Virus record (IMG/VR): IMGVR_UViG_3300017589_000282
Coordinates: 1 to 55,424 of that record
Length of the DNA stretch: 55,424 bases
Reading direction: 5' to 3' (one strand)
Source: a virus
Lineage: Duplodnaviria; Caudoviricetes
Below, piece after piece: positions 1 through 55,424 of this stretch. Each line of letters opens with the position of its first letter. The stretch's first letter is position 1. Both the position numbers and the translations under genes were made by a program. The notes under the pieces are model-generated. The model was not told the DNA's origin and made no database searches. It saw only the letters and a program-made list of their open reading frames with translations.

Positions 1-399
1 TTATCGTGTTGGGCACAATTCTTTCCATAAATATAAACCAAGAGCAAAGTACGCTGCTATAAGTGCAAGAACTTTTAATACTAATAATGCCCAAAAGAAA
101 AAACTTGGCCATTCTGGCTCATTTATCACTCTGTCTTCATTTGAATCTTGTCTTCGTTTATACAAATAGTAACCATACCAAAATAAAGATTGAGATAAGG
201 ATTGAAGAATGTCTAATAAAAAGGAAACAACAAATAGTAATGTTGGATATATCAAACCTTCAGGAATGATAGTTTTTCCATTATTAGTTATTCTAAAAAT
301 CCAAATAACAGCGATGCCAGCAAATGTTAGTTGTCGGTTTACGTTACTCAATTTTCCTGATATCTCTTCGTAAGCTAATCTTATGTCAGATAATTTCAT
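1..399 (-). CDS. Small membrane protein with about 3 TM helices; possible effector in the defence-like island
   Basis: 132-aa ORF with hydrophobic stretches LTFAGIAVIWIF, PTLLFVVSFLLDIL and FFFWALLVLKVLALIAAYFALGLYLW; starts 18 nt after the stop of 418..1020. Confidence 0.75.
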   Translation of the reverse strand: MKLSDIRLAYEEISGKLSNVNRQLTFAGIAVIWIFRITNNGKTIIPEGLIYPTLLFVVSFLLDILQSLSQSLFWYGYYLYKRRQDSNEDRVINEPEWPSFFFWALLVLKVLALIAAYFALGLYLWKELCPTR

Positions 400-417
400 A
401 TTTATTAAAATAAAAAT

Positions 418-1020
418 TTATTTTTTTCGGTTTCTTATTTGTATTAGTCCGGTTACGTTTAAACGCCTAGTTCTAGCCTTAACTCTGGGGCCAGTTCCAT
501 TTTGACTCATTGCATTAGCTCTATAAATAGCTCTCTTTATATCTCTAACTCCTGCTCCTCTCAAAATTATAATATTATCTGATACACTAATTCCAGATCC
601 TTTAATATTTATAACTTTATCGCCAACTTTAACTTCAACTCTGGGTCCAGTTCCGTTTTGATTCATCGGATTAGGACTATCAATAGCTTTTTTAATATCT
701 ATACTATCAGCTATTCTCAGAATTATAATTTTATCATAAACTCTAAACCTAATTCTCCTAATATTTATAACTTTATCGCCAACTTTAACTTCAAGTCTGG
801 GTCCAGTTCCGTTTTGACTCATTGCTTTAACTCTATTTATAGCTTTGCTTATACGTTTAGCACTAGTTTGAACCCTAGCTCTAGATCTGCTTGGACTTCT
901 AGATTCAGTTTTAAAATCGGTTTTCTTAACAAGGACTTGGTTTCCATCAATGATTGTATTAAATTTATAATGACAAATCTTTTGTTTATCATTAATGATT
1001 CTTAGTTTTTGAATACCCAT
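418..1020 (-). CDS. Basic hypothetical protein with about 2.5 tandem 52-aa repeats (core M[SN]QNGTGPR x3)
   Basis: 200-aa ORF with repeats visible in protein and DNA; TAnnTTTG promoter-like element upstream. Confidence 0.7.
   Translation of the reverse strand: MGIQKLRIINDKQKICHYKFNTIIDGNQVLVKKTDFKTESRSPSRSRARVQTSAKRISKAINRVKAMSQNGTGPRLEVKVGDKVINIRRIRFRVYDKIIILRIADSIDIKKAIDSPNPMNQNGTGPRVEVKVGDKVINIKGSGISVSDNIIILRGAGVRDIKRAIYRANAMSQNGTGPRVKARTRRLNVTGLIQIRNRKK
481..846. repeat. 156-bp imperfect tandem repeat, about 2.3 copies
   Basis: Units start at 481, 637 and 793 (aa[cg]tctggg[gt]ccagttcc[ag]ttttga...). Confidence 0.9.
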
Positions 1021-1045
1021 AATTGGATTTATTTAGTAATTTTTT

Positions 1046-1053
1046 CAAAAATA
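1046..1053 (-). promoter_or_regulatory. Bacteroidota -7 promoter element (TATTTTTG)
   Basis: Matches TAnnTTTG about 25 nt upstream of the ATG at 1020; region is AT-rich so a chance match is possible. Confidence 0.4.
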
Positions 1054-1160
1054 GAAATAAATAGTTATTAATCCATATGGTGATGGTTAAATAATGTGTA
1101 AATATAATATTTTGCATACTTGTAAAGTAACAGTTCGGGGGCGTAAATAACAACCTCTTT

Positions 1161-1209
1161 AAAAAATGAACGAGCAGATGAAGTGTAAATCCTCATCTGC
1201 TCGTTTTTT
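1161..1209. terminator. Bidirectional intrinsic terminator-like hairpin
   Basis: Perfect 13-bp inverted repeat aacgagcagatga (1169-1181) / tcatctgctcgtt (1193-1205) flanked by A and T runs, downstream of the dcm operon. Confidence 0.75.
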
Positions 1210-1298
1210 CGTTTACAAGAATAGGAAATTGTTTTATCAAGACAAAACAATTTCAACAAAAACGAATATATTAGTATTGCAAAATGGCGATATATATA

Positions 1299-2204
1299 TT
1301 ATTCAGTAATTTTCTTTGTTATTCTATCAAGATTTTTTTTATGTGTTATAATATCTCGTCTGATTTTCTTACATAGTTCAGCGTCAAAACAAACAGCCTC
1401 GCCTTTTATTTTAAAATACTCCTCTCCAGTCTCTTTTTTAAGTAGCTCTGCATGTGCAAACTGATTTCGAATAAGAATAATTTCATCTGAATACTTTTGC
1501 GCAAAATTATCTTCCTCCATAATCTTTAGTATTTCCCCTAATGCAAAAATTTTTTGACTAGAACTAAATAGAACGTTATCTTTTAAAATATCATTTAGAT
1601 TTCTTTTTTCAGCTTTTTTGTATTTTTCAGAAGCATTTTTTAATATGTTGTCAAATATTTGATCTAAAATAGGGCTTATTTTATCTTCAAGTTTTTTGTT
1701 GTTAATTTGAGATTTAACAATACTTTCCATTTGAATATCCAAGCTACTTGTTTCTTGCATTATCATGCCTCGCATTGAAACTATATGTTCAAATTTAGAG
1801 ATAGTTAATGCTATTAATTCTTCAATTTTACTTTGCAGTTCATAGTGATAACCACCACCCACAAGAGTATAAAAAGTTATCCTACTATTGTTTGCTAAAT
1901 CTACTGTTCTTAATTGATTGTTGGCAGAATAAAAAAAGACTTCTGTTAAAATATTTTTATCCATTCTTATAAAATCAATTACTTGACTACCTTGACTATC
2001 ATTTAAACTATAATCAGTAATTACTAAATCAAAACTACCATTAGAATTAAACTTATTTTTAAATTCTTCATAATCTTCAGCTGTATCAATTTCTACATCA
2101 AAAAACCTGTCATAAAGAAATTTTTTGATATTATTCACCAATATTTCAAATGGCTTTGTTTGAATTTTATCTTCAACCCAAATTATCTTGTAGTTTAATT
2201 TCAT
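1299..2204 (-). CDS. Receiver (REC) domain fused to a C-terminal HEPN-like domain
   Basis: KIIWVED...DLVITDYSL...FFYSA receiver motifs; C-terminal IRNQFAH (RxxxxH); ATGA overlap with the upstream kinase. Confidence 0.75.
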   Translation of the reverse strand: MKLNYKIIWVEDKIQTKPFEILVNNIKKFLYDRFFDVEIDTAEDYEEFKNKFNSNGSFDLVITDYSLNDSQGSQVIDFIRMDKNILTEVFFYSANNQLRTVDLANNSRITFYTLVGGGYHYELQSKIEELIALTISKFEHIVSMRGMIMQETSSLDIQMESIVKSQINNKKLEDKISPILDQIFDNILKNASEKYKKAEKRNLNDILKDNVLFSSSQKIFALGEILKIMEEDNFAQKYSDEIILIRNQFAHAELLKKETGEEYFKIKGEAVCFDAELCKKIRRDIITHKKNLDRITKKITE

Positions 2205-4492
2205 AGTGGTATTTTTATAATGAATTCAGCTCCTAAATTTATTTTTGTGTTTACTTCAATTGTAGAGTTATATTTTTCAAGTAAATTTCTAATCATATAA
2301 AGCCCAATGCCTGAACCGTTCGTTTGGGTGTAACCAAAATTAAAGATTCTTTCAGAGATTTCACTTGGAATGCCATAGCCGTTATCTCTAAATGTAAGAA
2401 TTAAATTATTATTGTCTTTGTTCCAAATTAATTCGATTTTGCTTGATTTCGCTTTTCTAGAATTTGTAAATAAATTATCTAAAGCAACGGTTATTTCAAA
2501 AGGGCGGAATTTCATTTCTTTTTTTATTGATTTCATTTTTTTGATTGAAATCTCAATTTGCCTTTCCTGATGAATAAATGATTTTGAGGGAATATAAATA
2601 TTTTCTATATACTCATTTATAAATTGCACTATATCTTCGGTTATCTTTTCTGCGTCTTTGTTAAACCCTGCTTTTGTTACATATCTAGAAGCACTTAGAA
2701 TTCTCTGAACTTCAAAACTTATATCTTTTATGTTTTCAATTAATTCTTCTTTTGGTTTATTTTCGTTAATTGAGCGAATTAGTTCGTCAAGAAAAAAAGA
2801 TACATTGCCTGCCGTATGAACTATCTGATGCTGAAGGCTCAATAATTCTTCTGTTTCTGTTCCTACGAGAGATTGCGCAAAAAGATTTTTGGCAATTTCC
2901 CTATTTAATTCTTCTGATAGTTCTTCATTCTCAATAAGTTTCTCTAGAGCTTCATTTTCAGCTTCATCCTTAATTTCTTTAAGTTTGTCTATTTTATGTT
3001 CAACACTTTTAATGCTTTTTAAAATATCTTCTTTGCTAAAATCGTTGTCATCAAGTTTTTTAGATATTTCTGCAAGGGTTGATTTCGCTGATTTTTCTTG
3101 CTTTCCTTCTAATAATTTAAATATTTCCGGTGAAACTTCGAATGAATCTATTTTTTCTGACTTGGTAAGATTGTTTATAAGCTCTTTTATCGCTAATTGT
3201 TTTTCATTACTCTCAAGTAGTATAAAATCATCGTTTGATAAGTCACTACCCCAAGACGTAATATCAATTACGTATTTTTCTAACCTCCTTAAAGTTGTAT
3301 AAAACCAATCAACAAGTTCAAGATACGCATTTGTCTTAATAATGCCATCTCCCCTACTGGAAGTTTCTCTTAAATCATCATTGGGTTCTTCTATAGCAAC
3401 ATATCCAATCACTTCCCTAGTTCCTAAGTATCTATTGTAACCTTGGGCTTTTCTATTATCCATTTTTAAAGGATCTTCATATCTGTTGCCATATGGATAT
3501 ATTCGAAGTCCATTTTTGTATATAAAAATATGACCATAATCAATAGAATGCAACCCCATTCTTCTCGTAAAAGTGTTTTTTGCAGATGTATTTAAGAAAT
3601 AGATAACATATTCAATATTAAATAAATTTGATAAGGTGTTTAGTTCTCGAATACGATATATTAACTTACCGCCCTCAAAAAGTGAAGTCTCAATAATTCC
3701 AGATTCTTTGTTCTCAATTTTGGAGACAATTTTTGTCGTTTTTAAATCTAAGGTTTCAAATATTAAATTTTCTACTTCGCCATTTACTTTTTTACGGTTA
3801 TTTATTTCTTGATCATCCTTCTCTATCTCCTCAATAACATCTATGACAATTTTAAACTCATCATCTTCGTTTTGAGTATTAGGATTAATTAACTTTGCTA
3901 AAGCATCTTTTAGTTGTAAAAACTTAGTTCTATTCCATTCACTTTTTAAGTTTGATATTTCTAAAACAGTTCCAACTTCTTGATTATAACTACTTTTACT
4001 AATAGTTTGGTGTAGAACACTGATATTTACAAACTCATCTTTAATATCTCCGTCAAATTTATCCCATAACGTGAGTAACGTTTCAACTTTAGCATTTGGT
4101 TCATCCTTAATTGTTTCTAAATATAGTTCATGACCCAATCTATCACAAGAAAACCGTCCAATTCCTTTCGCACCTGCATAGATGCGTTTATCTTTAATTT
4201 TATCACGATAACTATAGCTTTCTTCTTCCGTTCCATCTTTTTTAGCAGAATAAGCAACAAATAACCATTTATTGATTAGATCATCGTAATTCATGCCTTT
4301 TCCATTATCTTTGATGATGATTTTTCCGTTATCAGAATAAATATCAACAAAGCTAACTTTTACTCTCGTTGCATGTGCATCATAGGCATTTTTAACTAAT
4401 TCAAAAACAGCGATAAAATCATCGTTGATTAAATCGCTTCCAATAATGTTTTTTAAAGCAGAACTAATTCTAAATTGTAATTTCTCGGACAT
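2201..4492 (-). CDS. Hybrid GHKL/MORC-like ATPase plus histidine kinase, no TM segments
   Basis: N-terminal ELVKNAYDA, DNGKGM, GAKGIGRF; central coiled coil; H-box LQHQIVH; C-terminal DNLFTNSRKA, DNGYGI, GSGIGL. Confidence 0.85.
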   Translation of the reverse strand: MSEKLQFRISSALKNIIGSDLINDDFIAVFELVKNAYDAHATRVKVSFVDIYSDNGKIIIKDNGKGMNYDDLINKWLFVAYSAKKDGTEEESYSYRDKIKDKRIYAGAKGIGRFSCDRLGHELYLETIKDEPNAKVETLLTLWDKFDGDIKDEFVNISVLHQTISKSSYNQEVGTVLEISNLKSEWNRTKFLQLKDALAKLINPNTQNEDDEFKIVIDVIEEIEKDDQEINNRKKVNGEVENLIFETLDLKTTKIVSKIENKESGIIETSLFEGGKLIYRIRELNTLSNLFNIEYVIYFLNTSAKNTFTRRMGLHSIDYGHIFIYKNGLRIYPYGNRYEDPLKMDNRKAQGYNRYLGTREVIGYVAIEEPNDDLRETSSRGDGIIKTNAYLELVDWFYTTLRRLEKYVIDITSWGSDLSNDDFILLESNEKQLAIKELINNLTKSEKIDSFEVSPEIFKLLEGKQEKSAKSTLAEISKKLDDNDFSKEDILKSIKSVEHKIDKLKEIKDEAENEALEKLIENEELSEELNREIAKNLFAQSLVGTETEELLSLQHQIVHTAGNVSFFLDELIRSINENKPKEELIENIKDISFEVQRILSASRYVTKAGFNKDAEKITEDIVQFINEYIENIYIPSKSFIHQERQIEISIKKMKSIKKEMKFRPFEITVALDNLFTNSRKAKSSKIELIWNKDNNNLILTFRDNGYGIPSEISERIFNFGYTQTNGSGIGLYMIRNLLEKYNSTIEVNTKINLGAEFIIKIPL

Positions 4493-5712
4493 TATCTTAT
4501 CAGTTGTTTCAAAACTAATCCACTTTGTTCAGCAAAAAGCGGTGGAATTGCATTTCCTATTTGTGAATATCTGGGAACTTCTTGTGTTCGAAGTTTGCCT
4601 CCTGTAGTGTATTTTCCCTGAAAATGATACCAATCAGGGAATGATTGTATTCTTGCATATTCTCTTACAGTAAGAATTCTAGGTTCTGAGTAATGAATAT
4701 AATCGTCCGGTAAAGTGGTGATTGTTGGTGTTTTTGAGTTTCCATCTAGTGGAATAATTGTATGTTTTTTAATATTGAAATGCTCTCTTGTTTTAGCATC
4801 AATATCATAATTTTTCCTGCAGTTAGTTAGTATTGTTTGAAATTTCTCAATTATATCAGCTCTATGTTTGGGGAAACGATGACTATCTGCAATTTCGTTC
4901 TCAATACCGATACGCATTAGGCTTTGGTAAGGACTAACAGCTGGTGAATAAACACCTGCCTCATAGCTTTTAGTATCTGGGGATTCTCGCAAACCATTAC
5001 TTTTTAATAAATCAGATATTGCATCATTTAGATTAGTATCTACTGTCAAGTTTTTTTGAGCTAAAAACGCATGTTTATTTTCTTGTAATTTTGAAAAAAA
5101 ATGATTGGCTAATTCTTGATTCGCATTTTTCATATCTTTTCGCACTCCAACAAGAATGAAACGAGTACGTTTTTGAGGAACACCGTATTCTCCAAAGTTC
5201 ACAAGCTGTCCCTTGACAAAATACCCTGCATCATTAAGTTCTTTTTCAACAAAAGATGAGTATTCTTTGCCCTTGTCCTTATTCTTTTTGAACTCCAGAG
5301 TAAAGCCTTTTACATTTTCAAAAAATAAAATTTTGGGCTGAATTATTTTAATAAAGTTGATATAAGACGTTATCAGATTATTTCGTTGGTCGTTCTCATT
5401 TCTACGTCCAGCCATAGAAAAGCCTTGACAAGGAGGTCCTCCGGCAACCAAATCGACTTTACGATGAAGTTTTTTAAGCTCATTTGGGAAATTATCGATG
5501 ACGTAATTAATTTCCAAAGCCTTTTTTGGGAGCCATTTTGGCCATGCGAAGTGCTCTTTATTGGATATGAGATTGTATTCTAGTGTTTTAAATGCGTCTG
5601 GATTTTTTTCAATAGCGAATAAACCCTTCCATCCCGCATTATGCAATCCTAGAGATAGACCTCCACAGCCAGCGAAGATGTCTATATATATTTTTTTTTC
5701 AACAACGCTCAT
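4492..5712 (-). CDS. dcm: DNA (cytosine-5)-methyltransferase
   Basis: Motifs DIFAGCGG, GGPPCQGFS, ENVKG, PQKRTR, RILTVREYARIQSFPD, QIGNAIPP; TAATG overlap with the kinase. Confidence 0.95.
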   Translation of the reverse strand: MSVVEKKIYIDIFAGCGGLSLGLHNAGWKGLFAIEKNPDAFKTLEYNLISNKEHFAWPKWLPKKALEINYVIDNFPNELKKLHRKVDLVAGGPPCQGFSMAGRRNENDQRNNLITSYINFIKIIQPKILFFENVKGFTLEFKKNKDKGKEYSSFVEKELNDAGYFVKGQLVNFGEYGVPQKRTRFILVGVRKDMKNANQELANHFFSKLQENKHAFLAQKNLTVDTNLNDAISDLLKSNGLRESPDTKSYEAGVYSPAVSPYQSLMRIGIENEIADSHRFPKHRADIIEKFQTILTNCRKNYDIDAKTREHFNIKKHTIIPLDGNSKTPTITTLPDDYIHYSEPRILTVREYARIQSFPDWYHFQGKYTTGGKLRTQEVPRYSQIGNAIPPLFAEQSGLVLKQLIR

Positions 5713-5736
5713 TATACAATATTATTTTAACTTTCG

Positions 5737-5744
5737 CAAATGTA
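5737..5744 (-). promoter_or_regulatory. Bacteroidota -7 promoter element (TACATTTG) for the dcm operon
   Basis: TAnnTTTG consensus about 25 nt upstream of the dcm start. Confidence 0.55.
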
Positions 5745-5862
5745 GCAAATAATACATATTAAGCAATAAGATTGTTATTAAATTAATAATAAAGAAATTT
5801 TTAATGAATATTTTTTTATAACAAAATTACAATCTTTTTTTGAAGGAGTAACAAAGAATATT

Positions 5863-6150
5863 CTACTCCTTTTTCTCGAACAATCTAGAGAATAGCGCAT
5901 CAACGGATTGCCGATCCTTATTATCTGCAGCTTCATCCCTGGCCGTTGGTATAACGAATTTAAGTAGACTGTTAAAGCTGCTTACTTTATCTTTATCCTC
6001 TAATTCGTCCCATGCTCTTTTGTAATCCTCAAACTTATCGTCTGCAAATTCAGCTACAAGGGCTTTCATGCTTCGTGTAGACTTATTCTCTGTTCCTTTC
6101 TGACGTCCTCCCAATCTTCCAAGACCGTCACCTTTCTTTCTTCCTGCCAT
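5863..6150 (-). CDS. terS: Putative terminase small subunit
   Basis: N-terminal GRKKG..GGRQKGT.NK motif typical of TerS-like proteins; 95 aa. Confidence 0.55.
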   Translation of the reverse strand: MAGRKKGDGLGRLGGRQKGTENKSTRSMKALVAEFADDKFEDYKRAWDELEDKDKVSSFNSLLKFVIPTARDEAADNKDRQSVDALFSRLFEKKE

Positions 6151-6187
6151 TACTAAAGTAGTTGTATTTAGTTTTACTTCAATCCTT

Positions 6188-6241
6188 GCGAAGAATGCAA
6201 ATTTACGGGTAACATGTAGCTCGTAAATTGTATTTCTTCAT
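6188..6241. promoter_or_regulatory. Overlapping divergent pair of the late motif AATTTACG-N26-TTCTTCRY
   Basis: + copy at 6200-6207 and 6234-6241; - copy at 6222-6229 and 6188-6195; forms an imperfect palindrome centred on acatgt. Confidence 0.65.
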
Positions 6242-6274
6242 TCACGTAATTACAATCACTTAATAACGTACGGT

Positions 6275-6919
6275 ATGGATATATCAATCTTTCACTATTT
6301 AGATGTACTTCCGGCATTCATTGGCGCAGTCACTGCCGGGTTAGGTCTTGCATCCTCTGTTATAGGAGGAATTAAAGCAGGGCAACAGCGCAGAAAGCAA
6401 CAAGAGGCACTTAACAACGAAAAGGAAGTAGTAGAGAACAACTACAACAAGGATTACTACCAGGATTTTACCCAGCGGTCCGACAACCAGGCATTGCTAA
6501 AGAATCTAAAGGACAACCTTATGCAGACTTCTAAAGCGGAAGCCGGGAGAGCTGCCGTAACGGGTGCTACTCCCGAAGCCGTTGCAGCTGCAAAACAACA
6601 GTCTAACGATACATTGGCGAACGCTACCGGGCAGATTGCTGCAAACGGATCAGCCTTTAAGGACAATGTAATGAATCGCTACATGAATCAGAGGCAAAAC
6701 CTATTGTCGCAGCAAAACAGTTTAAACCAACAGTCTGCAGCAAGTTGGACCAACCTAATGCAGGGCGGAGTAAATGTAGCTGCCGGAAGTTTGGGGAGTA
6801 TGGCCAATTCAGCCTTAAATACCCCACGTGCTGACAAGACAACGGAAGCTCTTGCGGCTCCGGGAATGCCAACTCTAGGAGTATCTCAACCGAAGTACCC
6901 AACATCATTTGGAGGCTAA
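6275..6919 (+). CDS. Putative internal virion (ejection) protein
   Basis: Gly/Ala-rich hydrophobic N-terminus, Q/N/A-rich helical body, first of three genes ending in a giant protein, as in podovirus ejectosome loci. Confidence 0.6.
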   Translation: MDISIFHYLDVLPAFIGAVTAGLGLASSVIGGIKAGQQRRKQQEALNNEKEVVENNYNKDYYQDFTQRSDNQALLKNLKDNLMQTSKAEAGRAAVTGATPEAVAAAKQQSNDTLANATGQIAANGSAFKDNVMNRYMNQRQNLLSQQNSLNQQSAASWTNLMQGGVNVAAGSLGSMANSALNTPRADKTTEALAAPGMPTLGVSQPKYPTSFGG

Positions 6920-6922
6920 AAC

Positions 6923-8158
6923 ATGGGAATATTAGATATTAAGCCTCAAAAACAGGAAATTCCGGCTTCTCAACTCTCTGTGAAGCCCGTAGAATTGGAT
7001 TGGATGGACGATGATACGTATAATGCAGCTACAAGCTACATGAATCCGGATGAAATAGCAAAAGTGTACAAGGGTTACAACCCCAACGATTCACAACCGT
7101 TCTTTCAATCCATTTATAAGGAAAAGATACAGGCTCCCGAAAAGTTGGACGAAAAGCAAGTTAAGAAAGCAAGCAACCTTGCAGCTATATCGGACGCACT
7201 TACTCTTATCGGACAAGGTGCTGCCGGGTTTGCCGGGGGAAATGTTACCCCTGTTCAATCAGCACAGCCGGGCAATGATGCAAATACGAATAGATTTCGT
7301 GAATTGTATCGTGCCAGAAATGAGCGATACCAACAAGGATTGTATGGAGCAGCTACGCAAGACTACGTACAGGGGCGTATGCTTCACGATAAGGATAGGG
7401 CCGGGCTTCTTTCTGTAATTCAAAAAGCAAAAGCTCTAAAGAATCAGAAACAGATTTCAGACGCAAAGAATCAGGTGGATATGTTTAAGTTTTCGAATGA
7501 TCTTGACTTAAAGAAGAAGAGTGCGGCCGAAACAGAAAGACACAATAAGCAAGTGGAAGCTGCAGCTTATATGAGAGCTAGCAGAACAGGTTCTTCCGGA
7601 AAATCAGCTTCTACTAACAAAAACATTGTAGAGTACTACGATCCTTCTTCCGGCTCATTTCTGCAGATAGACAAGAATAGGCTTGCCGGATCAATGGCGC
7701 AGGTATTTGATGCGCTAAACTCTGATAAGAGTGTATTCACTAGTGATAATGTGAGAGCGCAATATGATGCTATGTCCCCATCAGAGCGTATAAATTTTGT
7801 TCAGCAGAACTGGACGAAGTCTAAAAAGGCAAAGGAATTGATGTATGCCATGTCTAGTGGACAAACTAAAGCGACAAACGTACCTGTAGATGATTCTGGA
7901 ATTTCTCCGGAGCTTACCAAATTGGCTGCACCTGCTTACAGCAAAGGTAATGGTCCGCTTCGTCCAATGGATCAAGCCGCAGAACAAAGCGGAGGATCAA
8001 TCCCGGAGGATCATATGAAGGATATGCAGCTCATTGTTGACCAAAACAAAGATGAAGCCACCCAAAAGACAAAGATGGCCAAGTATCTAAAGTCTCAGGG
8101 ATATAGTAAGGATGATATTAAAACTATACTAAAAACAATAACAACGGATGGCAATTGA
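6923..8158 (+). CDS. Putative internal virion (ejection) protein
   Basis: 411 aa, helical, with segment LAAISDALTLIGQGAAGFAGG; position between ejection-like genes. Confidence 0.55.
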   Translation: MGILDIKPQKQEIPASQLSVKPVELDWMDDDTYNAATSYMNPDEIAKVYKGYNPNDSQPFFQSIYKEKIQAPEKLDEKQVKKASNLAAISDALTLIGQGAAGFAGGNVTPVQSAQPGNDANTNRFRELYRARNERYQQGLYGAATQDYVQGRMLHDKDRAGLLSVIQKAKALKNQKQISDAKNQVDMFKFSNDLDLKKKSAAETERHNKQVEAAAYMRASRTGSSGKSASTNKNIVEYYDPSSGSFLQIDKNRLAGSMAQVFDALNSDKSVFTSDNVRAQYDAMSPSERINFVQQNWTKSKKAKELMYAMSSGQTKATNVPVDDSGISPELTKLAAPAYSKGNGPLRPMDQAAEQSGGSIPEDHMKDMQLIVDQNKDEATQKTKMAKYLKSQGYSKDDIKTILKTITTDGN

Positions 8159-11100
8159 TTTAAGCAAATTAAAGTCGGTACAACTGGCTAGCAAGAAAAG
8201 CGAGGTTGATGTGGATAGCCTTGTTGACAATCTGTTTGCAGAGGATTCTACCGAACAGGTGGCCCAGGAGCCAATCATAAAAGCTACTTCCCCGGCTGTT
8301 CCTAATACTAAAGAGGAGGTGCAACCCAAAGAAGATGGATTTTGGAATACCTACCTAGGTGATACTATTGAAAAGATTGGAGCCGGCTTGAATAATTATG
8401 TGTCCAACACGGCAGGTTGGATGGATAAAGGGGCTAGAAAGATCAATGATTTAGTAGGTGACACGTCCGGAGCTCATACTTCTGAATCGGGTAAACCTGT
8501 GTCGGGGGCATTTGGAGATATTTCAAAGTCAGCGAAGAAAGTAGCAACAGGCTTAAGAGCCGATTCCGATCGCTATAAAGGCAAGAAATTCGGAGAACTC
8601 TGGAAAGACGACAAAGCTGCCGCCATTGGTGATATTTTCCTGCAGGCAAGCGAGTCTTTGGCTCCATCAATGATGGCTGCATTCACTGGTCCACTAGGGG
8701 TGCCCTCACTTGGAGCGTCCGCTGCAAACGAAAAGTATGATGTCCTTGATGAATCCAACCCAAACATGGCCGAAGTTCCGAAGATGATCAATGCCCTATT
8801 GACCGGAACGGCCGAAGCCGGAAGCGAGTATTTAGGTTCTGTCCCTGTTGGTAAGTGGCTAAAGGGAATGTATTCTAAGGTAGGTTCGGAAGCTGCACAA
8901 GCACAACTACAAAAGGGTTTAGCCGGATGGATTGGAAACAATGCTAAGAAGTTAGGCGTATTCTTTCCACCTGTAGCAGAGGGAACGGAAGAAATAGCTT
9001 CACAGGTAGCGGAAAACATTACGGATTGGGCTACCGGGGCAAGGCCAGACTTCAACCCCATGGAGGGTGTGTTAGAATCATTCGTGTATGGTGCAGGTGG
9101 TGGTGCTCAATTTAGTGCTATGTCGTTACCATCTTACGGTATGCGTGTAGCTGACAAAGCTAAGACGGGTTACGATCTACGAAAAGCTACAAAATCATTT
9201 GATAGCTTATTCCAGGATGAAAATGCAGCTAATGTTGTTAGCGGATTGAACTCCATGAGTACGGAAGAACAGGCTTCCTGGCTTGAAGCTGTTTCTCAAT
9301 CCCCGGATTATTCAGAGGAGCAAAAGAAAGCGGCTGCCGATTTACTACAATCAAGTCTATCATATAACGCTAGACGTTCTCCGGAGGAGTATAAAGCGGA
9401 TAAAGAAAACCGGGACCAGTTGTTTATTGATACCGAAATGAGAAACTTTGACAGTTATTTATCTCCAATGATTGCTGAGAACGGCATGATTCAGCAGGTT
9501 AAAATCGGGGATGAAGAAGTCTATATCACAAAAGGCGATATCTCATTAACGGCAAACGAAGTCGGCAAACCTGTTTTCGATCCTATTAATTCAAGTGATC
9601 AACTTTATTACACAGATAAGGATGGAAATACACAGGTAACATCTAGTAAGATGGTTACAGAGGTGTTGGATGTTCAAGATTCGGAGGCGCTTCGTCAACA
9701 ACATCTTCAAAATGTTATGTACGGTCTAGAGCAAAGGAACAATCAAAGTTCACAGATGGCGCAAGAAGTTACCATTGAAAATGGCGATCCCGTTCAATTT
9801 CTGGACCCCAGTACCGGAAAGATGGTTGAAGGTATTGCGGTTGATACTGCACTACCGGACGTTATTCAAATGGAAGATGGTCGGGTTATTCCTCGGGAAC
9901 AAGTTATGCCTAACCTACAATCGAAAGATGCGGTAATCAATCCACCTGCAGACGAAACTAAAAACGATCCTATTTTAGCACAGGAGGGTGTTGCAGTCGA
10001 AGAAGAACAAGCCGTACCAGGTTCTCCCGTTATTGATTACCTAAAGGACAAAGAGGGTAATGCAGACTATGATAATATTGATGATCCTCTCGAATATGCT
10101 GCAGCTTTAACGGCTGAATATCCCGGGGAGGAACTTGATATCATTAACCAGGACCTTGAATTCGCCAATCAAGAACTTGAAAGCGCAAAGAATGTGAAGT
10201 CTGCCATTGAAAGCAGAAAGAAAATGAAAGTAGCGCAGGATAAGATTGATAGACTAAACTCCTTTAAGGCTGTCTTTGATACTAACAATAAAGTTGTTGA
10301 TCCGATTGAACAGGCTGATCCGCTTGAAGATGATCAAGAAAGCATTCAAGATATTGACCTTTCTCAGCTATCAGAGCCGGAACGTAGGGTACATATATCA
10401 CAAAACAGTAATGATCCGCTTGAATTAGCCGATTTGTATGACCAGGTGAAAGACGAGTTTGAAGTTAGTCAAATGATGCCCTGGGAAGCTGCCCTTGTTG
10501 GCCGTAAGATCAGCAAAGATAGTTTCATAGAGAACTCTGACAAGAACAACGTAACAGGAGCCATTGCAAAATCATGGTTTGCGGACAAAGATCACGCAAG
10601 AAAAGCCGGGTTAGATGTTATTGCCGCTGAATTGTCCGAGTATGGTACTCCTGTTACAGAGAATGATATTGTGGAGTTTGTCCTATCACACCCAAACAAC
10701 AACGTAAAGAAGACTAATCAAGTCGCCATTGATACGAATAGACGATTTAAAGAGGTTGTAAAGGCGTTGACCGGGGAAAATGTGGGAGGCCTGGAAAGCA
10801 CATCCGGCAAATTGGTGCTTGCAGGTTTGAAAGCAGGGGTAAGAAGTGAGCAGGAAAAACAAGCGCAGCCCTTTAATTCGTACACTGTTCCGGATGCAGT
10901 TCTTAATTTCTTCGAGGAAACAGGCCTTAGTCCGGATGATTTCGATAGCTTTGAGGCTTTGAACGATGCGATTAGTATCGAATTGGAAAAAGGTACATTC
11001 GTGTTTCCTTTAGGAGAAAGTGATTTACAAACGATTAACAACATAGTACAACATGGAATCAGACAACAAGGAAACTATCAAGACTTCGCTTCAAGAGTTG

Positions 11101-14100
11101 AAAAAGCAGGGATTCAAAGAACAGCTCAACAACCTATTTTTGAGACAGCAGCAGCTGAAACAGCAATCCAACCAATCACAGGAGCAACCGATACAGCAAC
11201 CGATACCGGAGGAATAGAGTTACAACCGGAGATTATACCCGAAGAATTCCAGGAGCAAGAACAAGAACAGCCGGAAGAACTAGAATATACTCCGGAAGAG
11301 ATGGCCGAAATTGATGCGGCCGTATCAGACAACCGTCCTTTGATGGACGTAATTAAGGAGGTAGCCCAATCGCATGAGATAACACAAGCTGAAAAGCAGG
11401 TAAACATTGATCCAACCGAAGCACAGAAAGAAGCCGGGAATTACAAAATGGGGCATGTTTCCATTAATGGCTTTGATGTTACCATTGAAAACCCGAAAGG
11501 CTCTACAAGGTCGGGTGTTGATGCAGAAGGAAAACCCTGGTCCATTGATATGGCAAACTCTTACGGCTATATCAAGGGTACAAAAGGCAAGGATGGTGAT
11601 CATGTTGATGTGTTCGTGGGAAATTCTCCTTTATCTGACAAAGTGTTTGTTGTTGACCAGATAAATAAAGACGGCAGCTTTGACGAACACAAGGTTATGA
11701 TGGGCTTTAACTCAATCGAGGAGGCACAAGCCGCATACCTTGCAAACTATGAGCAGGGATGGACCGGATTAGGCTCAATCACTGAAATGTCGGTAGATGA
11801 ATTTAGATCATGGGTTAAAGATGGTGTAAAGAGTGATCCTGTTGTTGAAGTTGTAGAAGAACAAGCAAAGCAACCAGTTCCTACCGTAATGGATGAAGCT
11901 AAAGAAGCGACCAAGAAATTGGATGTCGAAGATTCAAAGAATAAGCCTTCTGATCAAATACCTATTGATAATAACATACAACCTATATCCAGTGAAGAGG
12001 TTCTAGGAGTGCGTGGCGAGACTAATAAAGCAAAATCGGTAAAGAGCAAAGCAGCTCCTTCTAATGATGTTTCAGTACAAGCTGAAAAAATCGAAGACTT
12101 TGGAGAGAAGATTGGTGGAGCAAAAAAAGATCTTGTTAAAGAATACAGGGATAGAATGGGCCGGGTAACTGAAGATGATGTCCTAGAACTCCCGTTGTCT
12201 AAATCATTTCCAAGACCAGACTTTAAAAAGTTAGTTGAAGAGGGTGTGATTACAGAGAACCAAGCTATCTATATGAGCTACTTATACGATAAAATAGAAT
12301 CAAAGCCAAGACAAGCGAATAAAGCAGGACATTGGGCGTCCAGAGTGCACGATGTTATAACTATGTTCAATGAAACGGTTGACGGGAAGTCTTCTCCTAA
12401 TTTGATGGAGGATGCTATAAATAAGATGCGCGGATACAACCCTGTTGTTGAATTAGAAATGACAGCTTACATGGATATTATGAAGAAGATGGGATTTCCA
12501 AATAATCCTGTCACATTAGGACAATATAGCATAACTCAACTTTGGAATGGTTCATGGTTTTATTTGATGAAAGGAAAATATGTTGTTAAGAAATCTCAGG
12601 ACTATAAAGAGATCGTAAATATGCTTGCCGAACTTCTGGAACAACCAAAAGCTAAAAAAGAGGTAAAGCTATCAATTTACAGAAGCCGCAAATCTGGACT
12701 GTATTATATTGGGAAGTCGATTCCAGGTAAAGACCCGGTAAAACTAAGCAAGGATTTCAATGAGCAAAAGGAGGTGGTTCAATACCTAAAAGACAACAAT
12801 GCAGAACTTGTACAGCTCTGGGAGAAGATGAATGTCAACCCAGAAGAAAGACGAGAATCAAACAGAACAAGGAAAGGAACGGATTGGAGAGGCAAAAAGG
12901 ATGTTACCCCGGAGTTGTTTGGGAATACATTTGGATTTAGAGGAGTAGAATTTGGCAATTGGGTCAATAAATCTGAAAGACAGAGTGCTTTAAATGATGC
13001 GTATGATGCACTCATGGACTTATCTTCAATCATTGGTGTATCTCCAAAGGCACTCTCTTTAGGAGGAGGATTAAGCCTTGCATTCGGAGCAAGGGGTGGA
13101 AGCAAAGCGTCTGCTCATTACGAACCAAGCAAAGTTGTTATAAACCTTACGAAGACAAAGGGAGCAGGGTCTTTAGCGCATGAATGGTTCCACGCTCTTG
13201 ATAATTATTTCTCAAAAAGAAGAGGTGAGAATGGCGAATTCATGACAAAGAATGCCAACAAGAGGAATAACGACACTACAAGACAAGAGCTTTTGAATGC
13301 CTTTGAAGACCTCGTGGCTACTATCTACGAATCAGATATGAGAAGAAGGTCAAACAGATTGGATGCTACCAGGTCAAAAGCCTATTGGGGGCAGAATGTG
13401 GAAATGGCAGCGAGAGCTTTTGAGAGTTATGTTATAGATAAACTCAATTCGAGGAATGAGCAAAATGATTATCTGGCCAACGTAAAAAGCATGAATGAGT
13501 GGTCGGAAGGTGGTGCGTTCGACATCTCTTCTTATCCATACCCAAATGAAACTGAATCACCTGTAATAGGAGAGAAGTTTGACCAGCTCTTCCAGACAAT
13601 CGAGGAAAAAGAGGATGAAGACGGTAATCAAATATTATTCAGAGATGGCGCTTCCGAAACTGACAAAATCAAAGCGGAAGCTGAAAAAAATGGAACGTTC
13701 TTGAAAGCTCCGAACGGAAAAGGCTCAATTTTAAATGAAAAACAGTGGTTGCATGTTCGTACTAAAGCATTTAAAGATTGGTTTGGAGATTGGGAAAAGG
13801 CTTATCGGATTGAGAAATTGCGTAAAAGTAACCCGGTAGAAATTACTGGAGATGAGATTGAACCTAGTAATGACCTTAAACAGTATAAGAAAAACGCTTT
13901 AGAATATGGAAAAACTATTCGTGGAGAGTATACAAATAAAGATTCCGGAGCATCTATCATTGTTTCAGCTGGAACAAAGCGTGGCGGTATAAGAGAAATT
14001 TTACAGCATGATTATAAAGATATCGAACATTTGCAGAGTATTGCCGCTATACCAAAAATTATTGAAGATTCCATATTTGTTGAGGAACTAGAAAACGAGG

Positions 14101-17100
14101 ATTCAAAAGCTCCGGATGTTTCTGCTTATCATTACTACGTGTGCGGATTAAAAATAAATGATGCTGATTACACTGTAAAGGCTGTAGTCGCTGTTTCAAA
14201 AAATGGAGAAAGATACTATGATCATAAGTTGACTAAAATAGAAAAGGGCAAACTGCTATCAACTTTACCCGAAATACAAAAATCGGGAGAAGAAAGCAAC
14301 CAACCCCTTTCCGACATCAAAGATAAAAGATTAATTTCAATATTGAAAGTTAATTCTTCAAAAGTTGTAGATGAGAACGGGGAACCGTTGGTGATGTATA
14401 GAGGTCATGACGCAAGTCAAAACTCATACTCTACAAAGCTAAATACGCCAACATTCACTTCAAGCAAGGAGGCTGCAACCGTATATAGCGAAGATCACGA
14501 AAACGGTGTGGTTACAGATGCTTTTGTAAACACAAAGAATCCTTTAAGCATTGGTGACGAATACGGCTCTGTAACAATATATGATTTGAAAAGTTTATTA
14601 CCTGTAAATGTATTCGAATCTATCGCTTCGTCCGTCAGATGGATGTATTCTGGAGATCATGCCACGCTTAAAGAAGTGCTTGAAGATGCTAAGGACAATA
14701 AGAGCGCACTAAAAGAGGCATACACGGAAACGTTTTTAATTGCAGATAATAGGGATTTTGTAGAGTGGGCACAAAGTCAAGGCTATGATGGCTTTATTTA
14801 TAAAGGCTTTTTCTCTGATTCAAATAGTTTGGACGATGATTTTCTAAGTGAAATTAGACCATTCAATGAGAATCAAATAAAATCATCAACGGATAACAAC
14901 GGAAACTTTGATTCATACAATGATGACATTCGTTACAAAGAAAATGCGGATAAACAACGAATGTCCGAATGGCTTTCCAAACAGCGGTACAATTCCGCTG
15001 AGGTTGAAAAGTTGTTCGGACATGACACAAATATACTAGATAGTTTTGATAATTCAGACTTAGAGCCTGGGAATATTTCATCAGAGGTAGAACAGTTATA
15101 TCCTTCACAGAATAATTCGGTTCGTATTATTCATGATATTAACGATCAGTTTAATAAGGAATTGATTCAACAGATTGAGGGTGTACTTCCAAAAGATCAT
15201 ATTTATAAGTTGGGTATGCCTAGTGAAGCCCTTCTGAGTGCAGGTATACCCAGTTTCCCAATTGAATTAAAGTCTGAAAGATTAGGCTACAAATCCACTT
15301 CCGGAAAACATGATTACGATATATCTGAAGTTGTTGGACTGCCAAACGCAATAGCCAATCCTATCGCTATTTTTAAATATGGAGATGAAAAGAAAGCCCA
15401 AAATATAATCACCGAACTTGAACATAATGGAGAAAAGTTTCTTGTTGGAATTTCAATTACTCCAAAAATAAAAGGGCATGTGCTCGAAATAAATAGCGTA
15501 AGAAATGTATTTCCCAAAAATAGTGAAAGTATAGTTGACTGGATTAATGGGGGAAAGATGCTTTATTCAAATAAAGAAAAGCTCCTAAGTTTCCTTGACC
15601 AACAGCGTACTAATCACGCTGACGTGGCTTTCGTCTTTCCGAACGAATCGGTGAAACAAGGATACCCAGAAGCTCTATTGTCTGCCACAAATATAGTGAA
15701 TAGTTTTGAAAATCCAACATTGGAGCAAGGTAATATTTTATCTGAAATCGAAACTCTGTCATCGTTATTAAATACTCCTGTTCGGATTGTTCGTGATGTA
15801 AATGAGATATCAGACAAAGACAGGGATATTGAAAAGCGTATGCGTAAGTCTAGGGGATGGTACGATACCAGAACGGGGGAAGTGGTAATTGTTTTTCAGA
15901 AAAACAGAAGTGTAGCCGATGCACAGAAAACAGTATTACATGAGGTTGTTGGCCATCTTGGATTGAGAAAGTTGTTAGGAAGTGAGTTTGCACCCACTAT
16001 GGAAAGTATCTTTGATTCTCTTCCAACAGATTTGCAGGTTGTTTTAAACCAGAAGTACGGATCAAAAGTTTTAAGTGCGGAAGAATACGCTTCTACCATG
16101 GCTGAAACAATGAGTGATCCAGGTATTATTCAGCGTATCGTTTCAGCATTCAAGGATGCAATGAGAAAGTTGGGTGTCAAACTTAAAATGACTGACGGGG
16201 ATATAATGAATCTGTTGTGGAAGTCTAAAAACAGACTGACAGACGGTGATACGGCTTTTGAAATCATGGGAAAGATGTCTAAAGCTGAATCAGTGAAAAA
16301 GGAAACCGAATCATTTGACCGGGTGTTTAGAGATTCGGCTACATTGAATGATACGATGGATGAAATGAGCGATGATCCGGTGATAAAAGCTGAGATGCAC
16401 GCTTCCATTAAATCTAAATCGTTCCAATGGCAAGAGGGATACCAGGATCGCATGTTAGCTGTAAAGAAGTTGCAAGAGTTATTGGAGAAACACACAGGAA
16501 AGAAGCTGCCGGATCATATGAATGTGTACATCTTTGAGAATACTCTATCAAGCAGAAACACATACGAGATAGAACAGTACAAAGAATTGTACACGAACAA
16601 GATGATGGAGAATGTGAAAGCCTTTATCAGTAAAGGTTACTCAATGCCGGAGGTTGAAAACTATGTGATAGCAAAGCATGGTCTTGAACGTAATGACTAT
16701 TTTAGAATCAATGCCTTGTTGGATGAAGTCAATGCTCTTGAAAAGAATGATGCCTACCTGGAATGGCTTCCGGATGCAATACGTTCCAATTCTGAAAAGT
16801 TCCAGGCTAGAGTTGCTAAAGATAAAGCCGCTTTGCTTGAAGAAATAGGAACCCGGAAGTTCTCGGAGATAGAGGGCTTATCAATGTTCCCTATTGAAAA
16901 GATAAGACAGAGATTAGCTAAAAGGGACTTTGCCGGGATAACAGCCCTTGAAAAAGAATTGGAGATGTCCGCACAGGAATACATTGATATAACAGAGGGT
17001 AGGTTTGAAAACGAAACGAAAGAGCTGTGGAAGTCAATCAATGCAGCTACAAAGGCTTCATTAAAGAAGTGGTTTGATAGTGGAATGATAAACAAAGAAG

Positions 17101-19448
17101 TTTATAACAAGATCAACGGGATGTACGAGTATTATGTACCATTAAGAGGCTTTGCGGAAGATACAGCCGCTGACGTGTACGAATACTTCACAGAACAGGT
17201 AAGCCCCTTTAATAATCCGCTAAAGAAAGCGTATGGACGTAAGAGTAAACCCGAAACCCCATTCGCTCACATTGTTTCAGCCGCAGGAAGTTCTATTGTA
17301 GGAGGAAACAAAAACATCATGAAGTTGCACCTATTGAGATTGGCGCAAAACAATCCATCTGACTACATGACCGTAAACAAAGCCTGGTATGTAGACAACG
17401 GACAGATTGATCCGGAAACAAATAAACCGATTTATGACGCTGTATTCCCGGAGTATTCGGAGAATATGGATGAGTATAGAGCAAATGTAGAGGAATTTGA
17501 GGCTGAGATGGAAGAACTCAAAGCACAGGGTATAGCCTTCAAGGGTACAAAGAAGTTGAAGCCAGGATATAAGATATCAAAAGTTGAAACGAGCGAACAC
17601 ATGGTAAGGGCTATGTTGAACGGAGAGGAACATTTTATCCTGGTACATGGTGATCCTCGTGTTGCGCAGGCTATAAATGGGTTAAACGACACTGGTAGAC
17701 AGGAAAGCAAGTTTATGAAAGCTGTTGCATGGAGCAATAGACAGATGGCCGCAAACTTTACCACTAGAAACCCGTCCTTTATTGCGAGTAACCTTGTTCG
17801 TGACGTTGTGTTTGCTTCTACGGCTCTTTCCGTAAAGGAAGGATCAAAGTACACATTCAAGTTTGAAAAGAATGTATTCGGAGGAAAAGCCGGGGGCGCA
17901 CTTGGTAGATTTTTGAAAGGGAAACCAAACTACAACAATGAAGCGGATGTATTCCTAAAAGAGTTCCTGGAGAATGGGGGTGAAACAGGCTATACGGCTT
18001 TGTACAATATTGACAAGTACAAAAAGATGATTGCCCGGAGTGTTGAAGTTGGAACGAAAGCGTCTATAAAGGATAGCTACATGAATGTTGTAGATATATT
18101 CTCAAATGGCGCAAGATGGGCGGAGGATTTATCCAGGTTCTCTGTTTACATGACGAGCAGACAATCGGGACGTACTATTCTAAAATCGGTAAACGATGCA
18201 AAGGAAGTAACCGTAAACTTTAACCGTAAAGGTTCGGGTTCCCATGGAGCCGGGTTTGCTAGAGGTGCTTACTTATTCTTTAATGCTGCAATCCAATCAC
18301 TAAGTAATGCCGCTACCCTGATCAAGAAAGAACCTGTTAAAGCATCGGCTGCCATGTTGGGATTCGCTTCTGTTGGCTATCTGATTCCGGTTATTGTGTC
18401 TATGCTTGGTGATGATGATGATTTGGAGAGATACAACAATCTTCCGGATTACGTTCGTAAGAATCACTTATGTATTCCAATGGGGGATGGCTTCGTTAAG
18501 ATACCGTTACCAATTGAATTAAGGGCTTTCTACGGACTTGGAGATCAATTGTACAGAATGGCTACCGGATCGGATCACATGGGCGAATCGCTTCTTAATA
18601 TGGCTTTGTCGTTTATGGATATGCTGCCTCTTAACCCTGTAGGTGGAGGTGATACCTTGGGTAATCTTCTTCCGGATGCCCTTGTTCCTGTTTATCAATC
18701 ATACGGATCAAATAAAGACTTTACAGGCAAGCCAATCGCAAGGGTTACTCCGTTCAATGAGTTTGATCCGGAATATCTGAAAGTGTATAAGAATGCCAAC
18801 GTGATCCCGGTCTATGTTTCCCAATTGCTAAACAGTGTTTCCGGTGGGGATGATGTTAAAAAGGGAGGCTATGATAAGGCGATGGGTATATTCGGAACAC
18901 CCGTAAACTTTTCTAACCCGGCTGCATTCGAACATTTGTTTGAATCTTACTTCGGGGGATTGTGGTCTACTACGAATCAGCTAATGAAAACAGCAGCCAA
19001 TGGGGTAGGGATTGCGAAAGATATAGCAACCGGAGAAGATAACTTTGATTGGAGCGAAAGCCAGGGATGGAGAACAACCCCAATTCTGAACAGATTCATT
19101 GATGATGGAAAGTCTAACGGAGCTATGTCAAAGATTAACGACCGTTATTTCAAAGCTGTAAAGGAAATGAAAGAAACGAAGTATCTTATCAGAGGCTATG
19201 AAGAAAAGTTAGACAGCAATCTATCAGTGATTGAGGCTATGAAAGTATCTTCTAAGATTGCAGAGCTGGAATCCGGCAAGATTGGAGAGAGAATGTATCT
19301 GATTGAAGATTATACTAAAGATATTGAATCATTAAACAAAGAATCGCAGGATGTCCCTAAAGATAAACGAAGCGAAATTGTTGAAACGATGAATGATCTT
19401 AAATCAAGGATGCTTGAAAAGCTGAAAGAGATAGATAATCGAAATTAA
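8148..19448 (+). CDS. Giant polyvalent virion/ejection protein: InPase-like, LPD1/zincin, ART-like, LPD3, MuF-C-like, metallopeptidase and LPD38-like domains
   Basis: PTEAQKEAGNY...DGDHVDVF...FDEHK (~11410-11815); FRGVEFGNW...AHEWFH (~12880-13620); APNGK...WFGDW plus SKVVDENGEPLVMYRG...GYDG...NQIKS (ART-like, ~13700-14935, split); YYDHKLTKIEKG (LPD3-like); LPNAIANPIAIF (MuF-C-like, ~15140-15570); HEVVGH (15939-15956). Confidence 0.85.
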   Translation: MAIDLSKLKSVQLASKKSEVDVDSLVDNLFAEDSTEQVAQEPIIKATSPAVPNTKEEVQPKEDGFWNTYLGDTIEKIGAGLNNYVSNTAGWMDKGARKINDLVGDTSGAHTSESGKPVSGAFGDISKSAKKVATGLRADSDRYKGKKFGELWKDDKAAAIGDIFLQASESLAPSMMAAFTGPLGVPSLGASAANEKYDVLDESNPNMAEVPKMINALLTGTAEAGSEYLGSVPVGKWLKGMYSKVGSEAAQAQLQKGLAGWIGNNAKKLGVFFPPVAEGTEEIASQVAENITDWATGARPDFNPMEGVLESFVYGAGGGAQFSAMSLPSYGMRVADKAKTGYDLRKATKSFDSLFQDENAANVVSGLNSMSTEEQASWLEAVSQSPDYSEEQKKAAADLLQSSLSYNARRSPEEYKADKENRDQLFIDTEMRNFDSYLSPMIAENGMIQQVKIGDEEVYITKGDISLTANEVGKPVFDPINSSDQLYYTDKDGNTQVTSSKMVTEVLDVQDSEALRQQHLQNVMYGLEQRNNQSSQMAQEVTIENGDPVQFLDPSTGKMVEGIAVDTALPDVIQMEDGRVIPREQVMPNLQSKDAVINPPADETKNDPILAQEGVAVEEEQAVPGSPVIDYLKDKEGNADYDNIDDPLEYAAALTAEYPGEELDIINQDLEFANQELESAKNVKSAIESRKKMKVAQDKIDRLNSFKAVFDTNNKVVDPIEQADPLEDDQESIQDIDLSQLSEPERRVHISQNSNDPLELADLYDQVKDEFEVSQMMPWEAALVGRKISKDSFIENSDKNNVTGAIAKSWFADKDHARKAGLDVIAAELSEYGTPVTENDIVEFVLSHPNNNVKKTNQVAIDTNRRFKEVVKALTGENVGGLESTSGKLVLAGLKAGVRSEQEKQAQPFNSYTVPDAVLNFFEETGLSPDDFDSFEALNDAISIELEKGTFVFPLGESDLQTINNIVQHGIRQQGNYQDFASRVEKAGIQRTAQQPIFETAAAETAIQPITGATDTATDTGGIELQPEIIPEEFQEQEQEQPEELEYTPEEMAEIDAAVSDNRPLMDVIKEVAQSHEITQAEKQVNIDPTEAQKEAGNYKMGHVSINGFDVTIENPKGSTRSGVDAEGKPWSIDMANSYGYIKGTKGKDGDHVDVFVGNSPLSDKVFVVDQINKDGSFDEHKVMMGFNSIEEAQAAYLANYEQGWTGLGSITEMSVDEFRSWVKDGVKSDPVVEVVEEQAKQPVPTVMDEAKEATKKLDVEDSKNKPSDQIPIDNNIQPISSEEVLGVRGETNKAKSVKSKAAPSNDVSVQAEKIEDFGEKIGGAKKDLVKEYRDRMGRVTEDDVLELPLSKSFPRPDFKKLVEEGVITENQAIYMSYLYDKIESKPRQANKAGHWASRVHDVITMFNETVDGKSSPNLMEDAINKMRGYNPVVELEMTAYMDIMKKMGFPNNPVTLGQYSITQLWNGSWFYLMKGKYVVKKSQDYKEIVNMLAELLEQPKAKKEVKLSIYRSRKSGLYYIGKSIPGKDPVKLSKDFNEQKEVVQYLKDNNAELVQLWEKMNVNPEERRESNRTRKGTDWRGKKDVTPELFGNTFGFRGVEFGNWVNKSERQSALNDAYDALMDLSSIIGVSPKALSLGGGLSLAFGARGGSKASAHYEPSKVVINLTKTKGAGSLAHEWFHALDNYFSKRRGENGEFMTKNANKRNNDTTRQELLNAFEDLVATIYESDMRRRSNRLDATRSKAYWGQNVEMAARAFESYVIDKLNSRNEQNDYLANVKSMNEWSEGGAFDISSYPYPNETESPVIGEKFDQLFQTIEEKEDEDGNQILFRDGASETDKIKAEAEKNGTFLKAPNGKGSILNEKQWLHVRTKAFKDWFGDWEKAYRIEKLRKSNPVEITGDEIEPSNDLKQYKKNALEYGKTIRGEYTNKDSGASIIVSAGTKRGGIREILQHDYKDIEHLQSIAAIPKIIEDSIFVEELENEDSKAPDVSAYHYYVCGLKINDADYTVKAVVAVSKNGERYYDHKLTKIEKGKLLSTLPEIQKSGEESNQPLSDIKDKRLISILKVNSSKVVDENGEPLVMYRGHDASQNSYSTKLNTPTFTSSKEAATVYSEDHENGVVTDAFVNTKNPLSIGDEYGSVTIYDLKSLLPVNVFESIASSVRWMYSGDHATLKEVLEDAKDNKSALKEAYTETFLIADNRDFVEWAQSQGYDGFIYKGFFSDSNSLDDDFLSEIRPFNENQIKSSTDNNGNFDSYNDDIRYKENADKQRMSEWLSKQRYNSAEVEKLFGHDTNILDSFDNSDLEPGNISSEVEQLYPSQNNSVRIIHDINDQFNKELIQQIEGVLPKDHIYKLGMPSEALLSAGIPSFPIELKSERLGYKSTSGKHDYDISEVVGLPNAIANPIAIFKYGDEKKAQNIITELEHNGEKFLVGISITPKIKGHVLEINSVRNVFPKNSESIVDWINGGKMLYSNKEKLLSFLDQQRTNHADVAFVFPNESVKQGYPEALLSATNIVNSFENPTLEQGNILSEIETLSSLLNTPVRIVRDVNEISDKDRDIEKRMRKSRGWYDTRTGEVVIVFQKNRSVADAQKTVLHEVVGHLGLRKLLGSEFAPTMESIFDSLPTDLQVVLNQKYGSKVLSAEEYASTMAETMSDPGIIQRIVSAFKDAMRKLGVKLKMTDGDIMNLLWKSKNRLTDGDTAFEIMGKMSKAESVKKETESFDRVFRDSATLNDTMDEMSDDPVIKAEMHASIKSKSFQWQEGYQDRMLAVKKLQELLEKHTGKKLPDHMNVYIFENTLSSRNTYEIEQYKELYTNKMMENVKAFISKGYSMPEVENYVIAKHGLERNDYFRINALLDEVNALEKNDAYLEWLPDAIRSNSEKFQARVAKDKAALLEEIGTRKFSEIEGLSMFPIEKIRQRLAKRDFAGITALEKELEMSAQEYIDITEGRFENETKELWKSINAATKASLKKWFDSGMINKEVYNKINGMYEYYVPLRGFAEDTAADVYEYFTEQVSPFNNPLKKAYGRKSKPETPFAHIVSAAGSSIVGGNKNIMKLHLLRLAQNNPSDYMTVNKAWYVDNGQIDPETNKPIYDAVFPEYSENMDEYRANVEEFEAEMEELKAQGIAFKGTKKLKPGYKISKVETSEHMVRAMLNGEEHFILVHGDPRVAQAINGLNDTGRQESKFMKAVAWSNRQMAANFTTRNPSFIASNLVRDVVFASTALSVKEGSKYTFKFEKNVFGGKAGGALGRFLKGKPNYNNEADVFLKEFLENGGETGYTALYNIDKYKKMIARSVEVGTKASIKDSYMNVVDIFSNGARWAEDLSRFSVYMTSRQSGRTILKSVNDAKEVTVNFNRKGSGSHGAGFARGAYLFFNAAIQSLSNAATLIKKEPVKASAAMLGFASVGYLIPVIVSMLGDDDDLERYNNLPDYVRKNHLCIPMGDGFVKIPLPIELRAFYGLGDQLYRMATGSDHMGESLLNMALSFMDMLPLNPVGGGDTLGNLLPDALVPVYQSYGSNKDFTGKPIARVTPFNEFDPEYLKVYKNANVIPVYVSQLLNSVSGGDDVKKGGYDKAMGIFGTPVNFSNPAAFEHLFESYFGGLWSTTNQLMKTAANGVGIAKDIATGEDNFDWSESQGWRTTPILNRFIDDGKSNGAMSKINDRYFKAVKEMKETKYLIRGYEEKLDSNLSVIEAMKVSSKIAELESGKIGERMYLIEDYTKDIESLNKESQDVPKDKRSEIVETMNDLKSRMLEKLKEIDNRN
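11053..11217 (+). CDS. Candidate overprinted 54-aa ORF in the +1 frame inside the giant gene
   Basis: MESDNKETIKTSLQELKKQGFKEQLNNLFLRQQQLKQQSNQSQEQPIQQPIPEE, preceded by A-rich aacaacatagtacaac, in a linker region of the main protein. Confidence 0.35.
   Translation: MESDNKETIKTSLQELKKQGFKEQLNNLFLRQQQLKQQSNQSQEQPIQQPIPEE
14233..14325 (-). ncRNA. Candidate antisense sRNA with its promoter, embedded after the LPD3-like domain
   Basis: TATCTTTG at 14318-14325; 17-position outer stem 14241-14257/14295-14311 with 16 pairs, G-U only on the - strand; inner CCCGA/UCGGG hairpin; U-rich 3' end. Confidence 0.6.
14961..15035 (-). ncRNA. Candidate antisense promoter plus hairpin cassette; paralogue or relic of the 15568-15695 cassette
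   Basis: TATATTTG at 15028-15035; stem 14961-14980/15004-15023; inner CAGCGG/CCGCTG hairpin. Wobble pairs here mostly favour the + strand, so strand is uncertain. Confidence 0.45.
15568..15695 (-). ncRNA. Candidate antisense sRNA with its promoter, embedded after the MuF-C-like domain
   Basis: TATATTTG at 15688-15695; 20-position outer stem 15578-15597/15657-15676 with 19 pairs including 4 G-U on the - strand; inner hairpins CAGCGT/ACGCTG and TTCGT/ACGAA; U-rich tail. Confidence 0.6.
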
Positions 19449-19457
19449 ACTAAAAGC

Positions 19458-19492
19458 AAAAAGCCCCGATCTTCACAGACTGGGGCTTTTTT
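19458..19492. terminator. Bidirectional terminator hairpin with CTTCACAG loop
   Basis: aaaaagcccc gat cttcacag act ggggcttttt, right after the giant gene. Confidence 0.8.
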
Positions 19493-19544
19493 AATGATTC
19501 AAATTAAATACTTGTTTGTAAATTATATATAAATATCTTTTTTT

Positions 19545-19576
19545 AAAGCCTGCCGCCTTCACAGGTAGCAGGCTTT
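19545..19576. terminator. Second hairpin with CTTCACAG loop
   Basis: aaagcctgc cgc cttcacag gta gcaggcttt. Confidence 0.65.
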
Positions 19577-19655
19577 ATCCTTCAACATTAACATAAATTG
19601 AAAAACCACGCTACGAGTATAGGGATTAATTTGCGCATACTCTACAACTGGTAGA

Positions 19656-19994
19656 TTATTTTCGATTCTTTAATGAAACATACTGGAAGTAGAGTTTCTT
19701 TTTCTTCAACATTTCCGCTTTTGTCATAGAGTTGTTATCTGATAGCTTCGTGTAATAGAAACTATCTTCCATGAGTTTTGTATGAGTAACTTCCTTGTTG
19801 ATCATGCGCCTACGCTTCATTCTGTTTACGTCCTCCCTGGATAATGAGATCAGTTTGTCGTTTGCATCCAGGATAACAAAGTATCTACGATTAAACGCTG
19901 ATTGCTTTAGGTCGCATAACTTGATTGCCATCCATAAACGTACTGACTGTTTAGCTAAAAATAACCACGATTTGATAAATGCTGTAATGTTCAT
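19656..19994 (-). CDS. Hypothetical phage protein, basic
   Basis: 112-aa ORF 15 nt downstream of terL. Confidence 0.7.
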   Translation of the reverse strand: MNITAFIKSWLFLAKQSVRLWMAIKLCDLKQSAFNRRYFVILDANDKLISLSREDVNRMKRRRMINKEVTHTKLMEDSFYYTKLSDNNSMTKAEMLKKKKLYFQYVSLKNRK

Positions 19995-20009
19995 AATTTT
20001 GTTTTTTTA

Positions 20010-22034
20010 TTAAAAAGTTGATTCTCCTACTACTATTTTCTTTTTCGATCTTGCCAATTTATCTTGCAGTACGGGTAGGGGCAATTCGTAACAGATATGC
20101 AACCCTGCCATACGAGTGATCAAAACATCATCATGTTTCCCGGCTATAGCCCCAAATGATCCGTTTTCTTTCTTTTCAAACCACCTGGCTTCATTGACGG
20201 CTTCTTCGTCCCGTTCTATATACCCGTTTTCACGAAGTATAGTCGTGTATGTGTCAATTACCATAGTCTTTGTAGACCTGTTCATATGGAAGCCCCAAAC
20301 AGGAGGAACCCCCTCTATAATCTTATCTGCCGGAGTACGGCTATATAAGTTGTCGTAATACTGTGAGATCGTATCGAATATAAACTCTGTATGGTCCCCG
20401 TCTGTATCTCCCTTTCCCTTGTCCGTTTCATGAGTGTTACTTTCAAATACAAGTAAAGCATTGCCGTAATAGGTTGCTATCTGTGCTGACATCCATACAA
20501 GTATATCATGGTCTACGTGTCCTCTCCATTGTGCAACAACTACCGGAACATCTCCGTACATCATCCAGTAACGGTCAAAAACAGTTATTACAGAGTAGTC
20601 GGCTTTTTTTCCTCGTCCCCCAGTATCAACAAATACGACATACCTGTTTTTAATATATTCTTCCGGATATTCCCATATCTTTAAACACCCGTCTTTTTTC
20701 TCTACGAGCTTTATATCTTTTAGCACATCTTTTCTTAGCTCAACTTTTAGTTTGGCTTGCGATGCTGATTTCTTGGCTGTGAGTTCTCCAACGGCTATTG
20801 GAGCCTTGCATGTTTTACGTAGATTTTCCACATCTTCCATGTCAAACACTGGCTGACCGGAGTTTTGGAATGCCTCTACATCATCACTTGGGTATTCTTC
20901 TTTCATGGATGAATCACTAGGTAACTGCCCTCGCATTCCCCTATACCAGTTTATAGCCTGCAATGTTGCACCCTTATTGAATAACCACCATTCGTATGGC
21001 GACATGGATTTTATAAATTCTTCCTCTGGAACATGGAGTTCTTCGGAGTATATATCAATTAGAAACCATTCAACAAATACGGGTACGAAAATTGATACAC
21101 GTTTTGCCGGATTTTCTTCTGTTGCAAGGAGCCATTGAGTATGGAAGAAGTTTCCAATACCCTTTGCTGTTGATTCGTAAACAATGGCCGTATTGGCAAC
21201 ACGTGGGATAATAGAACTTACAGAGCCTATAAGTTCTTCCGGCTTGTTGTTGTCTGTGCGAGGGAAGAATGCTACTTCCGAAAAGTGGACCAGGTAACCA
21301 GACTGTGATCGAACAGAATCCGGTTCAACTGCAGAACCTACCGTAATACGGCAACCCCTTGATTTTACTTCCTTGATGTTTTGCGTACCTTGGTATGGCG
21401 TAAGTTGGATTGGCCCGTTTATTTCCGGATAGTCCTTTACGGCTCTCTCGAACATACCCCGGATATTTCTCGCTGCATCTTGTTTGTGTGCACAAATAAT
21501 ACTACTCCAGTTCTTTACATGTACTAGCTGAATCCATAAGAAATAAAGCTGTGTAAGTGTTGAACCACCCCACTGACGAGCCTTTAAGAGTATAATTCTT
21601 ATCGGCTTCCCGGCCATACGTAACTTTTCCAATTGTTTTAAAAGTCTACGTTGTCCCCGGTTGGCTTTAAAAGGTATATCTCCACCAGAAATTTTATCCT
21701 GTATGACCAGGGATATGTATGCGTAATACTCGAAGTCGTATTTAATCCTTATCTCGTGAAGACCTACGCATATCAATTTTATATTTTCTATCGATGATTC
21801 TTCTCCCTGTTCTTCGAGTAGCTTTTCTATTGATCCTGCACGTTGTAGCTTTTTGCATAAGGATTCATTCTTATACATAGCTTCCGGGATATACTGTTCC
21901 GGTATAGGATGATCGGGGATAACAAGTTTAACCCTGGGAAATGTATCGCTACCCTCCCCGGTTACCGGATCGTACACCTTTCTTATTTCGTGTAGCCTCC
22001 GGTTGTTTTCCTCTATTACCTTTTTTACGTTCAT
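20010..22034 (-). CDS. terL: Terminase large subunit
   Basis: Walker A LKARQWGGST; Walker B VHFSEVAF; YESTAKG; nuclease motifs VDTGG...ADYS...HDDVL. Confidence 0.92.
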   Translation of the reverse strand: MNVKKVIEENNRRLHEIRKVYDPVTGEGSDTFPRVKLVIPDHPIPEQYIPEAMYKNESLCKKLQRAGSIEKLLEEQGEESSIENIKLICVGLHEIRIKYDFEYYAYISLVIQDKISGGDIPFKANRGQRRLLKQLEKLRMAGKPIRIILLKARQWGGSTLTQLYFLWIQLVHVKNWSSIICAHKQDAARNIRGMFERAVKDYPEINGPIQLTPYQGTQNIKEVKSRGCRITVGSAVEPDSVRSQSGYLVHFSEVAFFPRTDNNKPEELIGSVSSIIPRVANTAIVYESTAKGIGNFFHTQWLLATEENPAKRVSIFVPVFVEWFLIDIYSEELHVPEEEFIKSMSPYEWWLFNKGATLQAINWYRGMRGQLPSDSSMKEEYPSDDVEAFQNSGQPVFDMEDVENLRKTCKAPIAVGELTAKKSASQAKLKVELRKDVLKDIKLVEKKDGCLKIWEYPEEYIKNRYVVFVDTGGRGKKADYSVITVFDRYWMMYGDVPVVVAQWRGHVDHDILVWMSAQIATYYGNALLVFESNTHETDKGKGDTDGDHTEFIFDTISQYYDNLYSRTPADKIIEGVPPVWGFHMNRSTKTMVIDTYTTILRENGYIERDEEAVNEARWFEKKENGSFGAIAGKHDDVLITRMAGLHICYELPLPVLQDKLARSKKKIVVGESTF

Positions 22035-22492
22035 AAAACAACAATAATTCCCAGTATCAGTGAAATTATATGCACTACGTTGTTGCTGCCATTAAAGAAT
22101 CCAATTAGCAAAGACACAAGTATGAGTAATATCATAAGTGCGAATTTCTTTTTGCTTGTAATCTTTAATTTCTCTCCTTTAAATGCGTGCCCGATTGTCA
22201 TTCCTATCATTGCGTAAATCATTCCGGATGCACCTACGGTAACTTTGTCGTACTCGGAGAAAAATGAAGCCAGTACAGCGATTAAGTAAGGATAGTAAAA
22301 AGCGTTACTGACCCTGTGTAGTAAATTATAAAAAGAGAGAAAAGATATTGAATTTGCTACCAGGTGTAATAACCCGGCATGTTGGAATACATACGTGAAA
22401 TGTGTGTAGATTGGCGAAGTAAGCGAATAACCTAAAGATGTGTCGAATACAAAATAAACGGCTGTAAGCATCGCTATAAATAAGTAACTCAT
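22031..22492 (-). CDS. Minimal rhomboid-family intramembrane serine protease
   Basis: FTYVFQHAGLLHLVAN (H..H..N), catalytic GASG, C-terminal NVVH, several TM helices; ATGA-coupled to terL. Confidence 0.85.
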   Translation of the reverse strand: MSYLFIAMLTAVYFVFDTSLGYSLTSPIYTHFTYVFQHAGLLHLVANSISFLSFYNLLHRVSNAFYYPYLIAVLASFFSEYDKVTVGASGMIYAMIGMTIGHAFKGEKLKITSKKKFALMILLILVSLLIGFFNGSNNVVHIISLILGIIVVL

Positions 22493-22884
22493 CTTTTTTT
22501 AATTAGTTTGTAGTATAGTAGTTCGGCTGTTCCTTTTGTCATGTAGAATTTTGGCGCAGGCTTACTAAGTACATAATCTATTGCCCCATACAACCCCCTG
22601 GTAGGTCTTATGCTTAGTTCTCGCTTTACCCGGTTTAGAATTTCGTTGTACATTTCCAGCTTTAGGCTTGATTTAATATAAGTACTTTCTCCTTTGATCA
22701 TCTGCCTAATTATTATCACACATTGATCGTGTGTTACATAAAATCTTTTGGCAGGCTGTTCCAATGCTTCAATGATCAACCTATTTTTTTTTATGAATGG
22801 AGCCATCTTCCCGTACCCCTTTAAGACACGATTGTAACTCTCCATGAAGTCCTGGTTCCTTTGGTTAATAAAATCAAGTTTCAT
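22489..22884 (-). CDS. Hypothetical basic protein with an internal duplication; candidate regulator
   Basis: 131 aa, repeated PAKRFYV / PAPKFYM. Confidence 0.65.
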   Translation of the reverse strand: MKLDFINQRNQDFMESYNRVLKGYGKMAPFIKKNRLIIEALEQPAKRFYVTHDQCVIIIRQMIKGESTYIKSSLKLEMYNEILNRVKRELSIRPTRGLYGAIDYVLSKPAPKFYMTKGTAELLYYKLIKKR

Positions 22885-22949
22885 AATATAGGATTTAGTA
22901 TTATGTCAACGAGGATAACTATTTAAAACCACAAATGCAATTGATTCCT

Positions 22950-22991
22950 AATTTACGGATTAGAATAAGCCTCTATCATCCTTTATTTCGT
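22950..22991 (+). promoter_or_regulatory. Late motif AATTTACG-N26-TATTTCGT
   Basis: 22950-22957 and 22984-22991, upstream of the scaffold/capsid operon. Confidence 0.7.
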
Positions 22992-23018
22992 TCGTGTGAT
23001 TTCACAAAATAAAATAGC

Positions 23019-23756
23019 ATGGAAAAAGAAGAACAGGTACAGGAAGAAAAAAAGTTATCTAATCGGGAGCAATACCTAGCCAGAATGAAAGCCAGGAGAG
23101 GTAATGTCGATTATGAAGATGAAGAAGCCCGTTATGGAGCTTTCTTGCAAGACGACGACGACCGGGAATCCGCTTTAACAAAGCATCGGGAATCTGACGC
23201 TAAGTTGTCGGGAATGTTTAAAAAAGATCCTCGGTTTGCAGCCTTGCTTAATGATGCAATTGAGGGTGGAGATGTTTCTACATCATTTGTTAAGCGTTAC
23301 GGCAAAGATGTGCTTGATGCTGACGAGGAGAGTTTGGCAAAAATCGCAGAAGCAAATCAAGAGTTTCTAAACAAAGCTGCTGAAAGCGACAAACTATACC
23401 AGGAACAGCAAGCCAACTTGGAAAAATCTGCAGAAGGTATGTCGTCTTTCAAAGAAGAAAAAGGAATGGATGATGACCATTTCGAGGGATTCCTCGGAAA
23501 GGTGTACGAGGCTCTCGAAGCCGGGTTCATGGGTAAGCTAACACGTGACTTTTTAGAGATATTCTACAAAGGTCTTTCATACGAAACGGATGTGCGCAAA
23601 GCTGCCGATGCAGGTCTAGTAGAGGGAAGAAACCAAAAGATCGAACTAGAGAACAAAGCCGAACAAGGCGATTCTCTTCCGAATCTTTCCGACACTTCTA
23701 AAGGTGGAAAGCCTAAGCCTATGACAAGGCCAGTTAAAAAGAATTTTTTTGATTAA
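23019..23756 (+). CDS. Putative capsid scaffolding protein
   Basis: Acidic, helical, directly upstream of the capsid gene; no protease motif seen. Confidence 0.6.
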   Translation: MEKEEQVQEEKKLSNREQYLARMKARRGNVDYEDEEARYGAFLQDDDDRESALTKHRESDAKLSGMFKKDPRFAALLNDAIEGGDVSTSFVKRYGKDVLDADEESLAKIAEANQEFLNKAAESDKLYQEQQANLEKSAEGMSSFKEEKGMDDDHFEGFLGKVYEALEAGFMGKLTRDFLEIFYKGLSYETDVRKAADAGLVEGRNQKIELENKAEQGDSLPNLSDTSKGGKPKPMTRPVKKNFFD

Positions 23757-23774
23757 CATTTTAAATAGGAATAT

Positions 23775-25145
23775 ATGAAAAAGTTTGATTTTTTGAAAGG
23801 AGGCGGCTTAGTAATGCTGCTTATCATGTTAGTATGTGCGGCATTTGGTGTCGTGGATGGTTCTGTTTTGGCTGCCGATGCTACGGCTATGGCAGGTGGT
23901 GGTGTTGCCGTAACGGGTGAAACAGTAACAACCCAGGTAATTCGTGAGAATGTAGACAGTTTACTTCTTAACGACATTGAACGAAAAGTTGTTAAGATTA
24001 GACCTATGGGTAACCCGTTGGAACAGTTGGCTCGTTATGCGACAAGACGTTCGTCTAAATCGCAGATTCACGAGTACTACTCTACCGATACCATCCCATC
24101 AGCTGCAAAGATGTCCGGTGTTTATACGGAGGAAACTGTAACTGGTGCTCCGCAGGTAACAATCAACACAACGAACAACGCTATTTTCTCTATTTACGAA
24201 ACTGTCATTGTTCCTGGCGTAAAGGGATGGAATGAAGCAGGGACTGCACAGACAGAAGAATTTCTACAGTTGTACATTGTGGATAAAGCTGCCGATGGCA
24301 AGCTGATTGTAAAGCCTGTAAACGGAAAAGTGATTGGTGCTACTGAAAATGCAATGCCAACAATTGCGGATCAAAAAGTTCTAATTCGTGCAGGTAGAGC
24401 GCACAACGAAACTGACATGAGAACAACTACTTACGCAGCCGTTCCGACAAAGAGGAAACAGTATTTGCAGATTTTTAGAGCGCAGATTGAAGAATCTACT
24501 CTTGCGAAAATGGCAGACAAAGAGGCTGACTGGTCATTCTCTGACTTGGAAGAAGAAGCAATCTTCGACATGAAGCGTGGTATGAATAAATCTTTTTGGC
24601 TTGGTGCTAAGAGAATCATCTATGACGCAAAGAAGAAAGAAGTATTCATGACTGGTGGTATTTGGTGGCAAGCAGGTAAATCCTTCTTGTATGGTAAATC
24701 AGCATTAGATACACAGTTTGATAACGACATGTTGGTCGAACTATGTAAGAAGTCATTTACTGGTAATGCCGGGAATCGTGAGAAGATTTTCATTGTAGGT
24801 TCTGACCTTATGGCTAACCTTTCTAAAATGACTATCGACAAGACAATGAACGATGAAAAGACCATGACACGATGGGGTATCAAGTTCAAAGTTATTGAAA
24901 CGAACTTCGGAACATTGCACCTGGTTCATGATGAATCATTAGACGAAATGGGATTCTCTGCAAACGGATTGATTTTTGATCCAAACTACCTACGTAAGAT
25001 CAGTGTTCATGAGCTTAAAACCCTCGACCTTGACCTTAGAAAGTCTGGAGAAAGCGATGTTGATGCTCGTACTATCAGTGAGATATCAGCTATCATTTTA
25101 CAGAATCCGGATGCTCACGTAAGAGTAATGCCAATTGCTGCGTAA
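23775..25145 (+). CDS. Major capsid protein with an N-terminal hydrophobic, signal-like segment
   Basis: 456 aa; position after the scaffold; QYLQIFR..IEES..A, FMTGGIW and TNFGTLHLV segments typical of podoviral HK97-fold capsids; N-terminus MKKFDFLKGGGLVMLLIMLVCAAFGVV. Confidence 0.75.
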   Translation: MKKFDFLKGGGLVMLLIMLVCAAFGVVDGSVLAADATAMAGGGVAVTGETVTTQVIRENVDSLLLNDIERKVVKIRPMGNPLEQLARYATRRSSKSQIHEYYSTDTIPSAAKMSGVYTEETVTGAPQVTINTTNNAIFSIYETVIVPGVKGWNEAGTAQTEEFLQLYIVDKAADGKLIVKPVNGKVIGATENAMPTIADQKVLIRAGRAHNETDMRTTTYAAVPTKRKQYLQIFRAQIEESTLAKMADKEADWSFSDLEEEAIFDMKRGMNKSFWLGAKRIIYDAKKKEVFMTGGIWWQAGKSFLYGKSALDTQFDNDMLVELCKKSFTGNAGNREKIFIVGSDLMANLSKMTIDKTMNDEKTMTRWGIKFKVIETNFGTLHLVHDESLDEMGFSANGLIFDPNYLRKISVHELKTLDLDLRKSGESDVDARTISEISAIILQNPDAHVRVMPIAA

Positions 25146-25525
25146 TGATCAAGACCTATAAAGCAAACAACAATCTTACCGTTCCAGTAGTGGTGAACGG
25201 TAAGATCGTTAAGTATGTAGACTTTTTAGAAGCAAATCATACTTACGTTACCAATAGTGAACAGGAACAAGAGGCTTTAGAATCATTGGATTCATTCGGT
25301 GTTTCTTACAAGCTAGTTGAAACAAAAGGCGAAGTCAAAGAAGAAGAAAAGAAGGAGTTTGATCCAACTGTATTTGATGAAGTGACTAGCCTGGCAGAAG
25401 CAAAGAATGTCCTAAAAGGTGGACCGTATAACGTGATTTACCAACGGTTGAATAATCCGGAGGCTGTTATTGCTAGAGCTACGGAATTGAACGTTTCTTT
25501 CCCCAATTTAAAACTGGAACAATAA
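25145..25525 (+). CDS. Hypothetical virion-associated protein
   Basis: TAATG coupling to the capsid gene; 126 aa. Confidence 0.65.
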   Translation: MIKTYKANNNLTVPVVVNGKIVKYVDFLEANHTYVTNSEQEQEALESLDSFGVSYKLVETKGEVKEEEKKEFDPTVFDEVTSLAEAKNVLKGGPYNVIYQRLNNPEAVIARATELNVSFPNLKLEQ

Positions 25526-25526
25526 A

Positions 25527-26135
25527 ATGACAGCGCAGGATATAACAACTAAGGTGAGAGCCATAATGAATGAGGCAGGAGCAGAGGAAACACTCACACT
25601 TCTTTCCGAAGATACAGTAAAACTTGACACATACATCGAGAGTGTAATTCCGGATGCCTCTAACCTTGTTCTATCTGTTGCCCCTGTGCGTTATATAAAC
25701 ACTAAAAGTGCTACCCCGGTTACTGCAACAGTAGCCGGAAGCACTTTTATTCCTCTCCCGGAGGATTTTTCAAGGCTTGCCTATGTTCAGCTAGCTACAT
25801 GGACCAGGGCGGTATCAGAGGTTTTACTTCTGAATAGTATTGAATACAAAGTAGCTAAGAATCAATTCACGAAGCCAGGTGTTAACAAACCTGCATGCTT
25901 CTTTTCTTACAATGGGGCAGATGAAGCGTTGGAATGTATTCCATCTAGTACTTTATCCCAATTTATTTACGTGCCTACAATAAGCACAAGCGCAGAAGCT
26001 GTAACCGTCCTTAAACAGGAACTATTCTTGCCAGTCTGTTATATGGCTGCTTCCCTTGTGTACAATATATTCGAAAATCAGCCAATGAGTAGCAACATGA
26101 AGGCTGTAGTGACTGACCTACTAAAGCAATTGTAA
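25527..26135 (+). CDS. Putative head-tail adaptor (tail tubular A-like)
   Basis: 202 aa; IPLPEDFSRL motif and helical N- and C-termini typical of adaptors. Confidence 0.5.
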   Translation: MTAQDITTKVRAIMNEAGAEETLTLLSEDTVKLDTYIESVIPDASNLVLSVAPVRYINTKSATPVTATVAGSTFIPLPEDFSRLAYVQLATWTRAVSEVLLLNSIEYKVAKNQFTKPGVNKPACFFSYNGADEALECIPSSTLSQFIYVPTISTSAEAVTVLKQELFLPVCYMAASLVYNIFENQPMSSNMKAVVTDLLKQL

Positions 26136-26136
26136 A

Positions 26137-26991
26137 ATGGCTTATAATATTGACGAAATAAACGGTGATATAGAATATGAGATTATTGGAGATCAAATCA
26201 TATTCAGACTTAAGCCGGGAACAATTCCGCCAAGCAGTGGAGGCGCAATAACAAATCTAATAAAAAATGCTGATGAGACGGTCGCTACTGATTCTAATGT
26301 CTTTTCGGCTTTGCGTACAATAACTGAGATAAGCAAACTCATAAACAGCGGTTCATCCGAACAAAGCAATTTATACCTAAAAAAAGACTTCGCTGAAACA
26401 GCCACACAACCATTCCCATTTCCTAAAGGAATTAGTATAGGTAGTGCAAACCTTACATGGGATGAGCTGTCTGGAGCATTAAAGTTGAGCGAATCCGTTT
26501 ATTCCGAAAAGGAATTGTCAGCATATGGTGCAGGAGGTACTGGAGGTGCAGGAGGTGGACCAGCATCTGCATTGTGGGAATTGGTAGATGTTTCTGACGG
26601 TGTATTCAATGCTACTGATGGTAGCGTATTGCAGAAAGTAAATGGAGAGTGGGTTGCAAGATTGTATGATTTTTTCAGAAGGGGTCTATCAGACTCATCT
26701 GGCAGGATTATAGAAACCCCCGAAGATTACAAGTTGAGAGTGCCTAAAGGATTGAGATACGTAGGATTGTCTGTAACTCTTAGAACCAACCCAACTGATA
26801 CTACTTATACAAAATATGAATTTAGAGACGGCATTGAAGATTACGACTTTGTCCCCGTCAACTACTTTATAGGAATAGATGAATACATCGAAGATAGCTT
26901 TACTTCTACTTCGAAAAGCAAAGCACTAAGTGCGAATAAGGGTCGAGAATTATATGGAATGACTATAAATATTAATGGAGGAACATACTAA
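26137..26991 (+). CDS. Tail fibre-related protein
   Basis: SNVFSALR, ELSAYGAGGTGG and ALSANKGREL motifs; ends GGTY. Confidence 0.6.
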   Translation: MAYNIDEINGDIEYEIIGDQIIFRLKPGTIPPSSGGAITNLIKNADETVATDSNVFSALRTITEISKLINSGSSEQSNLYLKKDFAETATQPFPFPKGISIGSANLTWDELSGALKLSESVYSEKELSAYGAGGTGGAGGGPASALWELVDVSDGVFNATDGSVLQKVNGEWVARLYDFFRRGLSDSSGRIIETPEDYKLRVPKGLRYVGLSVTLRTNPTDTTYTKYEFRDGIEDYDFVPVNYFIGIDEYIEDSFTSTSKSKALSANKGRELYGMTININGGTY

Positions 26992-27005
26992 AAAAAAACT
27001 AAAAC

Positions 27006-28769
27006 ATGGCTGAAATACAGAAAATACAGCATCTAAGATCATCAAGTCCAACTGTGGTTGGTGGAACACTGGCAAAGGCTCCAACAGTTCTTTTGAACGG
27101 GCAAATTGCCATTAATGACATTGCAACGGACCCAACTATTTTTTTAAAGGATTCATCTGGTGCAATAGTTGAGTTTAAAGGACGTGCCTTTGTTGAGAAC
27201 CTTATCAACACACTTTCGGGAGGGGCAATGCTTACAGACGTTGGTTATCGAAATGTACTTGAAGTGGCGAATACACTAAAGACATTTCTTACTGGGACCA
27301 ATGATGCCGATATTGTTATAAACAAGTGGACGGAGCTACAAGGTTTCCTTAATGCCATACCAGATAGTGCAACAACTCTAATCGACATGTTTGCAGCTTT
27401 GGCTGGAAATGGTTTGACACAAGTAACAACTACGGCAGGAGATGGTACAAAGTCAGTAAAAATAGCTGTGGATAATGCAGATGATAGTTTAACTGTTGGT
27501 ACTACAGGAGTAAAAGTAAATACTGTTAACACCTTAACAAGTACTTCAACAACTCAACCTTTATCCGCAGCGCAGGGTAAAGCTCTTAATGATGGTAAGG
27601 TTCCAAATGCTAGGACTGTTACAGCAGGTAATGGTTTAACAGGTGGCGGTGCTTTATCGGCCAATGTTACCTTAAATGTAGCTTCGGCCAATGATGGTAT
27701 TACCGTTAATACTGATAGCATACAGCTTAACACGGTAGATTCCTTAACAGATACCAGCACAACTAAACCACTTTCTGCAGCTAAGGGTAAAAACCTTAAT
27801 GATAGAATTATACCATTTGAAAATGCATTTACCTTTGAAGGAACAGGAACAGAAGCTGATCCATACAAAGTAAAGGTTAACTATAGCATTTATTCAGTTG
27901 GTGAAGTGTCTGCCTATGGAGCTGGTGGTGCTACAGGAGGTGGAGGAACAGGAGGGGCAGGTGCATTGTACGAATGTTCAGATGCGGCAATTGCCAGCTA
28001 TAATCCTTCTGCTACAGCAAGTAAAGCGTTAGCGTCTGGTGATGTTTTGGTTTTCGATGGAACTCATTGGCGAAATGTTACAAATAACACATCTTTGGTA
28101 AGTGGGTTAGATGCTATTATTACGGAACTTAGAAGATTAGCTAGTGCAACTAATGACGGCTTGATGTCTAAATCAAACTTTAGTAAATTAGGCAATATCA
28201 CTTCTTATGTATCTACCTTAGGGGCTGTTGCTACTTCTGCAACCAATAACACAATAACTGTAACAACTTACAACCCTGAAACTGGTGTAGATTCAGATAC
28301 AACACTTACATTTCCATCTGCAACAGCGTCAATAGCTGGTTTAATGAGTGCGGCTGATAAAGCTAAATTAGATGGAATTGCTGCAGGTGCAAACAATTAC
28401 ACTCACCCAAACAGTGGTGTAACTGCCGGAACTTTTAAAAGTGTAACAGTCAATGCGGCAGGACACGTAACAGGAGGAACAAATCCTACTACATTAGCTG
28501 GGTTTGGAATTACTGATGCAGCTCCTTCTTCACACGTTGGAGCAACAGGTACAGCACACGGTGCAGCAACTACTGCTGTAAATGGATTTATGTCTAGTGC
28601 AGATAAAACCAAATTGGATGGAATAGCTACTGGAGCTAATAACTATGTTCACCCTACCACATCCGGTAACAAACATATTCCTTCAGCCGGGGCTGCTGGT
28701 AATATATTGGTTTATTCGGCAGATGGAACCGCTGTTTGGTCTAATGTAATAGATTGTGGAACTTATTAA
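27006..28769 (+). CDS. Tail fibre protein
   Basis: Repeats PLSAA[QK]GK.LN x2 and G[LF]MS.ADK.KLDGIA.GANNY.HP x2; VTVNAAGHVT; ends CGTY. Confidence 0.75.
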   Translation: MAEIQKIQHLRSSSPTVVGGTLAKAPTVLLNGQIAINDIATDPTIFLKDSSGAIVEFKGRAFVENLINTLSGGAMLTDVGYRNVLEVANTLKTFLTGTNDADIVINKWTELQGFLNAIPDSATTLIDMFAALAGNGLTQVTTTAGDGTKSVKIAVDNADDSLTVGTTGVKVNTVNTLTSTSTTQPLSAAQGKALNDGKVPNARTVTAGNGLTGGGALSANVTLNVASANDGITVNTDSIQLNTVDSLTDTSTTKPLSAAKGKNLNDRIIPFENAFTFEGTGTEADPYKVKVNYSIYSVGEVSAYGAGGATGGGGTGGAGALYECSDAAIASYNPSATASKALASGDVLVFDGTHWRNVTNNTSLVSGLDAIITELRRLASATNDGLMSKSNFSKLGNITSYVSTLGAVATSATNNTITVTTYNPETGVDSDTTLTFPSATASIAGLMSAADKAKLDGIAAGANNYTHPNSGVTAGTFKSVTVNAAGHVTGGTNPTTLAGFGITDAAPSSHVGATGTAHGAATTAVNGFMSSADKTKLDGIATGANNYVHPTTSGNKHIPSAGAAGNILVYSADGTAVWSNVIDCGTY

Positions 28770-28778
28770 TAATTTTGC

Positions 28779-31580
28779 ATGGACATACTTCATATAAGAA
28801 ACAACATGTTGGACGGGGTACGAGCTCGTGCCCCGATAGATTTACCACACGGACAAATAGCGTTAAACTACAAGTCCGGGTATGAATCTCTTTTTATGAA
28901 AAATGACACAGGTGGTATTGTTACTTTGAATGATTGGAGCAAAATATTAAATAAACCATCTTCTCTTGTGGCACTTGTTATAGGAACACAGACCGCGGCC
29001 ACATCAAGCTGGACCGGAGTGTTAGATTCAGTCACTGAGCTGTATGATGGGCTAACCATTAATTACTGGCTACCAGTTGCCGGAGTTAGCTCTGCAACAT
29101 TAAATTTAACCTTATCTGGAGGGGTGACAACAGGGGCCATAAACCTTTATTATGGAGGAACATCAAGATTAACAACACATTACGGTGCGGGAAATATAAT
29201 TCAACTCACATATAGAATTAATGCAAGCATCAATGGGATTTCTTTTACCGGATGGTGGGCAAAAGCTAATTACGATTCATCTGATAACTTCACACACAGG
29301 AGATATGGGGTGTTTAAAATTGGATCAACAGCAATTGCCGCTAACACAATTGTAGGATATGACAATGATGGTTTAATAGTAAACGCATTAACAACCCCAT
29401 TTGTATTTAACCAATCAATTTTATGGTGCGGAACCGCTTACAAAGCCAATACGGCATCAAGCAACGCTAACATGTATGAGGCTCATTATTCTGTAAGTAT
29501 TGCAGGAACAGGCATAGCATCATTAGTTCTTTACAAGCCCATCTATCTAAAGGGAACGATTGACGGAAATATGTTTACAGCCAGCTCTTTAACCCAAACA
29601 GAACCAACCTCAGATGATGGTTGTGCATATTTGTTAATTGGCGTGCCACAGACTGTTACGAATACTATTCAATTTTTCCTTAAGAATTGGATTTACATCT
29701 ATAAAGATGGGGCATTAAGATTATATGCAGGTCATGCAGAATCAGCCTCTAAATTAACCAACACTCGAGTTATCTCATTGCTTGGTGATGCTGGCGGTTC
29801 AGTTGCATTTGATGGAAGTAAAGACGTCAATCTAACGGTTACAAACAATGCTTTAAAAAGCGACACTGGTCAAATAACCGATTTACTAACACTTCCTTCT
29901 TCAGTTGGTGCAGGATATTGGTCCAACTCTGCATTAAATAAACCTGCAGACTATGGTACTATTTTAGATATTAAAGCACCAAATGTAAGTTGGTACAATA
30001 GACTTGCGTTCAGTACCTTGGGTGATATATTTTATTATACTGGGATTAACTCAGCTAATATGAGTTATTGCGGTAAGTTAGCATTTACCACAAGTACGGT
30101 TGCTGCTGCTACTAAACTAGCTAACATCCGTACAATTTTCGGGCAAAATTTTGATGGAACTGGAAATGTAATGGGTAACATAAGTGGCAGTTGGTTCGCA
30201 ATTAATGATGTTGTGGCTAACCCCTATTTAAAGTTACTCGAAAACTCAAATGCCTGGTATTTACAAGGCTATCAAAATAAACTTTATTTAGGTTCGGGTA
30301 CGTCTAATTCACTAAACCTTGATGCGGCTGGTAATGTCGGAGTTGTGGGAGTGTTGACTGCTAACAGAGTTAATACCGTGTCTGAATCTCATATGTCTGT
30401 TGGAGCTTATGCAGACCCTGCGAGTGGAATTGGAGCAGCATTGAAAGTGACTGGAAATTTTGCGGCTGGTGGTAATAGCTATTTTTCTGGTGGAAACGTG
30501 TTAATTAATACATTGACAGATGCTGGTTATAAACTTGATGTTAACGGTGCATCTAGAATTTTTGGAGGTCTTCATCTAAATTCGGAAGGATGGCTTAATC
30601 TTTATAATGCAGCAAATACGAGTAGAATAAGCATAAGTCATAATAGTTCAGCTTCTAAGGTTGATATTTATAACAGAACATTAAACAACTGGGCAACAGT
30701 GCAATGCGGAAACATTGAAACGCAAACAATTAGTATGTATAACGACCAAACGGAGCGATTTATTAGAAGTAATGTTTTCGGCGGTGCGATTCGTTTGCGT
30801 GGAAACTCTGCAGCGGCAACTGATAGAGGTATTCGATTTGGAAGGGTTGATAATTCTTTAAATTGGTTATCTCAGATGGCTATTAATGCAGACACAGGTA
30901 ACGTTATGATCAATACTATAACGGATGCAGGTTATAAATTAGATGTTAATGGGACGGGTAGATTTGTAAGTAACTTAATATCAAACGGATATATGTCTGC
31001 TAATGGTATTGTCTATGCTGGTGGTGGTCTTGTTAGCTATAACAATGCGTCAGTAAGCGGCACAAGTTACAATTTGTTAACGTTAAATCGGCAAACAGAT
31101 GCAGGTTCATCTATTTTATTTTCAAATGCCTCCGCTAATTTGGGAAAAATTGGCTTTGACGCCTTTGGGGTTTTGCATATTGGAAATGGAACTAGTACTG
31201 ACGGAGTAGGAAATATGATACAAATTACAAGCGGTGGCAATCTAACAGCAATGGGTGAAATAACCGCTTATTCTGCATCAGACAGGCGTTTAAAGACAGA
31301 CATACAACAGATCACCAGTGCAATGGATGTTGTTGATAAATTAAACCCAGTCAGCTATAAATGGAATAATGTAGCAAGAAAATTGAACCCAAATAAAACA
31401 TATGATAGGGATTTCGGCCTTATTGCGCAAGAACTTGAAGAAGTGTTGCCGGAGATGGTCCACTCTATTTATGGAGGAGAATATAAATCAGTAGATTATG
31501 TAAAGATCGTTCCTTTTCTTATTGGAGCTATTAAAGAACTAAAAATAGAAATTAATAAATTAAACAAAAATGAAAATTAA
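28779..31580 (+). CDS. Tail fibre/spike with a C-terminal S74-type intramolecular chaperone
   Basis: GNV.INT.TDAGYKLDVNG x2; SDRRLKTDI...GLIAQELEEVLPE...VDY. Confidence 0.85.
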   Translation: MDILHIRNNMLDGVRARAPIDLPHGQIALNYKSGYESLFMKNDTGGIVTLNDWSKILNKPSSLVALVIGTQTAATSSWTGVLDSVTELYDGLTINYWLPVAGVSSATLNLTLSGGVTTGAINLYYGGTSRLTTHYGAGNIIQLTYRINASINGISFTGWWAKANYDSSDNFTHRRYGVFKIGSTAIAANTIVGYDNDGLIVNALTTPFVFNQSILWCGTAYKANTASSNANMYEAHYSVSIAGTGIASLVLYKPIYLKGTIDGNMFTASSLTQTEPTSDDGCAYLLIGVPQTVTNTIQFFLKNWIYIYKDGALRLYAGHAESASKLTNTRVISLLGDAGGSVAFDGSKDVNLTVTNNALKSDTGQITDLLTLPSSVGAGYWSNSALNKPADYGTILDIKAPNVSWYNRLAFSTLGDIFYYTGINSANMSYCGKLAFTTSTVAAATKLANIRTIFGQNFDGTGNVMGNISGSWFAINDVVANPYLKLLENSNAWYLQGYQNKLYLGSGTSNSLNLDAAGNVGVVGVLTANRVNTVSESHMSVGAYADPASGIGAALKVTGNFAAGGNSYFSGGNVLINTLTDAGYKLDVNGASRIFGGLHLNSEGWLNLYNAANTSRISISHNSSASKVDIYNRTLNNWATVQCGNIETQTISMYNDQTERFIRSNVFGGAIRLRGNSAAATDRGIRFGRVDNSLNWLSQMAINADTGNVMINTITDAGYKLDVNGTGRFVSNLISNGYMSANGIVYAGGGLVSYNNASVSGTSYNLLTLNRQTDAGSSILFSNASANLGKIGFDAFGVLHIGNGTSTDGVGNMIQITSGGNLTAMGEITAYSASDRRLKTDIQQITSAMDVVDKLNPVSYKWNNVARKLNPNKTYDRDFGLIAQELEEVLPEMVHSIYGGEYKSVDYVKIVPFLIGAIKELKIEINKLNKNEN

Positions 31581-31989
31581 GAAGACTATTAAAATGACTA
31601 GAAATGAAGCCATAATTCTTAATCAAGTATTAGCCAATGTTATGGTGACTGGCATGTCGATTAATGCCCGTAAAAAATTGATCTGTTTAAAAGTTGAGTT
31701 AGGCAAGATACACAGAGATGCTGAAGAGTATAAAAACAAAACTATTGAATCTCACAAACCTAAGAATTTTGAAGACATTCAGACTGATGGGAGCGATGAA
31801 GGAAGAATGGCTTTTGATACTCTCTTAAAAGAGCTTGATGCAAGAGTGGCAGAAATTATAAATCCTTATTCTGAAGAATTTGTAGAGATTTCATCTGAAA
31901 AAATAGCTAGTGATGAATTTGACAAGTTGACAGAGGTTAATGACCTTACTCTTGCTGCTTATGAATTTTTAAACCAAAAATTATTATAA
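31570..31989 (+). CDS. Hypothetical helical protein; possible tail fibre chaperone
   Basis: 139 aa, overlaps the end of the fibre gene. Confidence 0.6.
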   Translation: MKIKKTIKMTRNEAIILNQVLANVMVTGMSINARKKLICLKVELGKIHRDAEEYKNKTIESHKPKNFEDIQTDGSDEGRMAFDTLLKELDARVAEIINPYSEEFVEISSEKIASDEFDKLTEVNDLTLAAYEFLNQKLL

Positions 31990-31990
31990 A

Positions 31991-33040
31991 ATGGCACTAA
32001 CAACAACAGCTATAACAACAACGATTGTGAAACAAGCAATTGGTGTTGGAAGTTTTAACGTTGGAACACTTTGCAAAAGTACAAACATCAATAGGTGGAG
32101 CAAATACAAGCCAGTTAGGTATGCAGATGTTGATCCTGTAAGGGGCACGGGGGCCGTATGGTGGAAAGCTAATGACGGTAATTGTGGATTAAACATACCC
32201 AATTATCCATCAATGGCTGCAATGTTTACAGCCTTAAGGAATAATGTTACAATGTGGGACTATTTGCAGCCATCTGGAGGGTCTTCTCAGCCTTTCAGAA
32301 TTTATGATTTTGGAGGTTATGAACATTCTGCAAAGCCGCCTTTAGTTCCTATGGTATTAAACCCAAAGTATTACGCTTCACTCGGTAATCTAGGTGCATC
32401 ATTGGATTTGCGTGTGCAAAGTGCCTATGAGCTGGCTATTGGAGATATAGGTGTTACTTATAATTTAGGCTCCATGTATTATGGTGTTGCCATATGCAAA
32501 CAGGGGACAGCTGGCTATAAATATATGACACAAACAGTAAATATTGCAACGAGCCAGGGTGGAGCAATTGATGTACCAATAAGTTCTGAATTGGGAAAAT
32601 ATGAGGTTGTATATTTTTTAGCATCAAACCCAAAAGCTCTTCTTTCGGACCCAGATAAAGTGAATGCGTTTATCCCAGTACCTAATGCAATGCAAATTGT
32701 GGATATTCAATCTACACCAATCTCAGTCACTGTCAGCGGTACGTTTGCTCTACAAACAGCAAAATATTCAATTATAATTTACAATGGGTACGGAGTACAA
32801 ATGTCAATCAACGGATGTAATATTGCCTTTAGATATGGAGATAAAGCGCCATCTGAAACATTGGTGATGGGTGAAAAAACAAAAAGCTTGGGTAACGTGG
32901 TGGTTCCGGCTAATTCATCTATAACATTGACGGGAACTATAGCCGCAGTTGGAACAGAATATGCAACAAGAGGGGGATATTTATATTTTACAAATGGAAC
33001 CAATACATTGTATAATAAAAGGGGTGAATTTGGAGCATAA
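31991..33040 (+). CDS. Putative virion adhesin or tail-associated protein
   Basis: INRWSKYKPV and PSGGSSQPFRIYDFGGY N-terminal motifs; beta-rich C-terminus. Confidence 0.55.
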   Translation: MALTTTAITTTIVKQAIGVGSFNVGTLCKSTNINRWSKYKPVRYADVDPVRGTGAVWWKANDGNCGLNIPNYPSMAAMFTALRNNVTMWDYLQPSGGSSQPFRIYDFGGYEHSAKPPLVPMVLNPKYYASLGNLGASLDLRVQSAYELAIGDIGVTYNLGSMYYGVAICKQGTAGYKYMTQTVNIATSQGGAIDVPISSELGKYEVVYFLASNPKALLSDPDKVNAFIPVPNAMQIVDIQSTPISVTVSGTFALQTAKYSIIIYNGYGVQMSINGCNIAFRYGDKAPSETLVMGEKTKSLGNVVVPANSSITLTGTIAAVGTEYATRGGYLYFTNGTNTLYNKRGEFGA

Positions 33041-33084
33041 TCGTGATAGGAATTTCGTGTATAATAACTTTTAATAAATATAGA

Positions 33085-33366
33085 ATGACAACAATTAAAA
33101 CAGAACAGAAAGTTCTAAATCTTGAAACTATTTCGGGAGAAGTTAAATTACAAAGTGAAGCACGCCTCGCATCGACAGGGGATATAGTGGGTGTAAACGG
33201 GCAAATTCAAACTAATGGAGGCTATCTCGGATCATTTAATATAAGTCAAGGTCCGGAAGGTAAGTTGAGCACAAATATCAACGTAAGTGATTCTATCCAA
33301 CTTTCGATAGCTTCTACAGCCGTTAATGAGCTTATTGCTGATATTGAAGCGATGAAGACAGTGTAA
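33085..33366 (+). CDS. Hypothetical protein
   Basis: ATG at 33085 after an AT-rich leader preferred over GTG at 33043. Confidence 0.6.
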   Translation: MTTIKTEQKVLNLETISGEVKLQSEARLASTGDIVGVNGQIQTNGGYLGSFNISQGPEGKLSTNINVSDSIQLSIASTAVNELIADIEAMKTV

Positions 33367-33382
33367 GAATATCCAAATTTAT

Positions 33383-33415
33383 AAACCCCCGGTCATTAAC
33401 TTGATTGGGGGTTTT
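33383..33415 (+). terminator. Intrinsic terminator of the structural operon
   Basis: aaaccccc ggtca ttaact tgatt ggggg tttt. Confidence 0.75.
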
Positions 33416-33426
33416 GTGTTTATTGC

Positions 33427-33468
33427 AATTTACGAACGTAACATTATACATTTTAATCTTATACTCGT
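33427..33468 (+). promoter_or_regulatory. Late motif AATTTACG-N26-ATACTCGT
   Basis: 33427-33434 and 33461-33468, upstream of the lysis genes. Confidence 0.65.
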
Positions 33469-33496
33469 TGAATTATTAATTACTAAAATAAGCGAA

Positions 33497-34012
33497 ATGA
33501 AAGATGTATTTGAACAGCTAGCGTTTGTTAAGCCAATGGTAGATGTCGACAACCCTAGGGTGCAGGAGGCAGGAGTGTGGGGTATGGTTTGCACATTAGC
33601 CTCTTTAGTTACCGGGGCGTTTAGGTTTTTATCGGAGGATGTTATGGGGGTGAGTATCCTTTTTACCATTATTCTTTTTGTGATAATGATTGCGGACTAC
33701 ATTACAGGGTTGAAAGCTGCAACAAAAGAGGGTGTACCAAAGAGGTCAAAAAAAGGCTTAAGGTGGGTGATAAAACTAGGCGTTTACATTATGCTTATCT
33801 CCATGTTAAGCTCATTGTGTGCAGAAAGCAAAGAAGTAGAATCAGCTTATGCGACTATGTCGCTTATTAAGATTTATGTAATGTTCCACATTTGCTTTTG
33901 GGAAATAACATCAATTGATGAAAACCTGGAACGTTTGGGGTATAGCTTCCGTATTCTAAAAATACTAAAGGAGGTTCGGAAAATATTCAAATCTAAAATT
34001 GGCGTGAAATGA
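33497..34012 (+). CDS. Holin (phage holin 4-like)
   Basis: TM helices; ADYITG..AA and EITSIDENL motifs; directly before the endolysin; ATG at 33497 chosen as start. Confidence 0.8.
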   Translation: MKDVFEQLAFVKPMVDVDNPRVQEAGVWGMVCTLASLVTGAFRFLSEDVMGVSILFTIILFVIMIADYITGLKAATKEGVPKRSKKGLRWVIKLGVYIMLISMLSSLCAESKEVESAYATMSLIKIYVMFHICFWEITSIDENLERLGYSFRILKILKEVRKIFKSKIGVK

Positions 34013-34509
34013 CAAACAAGGAATTTGCCCTTTGGGTGTATGAAGCTGCAAAGAACGTGAGTGATATTGATCCTGTATTTATAGCAGCACAGGCGGCATT
34101 AGAATCGGGGTGGGGGAAGTCCGGCATTGGAAACAATCTATTTGGTATTACAAAAGGATCATGGACCGGACCAACAAAACTCGTATTGACTACAGAATAT
34201 CTCAGCAGACCTAATATAGCTTTCAAATCTCCCGAAAGCGTGGTATCTGTGAGTAAGGTAAATGAAAAGTGCTACAAATACAAAGTGCATCGGTTGTTTA
34301 GGGTTTACGGCTCCTTAGAGGAATGTTTGGCCGATCATCTTGCCATCTTAAAGAAACCACATTTTGCAGATGCCTGGGCGTTTAGAAGCGATGCGGAAGA
34401 GTATGTAAAGAGGTTGGTGGATAATGTTGGAGGGAAATACGCTACTGCGACAAACTATGTTCCCGTAATGCATTCAATTATTAATAAAATCAGAGGGTTC
34501 GTATCATGA
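34009..34509 (+). CDS. Endolysin, GH73 glucosaminidase
   Basis: AAQAALESGWG, NNLFGI, YATA..Y. Confidence 0.9.
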   Translation: MTNKEFALWVYEAAKNVSDIDPVFIAAQAALESGWGKSGIGNNLFGITKGSWTGPTKLVLTTEYLSRPNIAFKSPESVVSVSKVNEKCYKYKVHRLFRVYGSLEECLADHLAILKKPHFADAWAFRSDAEEYVKRLVDNVGGKYATATNYVPVMHSIINKIRGFVS

Positions 34510-34877
34510 AATGGTTAGTACTTGCATTGGTATTGATAACAGTTGGGTGTACACGTATGGTGTACATCCCTATTGGAGCTGTAAAGACTGAGTACAAAAA
34601 CAAGTTGTCTATCGATTCTATCTACTTGTATGATTCAGTCCATGTCAAAGAAAAGGGAGATACGGTAATAATTGAGAAATACAAGTATTCTTACCGGGAT
34701 AGGTTACGGGCTGACACAGTTATACAGAAAGATTCAATTAGAGTTCCATACCCGGTTGAAGTTGAAAAGAAGTTGACCTGGTGGCAGAAGATAAAGTTGG
34801 AGTTTGCAGATTGGTATCTATTGGCTACTTTATTGGTGATAGGATTCTTTGCTGTTAAGAAGCTGATAAATAAATAA
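34506..34877 (+). CDS. Putative unimolecular spanin-like lipoprotein
   Basis: Lipobox TVGC, beta-rich middle, C-terminal TM helix; follows the endolysin. Confidence 0.6.
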   Translation: MKWLVLALVLITVGCTRMVYIPIGAVKTEYKNKLSIDSIYLYDSVHVKEKGDTVIIEKYKYSYRDRLRADTVIQKDSIRVPYPVEVEKKLTWWQKIKLEFADWYLLATLLVIGFFAVKKLINK

Positions 34878-34906
34878 ACTGGTATATATAAACTTACATT
34901 CATGAA

Positions 34907-35314
34907 ATGATAAAAACGGCAACGATAACAAAAGCAACGATTCTATCTGATGTTTATCGGATAACATCGTATCAAGCCAGGAATACGGAGAACTTCGACA
35001 CTCTTTCTGCTTCTGCAGATGATAAGGATTTGGTGGAAAGTTTGCTTGATGATTCCGTAACTGAATTGCTTGATGAATTTAAGAAGCATAGTGCTTCTTT
35101 TACTGATCCGAATTTTAGTTTTACATTTCCATCGAATGTAGACGAATCCGGATTGCTTGGTCTTGAAAAGTCTATTAAAATGTTTCTCGTTTCAAGGGTG
35201 TGCTCAAAATGGTTTGACATAAACCATCTTGAAGCCGGGGTTCACGATAAGACTAGCATGCAACAAATTGTAAATATTAAAAGAATGTTTAATTTAAGAG
35301 TTAAACCCATATGA
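34907..35314 (+). CDS. Connector/ring-like protein, paralogue 1
   Basis: Shares pattern A..dd.D(v/l)...(f/y)li....W...R..P with the next two ORFs. Confidence 0.55.
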   Translation: MIKTATITKATILSDVYRITSYQARNTENFDTLSASADDKDLVESLLDDSVTELLDEFKKHSASFTDPNFSFTFPSNVDESGLLGLEKSIKMFLVSRVCSKWFDINHLEAGVHDKTSMQQIVNIKRMFNLRVKPI

Positions 35315-35802
35315 ATAAAATTACTTTTGAGTTTGAAAGAGAAGATTTACTTAAGCAAATCAAACTACATGCATATTATTCCGGAAGTTCCAGAAAAGAA
35401 CAAGATGAAACAAATGGTGTGTATTCAAAGATGCAGGCAAGCGATGAAAACGATGATGTGTTAGATAGATTCGTTGATAAATCATTGAGCTTGGTTGCTT
35501 CGTTAATAGGTAAATTGTTATCAGATGTTGTTGTTACTATGGGGGAGAAAGTAGTTTCTCAAACAGCAGTATCTACGAAGATCACCATTGATGTAGATGT
35601 TCCAATAACGTTTGATGGTTCAAGGAAACCATTCATACACGAGTGCATCAAAGATTACATCATAAACTGGTCATTGTACGAATGGTATCTTTTGGTAAAC
35701 CCGGGAGAGGCCAAAGTATGCTTTGAGAATTGTGGATTAACAGAGGTTAGTCTTAAGAAACATGTTAATAGTAGAAAGAAACCTGTTAAACGTATTCCAT
35801 AA
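35311..35802 (+). CDS. Connector/ring-like protein, paralogue 2
   Basis: IKLHAYYSG, ASDENDDVL, IKDYIINWSLYEW, RKKPVKR. Confidence 0.55.
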   Translation: MNKITFEFEREDLLKQIKLHAYYSGSSRKEQDETNGVYSKMQASDENDDVLDRFVDKSLSLVASLIGKLLSDVVVTMGEKVVSQTAVSTKITIDVDVPITFDGSRKPFIHECIKDYIINWSLYEWYLLVNPGEAKVCFENCGLTEVSLKKHVNSRKKPVKRIP

Positions 35803-36284
35803 TGTTAGTAAATCTTGAAATAAACAGAGAGTCTATTCTTTATAGTGTAAAGCTGCAATCGCATTACTTTGGAGAATACGCAAAAGAGGGTGGGGACGGT
35901 GTTGCCACACTTGCGCAAGCGCATGATGGAGATGATGATGTTCTCAACAAATTTATTCAAACATCTGCGGCCAGGGTTATAGATATTCTTACTCCTTATT
36001 TGAAAACGGCCGATTATTCAGAGGGTGAATCAATGAGTGAGGGTGAACTTTTAAACACGTTTCTTTACGCTTTTGATTTCCCGGCCAACTTTGACAAGAA
36101 TCAAATGTTATTAGAATCAATCAAGGATTACATGATCAACTATACTTTGTATCGTTGGTGTGTGTTAACTAAGAAAAACGAAGCCCAAACTTATGAGATT
36201 GAAATGAGTAGATCGGAAGATGGATTGAAGAAAAGAGTAAATCAGCGAAGTTCTCCGGTAAGAAGAAAATTGCAGCCATTTTGA
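35802..36284 (+). CDS. Connector/ring-like protein, paralogue 3
   Basis: VKLQSHYFG, AHDGDDDVL, IKDYMINYTLYRW, RSSPVRR. Confidence 0.55.
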   Translation: MLVNLEINRESILYSVKLQSHYFGEYAKEGGDGVATLAQAHDGDDDVLNKFIQTSAARVIDILTPYLKTADYSEGESMSEGELLNTFLYAFDFPANFDKNQMLLESIKDYMINYTLYRWCVLTKKNEAQTYEIEMSRSEDGLKKRVNQRSSPVRRKLQPF

Positions 36285-36312
36285 TCAAATGACTATCAAA
36301 TAACAATCAAAT

Positions 36313-36343
36313 AAGAAAGCCGGGTAATTAGCCCGGCTTCTTT
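36313..36343. terminator. Bidirectional terminator between convergent operons
   Basis: aagaaagccggg taattag cccggcttcttt. Confidence 0.8.
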
Positions 36344-36345
36344 GT

Positions 36346-38964
36346 TTATCTTAATCTGTTTTCAAATGCTTCATCTACCATTACTTCGACAAAGTTCAAT
36401 GCGACATCGGTCCTAACTCCTCCAACCAAACAGAATACAAAATACTTATACGCTTTTGTTTTGTTCATTTTGGTTATTAAATCTCGAATGTCTTTAATCT
36501 TCTCTGTTCCGGCTATGTATGTGAAGTTTTGAGTATCGTTACTTCCCAGGATATAGAATCCACAAGAGCTGAACATGGTCAACGGATTGCCTCGGTATAA
36601 AACAGCTTCACCCCTTATGTTTAAATCGGACAGGGACGGTCTTACAACGCCTCTTAAGGCTGATTGTATTATTCTCTTATGACTTAAGGAACCCAGTTTA
36701 ATAGGTCTTGTAATTAACGCTATATCGTTTACTGTTCTATGGGGGTTTTGAATCTCATAGATAGCAAAGGGAGATGTACCAGTTACTGCAAGGCACTCCG
36801 GGTATGAATTAAGGAACGAATCTATTTTCAAGGATAACTTATACCATTGACGGCTTGTCATACTGTAGACATAGCTATAGTTAAAGCTCTTGTTCGCTAC
36901 GATGATTTCTTTTTCCTGGTAATTATACCCAATCTCTGCATTCTCTAAGTAGTATTTAAACTCGGTCGTTGATGCTGCCAGTTTTGGGATGGCCATAATC
37001 TTCTGAATAACCGGATCGGATATTGAAGACGGTAAATAGCCATATATGCTATCAGAAAGGCGTTGAGATTCTGCACCGGATATAGCCATTAGACCTGAAT
37101 CCGTTGCAAATACTACGGCTGAATCTATTGGCGTAACCTTTCTATTTGTACAAACATCACGAGATACCGGAGATACAGAGGAATAGACTACATTCGAACC
37201 TACTTGCATCGCATAAACTCCTTCATCGGTGAAAACATACAATGGGTATTGGCCGAACTGCCCCTGCGATATCGCTGCAGTATTTGAGCAAAGAGAAAGA
37301 ACTTCACCATTTCCTGCAGTGTAAGTATTTATAGCCGGGAAGAAAAAGGGATTTGATATTTCGGAAACTTTTATTTTTGATGGCGAAAACTCTACATTAT
37401 TTTCCGCTAAAGGGACGACCAATTGAGGTATGACGGTAAACGAATCAAGCCTGTGTATTGTGTCTGATAGACAATAGGCCATATTTAATGATTCTGACGG
37501 CTTTAGTTCAAATTCCTTTTTGTAGACAGAAGTTCCACTTGCAAAACAAATAATCATCTTGTAGGCTCTTACATCCGGATAACTCAGATAAGAAGAAATG
37601 CCGTATATATTCAAACCAGTGGAAGCGAATTGATTTACAACTTTTGATATTCCTGCATTTGTTTTTGAGTGAACCTCTATATATCCACTCCCAAGAGGGA
37701 AAGACGTTTTTGTTTTGTCCGCATCGCTCCGTATTTGATTGTTCTCAAAAACGAAATGTTTTATATCGTGTCCCTTGAATAACTTAGCTTTGATTGCTGC
37801 TATGTGTAGTCTACCATTGTAGGAGTATACTGTTCCTGGAATAGAATCCACATGAGAAAACTCATCATCGGGTAGGGTATCTTTACCGGAAATATCATCA
37901 ATTGGGAATATGGTGTATTCCCCGGATGTTAATCCAATACTAAGGGTTTTATAGAATATACCCTGCGTTTCAATCTTTTTGTTGATGTCCTCTTGTGTAT
38001 ATTTCTCTAGTTCTATAGCGTGATGAACAAGCCCCACGAAAATAGAATTATCCACTATATGAGTGTACTTTTTATTAAAATCAACCCATTCAAACTGAGG
38101 AGAAACAAAAACATCTATTCCGGTTACAATTTCTTTCCAGGCTTCTATTGCAGATTGATTCGGATGCGTAATATTCATTTTCAAAATATAGCTTCCAAGT
38201 GCAGTGCTAAATACCATTGATTTGGCGCTGACTCCATCTATTGTTGTAGATGTACCCAATCTTACCGTAGAATTGTCTACATTGAACATAACTGGAATAT
38301 GAGAGGATTCTATGTAAATAGGACATGATTGGTACATATAGCTTCCGTCATACATTTTGTAGGCATATCGAACAAGTACGGGAAATACAAAACGTTTGTT
38401 TTTCTTTATCTTGTCATACACTTTCAAGAATCCCCCATTAATAGCATTGCTTACGTTTGTTTCGTTTTCTGGACCCAGTGGTGCAGGAAGTGAAGATATT
38501 GGCACGTAAGGAGAAAGGGCTACGCTTAAATCATTCTCTGCAACCTGTGCCAGGGATGTTACTTCAAATCGGACGTTAGGAATAGGTGGTTTACTTCCGA
38601 TATCTTTGTATGTGTCTTCATATTTGAGATACCTAATGCCCTTATCCGTTGTAATGATAAGCATATTGCCAATATGCGTGATTCCATAGCTCTCGCTGCT
38701 TTCAGTATATATAAGTTCTTCACCAAAATAAAACGACTTCGTTCCTGGTGTTGCTTCATCTAAAAGTATGACATTCTCATAGTTTGAGTTTTTATGAATG
38801 TGTACGGGTTTGAATGCGTGGGTACTCCTTTGAATTGGTTTCCCCACTGGTACGATTGATCCATTCTTAACCCTCGCATTTATCAACTCCATACATTCCC
38901 CATCCTGGGAAATTTGATCGTCTGTGTGCCGGGTGATGCCGGACAAGGTTACATTCTTTTTCAT
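36346..38964 (-). CDS. Putative tail nozzle/stabilisation protein (tail tubular B-like, beta-propeller)
   Basis: 872 aa, beta-rich; DGECMELINAR N-terminus; GQFGQYPLYVFTDEGVYAM; coupled to the portal gene. Confidence 0.6.
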   Translation of the reverse strand: MKKNVTLSGITRHTDDQISQDGECMELINARVKNGSIVPVGKPIQRSTHAFKPVHIHKNSNYENVILLDEATPGTKSFYFGEELIYTESSESYGITHIGNMLIITTDKGIRYLKYEDTYKDIGSKPPIPNVRFEVTSLAQVAENDLSVALSPYVPISSLPAPLGPENETNVSNAINGGFLKVYDKIKKNKRFVFPVLVRYAYKMYDGSYMYQSCPIYIESSHIPVMFNVDNSTVRLGTSTTIDGVSAKSMVFSTALGSYILKMNITHPNQSAIEAWKEIVTGIDVFVSPQFEWVDFNKKYTHIVDNSIFVGLVHHAIELEKYTQEDINKKIETQGIFYKTLSIGLTSGEYTIFPIDDISGKDTLPDDEFSHVDSIPGTVYSYNGRLHIAAIKAKLFKGHDIKHFVFENNQIRSDADKTKTSFPLGSGYIEVHSKTNAGISKVVNQFASTGLNIYGISSYLSYPDVRAYKMIICFASGTSVYKKEFELKPSESLNMAYCLSDTIHRLDSFTVIPQLVVPLAENNVEFSPSKIKVSEISNPFFFPAINTYTAGNGEVLSLCSNTAAISQGQFGQYPLYVFTDEGVYAMQVGSNVVYSSVSPVSRDVCTNRKVTPIDSAVVFATDSGLMAISGAESQRLSDSIYGYLPSSISDPVIQKIMAIPKLAASTTEFKYYLENAEIGYNYQEKEIIVANKSFNYSYVYSMTSRQWYKLSLKIDSFLNSYPECLAVTGTSPFAIYEIQNPHRTVNDIALITRPIKLGSLSHKRIIQSALRGVVRPSLSDLNIRGEAVLYRGNPLTMFSSCGFYILGSNDTQNFTYIAGTEKIKDIRDLITKMNKTKAYKYFVFCLVGGVRTDVALNFVEVMVDEAFENRLR

Positions 38965-40898
38965 TGCATTGGGGGTATTGGTTGTTGTGCTTCCATGTTT
39001 GGAATTTGTTGTCCGGCTCCGGGCATTCCCTGGTTTTGTTCCGCAAGTTGCGCTTGCTGTGATTCCATCAACTCTCTGCGCTGTTGAACCTTTTGAAGAA
39101 TCTTATCAGCGTTAGGGAATTGACCAACTTCCAACAATTCCTCTACCATGATTGCACCCTTTTCGAACAAGGTCATTAAGAACTCGTTCTGCAACATCCT
39201 ATAAGCAGGTGAAGCGGTACTTTCGGTAAGAGAAAGATCAACGTCTGTATTTCTAACCTTGTTTGGATCGTAAATCTTTGATTGTTTTGTATAGTTTGCA
39301 CCTGCAATGTTAAGGTAGCGCACATCTGTGTAGAATTGCTGCTGTAGCCGCATCATCTTAGAATCTCTATCCTCCCTTAGTTGTCGGTAGGATTCCATAA
39401 CATCTACAAGGTTTATAGAGCTGTTTTGTGTCTGTTGTGCGTATAAAGCTCCGGATGTACCGGATTGCGCCCCTTGTCCCTGCATAGCCCCGGAAACACC
39501 GGAAATATCCTCTAATAATTTTAGCTGAACATTTAGCATGTCATAAACTCCGGAGTTTGAAGTATTAGCTACAATCTGTTGTGGTGCAGGAACACCCGGT
39601 TTGGCTTTGTAATATATAATCCCATTGTATGCGCTCCATTCTTCTGCGATCTCGTCCATACTCATACCCTCCGGTTTAGAATCTTCCGGGAACATAAGCA
39701 AGCCTTTTGCGGCTGCCGACATAATGAAGTCTTGTGTAGTAATTAAGCGGTTGATATACCTTTGCTGATCTACGAAGTCAGAAACAAAAGAGTGAACTTC
39801 ACTATTGAAAAAAGGGTATAACTTGAAAGAGTAGGGGTGTGACTTATGCCAGTAAGGTGTTTCCCCTTGCTTTAGTATATCACCATATGGCGACATGAAT
39901 CTAAAATACCAAAAACGATCTGTAAACTCCTGGAACTCTAACAGCTTCATATCATCCTCTGAAACACCCATCGCTAGTTGTTCCTGGTAACGCTGATTGT
40001 TGGTAGCTTCAAGGTCTGACTTTCTGTTTAGTTCTACCTTGTAGTATTCACCGGAAAGCCAATCATGCACACGTAGTCTTTTCTTTGTTTCTTTTCTCCA
40101 TAATTCAATTACCCTGCATCTGTTGAAATCATCCGGAACAAAGAAGTCCATTTCTGTGAGCTTCCTTTGAGTTAGGTTTTCAACGTTTGTCATAATACCT
40201 TCCTTTGTATTGGAGCGATATATATCACGTATCTGCCAATCGTTTTCCGGAGTTGAGAATTGCGCAATAACATCATCAATTGCAAGATCATGCACTTGAC
40301 CTATAAGAGTACAATCCCAATGGCGAGGGTCCTCCATGTACTTATCAAAAAACATTTTGTTGTAGTTGACTGAATCTACCCATACGTCCATCATACATGG
40401 TTCGTCTTTCCAGGCATAATAGGACCGGAAGAAAGCGGAGCCAGTAACAAGGAATGATTCCAGGTTTCGTCTATCAAGTTCCCACAAACGGTTTCTTTGG
40501 TATGCGTATTGAACTGTAGCCGACATCATTTCACCCAATCCTTGTTCGTCCCGGTCCCTGGCCACACATACGGGTTCGGTTTGATTGTTGGAGAATTGAC
40601 CAAGCACATTACGAACCAGGGAACGTACCCTATTATTCTTTAAAGGTACTTTGCCCTGGCTCTTAATGTAATCTTCCTCTCTAATCTTCTTACCATTAAC
40701 TACTACATAATCTCCCCACTGGTTCCCAAAAGTGTACATAGCATTCCGCTTTGCTTCCTCCCTAAAATCTCTTAGAGATTCCCAGGCGTAATAAGCATCA
40801 TAAAGTGCATTGATATCCTTTGTGATTGGCTGGTCTTTTTTCTTACCAGTTTTCTTTTGTGAGGGAAAAAGCCTTTTACTGAAATTAATGTCATTCAT
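38961..40898 (-). CDS. Portal protein (P22-like)
   Basis: 645 aa; GNQW, PLKNNRVR..V..VLG, DQQRYINR, ISGVS.AMQG; Q-rich barrel-like C-terminus. Confidence 0.85.
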   Translation of the reverse strand: MNDINFSKRLFPSQKKTGKKKDQPITKDINALYDAYYAWESLRDFREEAKRNAMYTFGNQWGDYVVVNGKKIREEDYIKSQGKVPLKNNRVRSLVRNVLGQFSNNQTEPVCVARDRDEQGLGEMMSATVQYAYQRNRLWELDRRNLESFLVTGSAFFRSYYAWKDEPCMMDVWVDSVNYNKMFFDKYMEDPRHWDCTLIGQVHDLAIDDVIAQFSTPENDWQIRDIYRSNTKEGIMTNVENLTQRKLTEMDFFVPDDFNRCRVIELWRKETKKRLRVHDWLSGEYYKVELNRKSDLEATNNQRYQEQLAMGVSEDDMKLLEFQEFTDRFWYFRFMSPYGDILKQGETPYWHKSHPYSFKLYPFFNSEVHSFVSDFVDQQRYINRLITTQDFIMSAAAKGLLMFPEDSKPEGMSMDEIAEEWSAYNGIIYYKAKPGVPAPQQIVANTSNSGVYDMLNVQLKLLEDISGVSGAMQGQGAQSGTSGALYAQQTQNSSINLVDVMESYRQLREDRDSKMMRLQQQFYTDVRYLNIAGANYTKQSKIYDPNKVRNTDVDLSLTESTASPAYRMLQNEFLMTLFEKGAIMVEELLEVGQFPNADKILQKVQQRRELMESQQAQLAEQNQGMPGAGQQIPNMEAQQPIPPMQ

Positions 40899-40917
40899 AC
40901 ATAAAATAGTTTTATGT

Positions 40918-40959
40918 ACGAAATAAGTAGCTAATAGTCAATGGTGTTGTTCGTAAATT
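40918..40959 (-). promoter_or_regulatory. Late motif AATTTACG-N26-TATTTCGT
   Basis: cgtaaatt at 40952-40959 and acgaaata at 40918-40925, upstream of the portal gene. Confidence 0.7.
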
Positions 40960-40963
40960 GGAA

Positions 40964-41173
40964 TTATGAGATAGACTTTATTTTCTTGCCCTTGGCTTCA
41001 AGCTGCTTTACCCGGGCTTTAATCCTTTCCTTTTTGACAATGAATGTAGTATGCGCATTATCATCCAATACAATAGTGCCTGTTTTAACCTTGATTGACT
41101 TTGCTTTCTCCAGGCTTTCTTCGGCTATCTGTTTTTCGGACCGGATGTGTTCAAAATGTGATTTATTGTTCAT
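40964..41173 (-). CDS. Hypothetical protein
   Basis: 69 aa, tightly packed in the - strand operon. Confidence 0.6.
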   Translation of the reverse strand: MNNKSHFEHIRSEKQIAEESLEKAKSIKVKTGTIVLDDNAHTTFIVKKERIKARVKQLEAKGKKIKSIS

Positions 41174-41175
41174 GC

Positions 41176-41736
41176 TTAATATTGTTTTCCATGTTTATAC
41201 TCCCTTGTTTTGTTATACTGCATCTTCTGCTCGATATGCCAAAAGATGTCGATATTTTTCAACTCGCAATACGTCTGAATTATACACATTGCTTCAATAA
41301 TACAGCCTCTAGTTATCATTTCGCACAAATCAAAACAGAACTCGGGAAACGAGCGATTTTCCAACTCTTTGAGTGTGTCTTTTACATAATCAAGATACTC
41401 AGATAAATCGGGTATTCTTATATCTTGCGCTCCGGCTAAATCCAATAATCGAATGTAAGCGTCTGAAATTTCATCCTCAACAGTATCTTTGATATGCATA
41501 TTGAACGTACGATGAAGCAACTCAGGCTTATCCTCCCAGGTGTAACCATTTGTCCACGATACAAATTCAGATTTATGAGATCGATACCCTTTTCTGTCAG
41601 CTTCGATTGCCTCTGAAAGTTCTGTGATAACCATCATCAAGCAATGTCTTCCACTATAGTCTTTTTCCCAAAACCCGTTTTCAACAGCCTGTTCGTGGGC
41701 TTGTTTACTTAATTCGTTTAACTTATTTAGATTCAT
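41176..41736 (-). CDS. MazG-like NTP pyrophosphohydrolase
   Basis: ITELSEAIEADRK...EDEISDAYIRLLD...KMQYN.TR...HGK; ATG at 41736 preferred. Confidence 0.75.
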   Translation of the reverse strand: MNLNKLNELSKQAHEQAVENGFWEKDYSGRHCLMMVITELSEAIEADRKGYRSHKSEFVSWTNGYTWEDKPELLHRTFNMHIKDTVEDEISDAYIRLLDLAGAQDIRIPDLSEYLDYVKDTLKELENRSFPEFCFDLCEMITRGCIIEAMCIIQTYCELKNIDIFWHIEQKMQYNKTREYKHGKQY

Positions 41737-41989
41737 GTTCTCTGTTATTAGTGAAATTAAAGCAATCATTGATAGAATCAAACATTTCGATTTCCATTAT
41801 TTTCAAGAGCATTGAACGTCGTTCTTGAATAACACGCCTAACAAGTTTTATTGTGCGCCTGTTCTGTTTGCCTGTTACAAGAATAGTTTGCGTAAAACGT
41901 GCATATCCTGGCATATCGCTAACATATTCAGGCATATCGCAAATTGATATTTTTTTGATCTCCTTTTTAGTCTTTCTCGGTAATCTCAT
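41723..41989 (-). CDS. Small basic protein, RLPRKTKK paralogue A
   Basis: Similar to 42414..42692. Confidence 0.6.
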   Translation of the reverse strand: MRLPRKTKKEIKKISICDMPEYVSDMPGYARFTQTILVTGKQNRRTIKLVRRVIQERRSMLLKIMEIEMFDSINDCFNFTNNREHESK

Positions 41990-42267
41990 TTTTTTTGGTC
42001 TTTTTGAATTTTTATTAAATCGTTTTTAGCCTCTAACAAGGTCGTTTTATCTTTTATCTCTTTTGTTGAATAATCTAATCCCTTTTTATATCCAACCCTT
42101 TCGTGATGGACTTCTATAAGTGCTATTCCAGCCATAACAAGAATGAAGCCAATGGCAGATAACAGCGATTCAAATTCAATCTTAAAGGGATTTGTTGAAA
42201 CCTTTGTTTTCGCCAAAAATAAAAAGAGGACAACAATAGCTGCCCCCGCAATTAGTACATGTTTCAT
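41986..42267 (-). CDS. Small two-TM membrane protein
   Basis: Two hydrophobic helices; ATGA overlap. Confidence 0.65.
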   Translation of the reverse strand: MKHVLIAGAAIVVLFLFLAKTKVSTNPFKIEFESLLSAIGFILVMAGIALIEVHHERVGYKKGLDYSTKEIKDKTTLLEAKNDLIKIQKDQKK

Positions 42268-42413
42268 ATTTCTATTTGAATAAATATTTAATTAAAAATG
42301 ACTGATTTAACCGTCCCGAGTTGATAGCCGTCCGGAAATATAAAACAATGATAGTTAGTATGTTAGATATAAGTTCGGGAACTTCGGGAAAGCACTCCGG
42401 GAAGCATTCCCCC

Positions 42414-42692
42414 TTACTCCTTAAATCGGTTGTAGTAAACCTTGCCAATTAGATTGGGGTTGAGCATGTTTTCGCAAATAATCCTTTTGATTATTTTTCT
42501 TTTGTACTCTCCTTTTGGAATTGCTGCAAGCATCATTTCCCTTTCCATGAAAATCTTACTAATAATTTTCCTGGTCAACCTGTTCGGCTTTCCTACTACA
42601 TAAATTGATAGCGTTAAAAACCCATCGATTAAAGACCGTTTGATTTTTTTGAGTTCTTTTTTGGTTTTTCTCGGTAGCCTATATTTTTTCAT
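42414..42692 (-). CDS. Small basic protein, RLPRKTKK paralogue B
   Basis: RLPRKTKKELKK...VVGKPNRLTRK. Confidence 0.6.
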   Translation of the reverse strand: MKKYRLPRKTKKELKKIKRSLIDGFLTLSIYVVGKPNRLTRKIISKIFMEREMMLAAIPKGEYKRKIIKRIICENMLNPNLIGKVYYNRFKE

Positions 42693-42693
42693 G

Positions 42694-43143
42694 CTATTTC
42701 AAATAATTAAAGATTTGACTTTTGATTCCCTCTCTTTTCATGATCCCCTGTATAACCAGGGCTTCTGCAATCTTATCAGCTACAAAAAGAATCCCAGGAT
42801 CGTAAACTATTTCAATCCCCTTATTGCTATAAATTAAAAGCCCCCAGTTGTCCGGAAGATTGATGTCTTCCATTATTCCCTCCGGGCATAGATAAAATCT
42901 CTTTTCGCCTACAAGTTCTGCCGGGTTGATGTTTGATATTTTCTCAATGTCCCTTAATAGATCACCCCGGGAAACCTTTACTCTTATTGCTTGTGATGGA
43001 CAATCTCCAAAAGCAAATATGGTAGGCATCTCATAGCCTCCATACTCTAAACCTAGTGTAACGAATCTAGGCTTATTCCCTTGTATCAAACCAATTTCTT
43101 TAATATACCTGGTTCCGATATTGCAAAGCTCTCTGTGCTTCAT
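42694..43143 (-). CDS. MmcB/PD-(D/E)XK-like protein, apparently with a degenerate active site
   Basis: KVSRGDLLRD, GEKRFYLCPEG and LP.NWGLL motifs; expected PD and ExK read PT and RVK. Confidence 0.55.
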   Translation of the reverse strand: MKHRELCNIGTRYIKEIGLIQGNKPRFVTLGLEYGGYEMPTIFAFGDCPSQAIRVKVSRGDLLRDIEKISNINPAELVGEKRFYLCPEGIMEDINLPDNWGLLIYSNKGIEIVYDPGILFVADKIAEALVIQGIMKREGIKSQIFNYLK

Positions 43144-43163
43144 TTCTATTCTTTTTATGTTGT

Positions 43164-43391
43164 TTATACTTCCTGTTCAATAGGATCATTAACGATACTG
43201 TATTCAGCAACTCTCTTCCCGTTTATCTTTATAATGGTTGAAGAAATGTTTGTTCCCTCTTTTCTTAGATCATAGATTCTACCGGAAAGACGAAAGCACC
43301 CAAATAATCTGAGTGCTTCCATGGCTGTGATTGTGTTACCTTGTAAAAGGTATTCTCTAATTTGATACGATTGCGATTCTAGTTCATTCAT
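43164..43391 (-). CDS. Winged HTH protein (HTH_39-like)
   Basis: SQ..I.EYL..G..IT..EAL..FGCFRL..RI.DLR. Confidence 0.8.
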   Translation of the reverse strand: MNELESQSYQIREYLLQGNTITAMEALRLFGCFRLSGRIYDLRKEGTNISSTIIKINGKRVAEYSIVNDPIEQEV

Positions 43392-43702
43392 TTTTGAAAT
43401 ATTGGTTCTTGATGAATAGGTTTAATATTTACATTCTTCTTATCCTTTGGGATCAGCTCTTTTGGCAAGAACTCTCCAAATTCACGAATCATGTTTATTT
43501 TTAACATCTGAGTGTGTTTCTTATCAACATCAAAAGAGGCTGCAATAATATTCCATGCAGCCCCCTTTGTTATTCCCTTGTTAATGTTGGAGACGTGCTT
43601 CCAATCTTTAACCCCCGTCTTTGCTGTTTCTAGCATTTGCAATAGCTGTTCGTTTGTTATCACTTCAGTTATGATTCTGGCTTTGTATGTTTTCATATAC
43701 AA
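43388..43702 (-). CDS. Hypothetical protein
   Basis: 104 aa, ATGA overlap. Confidence 0.65.
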   Translation of the reverse strand: MYMKTYKARIITEVITNEQLLQMLETAKTGVKDWKHVSNINKGITKGAAWNIIAASFDVDKKHTQMLKINMIREFGEFLPKELIPKDKKNVNIKPIHQEPIFQK

Positions 43703-43978
43703 CTATAATTTATTAGGTATCTTAATTTGAACTAAATCTAAATATTATAATATTATTAATACATTTAATAAACTCACTTTTTTAATTTAGGTGGTAGTGT
43801 TTACGTGATTTATTGAATTAAAATGAAGATAATTAATCTTGAAAATAATGTATTGATATCTTTTTATTTATTTGCTTCGCAATAAATGAGAATTTATAAC
43901 AACGCATTTAATATGTAAATAATGTTAATTTATAAGTTTTTTTTATTAATTTATGAACTAAGTGGTAAGATTTGAATA

Positions 43979-43986
43979 TATATTTG
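43979..43986 (+). promoter_or_regulatory. Bacteroidota -7 element (TATATTTG) for the AbiGi-like gene
   Basis: TAnnTTTG about 25 nt upstream of the ATG at 44011. Confidence 0.55.
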
Positions 43987-44010
43987 CCTCGTACTTAAAT
44001 CTAATGCCGT

Positions 44011-44772
44011 ATGTCAGTAAGTAGTAATTCGTTATTTCATTTTACACCCACTGCAAACTATTTAATTAATATTTTGAAAAAAGGGTTCGTTCCATGTTTT
44101 TCGTTGGAGAAATTTGTTATTGATTCAAAAACAAAGGAGTATGCAATTCCTATGATTTGTTTTTGTGATATTCCTTTATCCCAAGTAAGTGGACATATGA
44201 GTATATATGGACAATATGGCATTGGAATGAGCAAGCAGTGGGCTATAAATAATGGACTAAATCCAGTAATATATATTCAAGACCACTCTAAACTCAATAA
44301 ATATACGCACGACATGTCAAATGAAATATGGCGCAAAAAGTGTTCAGACCAATGTGGTGATGAGATCGTAATTTTAAGATCTTTATACTGGCATATCATG
44401 AGATACACTAAAAGATTTGAAGGAGATCTTGTAAGGAATGGGATTATTAAAGATGCAAATTATAAATTTTATAATGAAAGAGAATGGAGATACACTCCAG
44501 AAGTAAATGATTTAACTATTGAAAGTCGTGAATCTTTTTATTTAAAAAAGGTGAATTTTGAAAACGAAGTAACTAGAAAACAAGCCAATGATTCTATCAG
44601 AAAATATAAATTGAAATTTAACACCGATGATATTGAATATATTATTTTGAAGAATAAAGATGAATTAAATTCAATGATACAATTAATTAAAGAAGATCCT
44701 TCCATAAAAAGTGATAAGCTGAAATTAATATCTAAACTATTTACCTCTGAGCAAATAACTATGGATCTTTAA
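44011..44772 (+). CDS. AbiGi-family protein, inserted moron
   Basis: LFHFT...PMICFCDIPL...H...YG.YGIG...W....GLNPVIY...FYNEREWRY; low GC; opposite strand to neighbours. Confidence 0.8.
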   Translation: MSVSSNSLFHFTPTANYLINILKKGFVPCFSLEKFVIDSKTKEYAIPMICFCDIPLSQVSGHMSIYGQYGIGMSKQWAINNGLNPVIYIQDHSKLNKYTHDMSNEIWRKKCSDQCGDEIVILRSLYWHIMRYTKRFEGDLVRNGIIKDANYKFYNEREWRYTPEVNDLTIESRESFYLKKVNFENEVTRKQANDSIRKYKLKFNTDDIEYIILKNKDELNSMIQLIKEDPSIKSDKLKLISKLFTSEQITMDL

Positions 44773-44773
44773 T

Positions 44774-44822
44774 TAACTAATGTCTCTAGAATCGAGAGGC
44801 TAGAGACGTTAGTTATTTTTTT
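44774..44822 (+). terminator. Terminator of the AbiGi-like gene
   Basis: taactaatgtctctag / ctagagacgttagtta followed by a T run. Confidence 0.8.
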
Positions 44823-44858
44823 CATTTTACACAATGTAATTATCATCAATATTGATTA

Positions 44859-45068
44859 CTACTTGCTTATAATTCTGAGTGTGCACACAGGACAATGATC
44901 CTCGCCTCTGAATAAAAAAGGGCACCCGAACTGTTTGTCGATTGCCCCGGTCCAACTGCAGATATGCGGTTCTCTGAACATTTTTTTAAAAGTTGCGTTT
45001 GGAAGTTCCAACGCAAGTTCTCTGTTTTCATCACTCAACAAAAGGAATGATTTCCTTGTATCTATCAT
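44859..45068 (-). CDS. Small Cys-rich hypothetical protein
   Basis: 69 aa, C...C...CPVC. Confidence 0.55.
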   Translation of the reverse strand: MIDTRKSFLLLSDENRELALELPNATFKKMFREPHICSWTGAIDKQFGCPFLFRGEDHCPVCTLRIISK

Positions 45069-45568
45069 TTGTCGTATTGTTTTTTATAAATCAACTCACG
45101 GTCAGTGAAGATGCTTTTTGTTATTAATTGCTCTAGCTTATCAAAATCCTCAAAGTTCGCACCTTTATCGCCGTCTAACAGCTTGCCAAACTCATTCCGG
45201 AGAGCGGAGAGGGATGTTTTCACATTTTCCATAGCTGTGAACATTTCGTTCTTTGGCATTAAGCCCTGCGTCTTAAAGTAGGTTTGAGCTGTGTTCATGT
45301 AGTAAACTGATAGATCAGCATTGTTTATTACCAGGGAAAGAGTTTTCCCTAGCCATGACATAAGATGCTTGTTTTGCCTTTGATCTAGCTCGAATTTCAA
45401 AACCTGTTCGATATCGGATATCCTCGCACTCAGTGTGCTTATTCTAAAATCTAGTTGTTCCATTTCAACTGCTTTCAGATAGCCTCCGCTCCGCATTAAT
45501 TTGCCGAGTTTCTTTACAGCTTCCATTCGCTCTTTTTTAAGCTGCTCTAATTCGATATTAAGTTTCAT
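45065..45568 (-). CDS. Hypothetical helical protein
   Basis: 167 aa, ATGA overlaps on both sides. Confidence 0.7.
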   Translation of the reverse strand: MKLNIELEQLKKERMEAVKKLGKLMRSGGYLKAVEMEQLDFRISTLSARISDIEQVLKFELDQRQNKHLMSWLGKTLSLVINNADLSVYYMNTAQTYFKTQGLMPKNEMFTAMENVKTSLSALRNEFGKLLDGDKGANFEDFDKLEQLITKSIFTDRELIYKKQYDK

Positions 45569-46122
45569 TTCTTTGATTTTTTAAGTTCTAAATACTCTTC
45601 GTAAGTGATTCCGGTCGGATTATCCTCCTGTGATAGCTTTTTAAACCGCTCTGCCTCCTTTATGCTTTGGTTTTGTGCCATTGTGTCCCGATGCTTGTCG
45701 TATGCCTTAAACCAGCTTAGAATGACTTCCCCGTCCATGCGTCCGAACACCTGTCCGAACATTCCCTTTTTAGCCATTTTAAAAAACAGTTTGAAATCCT
45801 CTTGCTTGTAATGTGGGTATTCTTCAATAACCAGGTTTATGGTATCTGCTACTTGCAAATCGTTCATGGTCCCGTTGGTTGAATAGAACTGGATAAATGA
45901 ATTAAACCATCTCACCATGTGCGCCCGGAGAACTATTGCCCCCAGTTCAATTTCCATTTCAACAATCGAGGGAGATGCAGTTGCGCTAAAAACCTCCAGT
46001 GCTGTTTTTGGGTTGATTGATTCCCAGTATAGCGTTGGCTTGCTCTTCAAGAGATTGACGACTTGCTGCTTTGTCGGCTGCTGAATTACCAGTCCCTGTT
46101 CTTTGTATTTTTCTATTCCCAT
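45565..46122 (-). CDS. Replication-associated protein; possible helicase loader
   Basis: Follows and overlaps the initiator; G.FGQVFGRMDGEVILSWF motif; start at MGIEK assumed. Confidence 0.55.
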   Translation of the reverse strand: MGIEKYKEQGLVIQQPTKQQVVNLLKSKPTLYWESINPKTALEVFSATASPSIVEMEIELGAIVLRAHMVRWFNSFIQFYSTNGTMNDLQVADTINLVIEEYPHYKQEDFKLFFKMAKKGMFGQVFGRMDGEVILSWFKAYDKHRDTMAQNQSIKEAERFKKLSQEDNPTGITYEEYLELKKSKK

Positions 46123-46819
46123 CAAATTTTTCTTTGCTTGCCCACGTTGCAAGTCTTTTAGAGACCTCCCACGTGGGCTGTTTTTCAAATCTCATTTGTG
46201 TTTGCGATTTTGTAAGCTCGCTCCAGTAATCAAAAAATTCCCGAAGCATTTGCTTATCGTACTTTTCTAAAAACGGAGTGAGAGAGGTATAAAACAAATC
46301 CCTGCGAGAGAGTGTAGCAGCGATAGCTGCGTCCCGATCTTTTTTCATTTCCTCTGGATTTTTCTTTTTACTCTCGTTAGAGAGTTTTTCTTTTATTTCT
46401 TCATTCTTATCATTCTTATCATTCTTGTTTGTTGTTACTTGCTTGTTACTTGTTTGTTCTTTGCATGTTACTTGCGTGTTGTCTGTTTGTTGCGAATCCT
46501 GGTAACTGTCATAATTACAGACTGTTAGGCGTGTTGTTTTGTGAAGCCCCTCGATAGTGATCATTGAATCGCATTTGAGTAAATCAAAAAATGTCCTAAC
46601 CCTCTGAATTGACCATTCTTTTCCGAATATTTCAGCCCAACTTTTTAGACTTAAAATAGATTGACCACGTTCGCAATCGATCAATTCTTTATGTATAAGA
46701 ACTTTTTTACACTCGTGGTTAACCGTAATTATTATGGTTAGCCAGGCTTTAAGATAGTTCGGATTATTCCATACCCAGTGCTCTGTTATCTTTCTATGAA
46801 GTTTTATCCATCCATCCAT
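45986..46819 (-). CDS. Phage replication initiator (O/DnaD-like)
   Basis: GWIKLHRKI.EHW.W N-terminal wHTH; T.CNYD.YQ; C-terminal FFDYWSE...RFE...TWE...RL.TW. Confidence 0.8.
   Translation of the reverse strand: MDGWIKLHRKITEHWVWNNPNYLKAWLTIIITVNHECKKVLIHKELIDCERGQSILSLKSWAEIFGKEWSIQRVRTFFDLLKCDSMITIEGLHKTTRLTVCNYDSYQDSQQTDNTQVTCKEQTSNKQVTTNKNDKNDKNEEIKEKLSNESKKKNPEEMKKDRDAAIAATLSRRDLFYTSLTPFLEKYDKQMLREFFDYWSELTKSQTQMRFEKQPTWEVSKRLATWASKEKFDGNRKIQRTGTGNSAADKAASRQSLEEQANAILGINQPKNSTGGF
46369..46498. repeat. Putative replication origin: six 11-bp iterons, 9-bp repeats and an inverted repeat
   Basis: tgttacttgct|tgttacttgtt|tgttctttgca|tgttacttgcg|tgttgtctgtt|tgttgcgaatc from 46433; tcattctt[ag] x3; actctc gtta gagagt. 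Confidence 0.65.
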
Positions 46820-46843
46820 AATAACTCATTAAAAAGGTTCATT

Positions 46844-46987
46844 TTATCTCTTTTTAAATAAATCGCAAATTCTCTTACCGTATGATCGGAAGATTTTAAG
46901 TATTTTGCAAAACACCATGTAATCTCCATGCTCACCTTGATGCTTGCAATCTCTACAGTCTACAGCTTGGTTTGTTTTCTTTGCCAT
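46844..46987 (-). CDS. 47-aa zinc-finger-like protein, not in the ORF track
   Basis: MAKKTNQAVDCRDCKH...FC...IC; TAATG coupling to the VRR-NUC gene. Confidence 0.6.
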   Translation of the reverse strand: MAKKTNQAVDCRDCKHQGEHGDYMVFCKILKIFRSYGKRICDLFKKR

Positions 46988-47349
46988 TAGAATAATATTG
47001 CATTACTGAAATAATCCTTTATAGCCTCTCTAAAGCCATTAAATGTTCGAATGACCATATATTTTCCTCCTACCTTTTCAACTTCTTGCTGCCACTCTAT
47101 CTGCGATTCCTGCTGCTTATTTTTTCCATACTTCATTTCGATACAAAAGTATGGGTGCATTCCGTTTGGATAGAGTAGGATTAAATCCGCTGCTCCTCGT
47201 ACAACTCCCTCTGCTTGAAGATTGGCCGCTGTTATTGCGTCACGTTTACCACCGTTCGGGACAGCAATTAAGATGCGTTTGTATTTTGGGTATTGCAATC
47301 TAAACCATTTTACACAGGCTTTCTGTAATTTTGATTCTTCTGTTTTCAT
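46987..47349 (-). CDS. VRR-NUC domain nuclease
   Basis: ESKLQ..CV.WFR, AVPNGG.R, GV..G.ADL, IEMK, Q..W. Confidence 0.85.
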   Translation of the reverse strand: MKTEESKLQKACVKWFRLQYPKYKRILIAVPNGGKRDAITAANLQAEGVVRGAADLILLYPNGMHPYFCIEMKYGKNKQQESQIEWQQEVEKVGGKYMVIRTFNGFREAIKDYFSNAILF

Positions 47350-47642
47350 ATTCCGAAATATCTAAATGCTCCATGTTCATCAAAACTTTTCACTCTCTCG
47401 TATAGCTTTGTTTGAAGAACTCTGAAATTGATAGAAGAATCGTATTGATCATGACAATACCTACAAAGCCTAACGAGATTTAGCGGATTGGTGTAGTGTT
47501 CGGGATATACCGACTTCGGAAGTAGATGCGCTAAATCTCCCTGTGTATGCTTTCCGCATATTTCGCAAACAGGAGGGAGATTCTTTTTAATCTCCCCGAT
47601 CTGCCTGTCTTTTTCGAGTTGTTTCTTGCTTTTTTTTCTCAT
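47346..47642 (-). CDS. HNH-like endonuclease
   Basis: CEICG...DLAH...NLV.LCRYCH. Confidence 0.75.
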   Translation of the reverse strand: MRKKSKKQLEKDRQIGEIKKNLPPVCEICGKHTQGDLAHLLPKSVYPEHYTNPLNLVRLCRYCHDQYDSSINFRVLQTKLYERVKSFDEHGAFRYFGI

Positions 47643-47645
47643 AGC

Positions 47646-48104
47646 TTAAAACGGTAGATCATCCGCTGGTGTTGGTTCTTCCATCCCTGGGGCTGAATTG
47701 ATTGGCGGGGTAGGCTTTGCATACTTAAATTCTTCCTGTTGTGTTTCTGTCTGAACGTCCGGCTTCGCCTTTTGGCTCGGGAAGAATTGAATTTCGTTGG
47801 CTATAATCTCGTTAAAGTAAGACTTAACACCTGCTGTGTTAGTGTATTCTCTTTGAGATATTTCGCCTGTTATTCCAATGAAATCACCTTTCTTTACATA
47901 TGGTTCAATCGCTTTAACTATACCACCTTTTGCTGTGATGTTATGCCATGTAGTTTTGTCTGGAACAACGGTGCCGGATTGGGTGGTATATCCCTTTTTT
48001 GATGTTGCCATCGTAAAGTTTGCGACTTTTCCACCATCTTGGAATGTTTTAATCTCGGGGTCTTTTCCTACGTACCCATTTAAAATAACCATGTTTAAGC
48101 TCAT
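47646..48104 (-). CDS. ssb: Single-stranded DNA-binding protein
   Basis: N.VIL.GYVGKDPE, T.WHNI, C-terminal DDLPF. Confidence 0.95.
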   Translation of the reverse strand: MSLNMVILNGYVGKDPEIKTFQDGGKVANFTMATSKKGYTTQSGTVVPDKTTWHNITAKGGIVKAIEPYVKKGDFIGITGEISQREYTNTAGVKSYFNEIIANEIQFFPSQKAKPDVQTETQQEEFKYAKPTPPINSAPGMEEPTPADDLPF

Positions 48105-48316
48105 GCTTTTCTTTTATTTTCGTTAATTAATAATGCAGCTCTTTGTTGGTTTCTGCATCTTATTTTGTCTCTATCTAAAGAGTTTGTTTTCATTGCCAAA
48201 GTGGATGATATAACCTTTACGCTTATCCCCAATTCCTTGCTGATAGATTCCTGCGTATATCCTTCATGCATATACATTTTTACTATCTCATTTTTTGTGA
48301 ATTTTGTGATGCTCAT
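48101..48316 (-). CDS. Small HTH protein
   Basis: GYTQESISKELGIS. Confidence 0.65.
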   Translation of the reverse strand: MSITKFTKNEIVKMYMHEGYTQESISKELGISVKVISSTLAMKTNSLDRDKIRCRNQQRAALLINENKRKA

Positions 48317-48335
48317 AATTTTATTTTGAAATTTG

Positions 48336-48443
48336 CTCTCCGGACAGGATTCGAACCTGCATGATAATTTTCGGCCTATGCTCTATCGCATAATCTCATT
48401 ATCTATCACCACCTGTTAGCGTCTACCATTTCGCCACCGGAGA
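48336..48443 (-). ncRNA. tRNA-like RNA with a Leu-type D arm, T arm and acceptor stem but no canonical anticodon arm
   Basis: TCTCCGG TG GCGAAATGGTAGACGC ...~58 nt... GCAGG TTCGAAT CCTGT CCGGAGA G(CAA). Confidence 0.7.
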
Positions 48444-48445
48444 AT

Positions 48446-48475
48446 AAAAAAGGGAAGAATTGCTTCCTCCCTTTT
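48446..48475 (-). terminator. Intrinsic terminator immediately upstream of the tRNA-like RNA
   Basis: - strand AAAAGGGAGGAAGCAAUUCUUCCCUUUUUU. Confidence 0.7.
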
Positions 48476-48481
48476 GAATAT

Positions 48482-48844
48482 TTAATCTACAATTTCCCAA
48501 TCCTCTGAAAGCTATTCTTCCAACGTTGGTCTAAATATGGATATGTTTTGTTTCCCAGCCTCACAAAACAGATGGTCTCTAGATGTGATGTTAGCATCGT
48601 TTTTAATCGATGCTCTGATAGAAATACCAGGAAGCCATCTTGGTAATCTAAATCCTCTCCCTTGCCTGGCTGCTGCCAACGCTTCCCAAAACGTGCAACC
48701 CTTTACTTCGTGATATGCTTTTTCGAACACATCTATAGGGGACCAGGATGTGTAACCATCTTCGTGAACGACCTGGTAGCCACATTTTCCGTCTTTAATC
48801 TGAGGCTCTGCAGATATGACCTTAGTTCCAATATATTTTTTCAT
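48482..48844 (-). CDS. Tad2/DUF2829-like anti-defence sponge protein with an in-frame TAG at 48512-48514 (possible pseudogene)
   Basis: N-domain KKYIGTK...GY.V...DGY.SWSP..VFEKAY; TFWEAL.A..QG....PRW; frame continues PTLEE*LSEDWEIVD. Confidence 0.6.
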
Positions 48845-48859
48845 AAGTAATGAATCTGT

Positions 48860-49597
48860 TTATTGTTCTATGATTACAATGCCAGGGGCAATCTTTGTGA
48901 TAAGTTCTATTTGTTTATCAATTACCTCGTTCCTCGCATTCTCTAGCAATTCTTCTGCTGCAGGAGAAACAAGCGATAAGCGTATATCTCTACCGTCTAC
49001 ATCTGAGTAAATCTCTACTTCAATTTCTTCCGGTTGGTGTCCCTTGAATAATGGGATGGACAACTTAAATGACTTAGGTAGGTTTGAATCGACTATTTGA
49101 GAGAAGTTGTCCGTTTTTGATCCGTTTTCCTCTTTAGATTGCTCGATGCTTTGATTTACTTTTGCCCGGAAGTTTTTCAGTTCGGATACTATTTGCATGT
49201 TCTCCGCTTTGTCTTTGAAGAATGCCCGGTTCATCTTGAAGAATTGGGCTAGTTGCTGCGGCTCCCATGTTTTGTTATAATTGATCCCGAAAGCGTTTAT
49301 CTTAGAAGATGTAATTAACTTTCCTTTGATTGATTGACCGTAATAGTTTTCTTCATCAATGCGTAAATCAATGGTGATATTGTCACGACTGATAATTACG
49401 TTCGATCTTTTCTGATCAATCAGCCCAATGCGCTGTTGAAGCCATCGAAACGGTGCATCAATTGTTCCAGATATTCCTACAATTAGAGGCTCTCTGTCGT
49501 CAATTTGTTTAACGGCTTCACCCTCTCTCAATACAATTTCAATTGGTGTTCCATCGTAACCTACGGGGATCACTACATTCATTTTTTCTGTGTCCAT
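48860..49597 (-). CDS. Hypothetical phage protein (DUF2303/YfdQ-like)
   Basis: 245 aa; LP..F.L.IPLFKG motif. Confidence 0.55.
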   Translation of the reverse strand: MDTEKMNVVIPVGYDGTPIEIVLREGEAVKQIDDREPLIVGISGTIDAPFRWLQQRIGLIDQKRSNVIISRDNITIDLRIDEENYYGQSIKGKLITSSKINAFGINYNKTWEPQQLAQFFKMNRAFFKDKAENMQIVSELKNFRAKVNQSIEQSKEENGSKTDNFSQIVDSNLPKSFKLSIPLFKGHQPEEIEVEIYSDVDGRDIRLSLVSPAAEELLENARNEVIDKQIELITKIAPGIVIIEQ

Positions 49598-49603
49598 AAT
49601 TTC

Positions 49604-50029
49604 TTAATCTTCTGTTCCTGTTTTAATACTTCTGTAAATTGTTTTCTGCATCTCCTGGGGCATAATCGGTCTTGAAGAAACTAGTTCGCCAAACTTATTG
49701 TAAAACGCTACTATTCTTTCTTCTTGATCAACGAACTTGTAGCATTCTTCAAGCACGTATTCCGATTTTTGCTTTATCTCCTGCAGAAGTTTTTTTCTAT
49801 CTTCTAAAGGGGTCTTCATCTTATCTTTCATTTCTTTGATGACTTCCCTTTTTGTAACTTCAAGATCGTTGATCTTGATTGAAGCGTTGGCTAGTTCTTC
49901 TTTCTTTTGATTCATTTCCTCCGGGGTGAATCTTCTTGTGTAGCCAATTTCTTCTACTGCATCGCAATTGTTTTCTAGAAACTGCGCTCTTGCAGCTTCC
50001 GGATAATCTTGTCCTAAAAACTTTTCCAT
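49604..50029 (-). CDS. Hypothetical coiled-coil phage protein
   Basis: 141 aa, in operon. Confidence 0.7.
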   Translation of the reverse strand: MEKFLGQDYPEAARAQFLENNCDAVEEIGYTRRFTPEEMNQKKEELANASIKINDLEVTKREVIKEMKDKMKTPLEDRKKLLQEIKQKSEYVLEECYKFVDQEERIVAFYNKFGELVSSRPIMPQEMQKTIYRSIKTGTED

Positions 50030-50215
50030 TTATACTATTATTAAGTGAATGATTTGAAATGCTAAAAACATGATAGACAAAACAGAGAAAGTAACAGCCA
50101 TGCCGGCTATTTTAGCGTTGGTGTATTTGTACTTCTTTCTGTTTATCTCTTGTAATATGACTGATATTGTCGCTGTGATAAACATCAGTATGAATAAGAC
50201 TACAGGTGTTACCAT
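50030..50215 (-). CDS. Small two-TM protein
   Basis: 61 aa, tightly packed. Confidence 0.6.
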   Translation of the reverse strand: MVTPVVLFILMFITATISVILQEINRKKYKYTNAKIAGMAVTFSVLSIMFLAFQIIHLIIV

Positions 50216-50216
50216 T

Positions 50217-50618
50217 TCAGTGTTTATTAAATTCCTTACCCATTGTGACGGTTAGCCTTAGTTCCTCTTTATTCTTACTGATTAAAGTTCTACACCAATC
50301 TAGCTGATGGGTGCAGGTAGCGTTCAACCTGGTTATCCAATCAACCAGGTATTGTTCATCCTGGCACATTGAATCAACCAATGCGTTTTGTACTTTAGCG
50401 GATAACTTTGCTTCGGATATGTAGGCTATAGCTTCAAGAATATCTTCTTTTTTCTTTCCGCCACATAACTTCTTTGCGTCCGCAAGCATTTGCCCGGTTC
50501 TTGCCATGTAAACAGAAAGGTCGCAACCTCTTGCGACCACTTCTGCACTTGTGTCTGACATTGTAACCTCTAAAAAGGATTGTATGTCCTGGCATTCCTT
50601 AGTTAGCTTTTCTAACAT
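50217..50618 (-). CDS. Hypothetical protein
   Basis: 133 aa, in operon. Confidence 0.7.
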   Translation of the reverse strand: MLEKLTKECQDIQSFLEVTMSDTSAEVVARGCDLSVYMARTGQMLADAKKLCGGKKKEDILEAIAYISEAKLSAKVQNALVDSMCQDEQYLVDWITRLNATCTHQLDWCRTLISKNKEELRLTVTMGKEFNKH

Positions 50619-50748
50619 AGCTTTTTAAGTATTATTTTTGATATTCTAATTAGATTGGCTTTTCTAGTATCATGCGGAGGAGAATCCAATGATGCTACGT
50701 ATCTTAGAATTGAAATAATCTGATTGAATATTCCATTCGGGATTTGTT

Positions 50749-51678
50749 TCATTCAATGATTTGAGCTTCATCAAATTTATCAACTTCCTGTGATTTGGTA
50801 GATTTCTTCCAATCCTCGAACTCCTCATTTTCAAAAGCGTTCTCAGTTTCAAGTACTTTCAACGTGCTTTCTGAAATATTTGACTTTGGCAAGCTCTTGA
50901 ACGCCCAATTGATGATTGTTTTCTTAGCCATTTCAGCGTAATCGGATAACCAGGGACAATCTTTTCCGGATTTGAATGCTTCGGATCGTTGTTTTATTTC
51001 TTCAACTCTCGAAACAGGCATAACATCGAACTGTTTTAATCCGTTTGGCAAAATAGCTACCCAATACCCCCCGACAATATCCCCCCGGTCCTTGCTGAAA
51101 TAGTCCGGTCTGTGCATTATGTTTGATTCTGTACCCTTTATTACATCGAATTTATCATTCGCATAGACAAGCTGTGCTTCTATAAACTTTACCACCCCGG
51201 CTCTAATAAGGATTTCAGTCTTTCCTATATAAGAAGATTGAAACTTCACCTTTCCTTTATAAGGGACCAGGTATGCCATCCTTAATTCGGGATTTAGAGT
51301 AAGTCCCGTTAAGGCTACACTCTTAATAGCTTCTATAAAATGTTCCGGATATCGTGTAGCACAATCAATAAGGTAGGTGTTGTTCATTAATGCAAGGATT
51401 GCAAAGTTCACCTCTCTGCTGAATTGTTGCTCTGTTCCACCTGCTGCTATAAATGCTTTTTTCGGTTGCATAAGAAGTGGTCCGATACCAGCTCTCTGTA
51501 AAATCTCCGGCAGGGCAGGGGGTAGCTTCTGTTCCTGGGCTGCAGGTACAACGGGTATGGGTGCTTGTTCCGTTGCTGGGGGTGCTTTCGTTGCCGGGGC
51601 AGCTTTCGTTGTTTGGGCTGCGTCTTTGTTTGTTGGCTTCTGTGCTGGCTGCTGAGTTTGATTCTGATCTTTATTCAT
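50749..51678 (-). CDS. recT: RecT-family single-strand annealing protein
   Basis: GLTLNP...AYLVPYK...Y.G; VYANDKF; PW..DYAEMAKKT. Confidence 0.9.
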   Translation of the reverse strand: MNKDQNQTQQPAQKPTNKDAAQTTKAAPATKAPPATEQAPIPVVPAAQEQKLPPALPEILQRAGIGPLLMQPKKAFIAAGGTEQQFSREVNFAILALMNNTYLIDCATRYPEHFIEAIKSVALTGLTLNPELRMAYLVPYKGKVKFQSSYIGKTEILIRAGVVKFIEAQLVYANDKFDVIKGTESNIMHRPDYFSKDRGDIVGGYWVAILPNGLKQFDVMPVSRVEEIKQRSEAFKSGKDCPWLSDYAEMAKKTIINWAFKSLPKSNISESTLKVLETENAFENEEFEDWKKSTKSQEVDKFDEAQIIE

Positions 51679-52630
51679 GATTATAAAAATTTATTTGTTT
51701 GATAGATTCGTACATCGGAACTTTTGGTTCCATTATCCTGCGTCCCTTGAACTCCGGCTTGATGAAGATTTGCGCTCCATCGAAGTCTTGATGTTTGGTG
51801 CAATAAACATGTTGCTCTAACAGCTTTGCGAACATGTGCGCTCCGCTTCCCATTTTTACTATACCATCTTCCTGTGAGTAGGCCCAATTCGCTGCACTAA
51901 CAAGTACTGCGTCATATGGTGCTGATTTCTGTTGAAAAACCCAGAAAAAATCTTTCCATACTCCGCTACGTTCATGCTCCATGAATTGATAAAATGCGGC
52001 TGATATATGATACTTGAATTTTAGGATCACCTTGTTTATAGTATCATCATGTAGATCATCTACTGCTACGCTTTTCCAATCGACAATCTTTTTTGCCGTT
52101 TCAACGTCCGGTCTGTACTTGAACTTCACTCCCTCGTATTCGACAAAGTGGGAAATTTCAGCTTTTCCCCACTTTATTATTTCCCGGATTGACTTTGATG
52201 TACTTCGGCAATTGTTAAGAAGCTCGTATGCCATTTTCTCTACAAGGATTACATCGGTTTGCGAAACAAGCCTCTTGCCCTCGTTCTGCATCTGAAAAAA
52301 GTCTTTCGCTTCATCGTATGCTTTTGTGCCAAACCCAAATGGTGATCCTGTGCGTGGGTTTACCGGAGGATCGAATACGGCAAATAGTTTGTAAAATCCT
52401 TCCGAACTTCCTGTATTGACAAGTGATTCCAGGTAATCATGATAAAGGCTCCCTTTTTCGGAAGCCTCTGCACCTATTTGAAACTGTTCGGGATGCAATC
52501 TCTTGTATCTTGCATACTTTGGTGATATAACGTAATCTTTTATCTGTGTAGATGAAAGATACTCCCGGAACTCTTCCCCCCGGTGGTATTCCTCGTTGGA
52601 TAATCCAATTATTGTATCTGGTATATTCAT
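51671..52630 (-). CDS. RecE/ExoVIII-like PD-(D/E)XK exonuclease
   Basis: SNEEYH, LSST.IK, GS.YH...E, K.RPD...DWKS, Y..SAAFY; adjacent to recT. Confidence 0.85.
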   Translation of the reverse strand: MNIPDTIIGLSNEEYHRGEEFREYLSSTQIKDYVISPKYARYKRLHPEQFQIGAEASEKGSLYHDYLESLVNTGSSEGFYKLFAVFDPPVNPRTGSPFGFGTKAYDEAKDFFQMQNEGKRLVSQTDVILVEKMAYELLNNCRSTSKSIREIIKWGKAEISHFVEYEGVKFKYRPDVETAKKIVDWKSVAVDDLHDDTINKVILKFKYHISAAFYQFMEHERSGVWKDFFWVFQQKSAPYDAVLVSAANWAYSQEDGIVKMGSGAHMFAKLLEQHVYCTKHQDFDGAQIFIKPEFKGRRIMEPKVPMYESIKQINFYNHE

Positions 52631-52770
52631 TACAGTAAATCTTTTAATACAGCTTTTAATCTATCTGTTTGAGCTTTTAAGTCTTCTACCTCTTTTTCAA
52701 GATTAAGCCTTTTCTTCTGTTCTTCTAACCACCATGCTTTGTAATCTATGGCATACTCGTTTTTCTCCAT
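52630..52770 (-). CDS. 46-aa coiled-coil protein, not in the ORF track
   Basis: MEKNEYAIDYKAWWLEEQKKRL...; TAATG overlaps on both sides. Confidence 0.65.
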   Translation of the reverse strand: MEKNEYAIDYKAWWLEEQKKRLNLEKEVEDLKAQTDRLKAVLKDLL

Positions 52771-53888
52771 TATATTTTATCTATTTCTTGTATAGCCCAA
52801 TTTTTAAACCCTCTAAACTTTGTTGAAATATCAGTATATGCTTTTACTGCTTTTTCATCATTCACGAACAATGGAGGAATAGACATTTTGCTGATCCATT
52901 CTTTCAACTTCTCTTTGTCCGGTGCAAGTGCGGCTTTAGCTGCTGCTGCTGCTTTCTCCTTAGCCTCGGCTTCCTTTTTCTCTGCGGCTATCCTGTTGGC
53001 TTCTTTAATGGCTTTTAGTTCGGCTTCTGCTTTCTCTTTCTGTTCCCGTTCGGCTTTAACTTTCGCCTCATTCTCTTTGGCGATCCTGGCGTCCTCGGTT
53101 TTCTTCTTTGCAATCCTTTCGGCTTCTGCTTTAGCTTCTTTTTCCTTGCGGATTCGCTCTTTCTCGGCATTGGCTTCGTTTACCTTTCTTAATTCTTCCT
53201 GCGCCTGTCTTGATTTAGCTTCTTCCGCTTCCGCTTTAATCTTTAGTTCTTCATTTTCTTTCCGGATGCGTTCTTCTTCTGCAAGACGTTCAACTTCTTT
53301 TTGCTGTTCCTCTTTTTGTTTTCGTTCAGCCTCCTCCTTTGCTAGTTCAAAGTTTCTTTTGAACAAGGATAAAGTTGTATCGAACTGTTCAGAAGACATT
53401 GTACCAAAAGAGAAAGAATCAAGATTCATGATTCCCAGGTCAAACGGTCGGATAATGTCAAGCCTTTCTGCTCTTTGCTTTTCCTGGACCTGCGCAAGGT
53501 ATCGTTCTCCGAACTTTTCCTTTTCCTCTAAATCGGATTCTAACTTCTTAAAAGTAGTTTCGATCATCTGCCCGGCTCTTAGCCAAAGTTTGTCTTCGGC
53601 AATATCATCAGCCATGCGATTCTTGATAGCTGTTCTGACATCCTTGATAGTCTTGTCTGCCTGTACCCTCATGTTCTTTAGGTATAAACGTCCCTCTCTA
53701 GCCATTTTCATCTCGCCCAATTGATCCGGTTTAGTAATGACTAAACTAGATACCTTGGATTGCCATTCTCCTGCCTTGTCAAAAAACAAGGAAAGGGTGT
53801 CGGTCACTACCTTTGCTTTAAGCTCCGGCAATCCCTTTGTGATTGTTTGTAATTCATTCATGTTATTAATATTGTTGAAATTATTCAC
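52770..53888 (-). CDS. Long E/K/A-rich coiled-coil protein of the recombination module
   Basis: 372 aa, upstream of the exonuclease and recT. Confidence 0.75.
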   Translation of the reverse strand: MNNFNNINNMNELQTITKGLPELKAKVVTDTLSLFFDKAGEWQSKVSSLVITKPDQLGEMKMAREGRLYLKNMRVQADKTIKDVRTAIKNRMADDIAEDKLWLRAGQMIETTFKKLESDLEEKEKFGERYLAQVQEKQRAERLDIIRPFDLGIMNLDSFSFGTMSSEQFDTTLSLFKRNFELAKEEAERKQKEEQQKEVERLAEEERIRKENEELKIKAEAEEAKSRQAQEELRKVNEANAEKERIRKEKEAKAEAERIAKKKTEDARIAKENEAKVKAEREQKEKAEAELKAIKEANRIAAEKKEAEAKEKAAAAAKAALAPDKEKLKEWISKMSIPPLFVNDEKAVKAYTDISTKFRGFKNWAIQEIDKI

Positions 53889-53997
53889 TTAATAATCTTC
53901 TTAGAGTATCTTCGAAGTCGTCCGGCTCGTCTGTGTCTTCTTCCCCGTCATAGTCTGAATCACCATCGGGCAATCTTCTTACTATTTCCTTTCCCAT
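53881..53997 (-). CDS. 38-aa very acidic peptide
   Basis: MGKEIVRRLPDGDSDYDGEEDTDEPDDFEDTLRRLLSE; ATG at 53997 lies 2 nt after the previous stop. Confidence 0.5.
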   Translation of the reverse strand: MGKEIVRRLPDGDSDYDGEEDTDEPDDFEDTLRRLLSE

Positions 53998-53999
53998 GA

Positions 54000-54149
54000 T
54001 CACCAATGTTTGATTGTGAAATAAAGCATTGTAGAGCACATAAAAAATGTGAGTAGGTGTGATGTATTGAAGAAAGAAGCTACCAATGTAGAGATAGCCA
54101 TTATTGCCCACACTATCATGGAGGCAAACTGCATTCGTGTGAATCTCAT
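54000..54149 (-). CDS. 49-aa membrane peptide, not in the ORF track
   Basis: MRFTRMQFASMIVWAIMAISTLVASFFNTSHLLTFFMCSTMLYFTIKHW. Confidence 0.5.
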   Translation of the reverse strand: MRFTRMQFASMIVWAIMAISTLVASFFNTSHLLTFFMCSTMLYFTIKHW

Positions 54150-54177
54150 ATATATAAAGTATTAATTGTTTCAAAAA

Positions 54178-54211
54178 GAAAACCCCGGCTATTCTCACGA
54201 ACTGTCGGGGC
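54178..54211 (-). terminator. Hairpin/terminator with CGTGAG loop
   Basis: - strand CCCCGACAGUUCGUGAGAAUAGCCGGGGUUUUCUUUUU. Confidence 0.65.
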
Positions 54212-54244
54212 TGAAAAAATACATATAACAAGTAGTGTTATGTG

Positions 54245-54312
54245 CTCCGGGTAGGGGATTCGAACCCCATTTGCTAATCTGGACTAAAGATAAAAGCAAC
54301 TCCAAACCCGGA
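54245..54312 (-). ncRNA. Minimal tRNA-like RNA: acceptor stem, T arm and one central stem
   Basis: TCCGGGT...TTGCT/AGCAA...GGGG TTCGAAT CCCC T ACCCGGA G. Confidence 0.55.
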
Positions 54313-54318
54313 TGGTGG

Positions 54319-54489
54319 TTATTTGAAAAAACAATCAAAAAAACCACCCCAATAAAGCAAAGCGAGCTGAATGATTACCGCAATCGCATTATTCCAAAAG
54401 TTGTAATTATCTCTAGGCTTTCCATGCTTGTTAGCAGTAAGAAGTAAACTCGCAAATACCATAATCAACATAACAATTTGCGCACCCAT
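54319..54489 (-). CDS. 56-aa two-TM phage membrane protein, not in the ORF track
   Basis: MGAQIVMLIMVFASLLLTANKHGKPRDNYNFWNNAIAVIIQLALLYWGGFFDCFFK. Confidence 0.65.
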   Translation of the reverse strand: MGAQIVMLIMVFASLLLTANKHGKPRDNYNFWNNAIAVIIQLALLYWGGFFDCFFK

Positions 54490-54939
54490 AACTGTGTAAT
54501 TTTTAGTTTAATAATATATCAGTAAAAATGCCCGTCTTTCCGGGCTGCCATCCACTTGCACATTAGCTAAATATGCCGATCCTCTTGTGGTTGATTATTT
54601 CCTTATTGCTTCCGGCTCCCAATCAAATGAGTAGCTATTCACGTTGTTGTAGATTCAACTTTAATTGTTTGTTCTCGTTTTCACTGCCGGAAAGTGCGAT
54701 ACAATCGCTCGTTAAATTGTTATTACCTGGGATTGCTCCCGTTTATTTTTTTTTGTGACAGCCTCGTTGTAGTTACCGCATTTCTGCTATTACAATGTAT
54801 CTGTTTGTTCACTCTTTGTTATCTGCTACATTCCATCTTCACAAATCTATTTGCTATCAATGGGGCAGGTTTCACAATACGGTCAGAACTTGTAGAGTTT
54901 CCTCTTGTGTGAGCTAGTGTCCGATCAAGGACAAAAGCC

Positions 54940-55203
54940 CTATTTGAAAAATACCGAGTCTAATTGCTCTTTTGAAAGAATATATTTTCCACCCACCCTT
55001 TTATGGGGAAGTTCTCCGGACCTTATCCTTTGTCTTATATTGGATTCAGATAATTTGTATCTAATAGAGGCTGTTTTTACACTCATTGGCTCGTCCATAT
55101 CTTTCACCAGTAGGTTTTTTATTTCACCAATTTGTTTGTCAATATCTGATTTGATAAGTCTAAGAAGCTCTCTAGCCACCTTTTTGGTCTCTAAGTCATT
55201 CAC
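54940..55203 (-). CDS. Excisionase-like HTH protein
   Basis: MSVKTA...LSESNIRQRIRSGELP..RVGGKYIL. Confidence 0.75.
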   Translation of the reverse strand: MNDLETKKVARELLRLIKSDIDKQIGEIKNLLVKDMDEPMSVKTASIRYKLSESNIRQRIRSGELPHKRVGGKYILSKEQLDSVFFK

Positions 55204-55424
55204 TTTTTTAACTTTTTATTTGTAGGAACTGCTGTTACCCTAATTTCGCATTTCGAGTAATTTGCAGAACATGAATATTTAACCCCAAGCTCAGGCTCTT
55301 GACCTCCTATGAATGATGCCATGTTACGAATGCTCTGTATCTTTTTTCTTTCGGAAGGATAAAATGTCACTGATGTTCCAGGTTTAATTCTCCGGATGTC
55401 ATCCATTGTAATTTTTTGTTGCAT
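55200..55424 (-). CDS. Hypothetical early protein, probably DNA-binding
   Basis: 74 aa, ATGA overlap with the HTH gene. Confidence 0.6.
   Translation of the reverse strand: MQQKITMDDIRRIKPGTSVTFYPSERKKIQSIRNMASFIGGQEPELGVKYSCSANYSKCEIRVTAVPTNKKLKK

Follow-up and report, generated by a model that had tools for sequence, protein, structure and literature searches.

A signal-peptide-like leader on a tailed-phage major capsid protein and its possible processing by a phage-encoded rhomboid protease

The major capsid protein (MCP) of the phage studied here begins with a leader laid out like a signal peptide, and the divergent packaging operon beside it encodes a rhomboid protease, a pairing undescribed for tailed phages. 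We found nothing in print on a leader-bearing MCP processed by a phage rhomboid, and the passages searched in the paper on cultured relatives mention neither a rhomboid nor a signal peptide nor mass spectrometry. Our preferred reading, held tentatively and with somewhat less than even confidence, is that the MCP of the rhomboid clade is made as a precursor targeted to the membrane, its leader being removed or otherwise processed by the phage rhomboid. The window analysed is the whole 55,424-nucleotide stretch of IMG/VR record IMGVR_UViG_3300017589_000282. Its source is a gut Bacteroidales phage. The MCP gene is divided as follows.

23775 to 25145, + strand: MCP open reading frame (ORF), 456 aa, SU10-type
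23775 to 23876, + strand: leader, codons 1 to 34, with n-region, hydrophobic core and c-region
Residues 1 to 8: basic n-region of the leader
23805 to 23855, about residues 11 to 27: hydrophobic core of the leader, 17 residues
Residues up to 34: c-region S-V-L-A-A34, with putative cleavage before D35
23877 to 23936, + strand: Gly/Ala/Thr-rich linker, codons 35 to 54, holding Met39 and a G43 near-invariant in alignments
23937 to 25145, + strand: SU10-type MCP body (PF17236), residues 55 to 456 and stop codon

PF17236 (SU10_MCP) matched the MCP from residue 55 onwards (E 5.5e-41, 141 bits against a cut-off of 24.1), and a profile search of the body against the solved capsid protein 9in6 chain M gave E 1.1e-18. 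By family assignment the body has the HK97 fold. At the N-terminus the 15-residue Kyte-Doolittle window peaks at 3.0, from residue 13, and amongst the 51 ORFs of the window the MCP is the sole structural protein with such an N-terminal hydrophobic segment. The sequence-only reading had described a basic n-region, a helix of transmembrane (TM) length and a small-residue stretch. All three are present, but the description fell short, as the leader shows the complete n/h/c pattern of Sec signal peptides.

The leader is widely shared. A hydrophobic window of at least 2.3 occurs within the first 60 residues of 69 of 82 database MCP homologs, the other 13 comprising five N-terminal fragments, one sequence that begins inside the hydrophobic core and seven full-length leaderless proteins. 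An intact leader ORF is kept across 215 unique relatives, and leader pN/pS (0.02 in one set of close relatives, 0.27 in another) is below that of the downstream linker. By these measures the leader is translated, conserved and under purifying selection. Translation from an internal methionine, with the hydrophobic leader never made, is thus barely credible. An in-frame ATG does exist at 23889 to 23891, encoding residue 39 and not 40 as first read, but this Met39 is missing from P0009 and P0010, two of the three closest relatives (89% and 87% identical). Leaderless homologs make up 17 of 59 clusters and, in alignments, start within a few residues of the conserved leader end. The leader is thus a dispensable, separable module.

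The genes flanking the MCP are arranged in two diverging operons.

20010 to 22034, - strand: terL, large terminase subunit, 674 aa (PHROG phrog_2, E 1e-18)
22031 to 22492, - strand: compact rhomboid intramembrane serine protease, six TM segments, 153 aa (PF01694)
Rhomboid TM2: motif H38-x4-H43-x3-N47
22226 to 22228, - strand: codon of rhomboid catalytic S89, in G-A-S-G
22070 to 22072, - strand: codon of rhomboid catalytic H141
22489 to 22884, - strand: small protein, 131 aa, no TM segment (PHROG phrog_27246, E 5.7e-17, no function assigned)
22885 to 23018: intergenic region separating the packaging operon (-) from the scaffold-MCP operon (+)
23019 to 23756, + strand: presumed scaffolding protein, acidic, 245 aa, directly upstream of the MCP (phrog_22323, E 5.3e-34, no function assigned)

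The small gene is the first of the packaging operon, and its stop overlaps the rhomboid start as ATGA (tcat on the + strand, 22489 to 22492); the rhomboid stop overlaps the terL ATG in the same way (22031 to 22034). An identical divergent layout, rhomboid position included, is found in three cultured Bacteroides phages. These overlaps, together with the divergence from the scaffold-MCP operon, amount to genetic linkage, which we count in favour of our model. The position of the 245-aa ORF is conserved among relatives, and this position and its composition suggest the scaffold role. The 131-aa protein had no Pfam match and no PDB match below E 0.36; it may be a candidate terS-like protein or rhomboid partner. 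Its homologs at 31-34% identity stand before rhomboids in host-chromosome islands, and in two related loci (L167 and L168) one directly precedes terL. As noted from sequence at the outset, no prohead protease was recognised among 50 window ORFs in Pfam and PHROGs scans. To our knowledge P22- and T7-like podoviruses likewise lack one, so the absence carries little weight.

The rhomboid assignment is firm. PF01694 matched the protein with E 4.4e-14 (53.3 bits against a cut-off of 22.6) and also matched 40 of 41 phage homologs; H38, H43, N47, G87, S89, G97 and H141 are invariant in the alignment of all 41. An AF2 model (pLDDT 96.4, pTM 0.91) had GlpG chains as its top Foldseek matches, at TM 0.7, and a profile comparison with PDB GlpG gave E 6.6e-13. 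The phage enzyme shares with Escherichia coli GlpG and Providencia stuartii AarA the six-TM fold, Ser-His dyad, HxxxxHxxxN and GxSG. It differs in being just 153 aa long without a cytoplasmic domain, in its shortened L1 loop with Y-T in place of the WR motif (alignment), and in being phage-encoded, within a packaging operon. From the positive charges of its TM2/3 and TM4/5 loops the protein is predicted to be N-in, with an active site that faces the periplasm as that of GlpG does. The original description of a 153-aa rhomboid with GASG and His intact and coupled to terL was therefore accurate, and by its sequence the enzyme looks catalytically competent.

Co-occurrence was scored at 329 loci (some contigs being included twice) with an HMM derived from phage rhomboids, and a leader was called where the MCP N-terminal hydrophobic window reached at least 1.55. 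A leader-bearing MCP was present at every rhomboid-positive locus (157 of 157, in 17 of 17 clusters). In the MCP tree the rhomboid clade is monophyletic. Nested within it (support 0.92 to 0.996) is just one leaderless lineage, L017/L018 and L030, which is also rhomboid-less, its records giving no PF01694 match, one having direct terminal repeats and the other being 94% complete. Judged from the tree, leader and rhomboid were lost together once. This joint loss and the restriction of the rhomboid to leader-bearing MCPs both count for rhomboid processing of the leader, although monophyly means that the association reflects roughly one gain and a single joint loss, and hence few independent events.

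The reverse association does not hold. Bacteroidales prophage MCPs of a large sister clade also have the leader, yet the phage rhomboid is absent from the syntenic slot in L167 and L168, whose records are only 42-44% complete, and none was found at L225, L238, L209 or L023/24, where terL is in view. Five of five host genomes with sister (lower)-clade MCPs had no rhomboid adjoining terL and no phage rhomboid elsewhere. The leader thus needs no phage rhomboid. The expected co-occurrence stands in one direction only, and a leader without a rhomboid is an outcome that the sequence-only reading had set down beforehand as refuting it. The sole PF01694 matches in these five genomes were two tandem host genes, 620 kb distant in the one complete chromosome; host rhomboids were found in all five and in the B. 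thetaiotaomicron control.

All 104 unique rhomboid-clade leaders have an n-region net charge of at least +1 and a flank net charge of at most 0, a distribution that predicts N-in topology throughout. The conserved small-residue motif sits C-terminal to the helix: the leader ends in x-[MLVITA]-[MTAG]-Ala in 17 of 17 rhomboid-clade cluster representatives, with Asp/Glu next in 13 of 17, whilst their n- and h-regions diverge freely. As this conserved end lies where leaderless homologs begin, it points to a conserved site, which also speaks for the model. However, N-in charges with a motif after the helix match the layout of signal peptidase I or II substrates and are opposite to that of canonical rhomboid substrates, in which work on GlpG and AarA places the cleaved bond on the N-terminal side of an N-out helix. 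Capsid maturation by the rhomboid, as first proposed together with membrane tethering and a coupling of assembly to packaging, is supported in part: it keeps the leader, the enzyme, the co-occurrence and the joint loss on its side and has the sister clade and this geometry against it.

It is possible, if rather unlikely, that leader removal is everywhere the work of a signal peptidase of the host (SPase I or, given a lipobox, LspA) and that the rhomboid acts downstream, for example clearing a very large load of freed leaders from the membrane in a signal-peptide-peptidase-like role. Like SPase I and LspA substrates, the leader has a positive n-region and an h-region of 15-20 residues, and its site is preceded by small residues, the putative -1 position being Ala. 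It is retained in the rhomboid-less sister clade, where A-x-A-like sites are frequent and 11 of 25 cluster representatives show a lipobox-like L-x-[GAS]-C, versus 2 of 17 in the rhomboid clade. Hosts have their own proteases, rhomboids included, and such a scheme would still account for a rhomboid found only with leader-bearing MCPs, tying it to the leader without a role in maturation. By contrast, the -3 residue in the rhomboid clade is mostly Met, Leu or Val, not Ala, which is less typical of SPase I sites, and a freed N-in leader peptide would also be non-canonical as a rhomboid substrate. Nor does an export-type cut explain a cytoplasmic MCP body: unlike Sec cargo, a tailed-phage MCP needs the cytoplasm for assembly and DNA packaging, and its export is implausible.

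We regard as unlikely a rhomboid substrate unrelated to the MCP, the leader association then being phylogenetic inertia. Options would be a holin, an antiholin or a spanin, one of the gp14-like or polyvalent ejection proteins, or an envelope protein of the host, with roles in lysis timing, superinfection exclusion or host takeover. The window encodes further membrane proteins, those listed here and a 3766-aa protein containing a TM segment.

6275 to 6919, + strand: T7 gp14-like internal virion protein (PF24072, E 4.5e-6)
33401 to 34012: holin
34506 to 34877: lipoprotein

The single origin of the rhomboid on the MCP tree would allow a historical association, and the small-protein and rhomboid pair also stands alone, remote from any MCP and beside alaS/slyD-like genes of the host, in two genomes, G075 and G147:C6; G240 has a further copy, 16 kb from an MCP. 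The gp14-like protein, already named as a rival substrate from sequence, remains a candidate, with a Gly/Ala-rich hydrophobic N-terminus, a basic stretch after it and an N-out-type charge layout. This N-terminus was nevertheless kept in the L017 and L030 phages when leader and rhomboid were lost, and so does not co-vary with the rhomboid. The window and the three cultured phages also agree in placing the rhomboid in the head and packaging operon, outside the lysis cassette. It is more improbable still that the leader is retained, as a membrane anchor for MCP or procapsids or as a hydrophobic N-arm inside the capsid, conceivably touching lipid. The conserved hydrophobic core would suit this, and T4 prohead initiation is membrane-bound through gp20 and gp40. 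Head assembly there starts at the inner membrane, but the portal is tethered via a chaperone and the T4 MCP has no membrane helix. Leaderless family members starting right after the leader end argue against retention, and a closed shell would be hard to square with hundreds of tethered N-termini.

Processing by the phage rhomboid has partial precedents. HK97 gp4, T4 gp21 and herpesvirus assemblin strip MCP N-terminal propeptides, and here too the segment is dispensable in the mature shell and presumably removed; those enzymes, however, are soluble proteins that are packaged in the prohead and act once it has assembled, on propeptides that are not hydrophobic, and the window has no homolog of them. 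In staphylococcal phage 80alpha the host protease Prp cuts capsid and scaffold N-termini, a precedent for capsid processing by a non-canonical, even host-encoded, protease such as the rhomboid-less sister clade would require, although Prp is a soluble cysteine protease acting on a short, non-hydrophobic peptide without a membrane. AarA trims the N-terminal extension of TatA, and the proposed removal of a short N-terminal segment beside a TM helix would likewise activate a protein, but the leader is predicted N-in and its site follows the helix, opposite to the arrangement in TatA. In mitochondria the rhomboid PARL cleaves PINK1, and the C-terminal domain is released back to the cytosol. Our model requires the same type of event, a cut in an N-terminal helix during arrested translocation that frees a large C-terminal domain to its original side; PARL works in another compartment, is a 1+6 TM enzyme and shares homology limited to the rhomboid core, and we know of no demonstration of such release in bacteria or phages.

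Insertion of the leader into the membrane, its cleavage, the protease responsible and the way in which the MCP body stays in or returns to the cytoplasm are our inferences. In the model, the N-terminal 34 residues would guide the nascent MCP to the inner membrane as a signal-peptide-like leader, its N-terminus cytoplasmic and its helix ending at the periplasmic face. The rhomboid, made from the divergent late operon, would cut at or near the conserved x-[M/L/V]-x-Ala/Asp or Glu junction, after the Ala. One possibility is an aborted translocation in which the Gly/Ala-rich linker slips back once the cut is made. The mature protein, starting about where leaderless homologs start, would be free to assemble with the scaffold in the cytoplasm.

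The 55,424 bases of the window are the complete virus record. Its packaging and head genes lie in two divergent groups:

22489-22884, minus strand: small gene (131-aa protein), first of the minus-strand operon
22031-22492, minus strand: rhomboid, 153 aa (Pfam PF01694)
20010-22034, minus strand: terL, third gene of the operon with the small gene and the rhomboid
23019-23756, plus strand: acidic 245-aa presumed scaffold, divergent from the packaging operon
23775-25145, plus strand: major capsid protein (MCP; Pfam PF17236), after the scaffold

Both junctions of the small gene-rhomboid-terL operon are ATGA overlaps. Other genes of the window code for a P22-type portal, tail fibres, a T7 gp14-like internal protein and a holin with glucosaminidase. 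A polyvalent virion (ejection) protein of 3766 aa, at 8148-19448, combines several LPD domains with inorganic pyrophosphatase, ADP-ribosyltransferase and MuF-C domains and has a single hydrophobic segment near residue 3401. No prohead maturation protease of the HK97 gp4 or T4 gp21 type was matched by Pfam or PHROG in the 50 window ORFs, confirming what had been read from the sequence alone. By MCP identity, the nearest genome-resident relatives were in Parabacteroides (68%) and Dysgonomonas (56%), and the MCP family was present in 22 of 401 sampled Bacteroidales genomes.

Positions 1-6000 have a G+C content of 28-33%, against approximately 40% for the remaining window, and include three genes:

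4492-5712: C-5 cytosine methyltransferase
2201-4492: 763-aa protein with two GHKL ATPase domains
1299-2204: receiver-domain protein (weak match)

This region may be an acquired module of defence or anti-defence cargo. An AbiGi-family gene (abortive-infection antitoxin-like) lies at 44011-44772 on the opposite strand, inside the early/replication region. Directly downstream of the endolysin, 34506-34877 encodes a lipoprotein with a clear lipobox, a candidate outer spanin, after which two tandem phrog_19255 paralogs occupy 35311-36284.

The sole MCP candidate in the window scored 141.4 bits against PF17236 (cut-off 24.1), with the match beginning at residue 55. The profile of its family matched 9in6, 'major capsid of VP1' (E 1.1e-18), from residue 34 of that protein, and the MCP itself is a member of the SU10 family. 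Residues 1-34 form a leader in which an n-region of charge +2 precedes a hydrophobic core of 17 residues (Kyte-Doolittle 3.0); the c-region has Ala-Ala at its end, next to Asp35. A strict lipobox in this leader was ruled out, as Val precedes Cys21. A hydrophobic core like that of the window was present in 69 of 82 database MCP homologs, whilst 7 full-length leaderless homologs began near a near-invariant Gly-rich motif (G43). The 329 fetched loci held 104 unique leaders in the window's clade on the MCP tree (the rhomboid clade) and 111 in its sister clade. In two sets of close relatives, pN/pS of the leader codons was 0.02 and 0.27, compared with 0.29 and 0.89 for the next 60 codons, the latter value possibly inflated by indels. 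The internal Met, placed at position 40 by the sequence-only reading, is actually residue 39 and is missing in two of the three closest relatives, making a downstream start very unlikely. Use of the first ATG, as originally proposed, is thus borne out by the conserved core, the low leader pN/pS and the unconserved Met39. Judged by this conservation, the leader is real, translated and conserved, and it is scarcely credible that it is never translated. Searching the contigs of 24 RNA runs, most of them wastewater libraries that may be DNA, found none with half of the sampled words. We also checked two homologs with leaderless gene calls. For P0086, all 80 viral loci (64-69% identical) carried a leader and 79 carried a rhomboid, the exception (L154) having upstream sequence too short to show one. 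P0079 had no viral locus, and its best match among the 401 genomes was 56% identical.

The rhomboid scored 53.3 bits against PF01694 (cut-off 22.6; MEROPS S54 family). This domain was found in 40 of 41 phage rhomboid homologs, and a rhomboid domain was present in all 30 database homologs, which are 153-186 aa long. A profile of the phage rhomboids matched PDB GlpG sequences at E 6.6e-13. The catalytic set is complete in the window protein, with the GxSG Ser in TM4, the His in TM6 and HxxxxHxxxN in TM2. Across the 41-sequence alignment H38, H43 and N47 (TM2), G87 and S89 (TM4) and H141 (TM6) were invariant, and G148 was conserved in at least 90%. The AF2 model (pLDDT 96.4) showed a six-TM core with the helices in the expected order, and all 16 Foldseek matches at E <=0.001 were GlpG (15 E. 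coli chains and one from H. influenzae; TMq 0.67-0.76). The L1 loop is short and its WR motif is absent, the GlpG W-R aligning to consensus y-t and to Y29-T30 of the window protein. This motif has a stabilising, non-catalytic role. The TM2/3 and TM4/5 loops carry basic residues, as do both termini in relatives. This distribution implies a GlpG-like topology, with the predicted active site towards the periplasm. The phage rhomboid is thus real and looks active, with catalysis predicted from its residues; within its family it represents a new, minimal form carried by a phage.

The co-occurrence of rhomboid and leader was studied in relatives. A tblastn search of 50,697 phage records returned only three cultured relatives, the temperate Bacteroides phages PQ571263, PQ571269 and PQ571277. 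Their MCPs are 34-38% identical to that of the window and all bear leaders, and in each the small gene-rhomboid-terL group is divergent from scaffold-MCP. With the rhomboid protein as sole query no cultured phage matched at E 1e-3, because the clades are too diverged. The fetched loci were searched with an HMM built from phage rhomboids against all stop-to-stop ORFs. All 157 rhomboid-positive loci carried a leader-bearing MCP; seven first scored as leaderless were threshold artefacts (hydrophobicity 1.59-1.95). The expectation that the rhomboid would be accompanied by a membrane-helix-bearing capsid protein thus held across relatives. In ten loci terL was visible without a rhomboid, three leaderless (L017, L018, L030) and seven leader-bearing (L167, L168, L225, L238, L209, L023, L024). 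The other 161 scored loci were uninformative because a different gene order places terL beyond the fetched flanks, and one (L217), with no MCP anchor motif, was left unscored. A count of 96 loci with leader and no rhomboid was dropped, as terL mostly lay outside the 7-kb flanks of genome and metagenome loci. Some contigs entered the locus counts twice, and many of the gut contigs are nearly identical, so that cluster counts (17, 2 and 40) are fairer. One viral contig (L019) carries a perfect inverted duplication at 4005-6102, with the same ORFs on both strands, probably an assembly artefact.

On the MCP tree of 59 clusters, the 17 rhomboid-positive clusters fell in one clade (support 0.99). 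Nested within it (support 0.92 to 0.996) was a leaderless, rhomboid-less pair, L018 and L030, whose records (one with terminal repeats, the other 94% complete) gave no PF01694 match. The association of leader and rhomboid therefore comes down to roughly a single gain and a single joint loss. The N-terminus of the gp14-like protein (6275-6919) is Gly/Ala-rich and weakly hydrophobic, with a basic stretch after it (N-out-type charges), and in the homologs L339-L343 this N-terminus is conserved in rhomboid-bearing and rhomboid-less relatives alike. It had been put forward as an alternative substrate, but was retained in the L018/L030 lineage and did not co-vary with the rhomboid. Thus it is the MCP leader, not this rival substrate, that tracks the rhomboid.

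The sister clade comprises 40 MCP clusters from Muribaculaceae, Barnesiella, Prevotellaceae and other Bacteroidales MAGs, 25 with a leader and 15 without. In five of its host genomes terL adjoins a small gene with no rhomboid, and in L167 and L168 the small gene directly abuts terL. The phage-rhomboid profile gave only weak matches in these host genomes (<=27 bits), and PF01694 found only two tandem host genes in each, 620 kb from the MCP in the complete chromosome. A viral scan with the L293 MCP for further genomes of this clade returned two loci, both already in the set. A leader without a rhomboid is among the findings that the reading from the sequence alone had listed as refuting it. By its distribution, the leader arose before the phage rhomboid or is spread more widely, and it can work in the rhomboid's absence.

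Gene order in one sister-clade element, on the G006 chromosome (L252/L334, 449-495 kb), is strongly unlike that of the window. Its terL lies beside the host genes for ribosomal proteins L21/L27 and is separated by 43 kb from scaffold-MCP; the two point outward from each other, with host-like genes directly upstream of the scaffold. Three-gene islands were also found by host alaS/slyD-like genes in three host genomes: L376 742-2652 (G240), L377 8534-10427 (G075) and L380 8095-9563 (G147). Each encodes a 134-aa protein homologous to the 22489-22884 product (31-34% identity), a 190-361-aa rhomboid with intact catalytic motifs and a protein of ~160 aa. The G240 island lies 16 kb from a leader-bearing sister-clade MCP on the same contig. 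As both genes occur in these host-chromosome islands, the small protein and rhomboid look like a mobile two-gene module.

The charges and motifs of the leaders bear on what could cut them. All 104 unique rhomboid-clade leaders had a net charge of at least +1 in the n-region and at most 0 in the flank, which by the positive-inside rule predicts an N-in orientation for every one. The conserved small-residue motif, C-terminal to the helix, would then lie at the periplasmic face, the working side of the rhomboid active site, signal peptidase I and LspA. Canonical rhomboid substrates have an N-out helix with the scissile bond N-terminal to it. The predicted leader topology departs from this arrangement, and polypeptide polarity would therefore be reversed in the MCP leader. 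In line with the preference of rhomboids for a small P1 and helix-destabilising residues, Ala precedes the putative cleavage site in 17/17 rhomboid-clade cluster representatives, and Gly, Ser or Cys lies within the C-terminal half of the helix. In this clade the site has the form x-[M/L/V]-x-Ala, with Asp/Glu next in 13 of the 17. Sister-clade leaders finish with an A-[L/M]-A-like site and then a hydrophobic V/I-rich stretch. A lipobox-like L-x-[GAS]-C occurred in 11/25 sister-clade representatives versus 2/17 (weak) in the rhomboid clade. Lipoboxes of textbook appearance (L-x-G/S-C) were seen in the MCP N-termini of L266, L293, L296, L320, L324 and others, from MAGs of Muribaculaceae, Barnesiella and Prevotellaceae; the motif precedes the mature-type start by ~10 residues.

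Taken together, we tentatively favour the rhomboid as the leader-processing enzyme in the window's clade, with topology, cleavage and the identity of the protease all predicted from sequence. Exclusive pairing with leader-bearing MCPs, the joint loss in L018/L030 and the small residues at the site speak for it; the reversed polarity and the leaders found without a phage rhomboid speak against it. Instead, host signal peptidase may cut the leader and the rhomboid act downstream on it, an account that is plausible but unlikely. The n- and h-regions and the Ala at -1 fit signal peptidase I, and sister-clade leaders occur without a phage rhomboid, but at position -3 most members of the rhomboid clade have Met, Leu, Val or Ile instead of Ala. 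It is rather improbable that the rhomboid substrate is unrelated to the capsid: the association reflects about one gain and one loss, yet the gp14-like candidate did not follow the rhomboid. A leader kept as an uncleaved anchor suits the hydrophobic core, but we consider it most improbable.

A periplasmic cut would mean that the mature chain enters the translocon with its first residues at least, whilst the MCP body has to stay cytoplasmic. The least strained model would be aborted translocation, in which the leader is cut early and the acidic Gly/Ala/Thr-rich linker slips back. This would resemble PINK1 and PARL, as well as the aborted translocation of some eukaryotic proteins. A helical hairpin, whose second arm is weakly hydrophobic and would lead back into the cytoplasm, suits the window and the sister clade but fails in the BKO1-TP3 clade because the post-site sequence is polar there. 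More broadly, though we consider this doubtful, the MCP of a large family of gut Bacteroidales phages could be a membrane-targeted pre-protein whose periplasm-facing cut aborts translocation and returns it to the cytoplasm, so that head assembly is membrane-gated. A signal-peptide or lipoprotein-type leader would dock each nascent MCP at the inner membrane, to be cut in the window's clade by the phage rhomboid and in the sister clade by host signal peptidases. The leader helices so released, tens of thousands in each cell, might also contribute to membrane damage and lysis timing.

To our knowledge, tailed-phage capsid proteins are by textbook cytoplasmic and the known maturation cleavages are made by soluble enzymes, either prohead proteases or, for 80alpha, a protease of the host. 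N-terminal MCP propeptide removal is known; removal of a TM leader at the membrane would be new. Full-text literature searches brought up neither a phage rhomboid nor a leader on a capsid protein, and 'rhomboid', 'signal peptide' and 'mass spectrometry' were absent from the searchable passages of the paper on the cultured relatives. The combination of a signal-peptide-like MCP leader with an intramembrane protease in the packaging operon is thus absent from the searched literature.

The conserved leader would add a membrane step to head assembly in phages widespread among human and animal gut Bacteroidales. The natural substrates of bacterial-type rhomboids are, as far as we know, mostly unknown, and the packaging-operon rhomboid would offer these enzymes a defined and abundant candidate substrate. 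The cultured relatives with the window's layout, BF1-TP2, BKO1-TP3 and BS-TP4, make a direct test possible. Should the rhomboid prove irrelevant to the leader, the questions become why a capsid protein is built like a secreted protein or lipoprotein, and what a late, strictly conserved rhomboid cuts.
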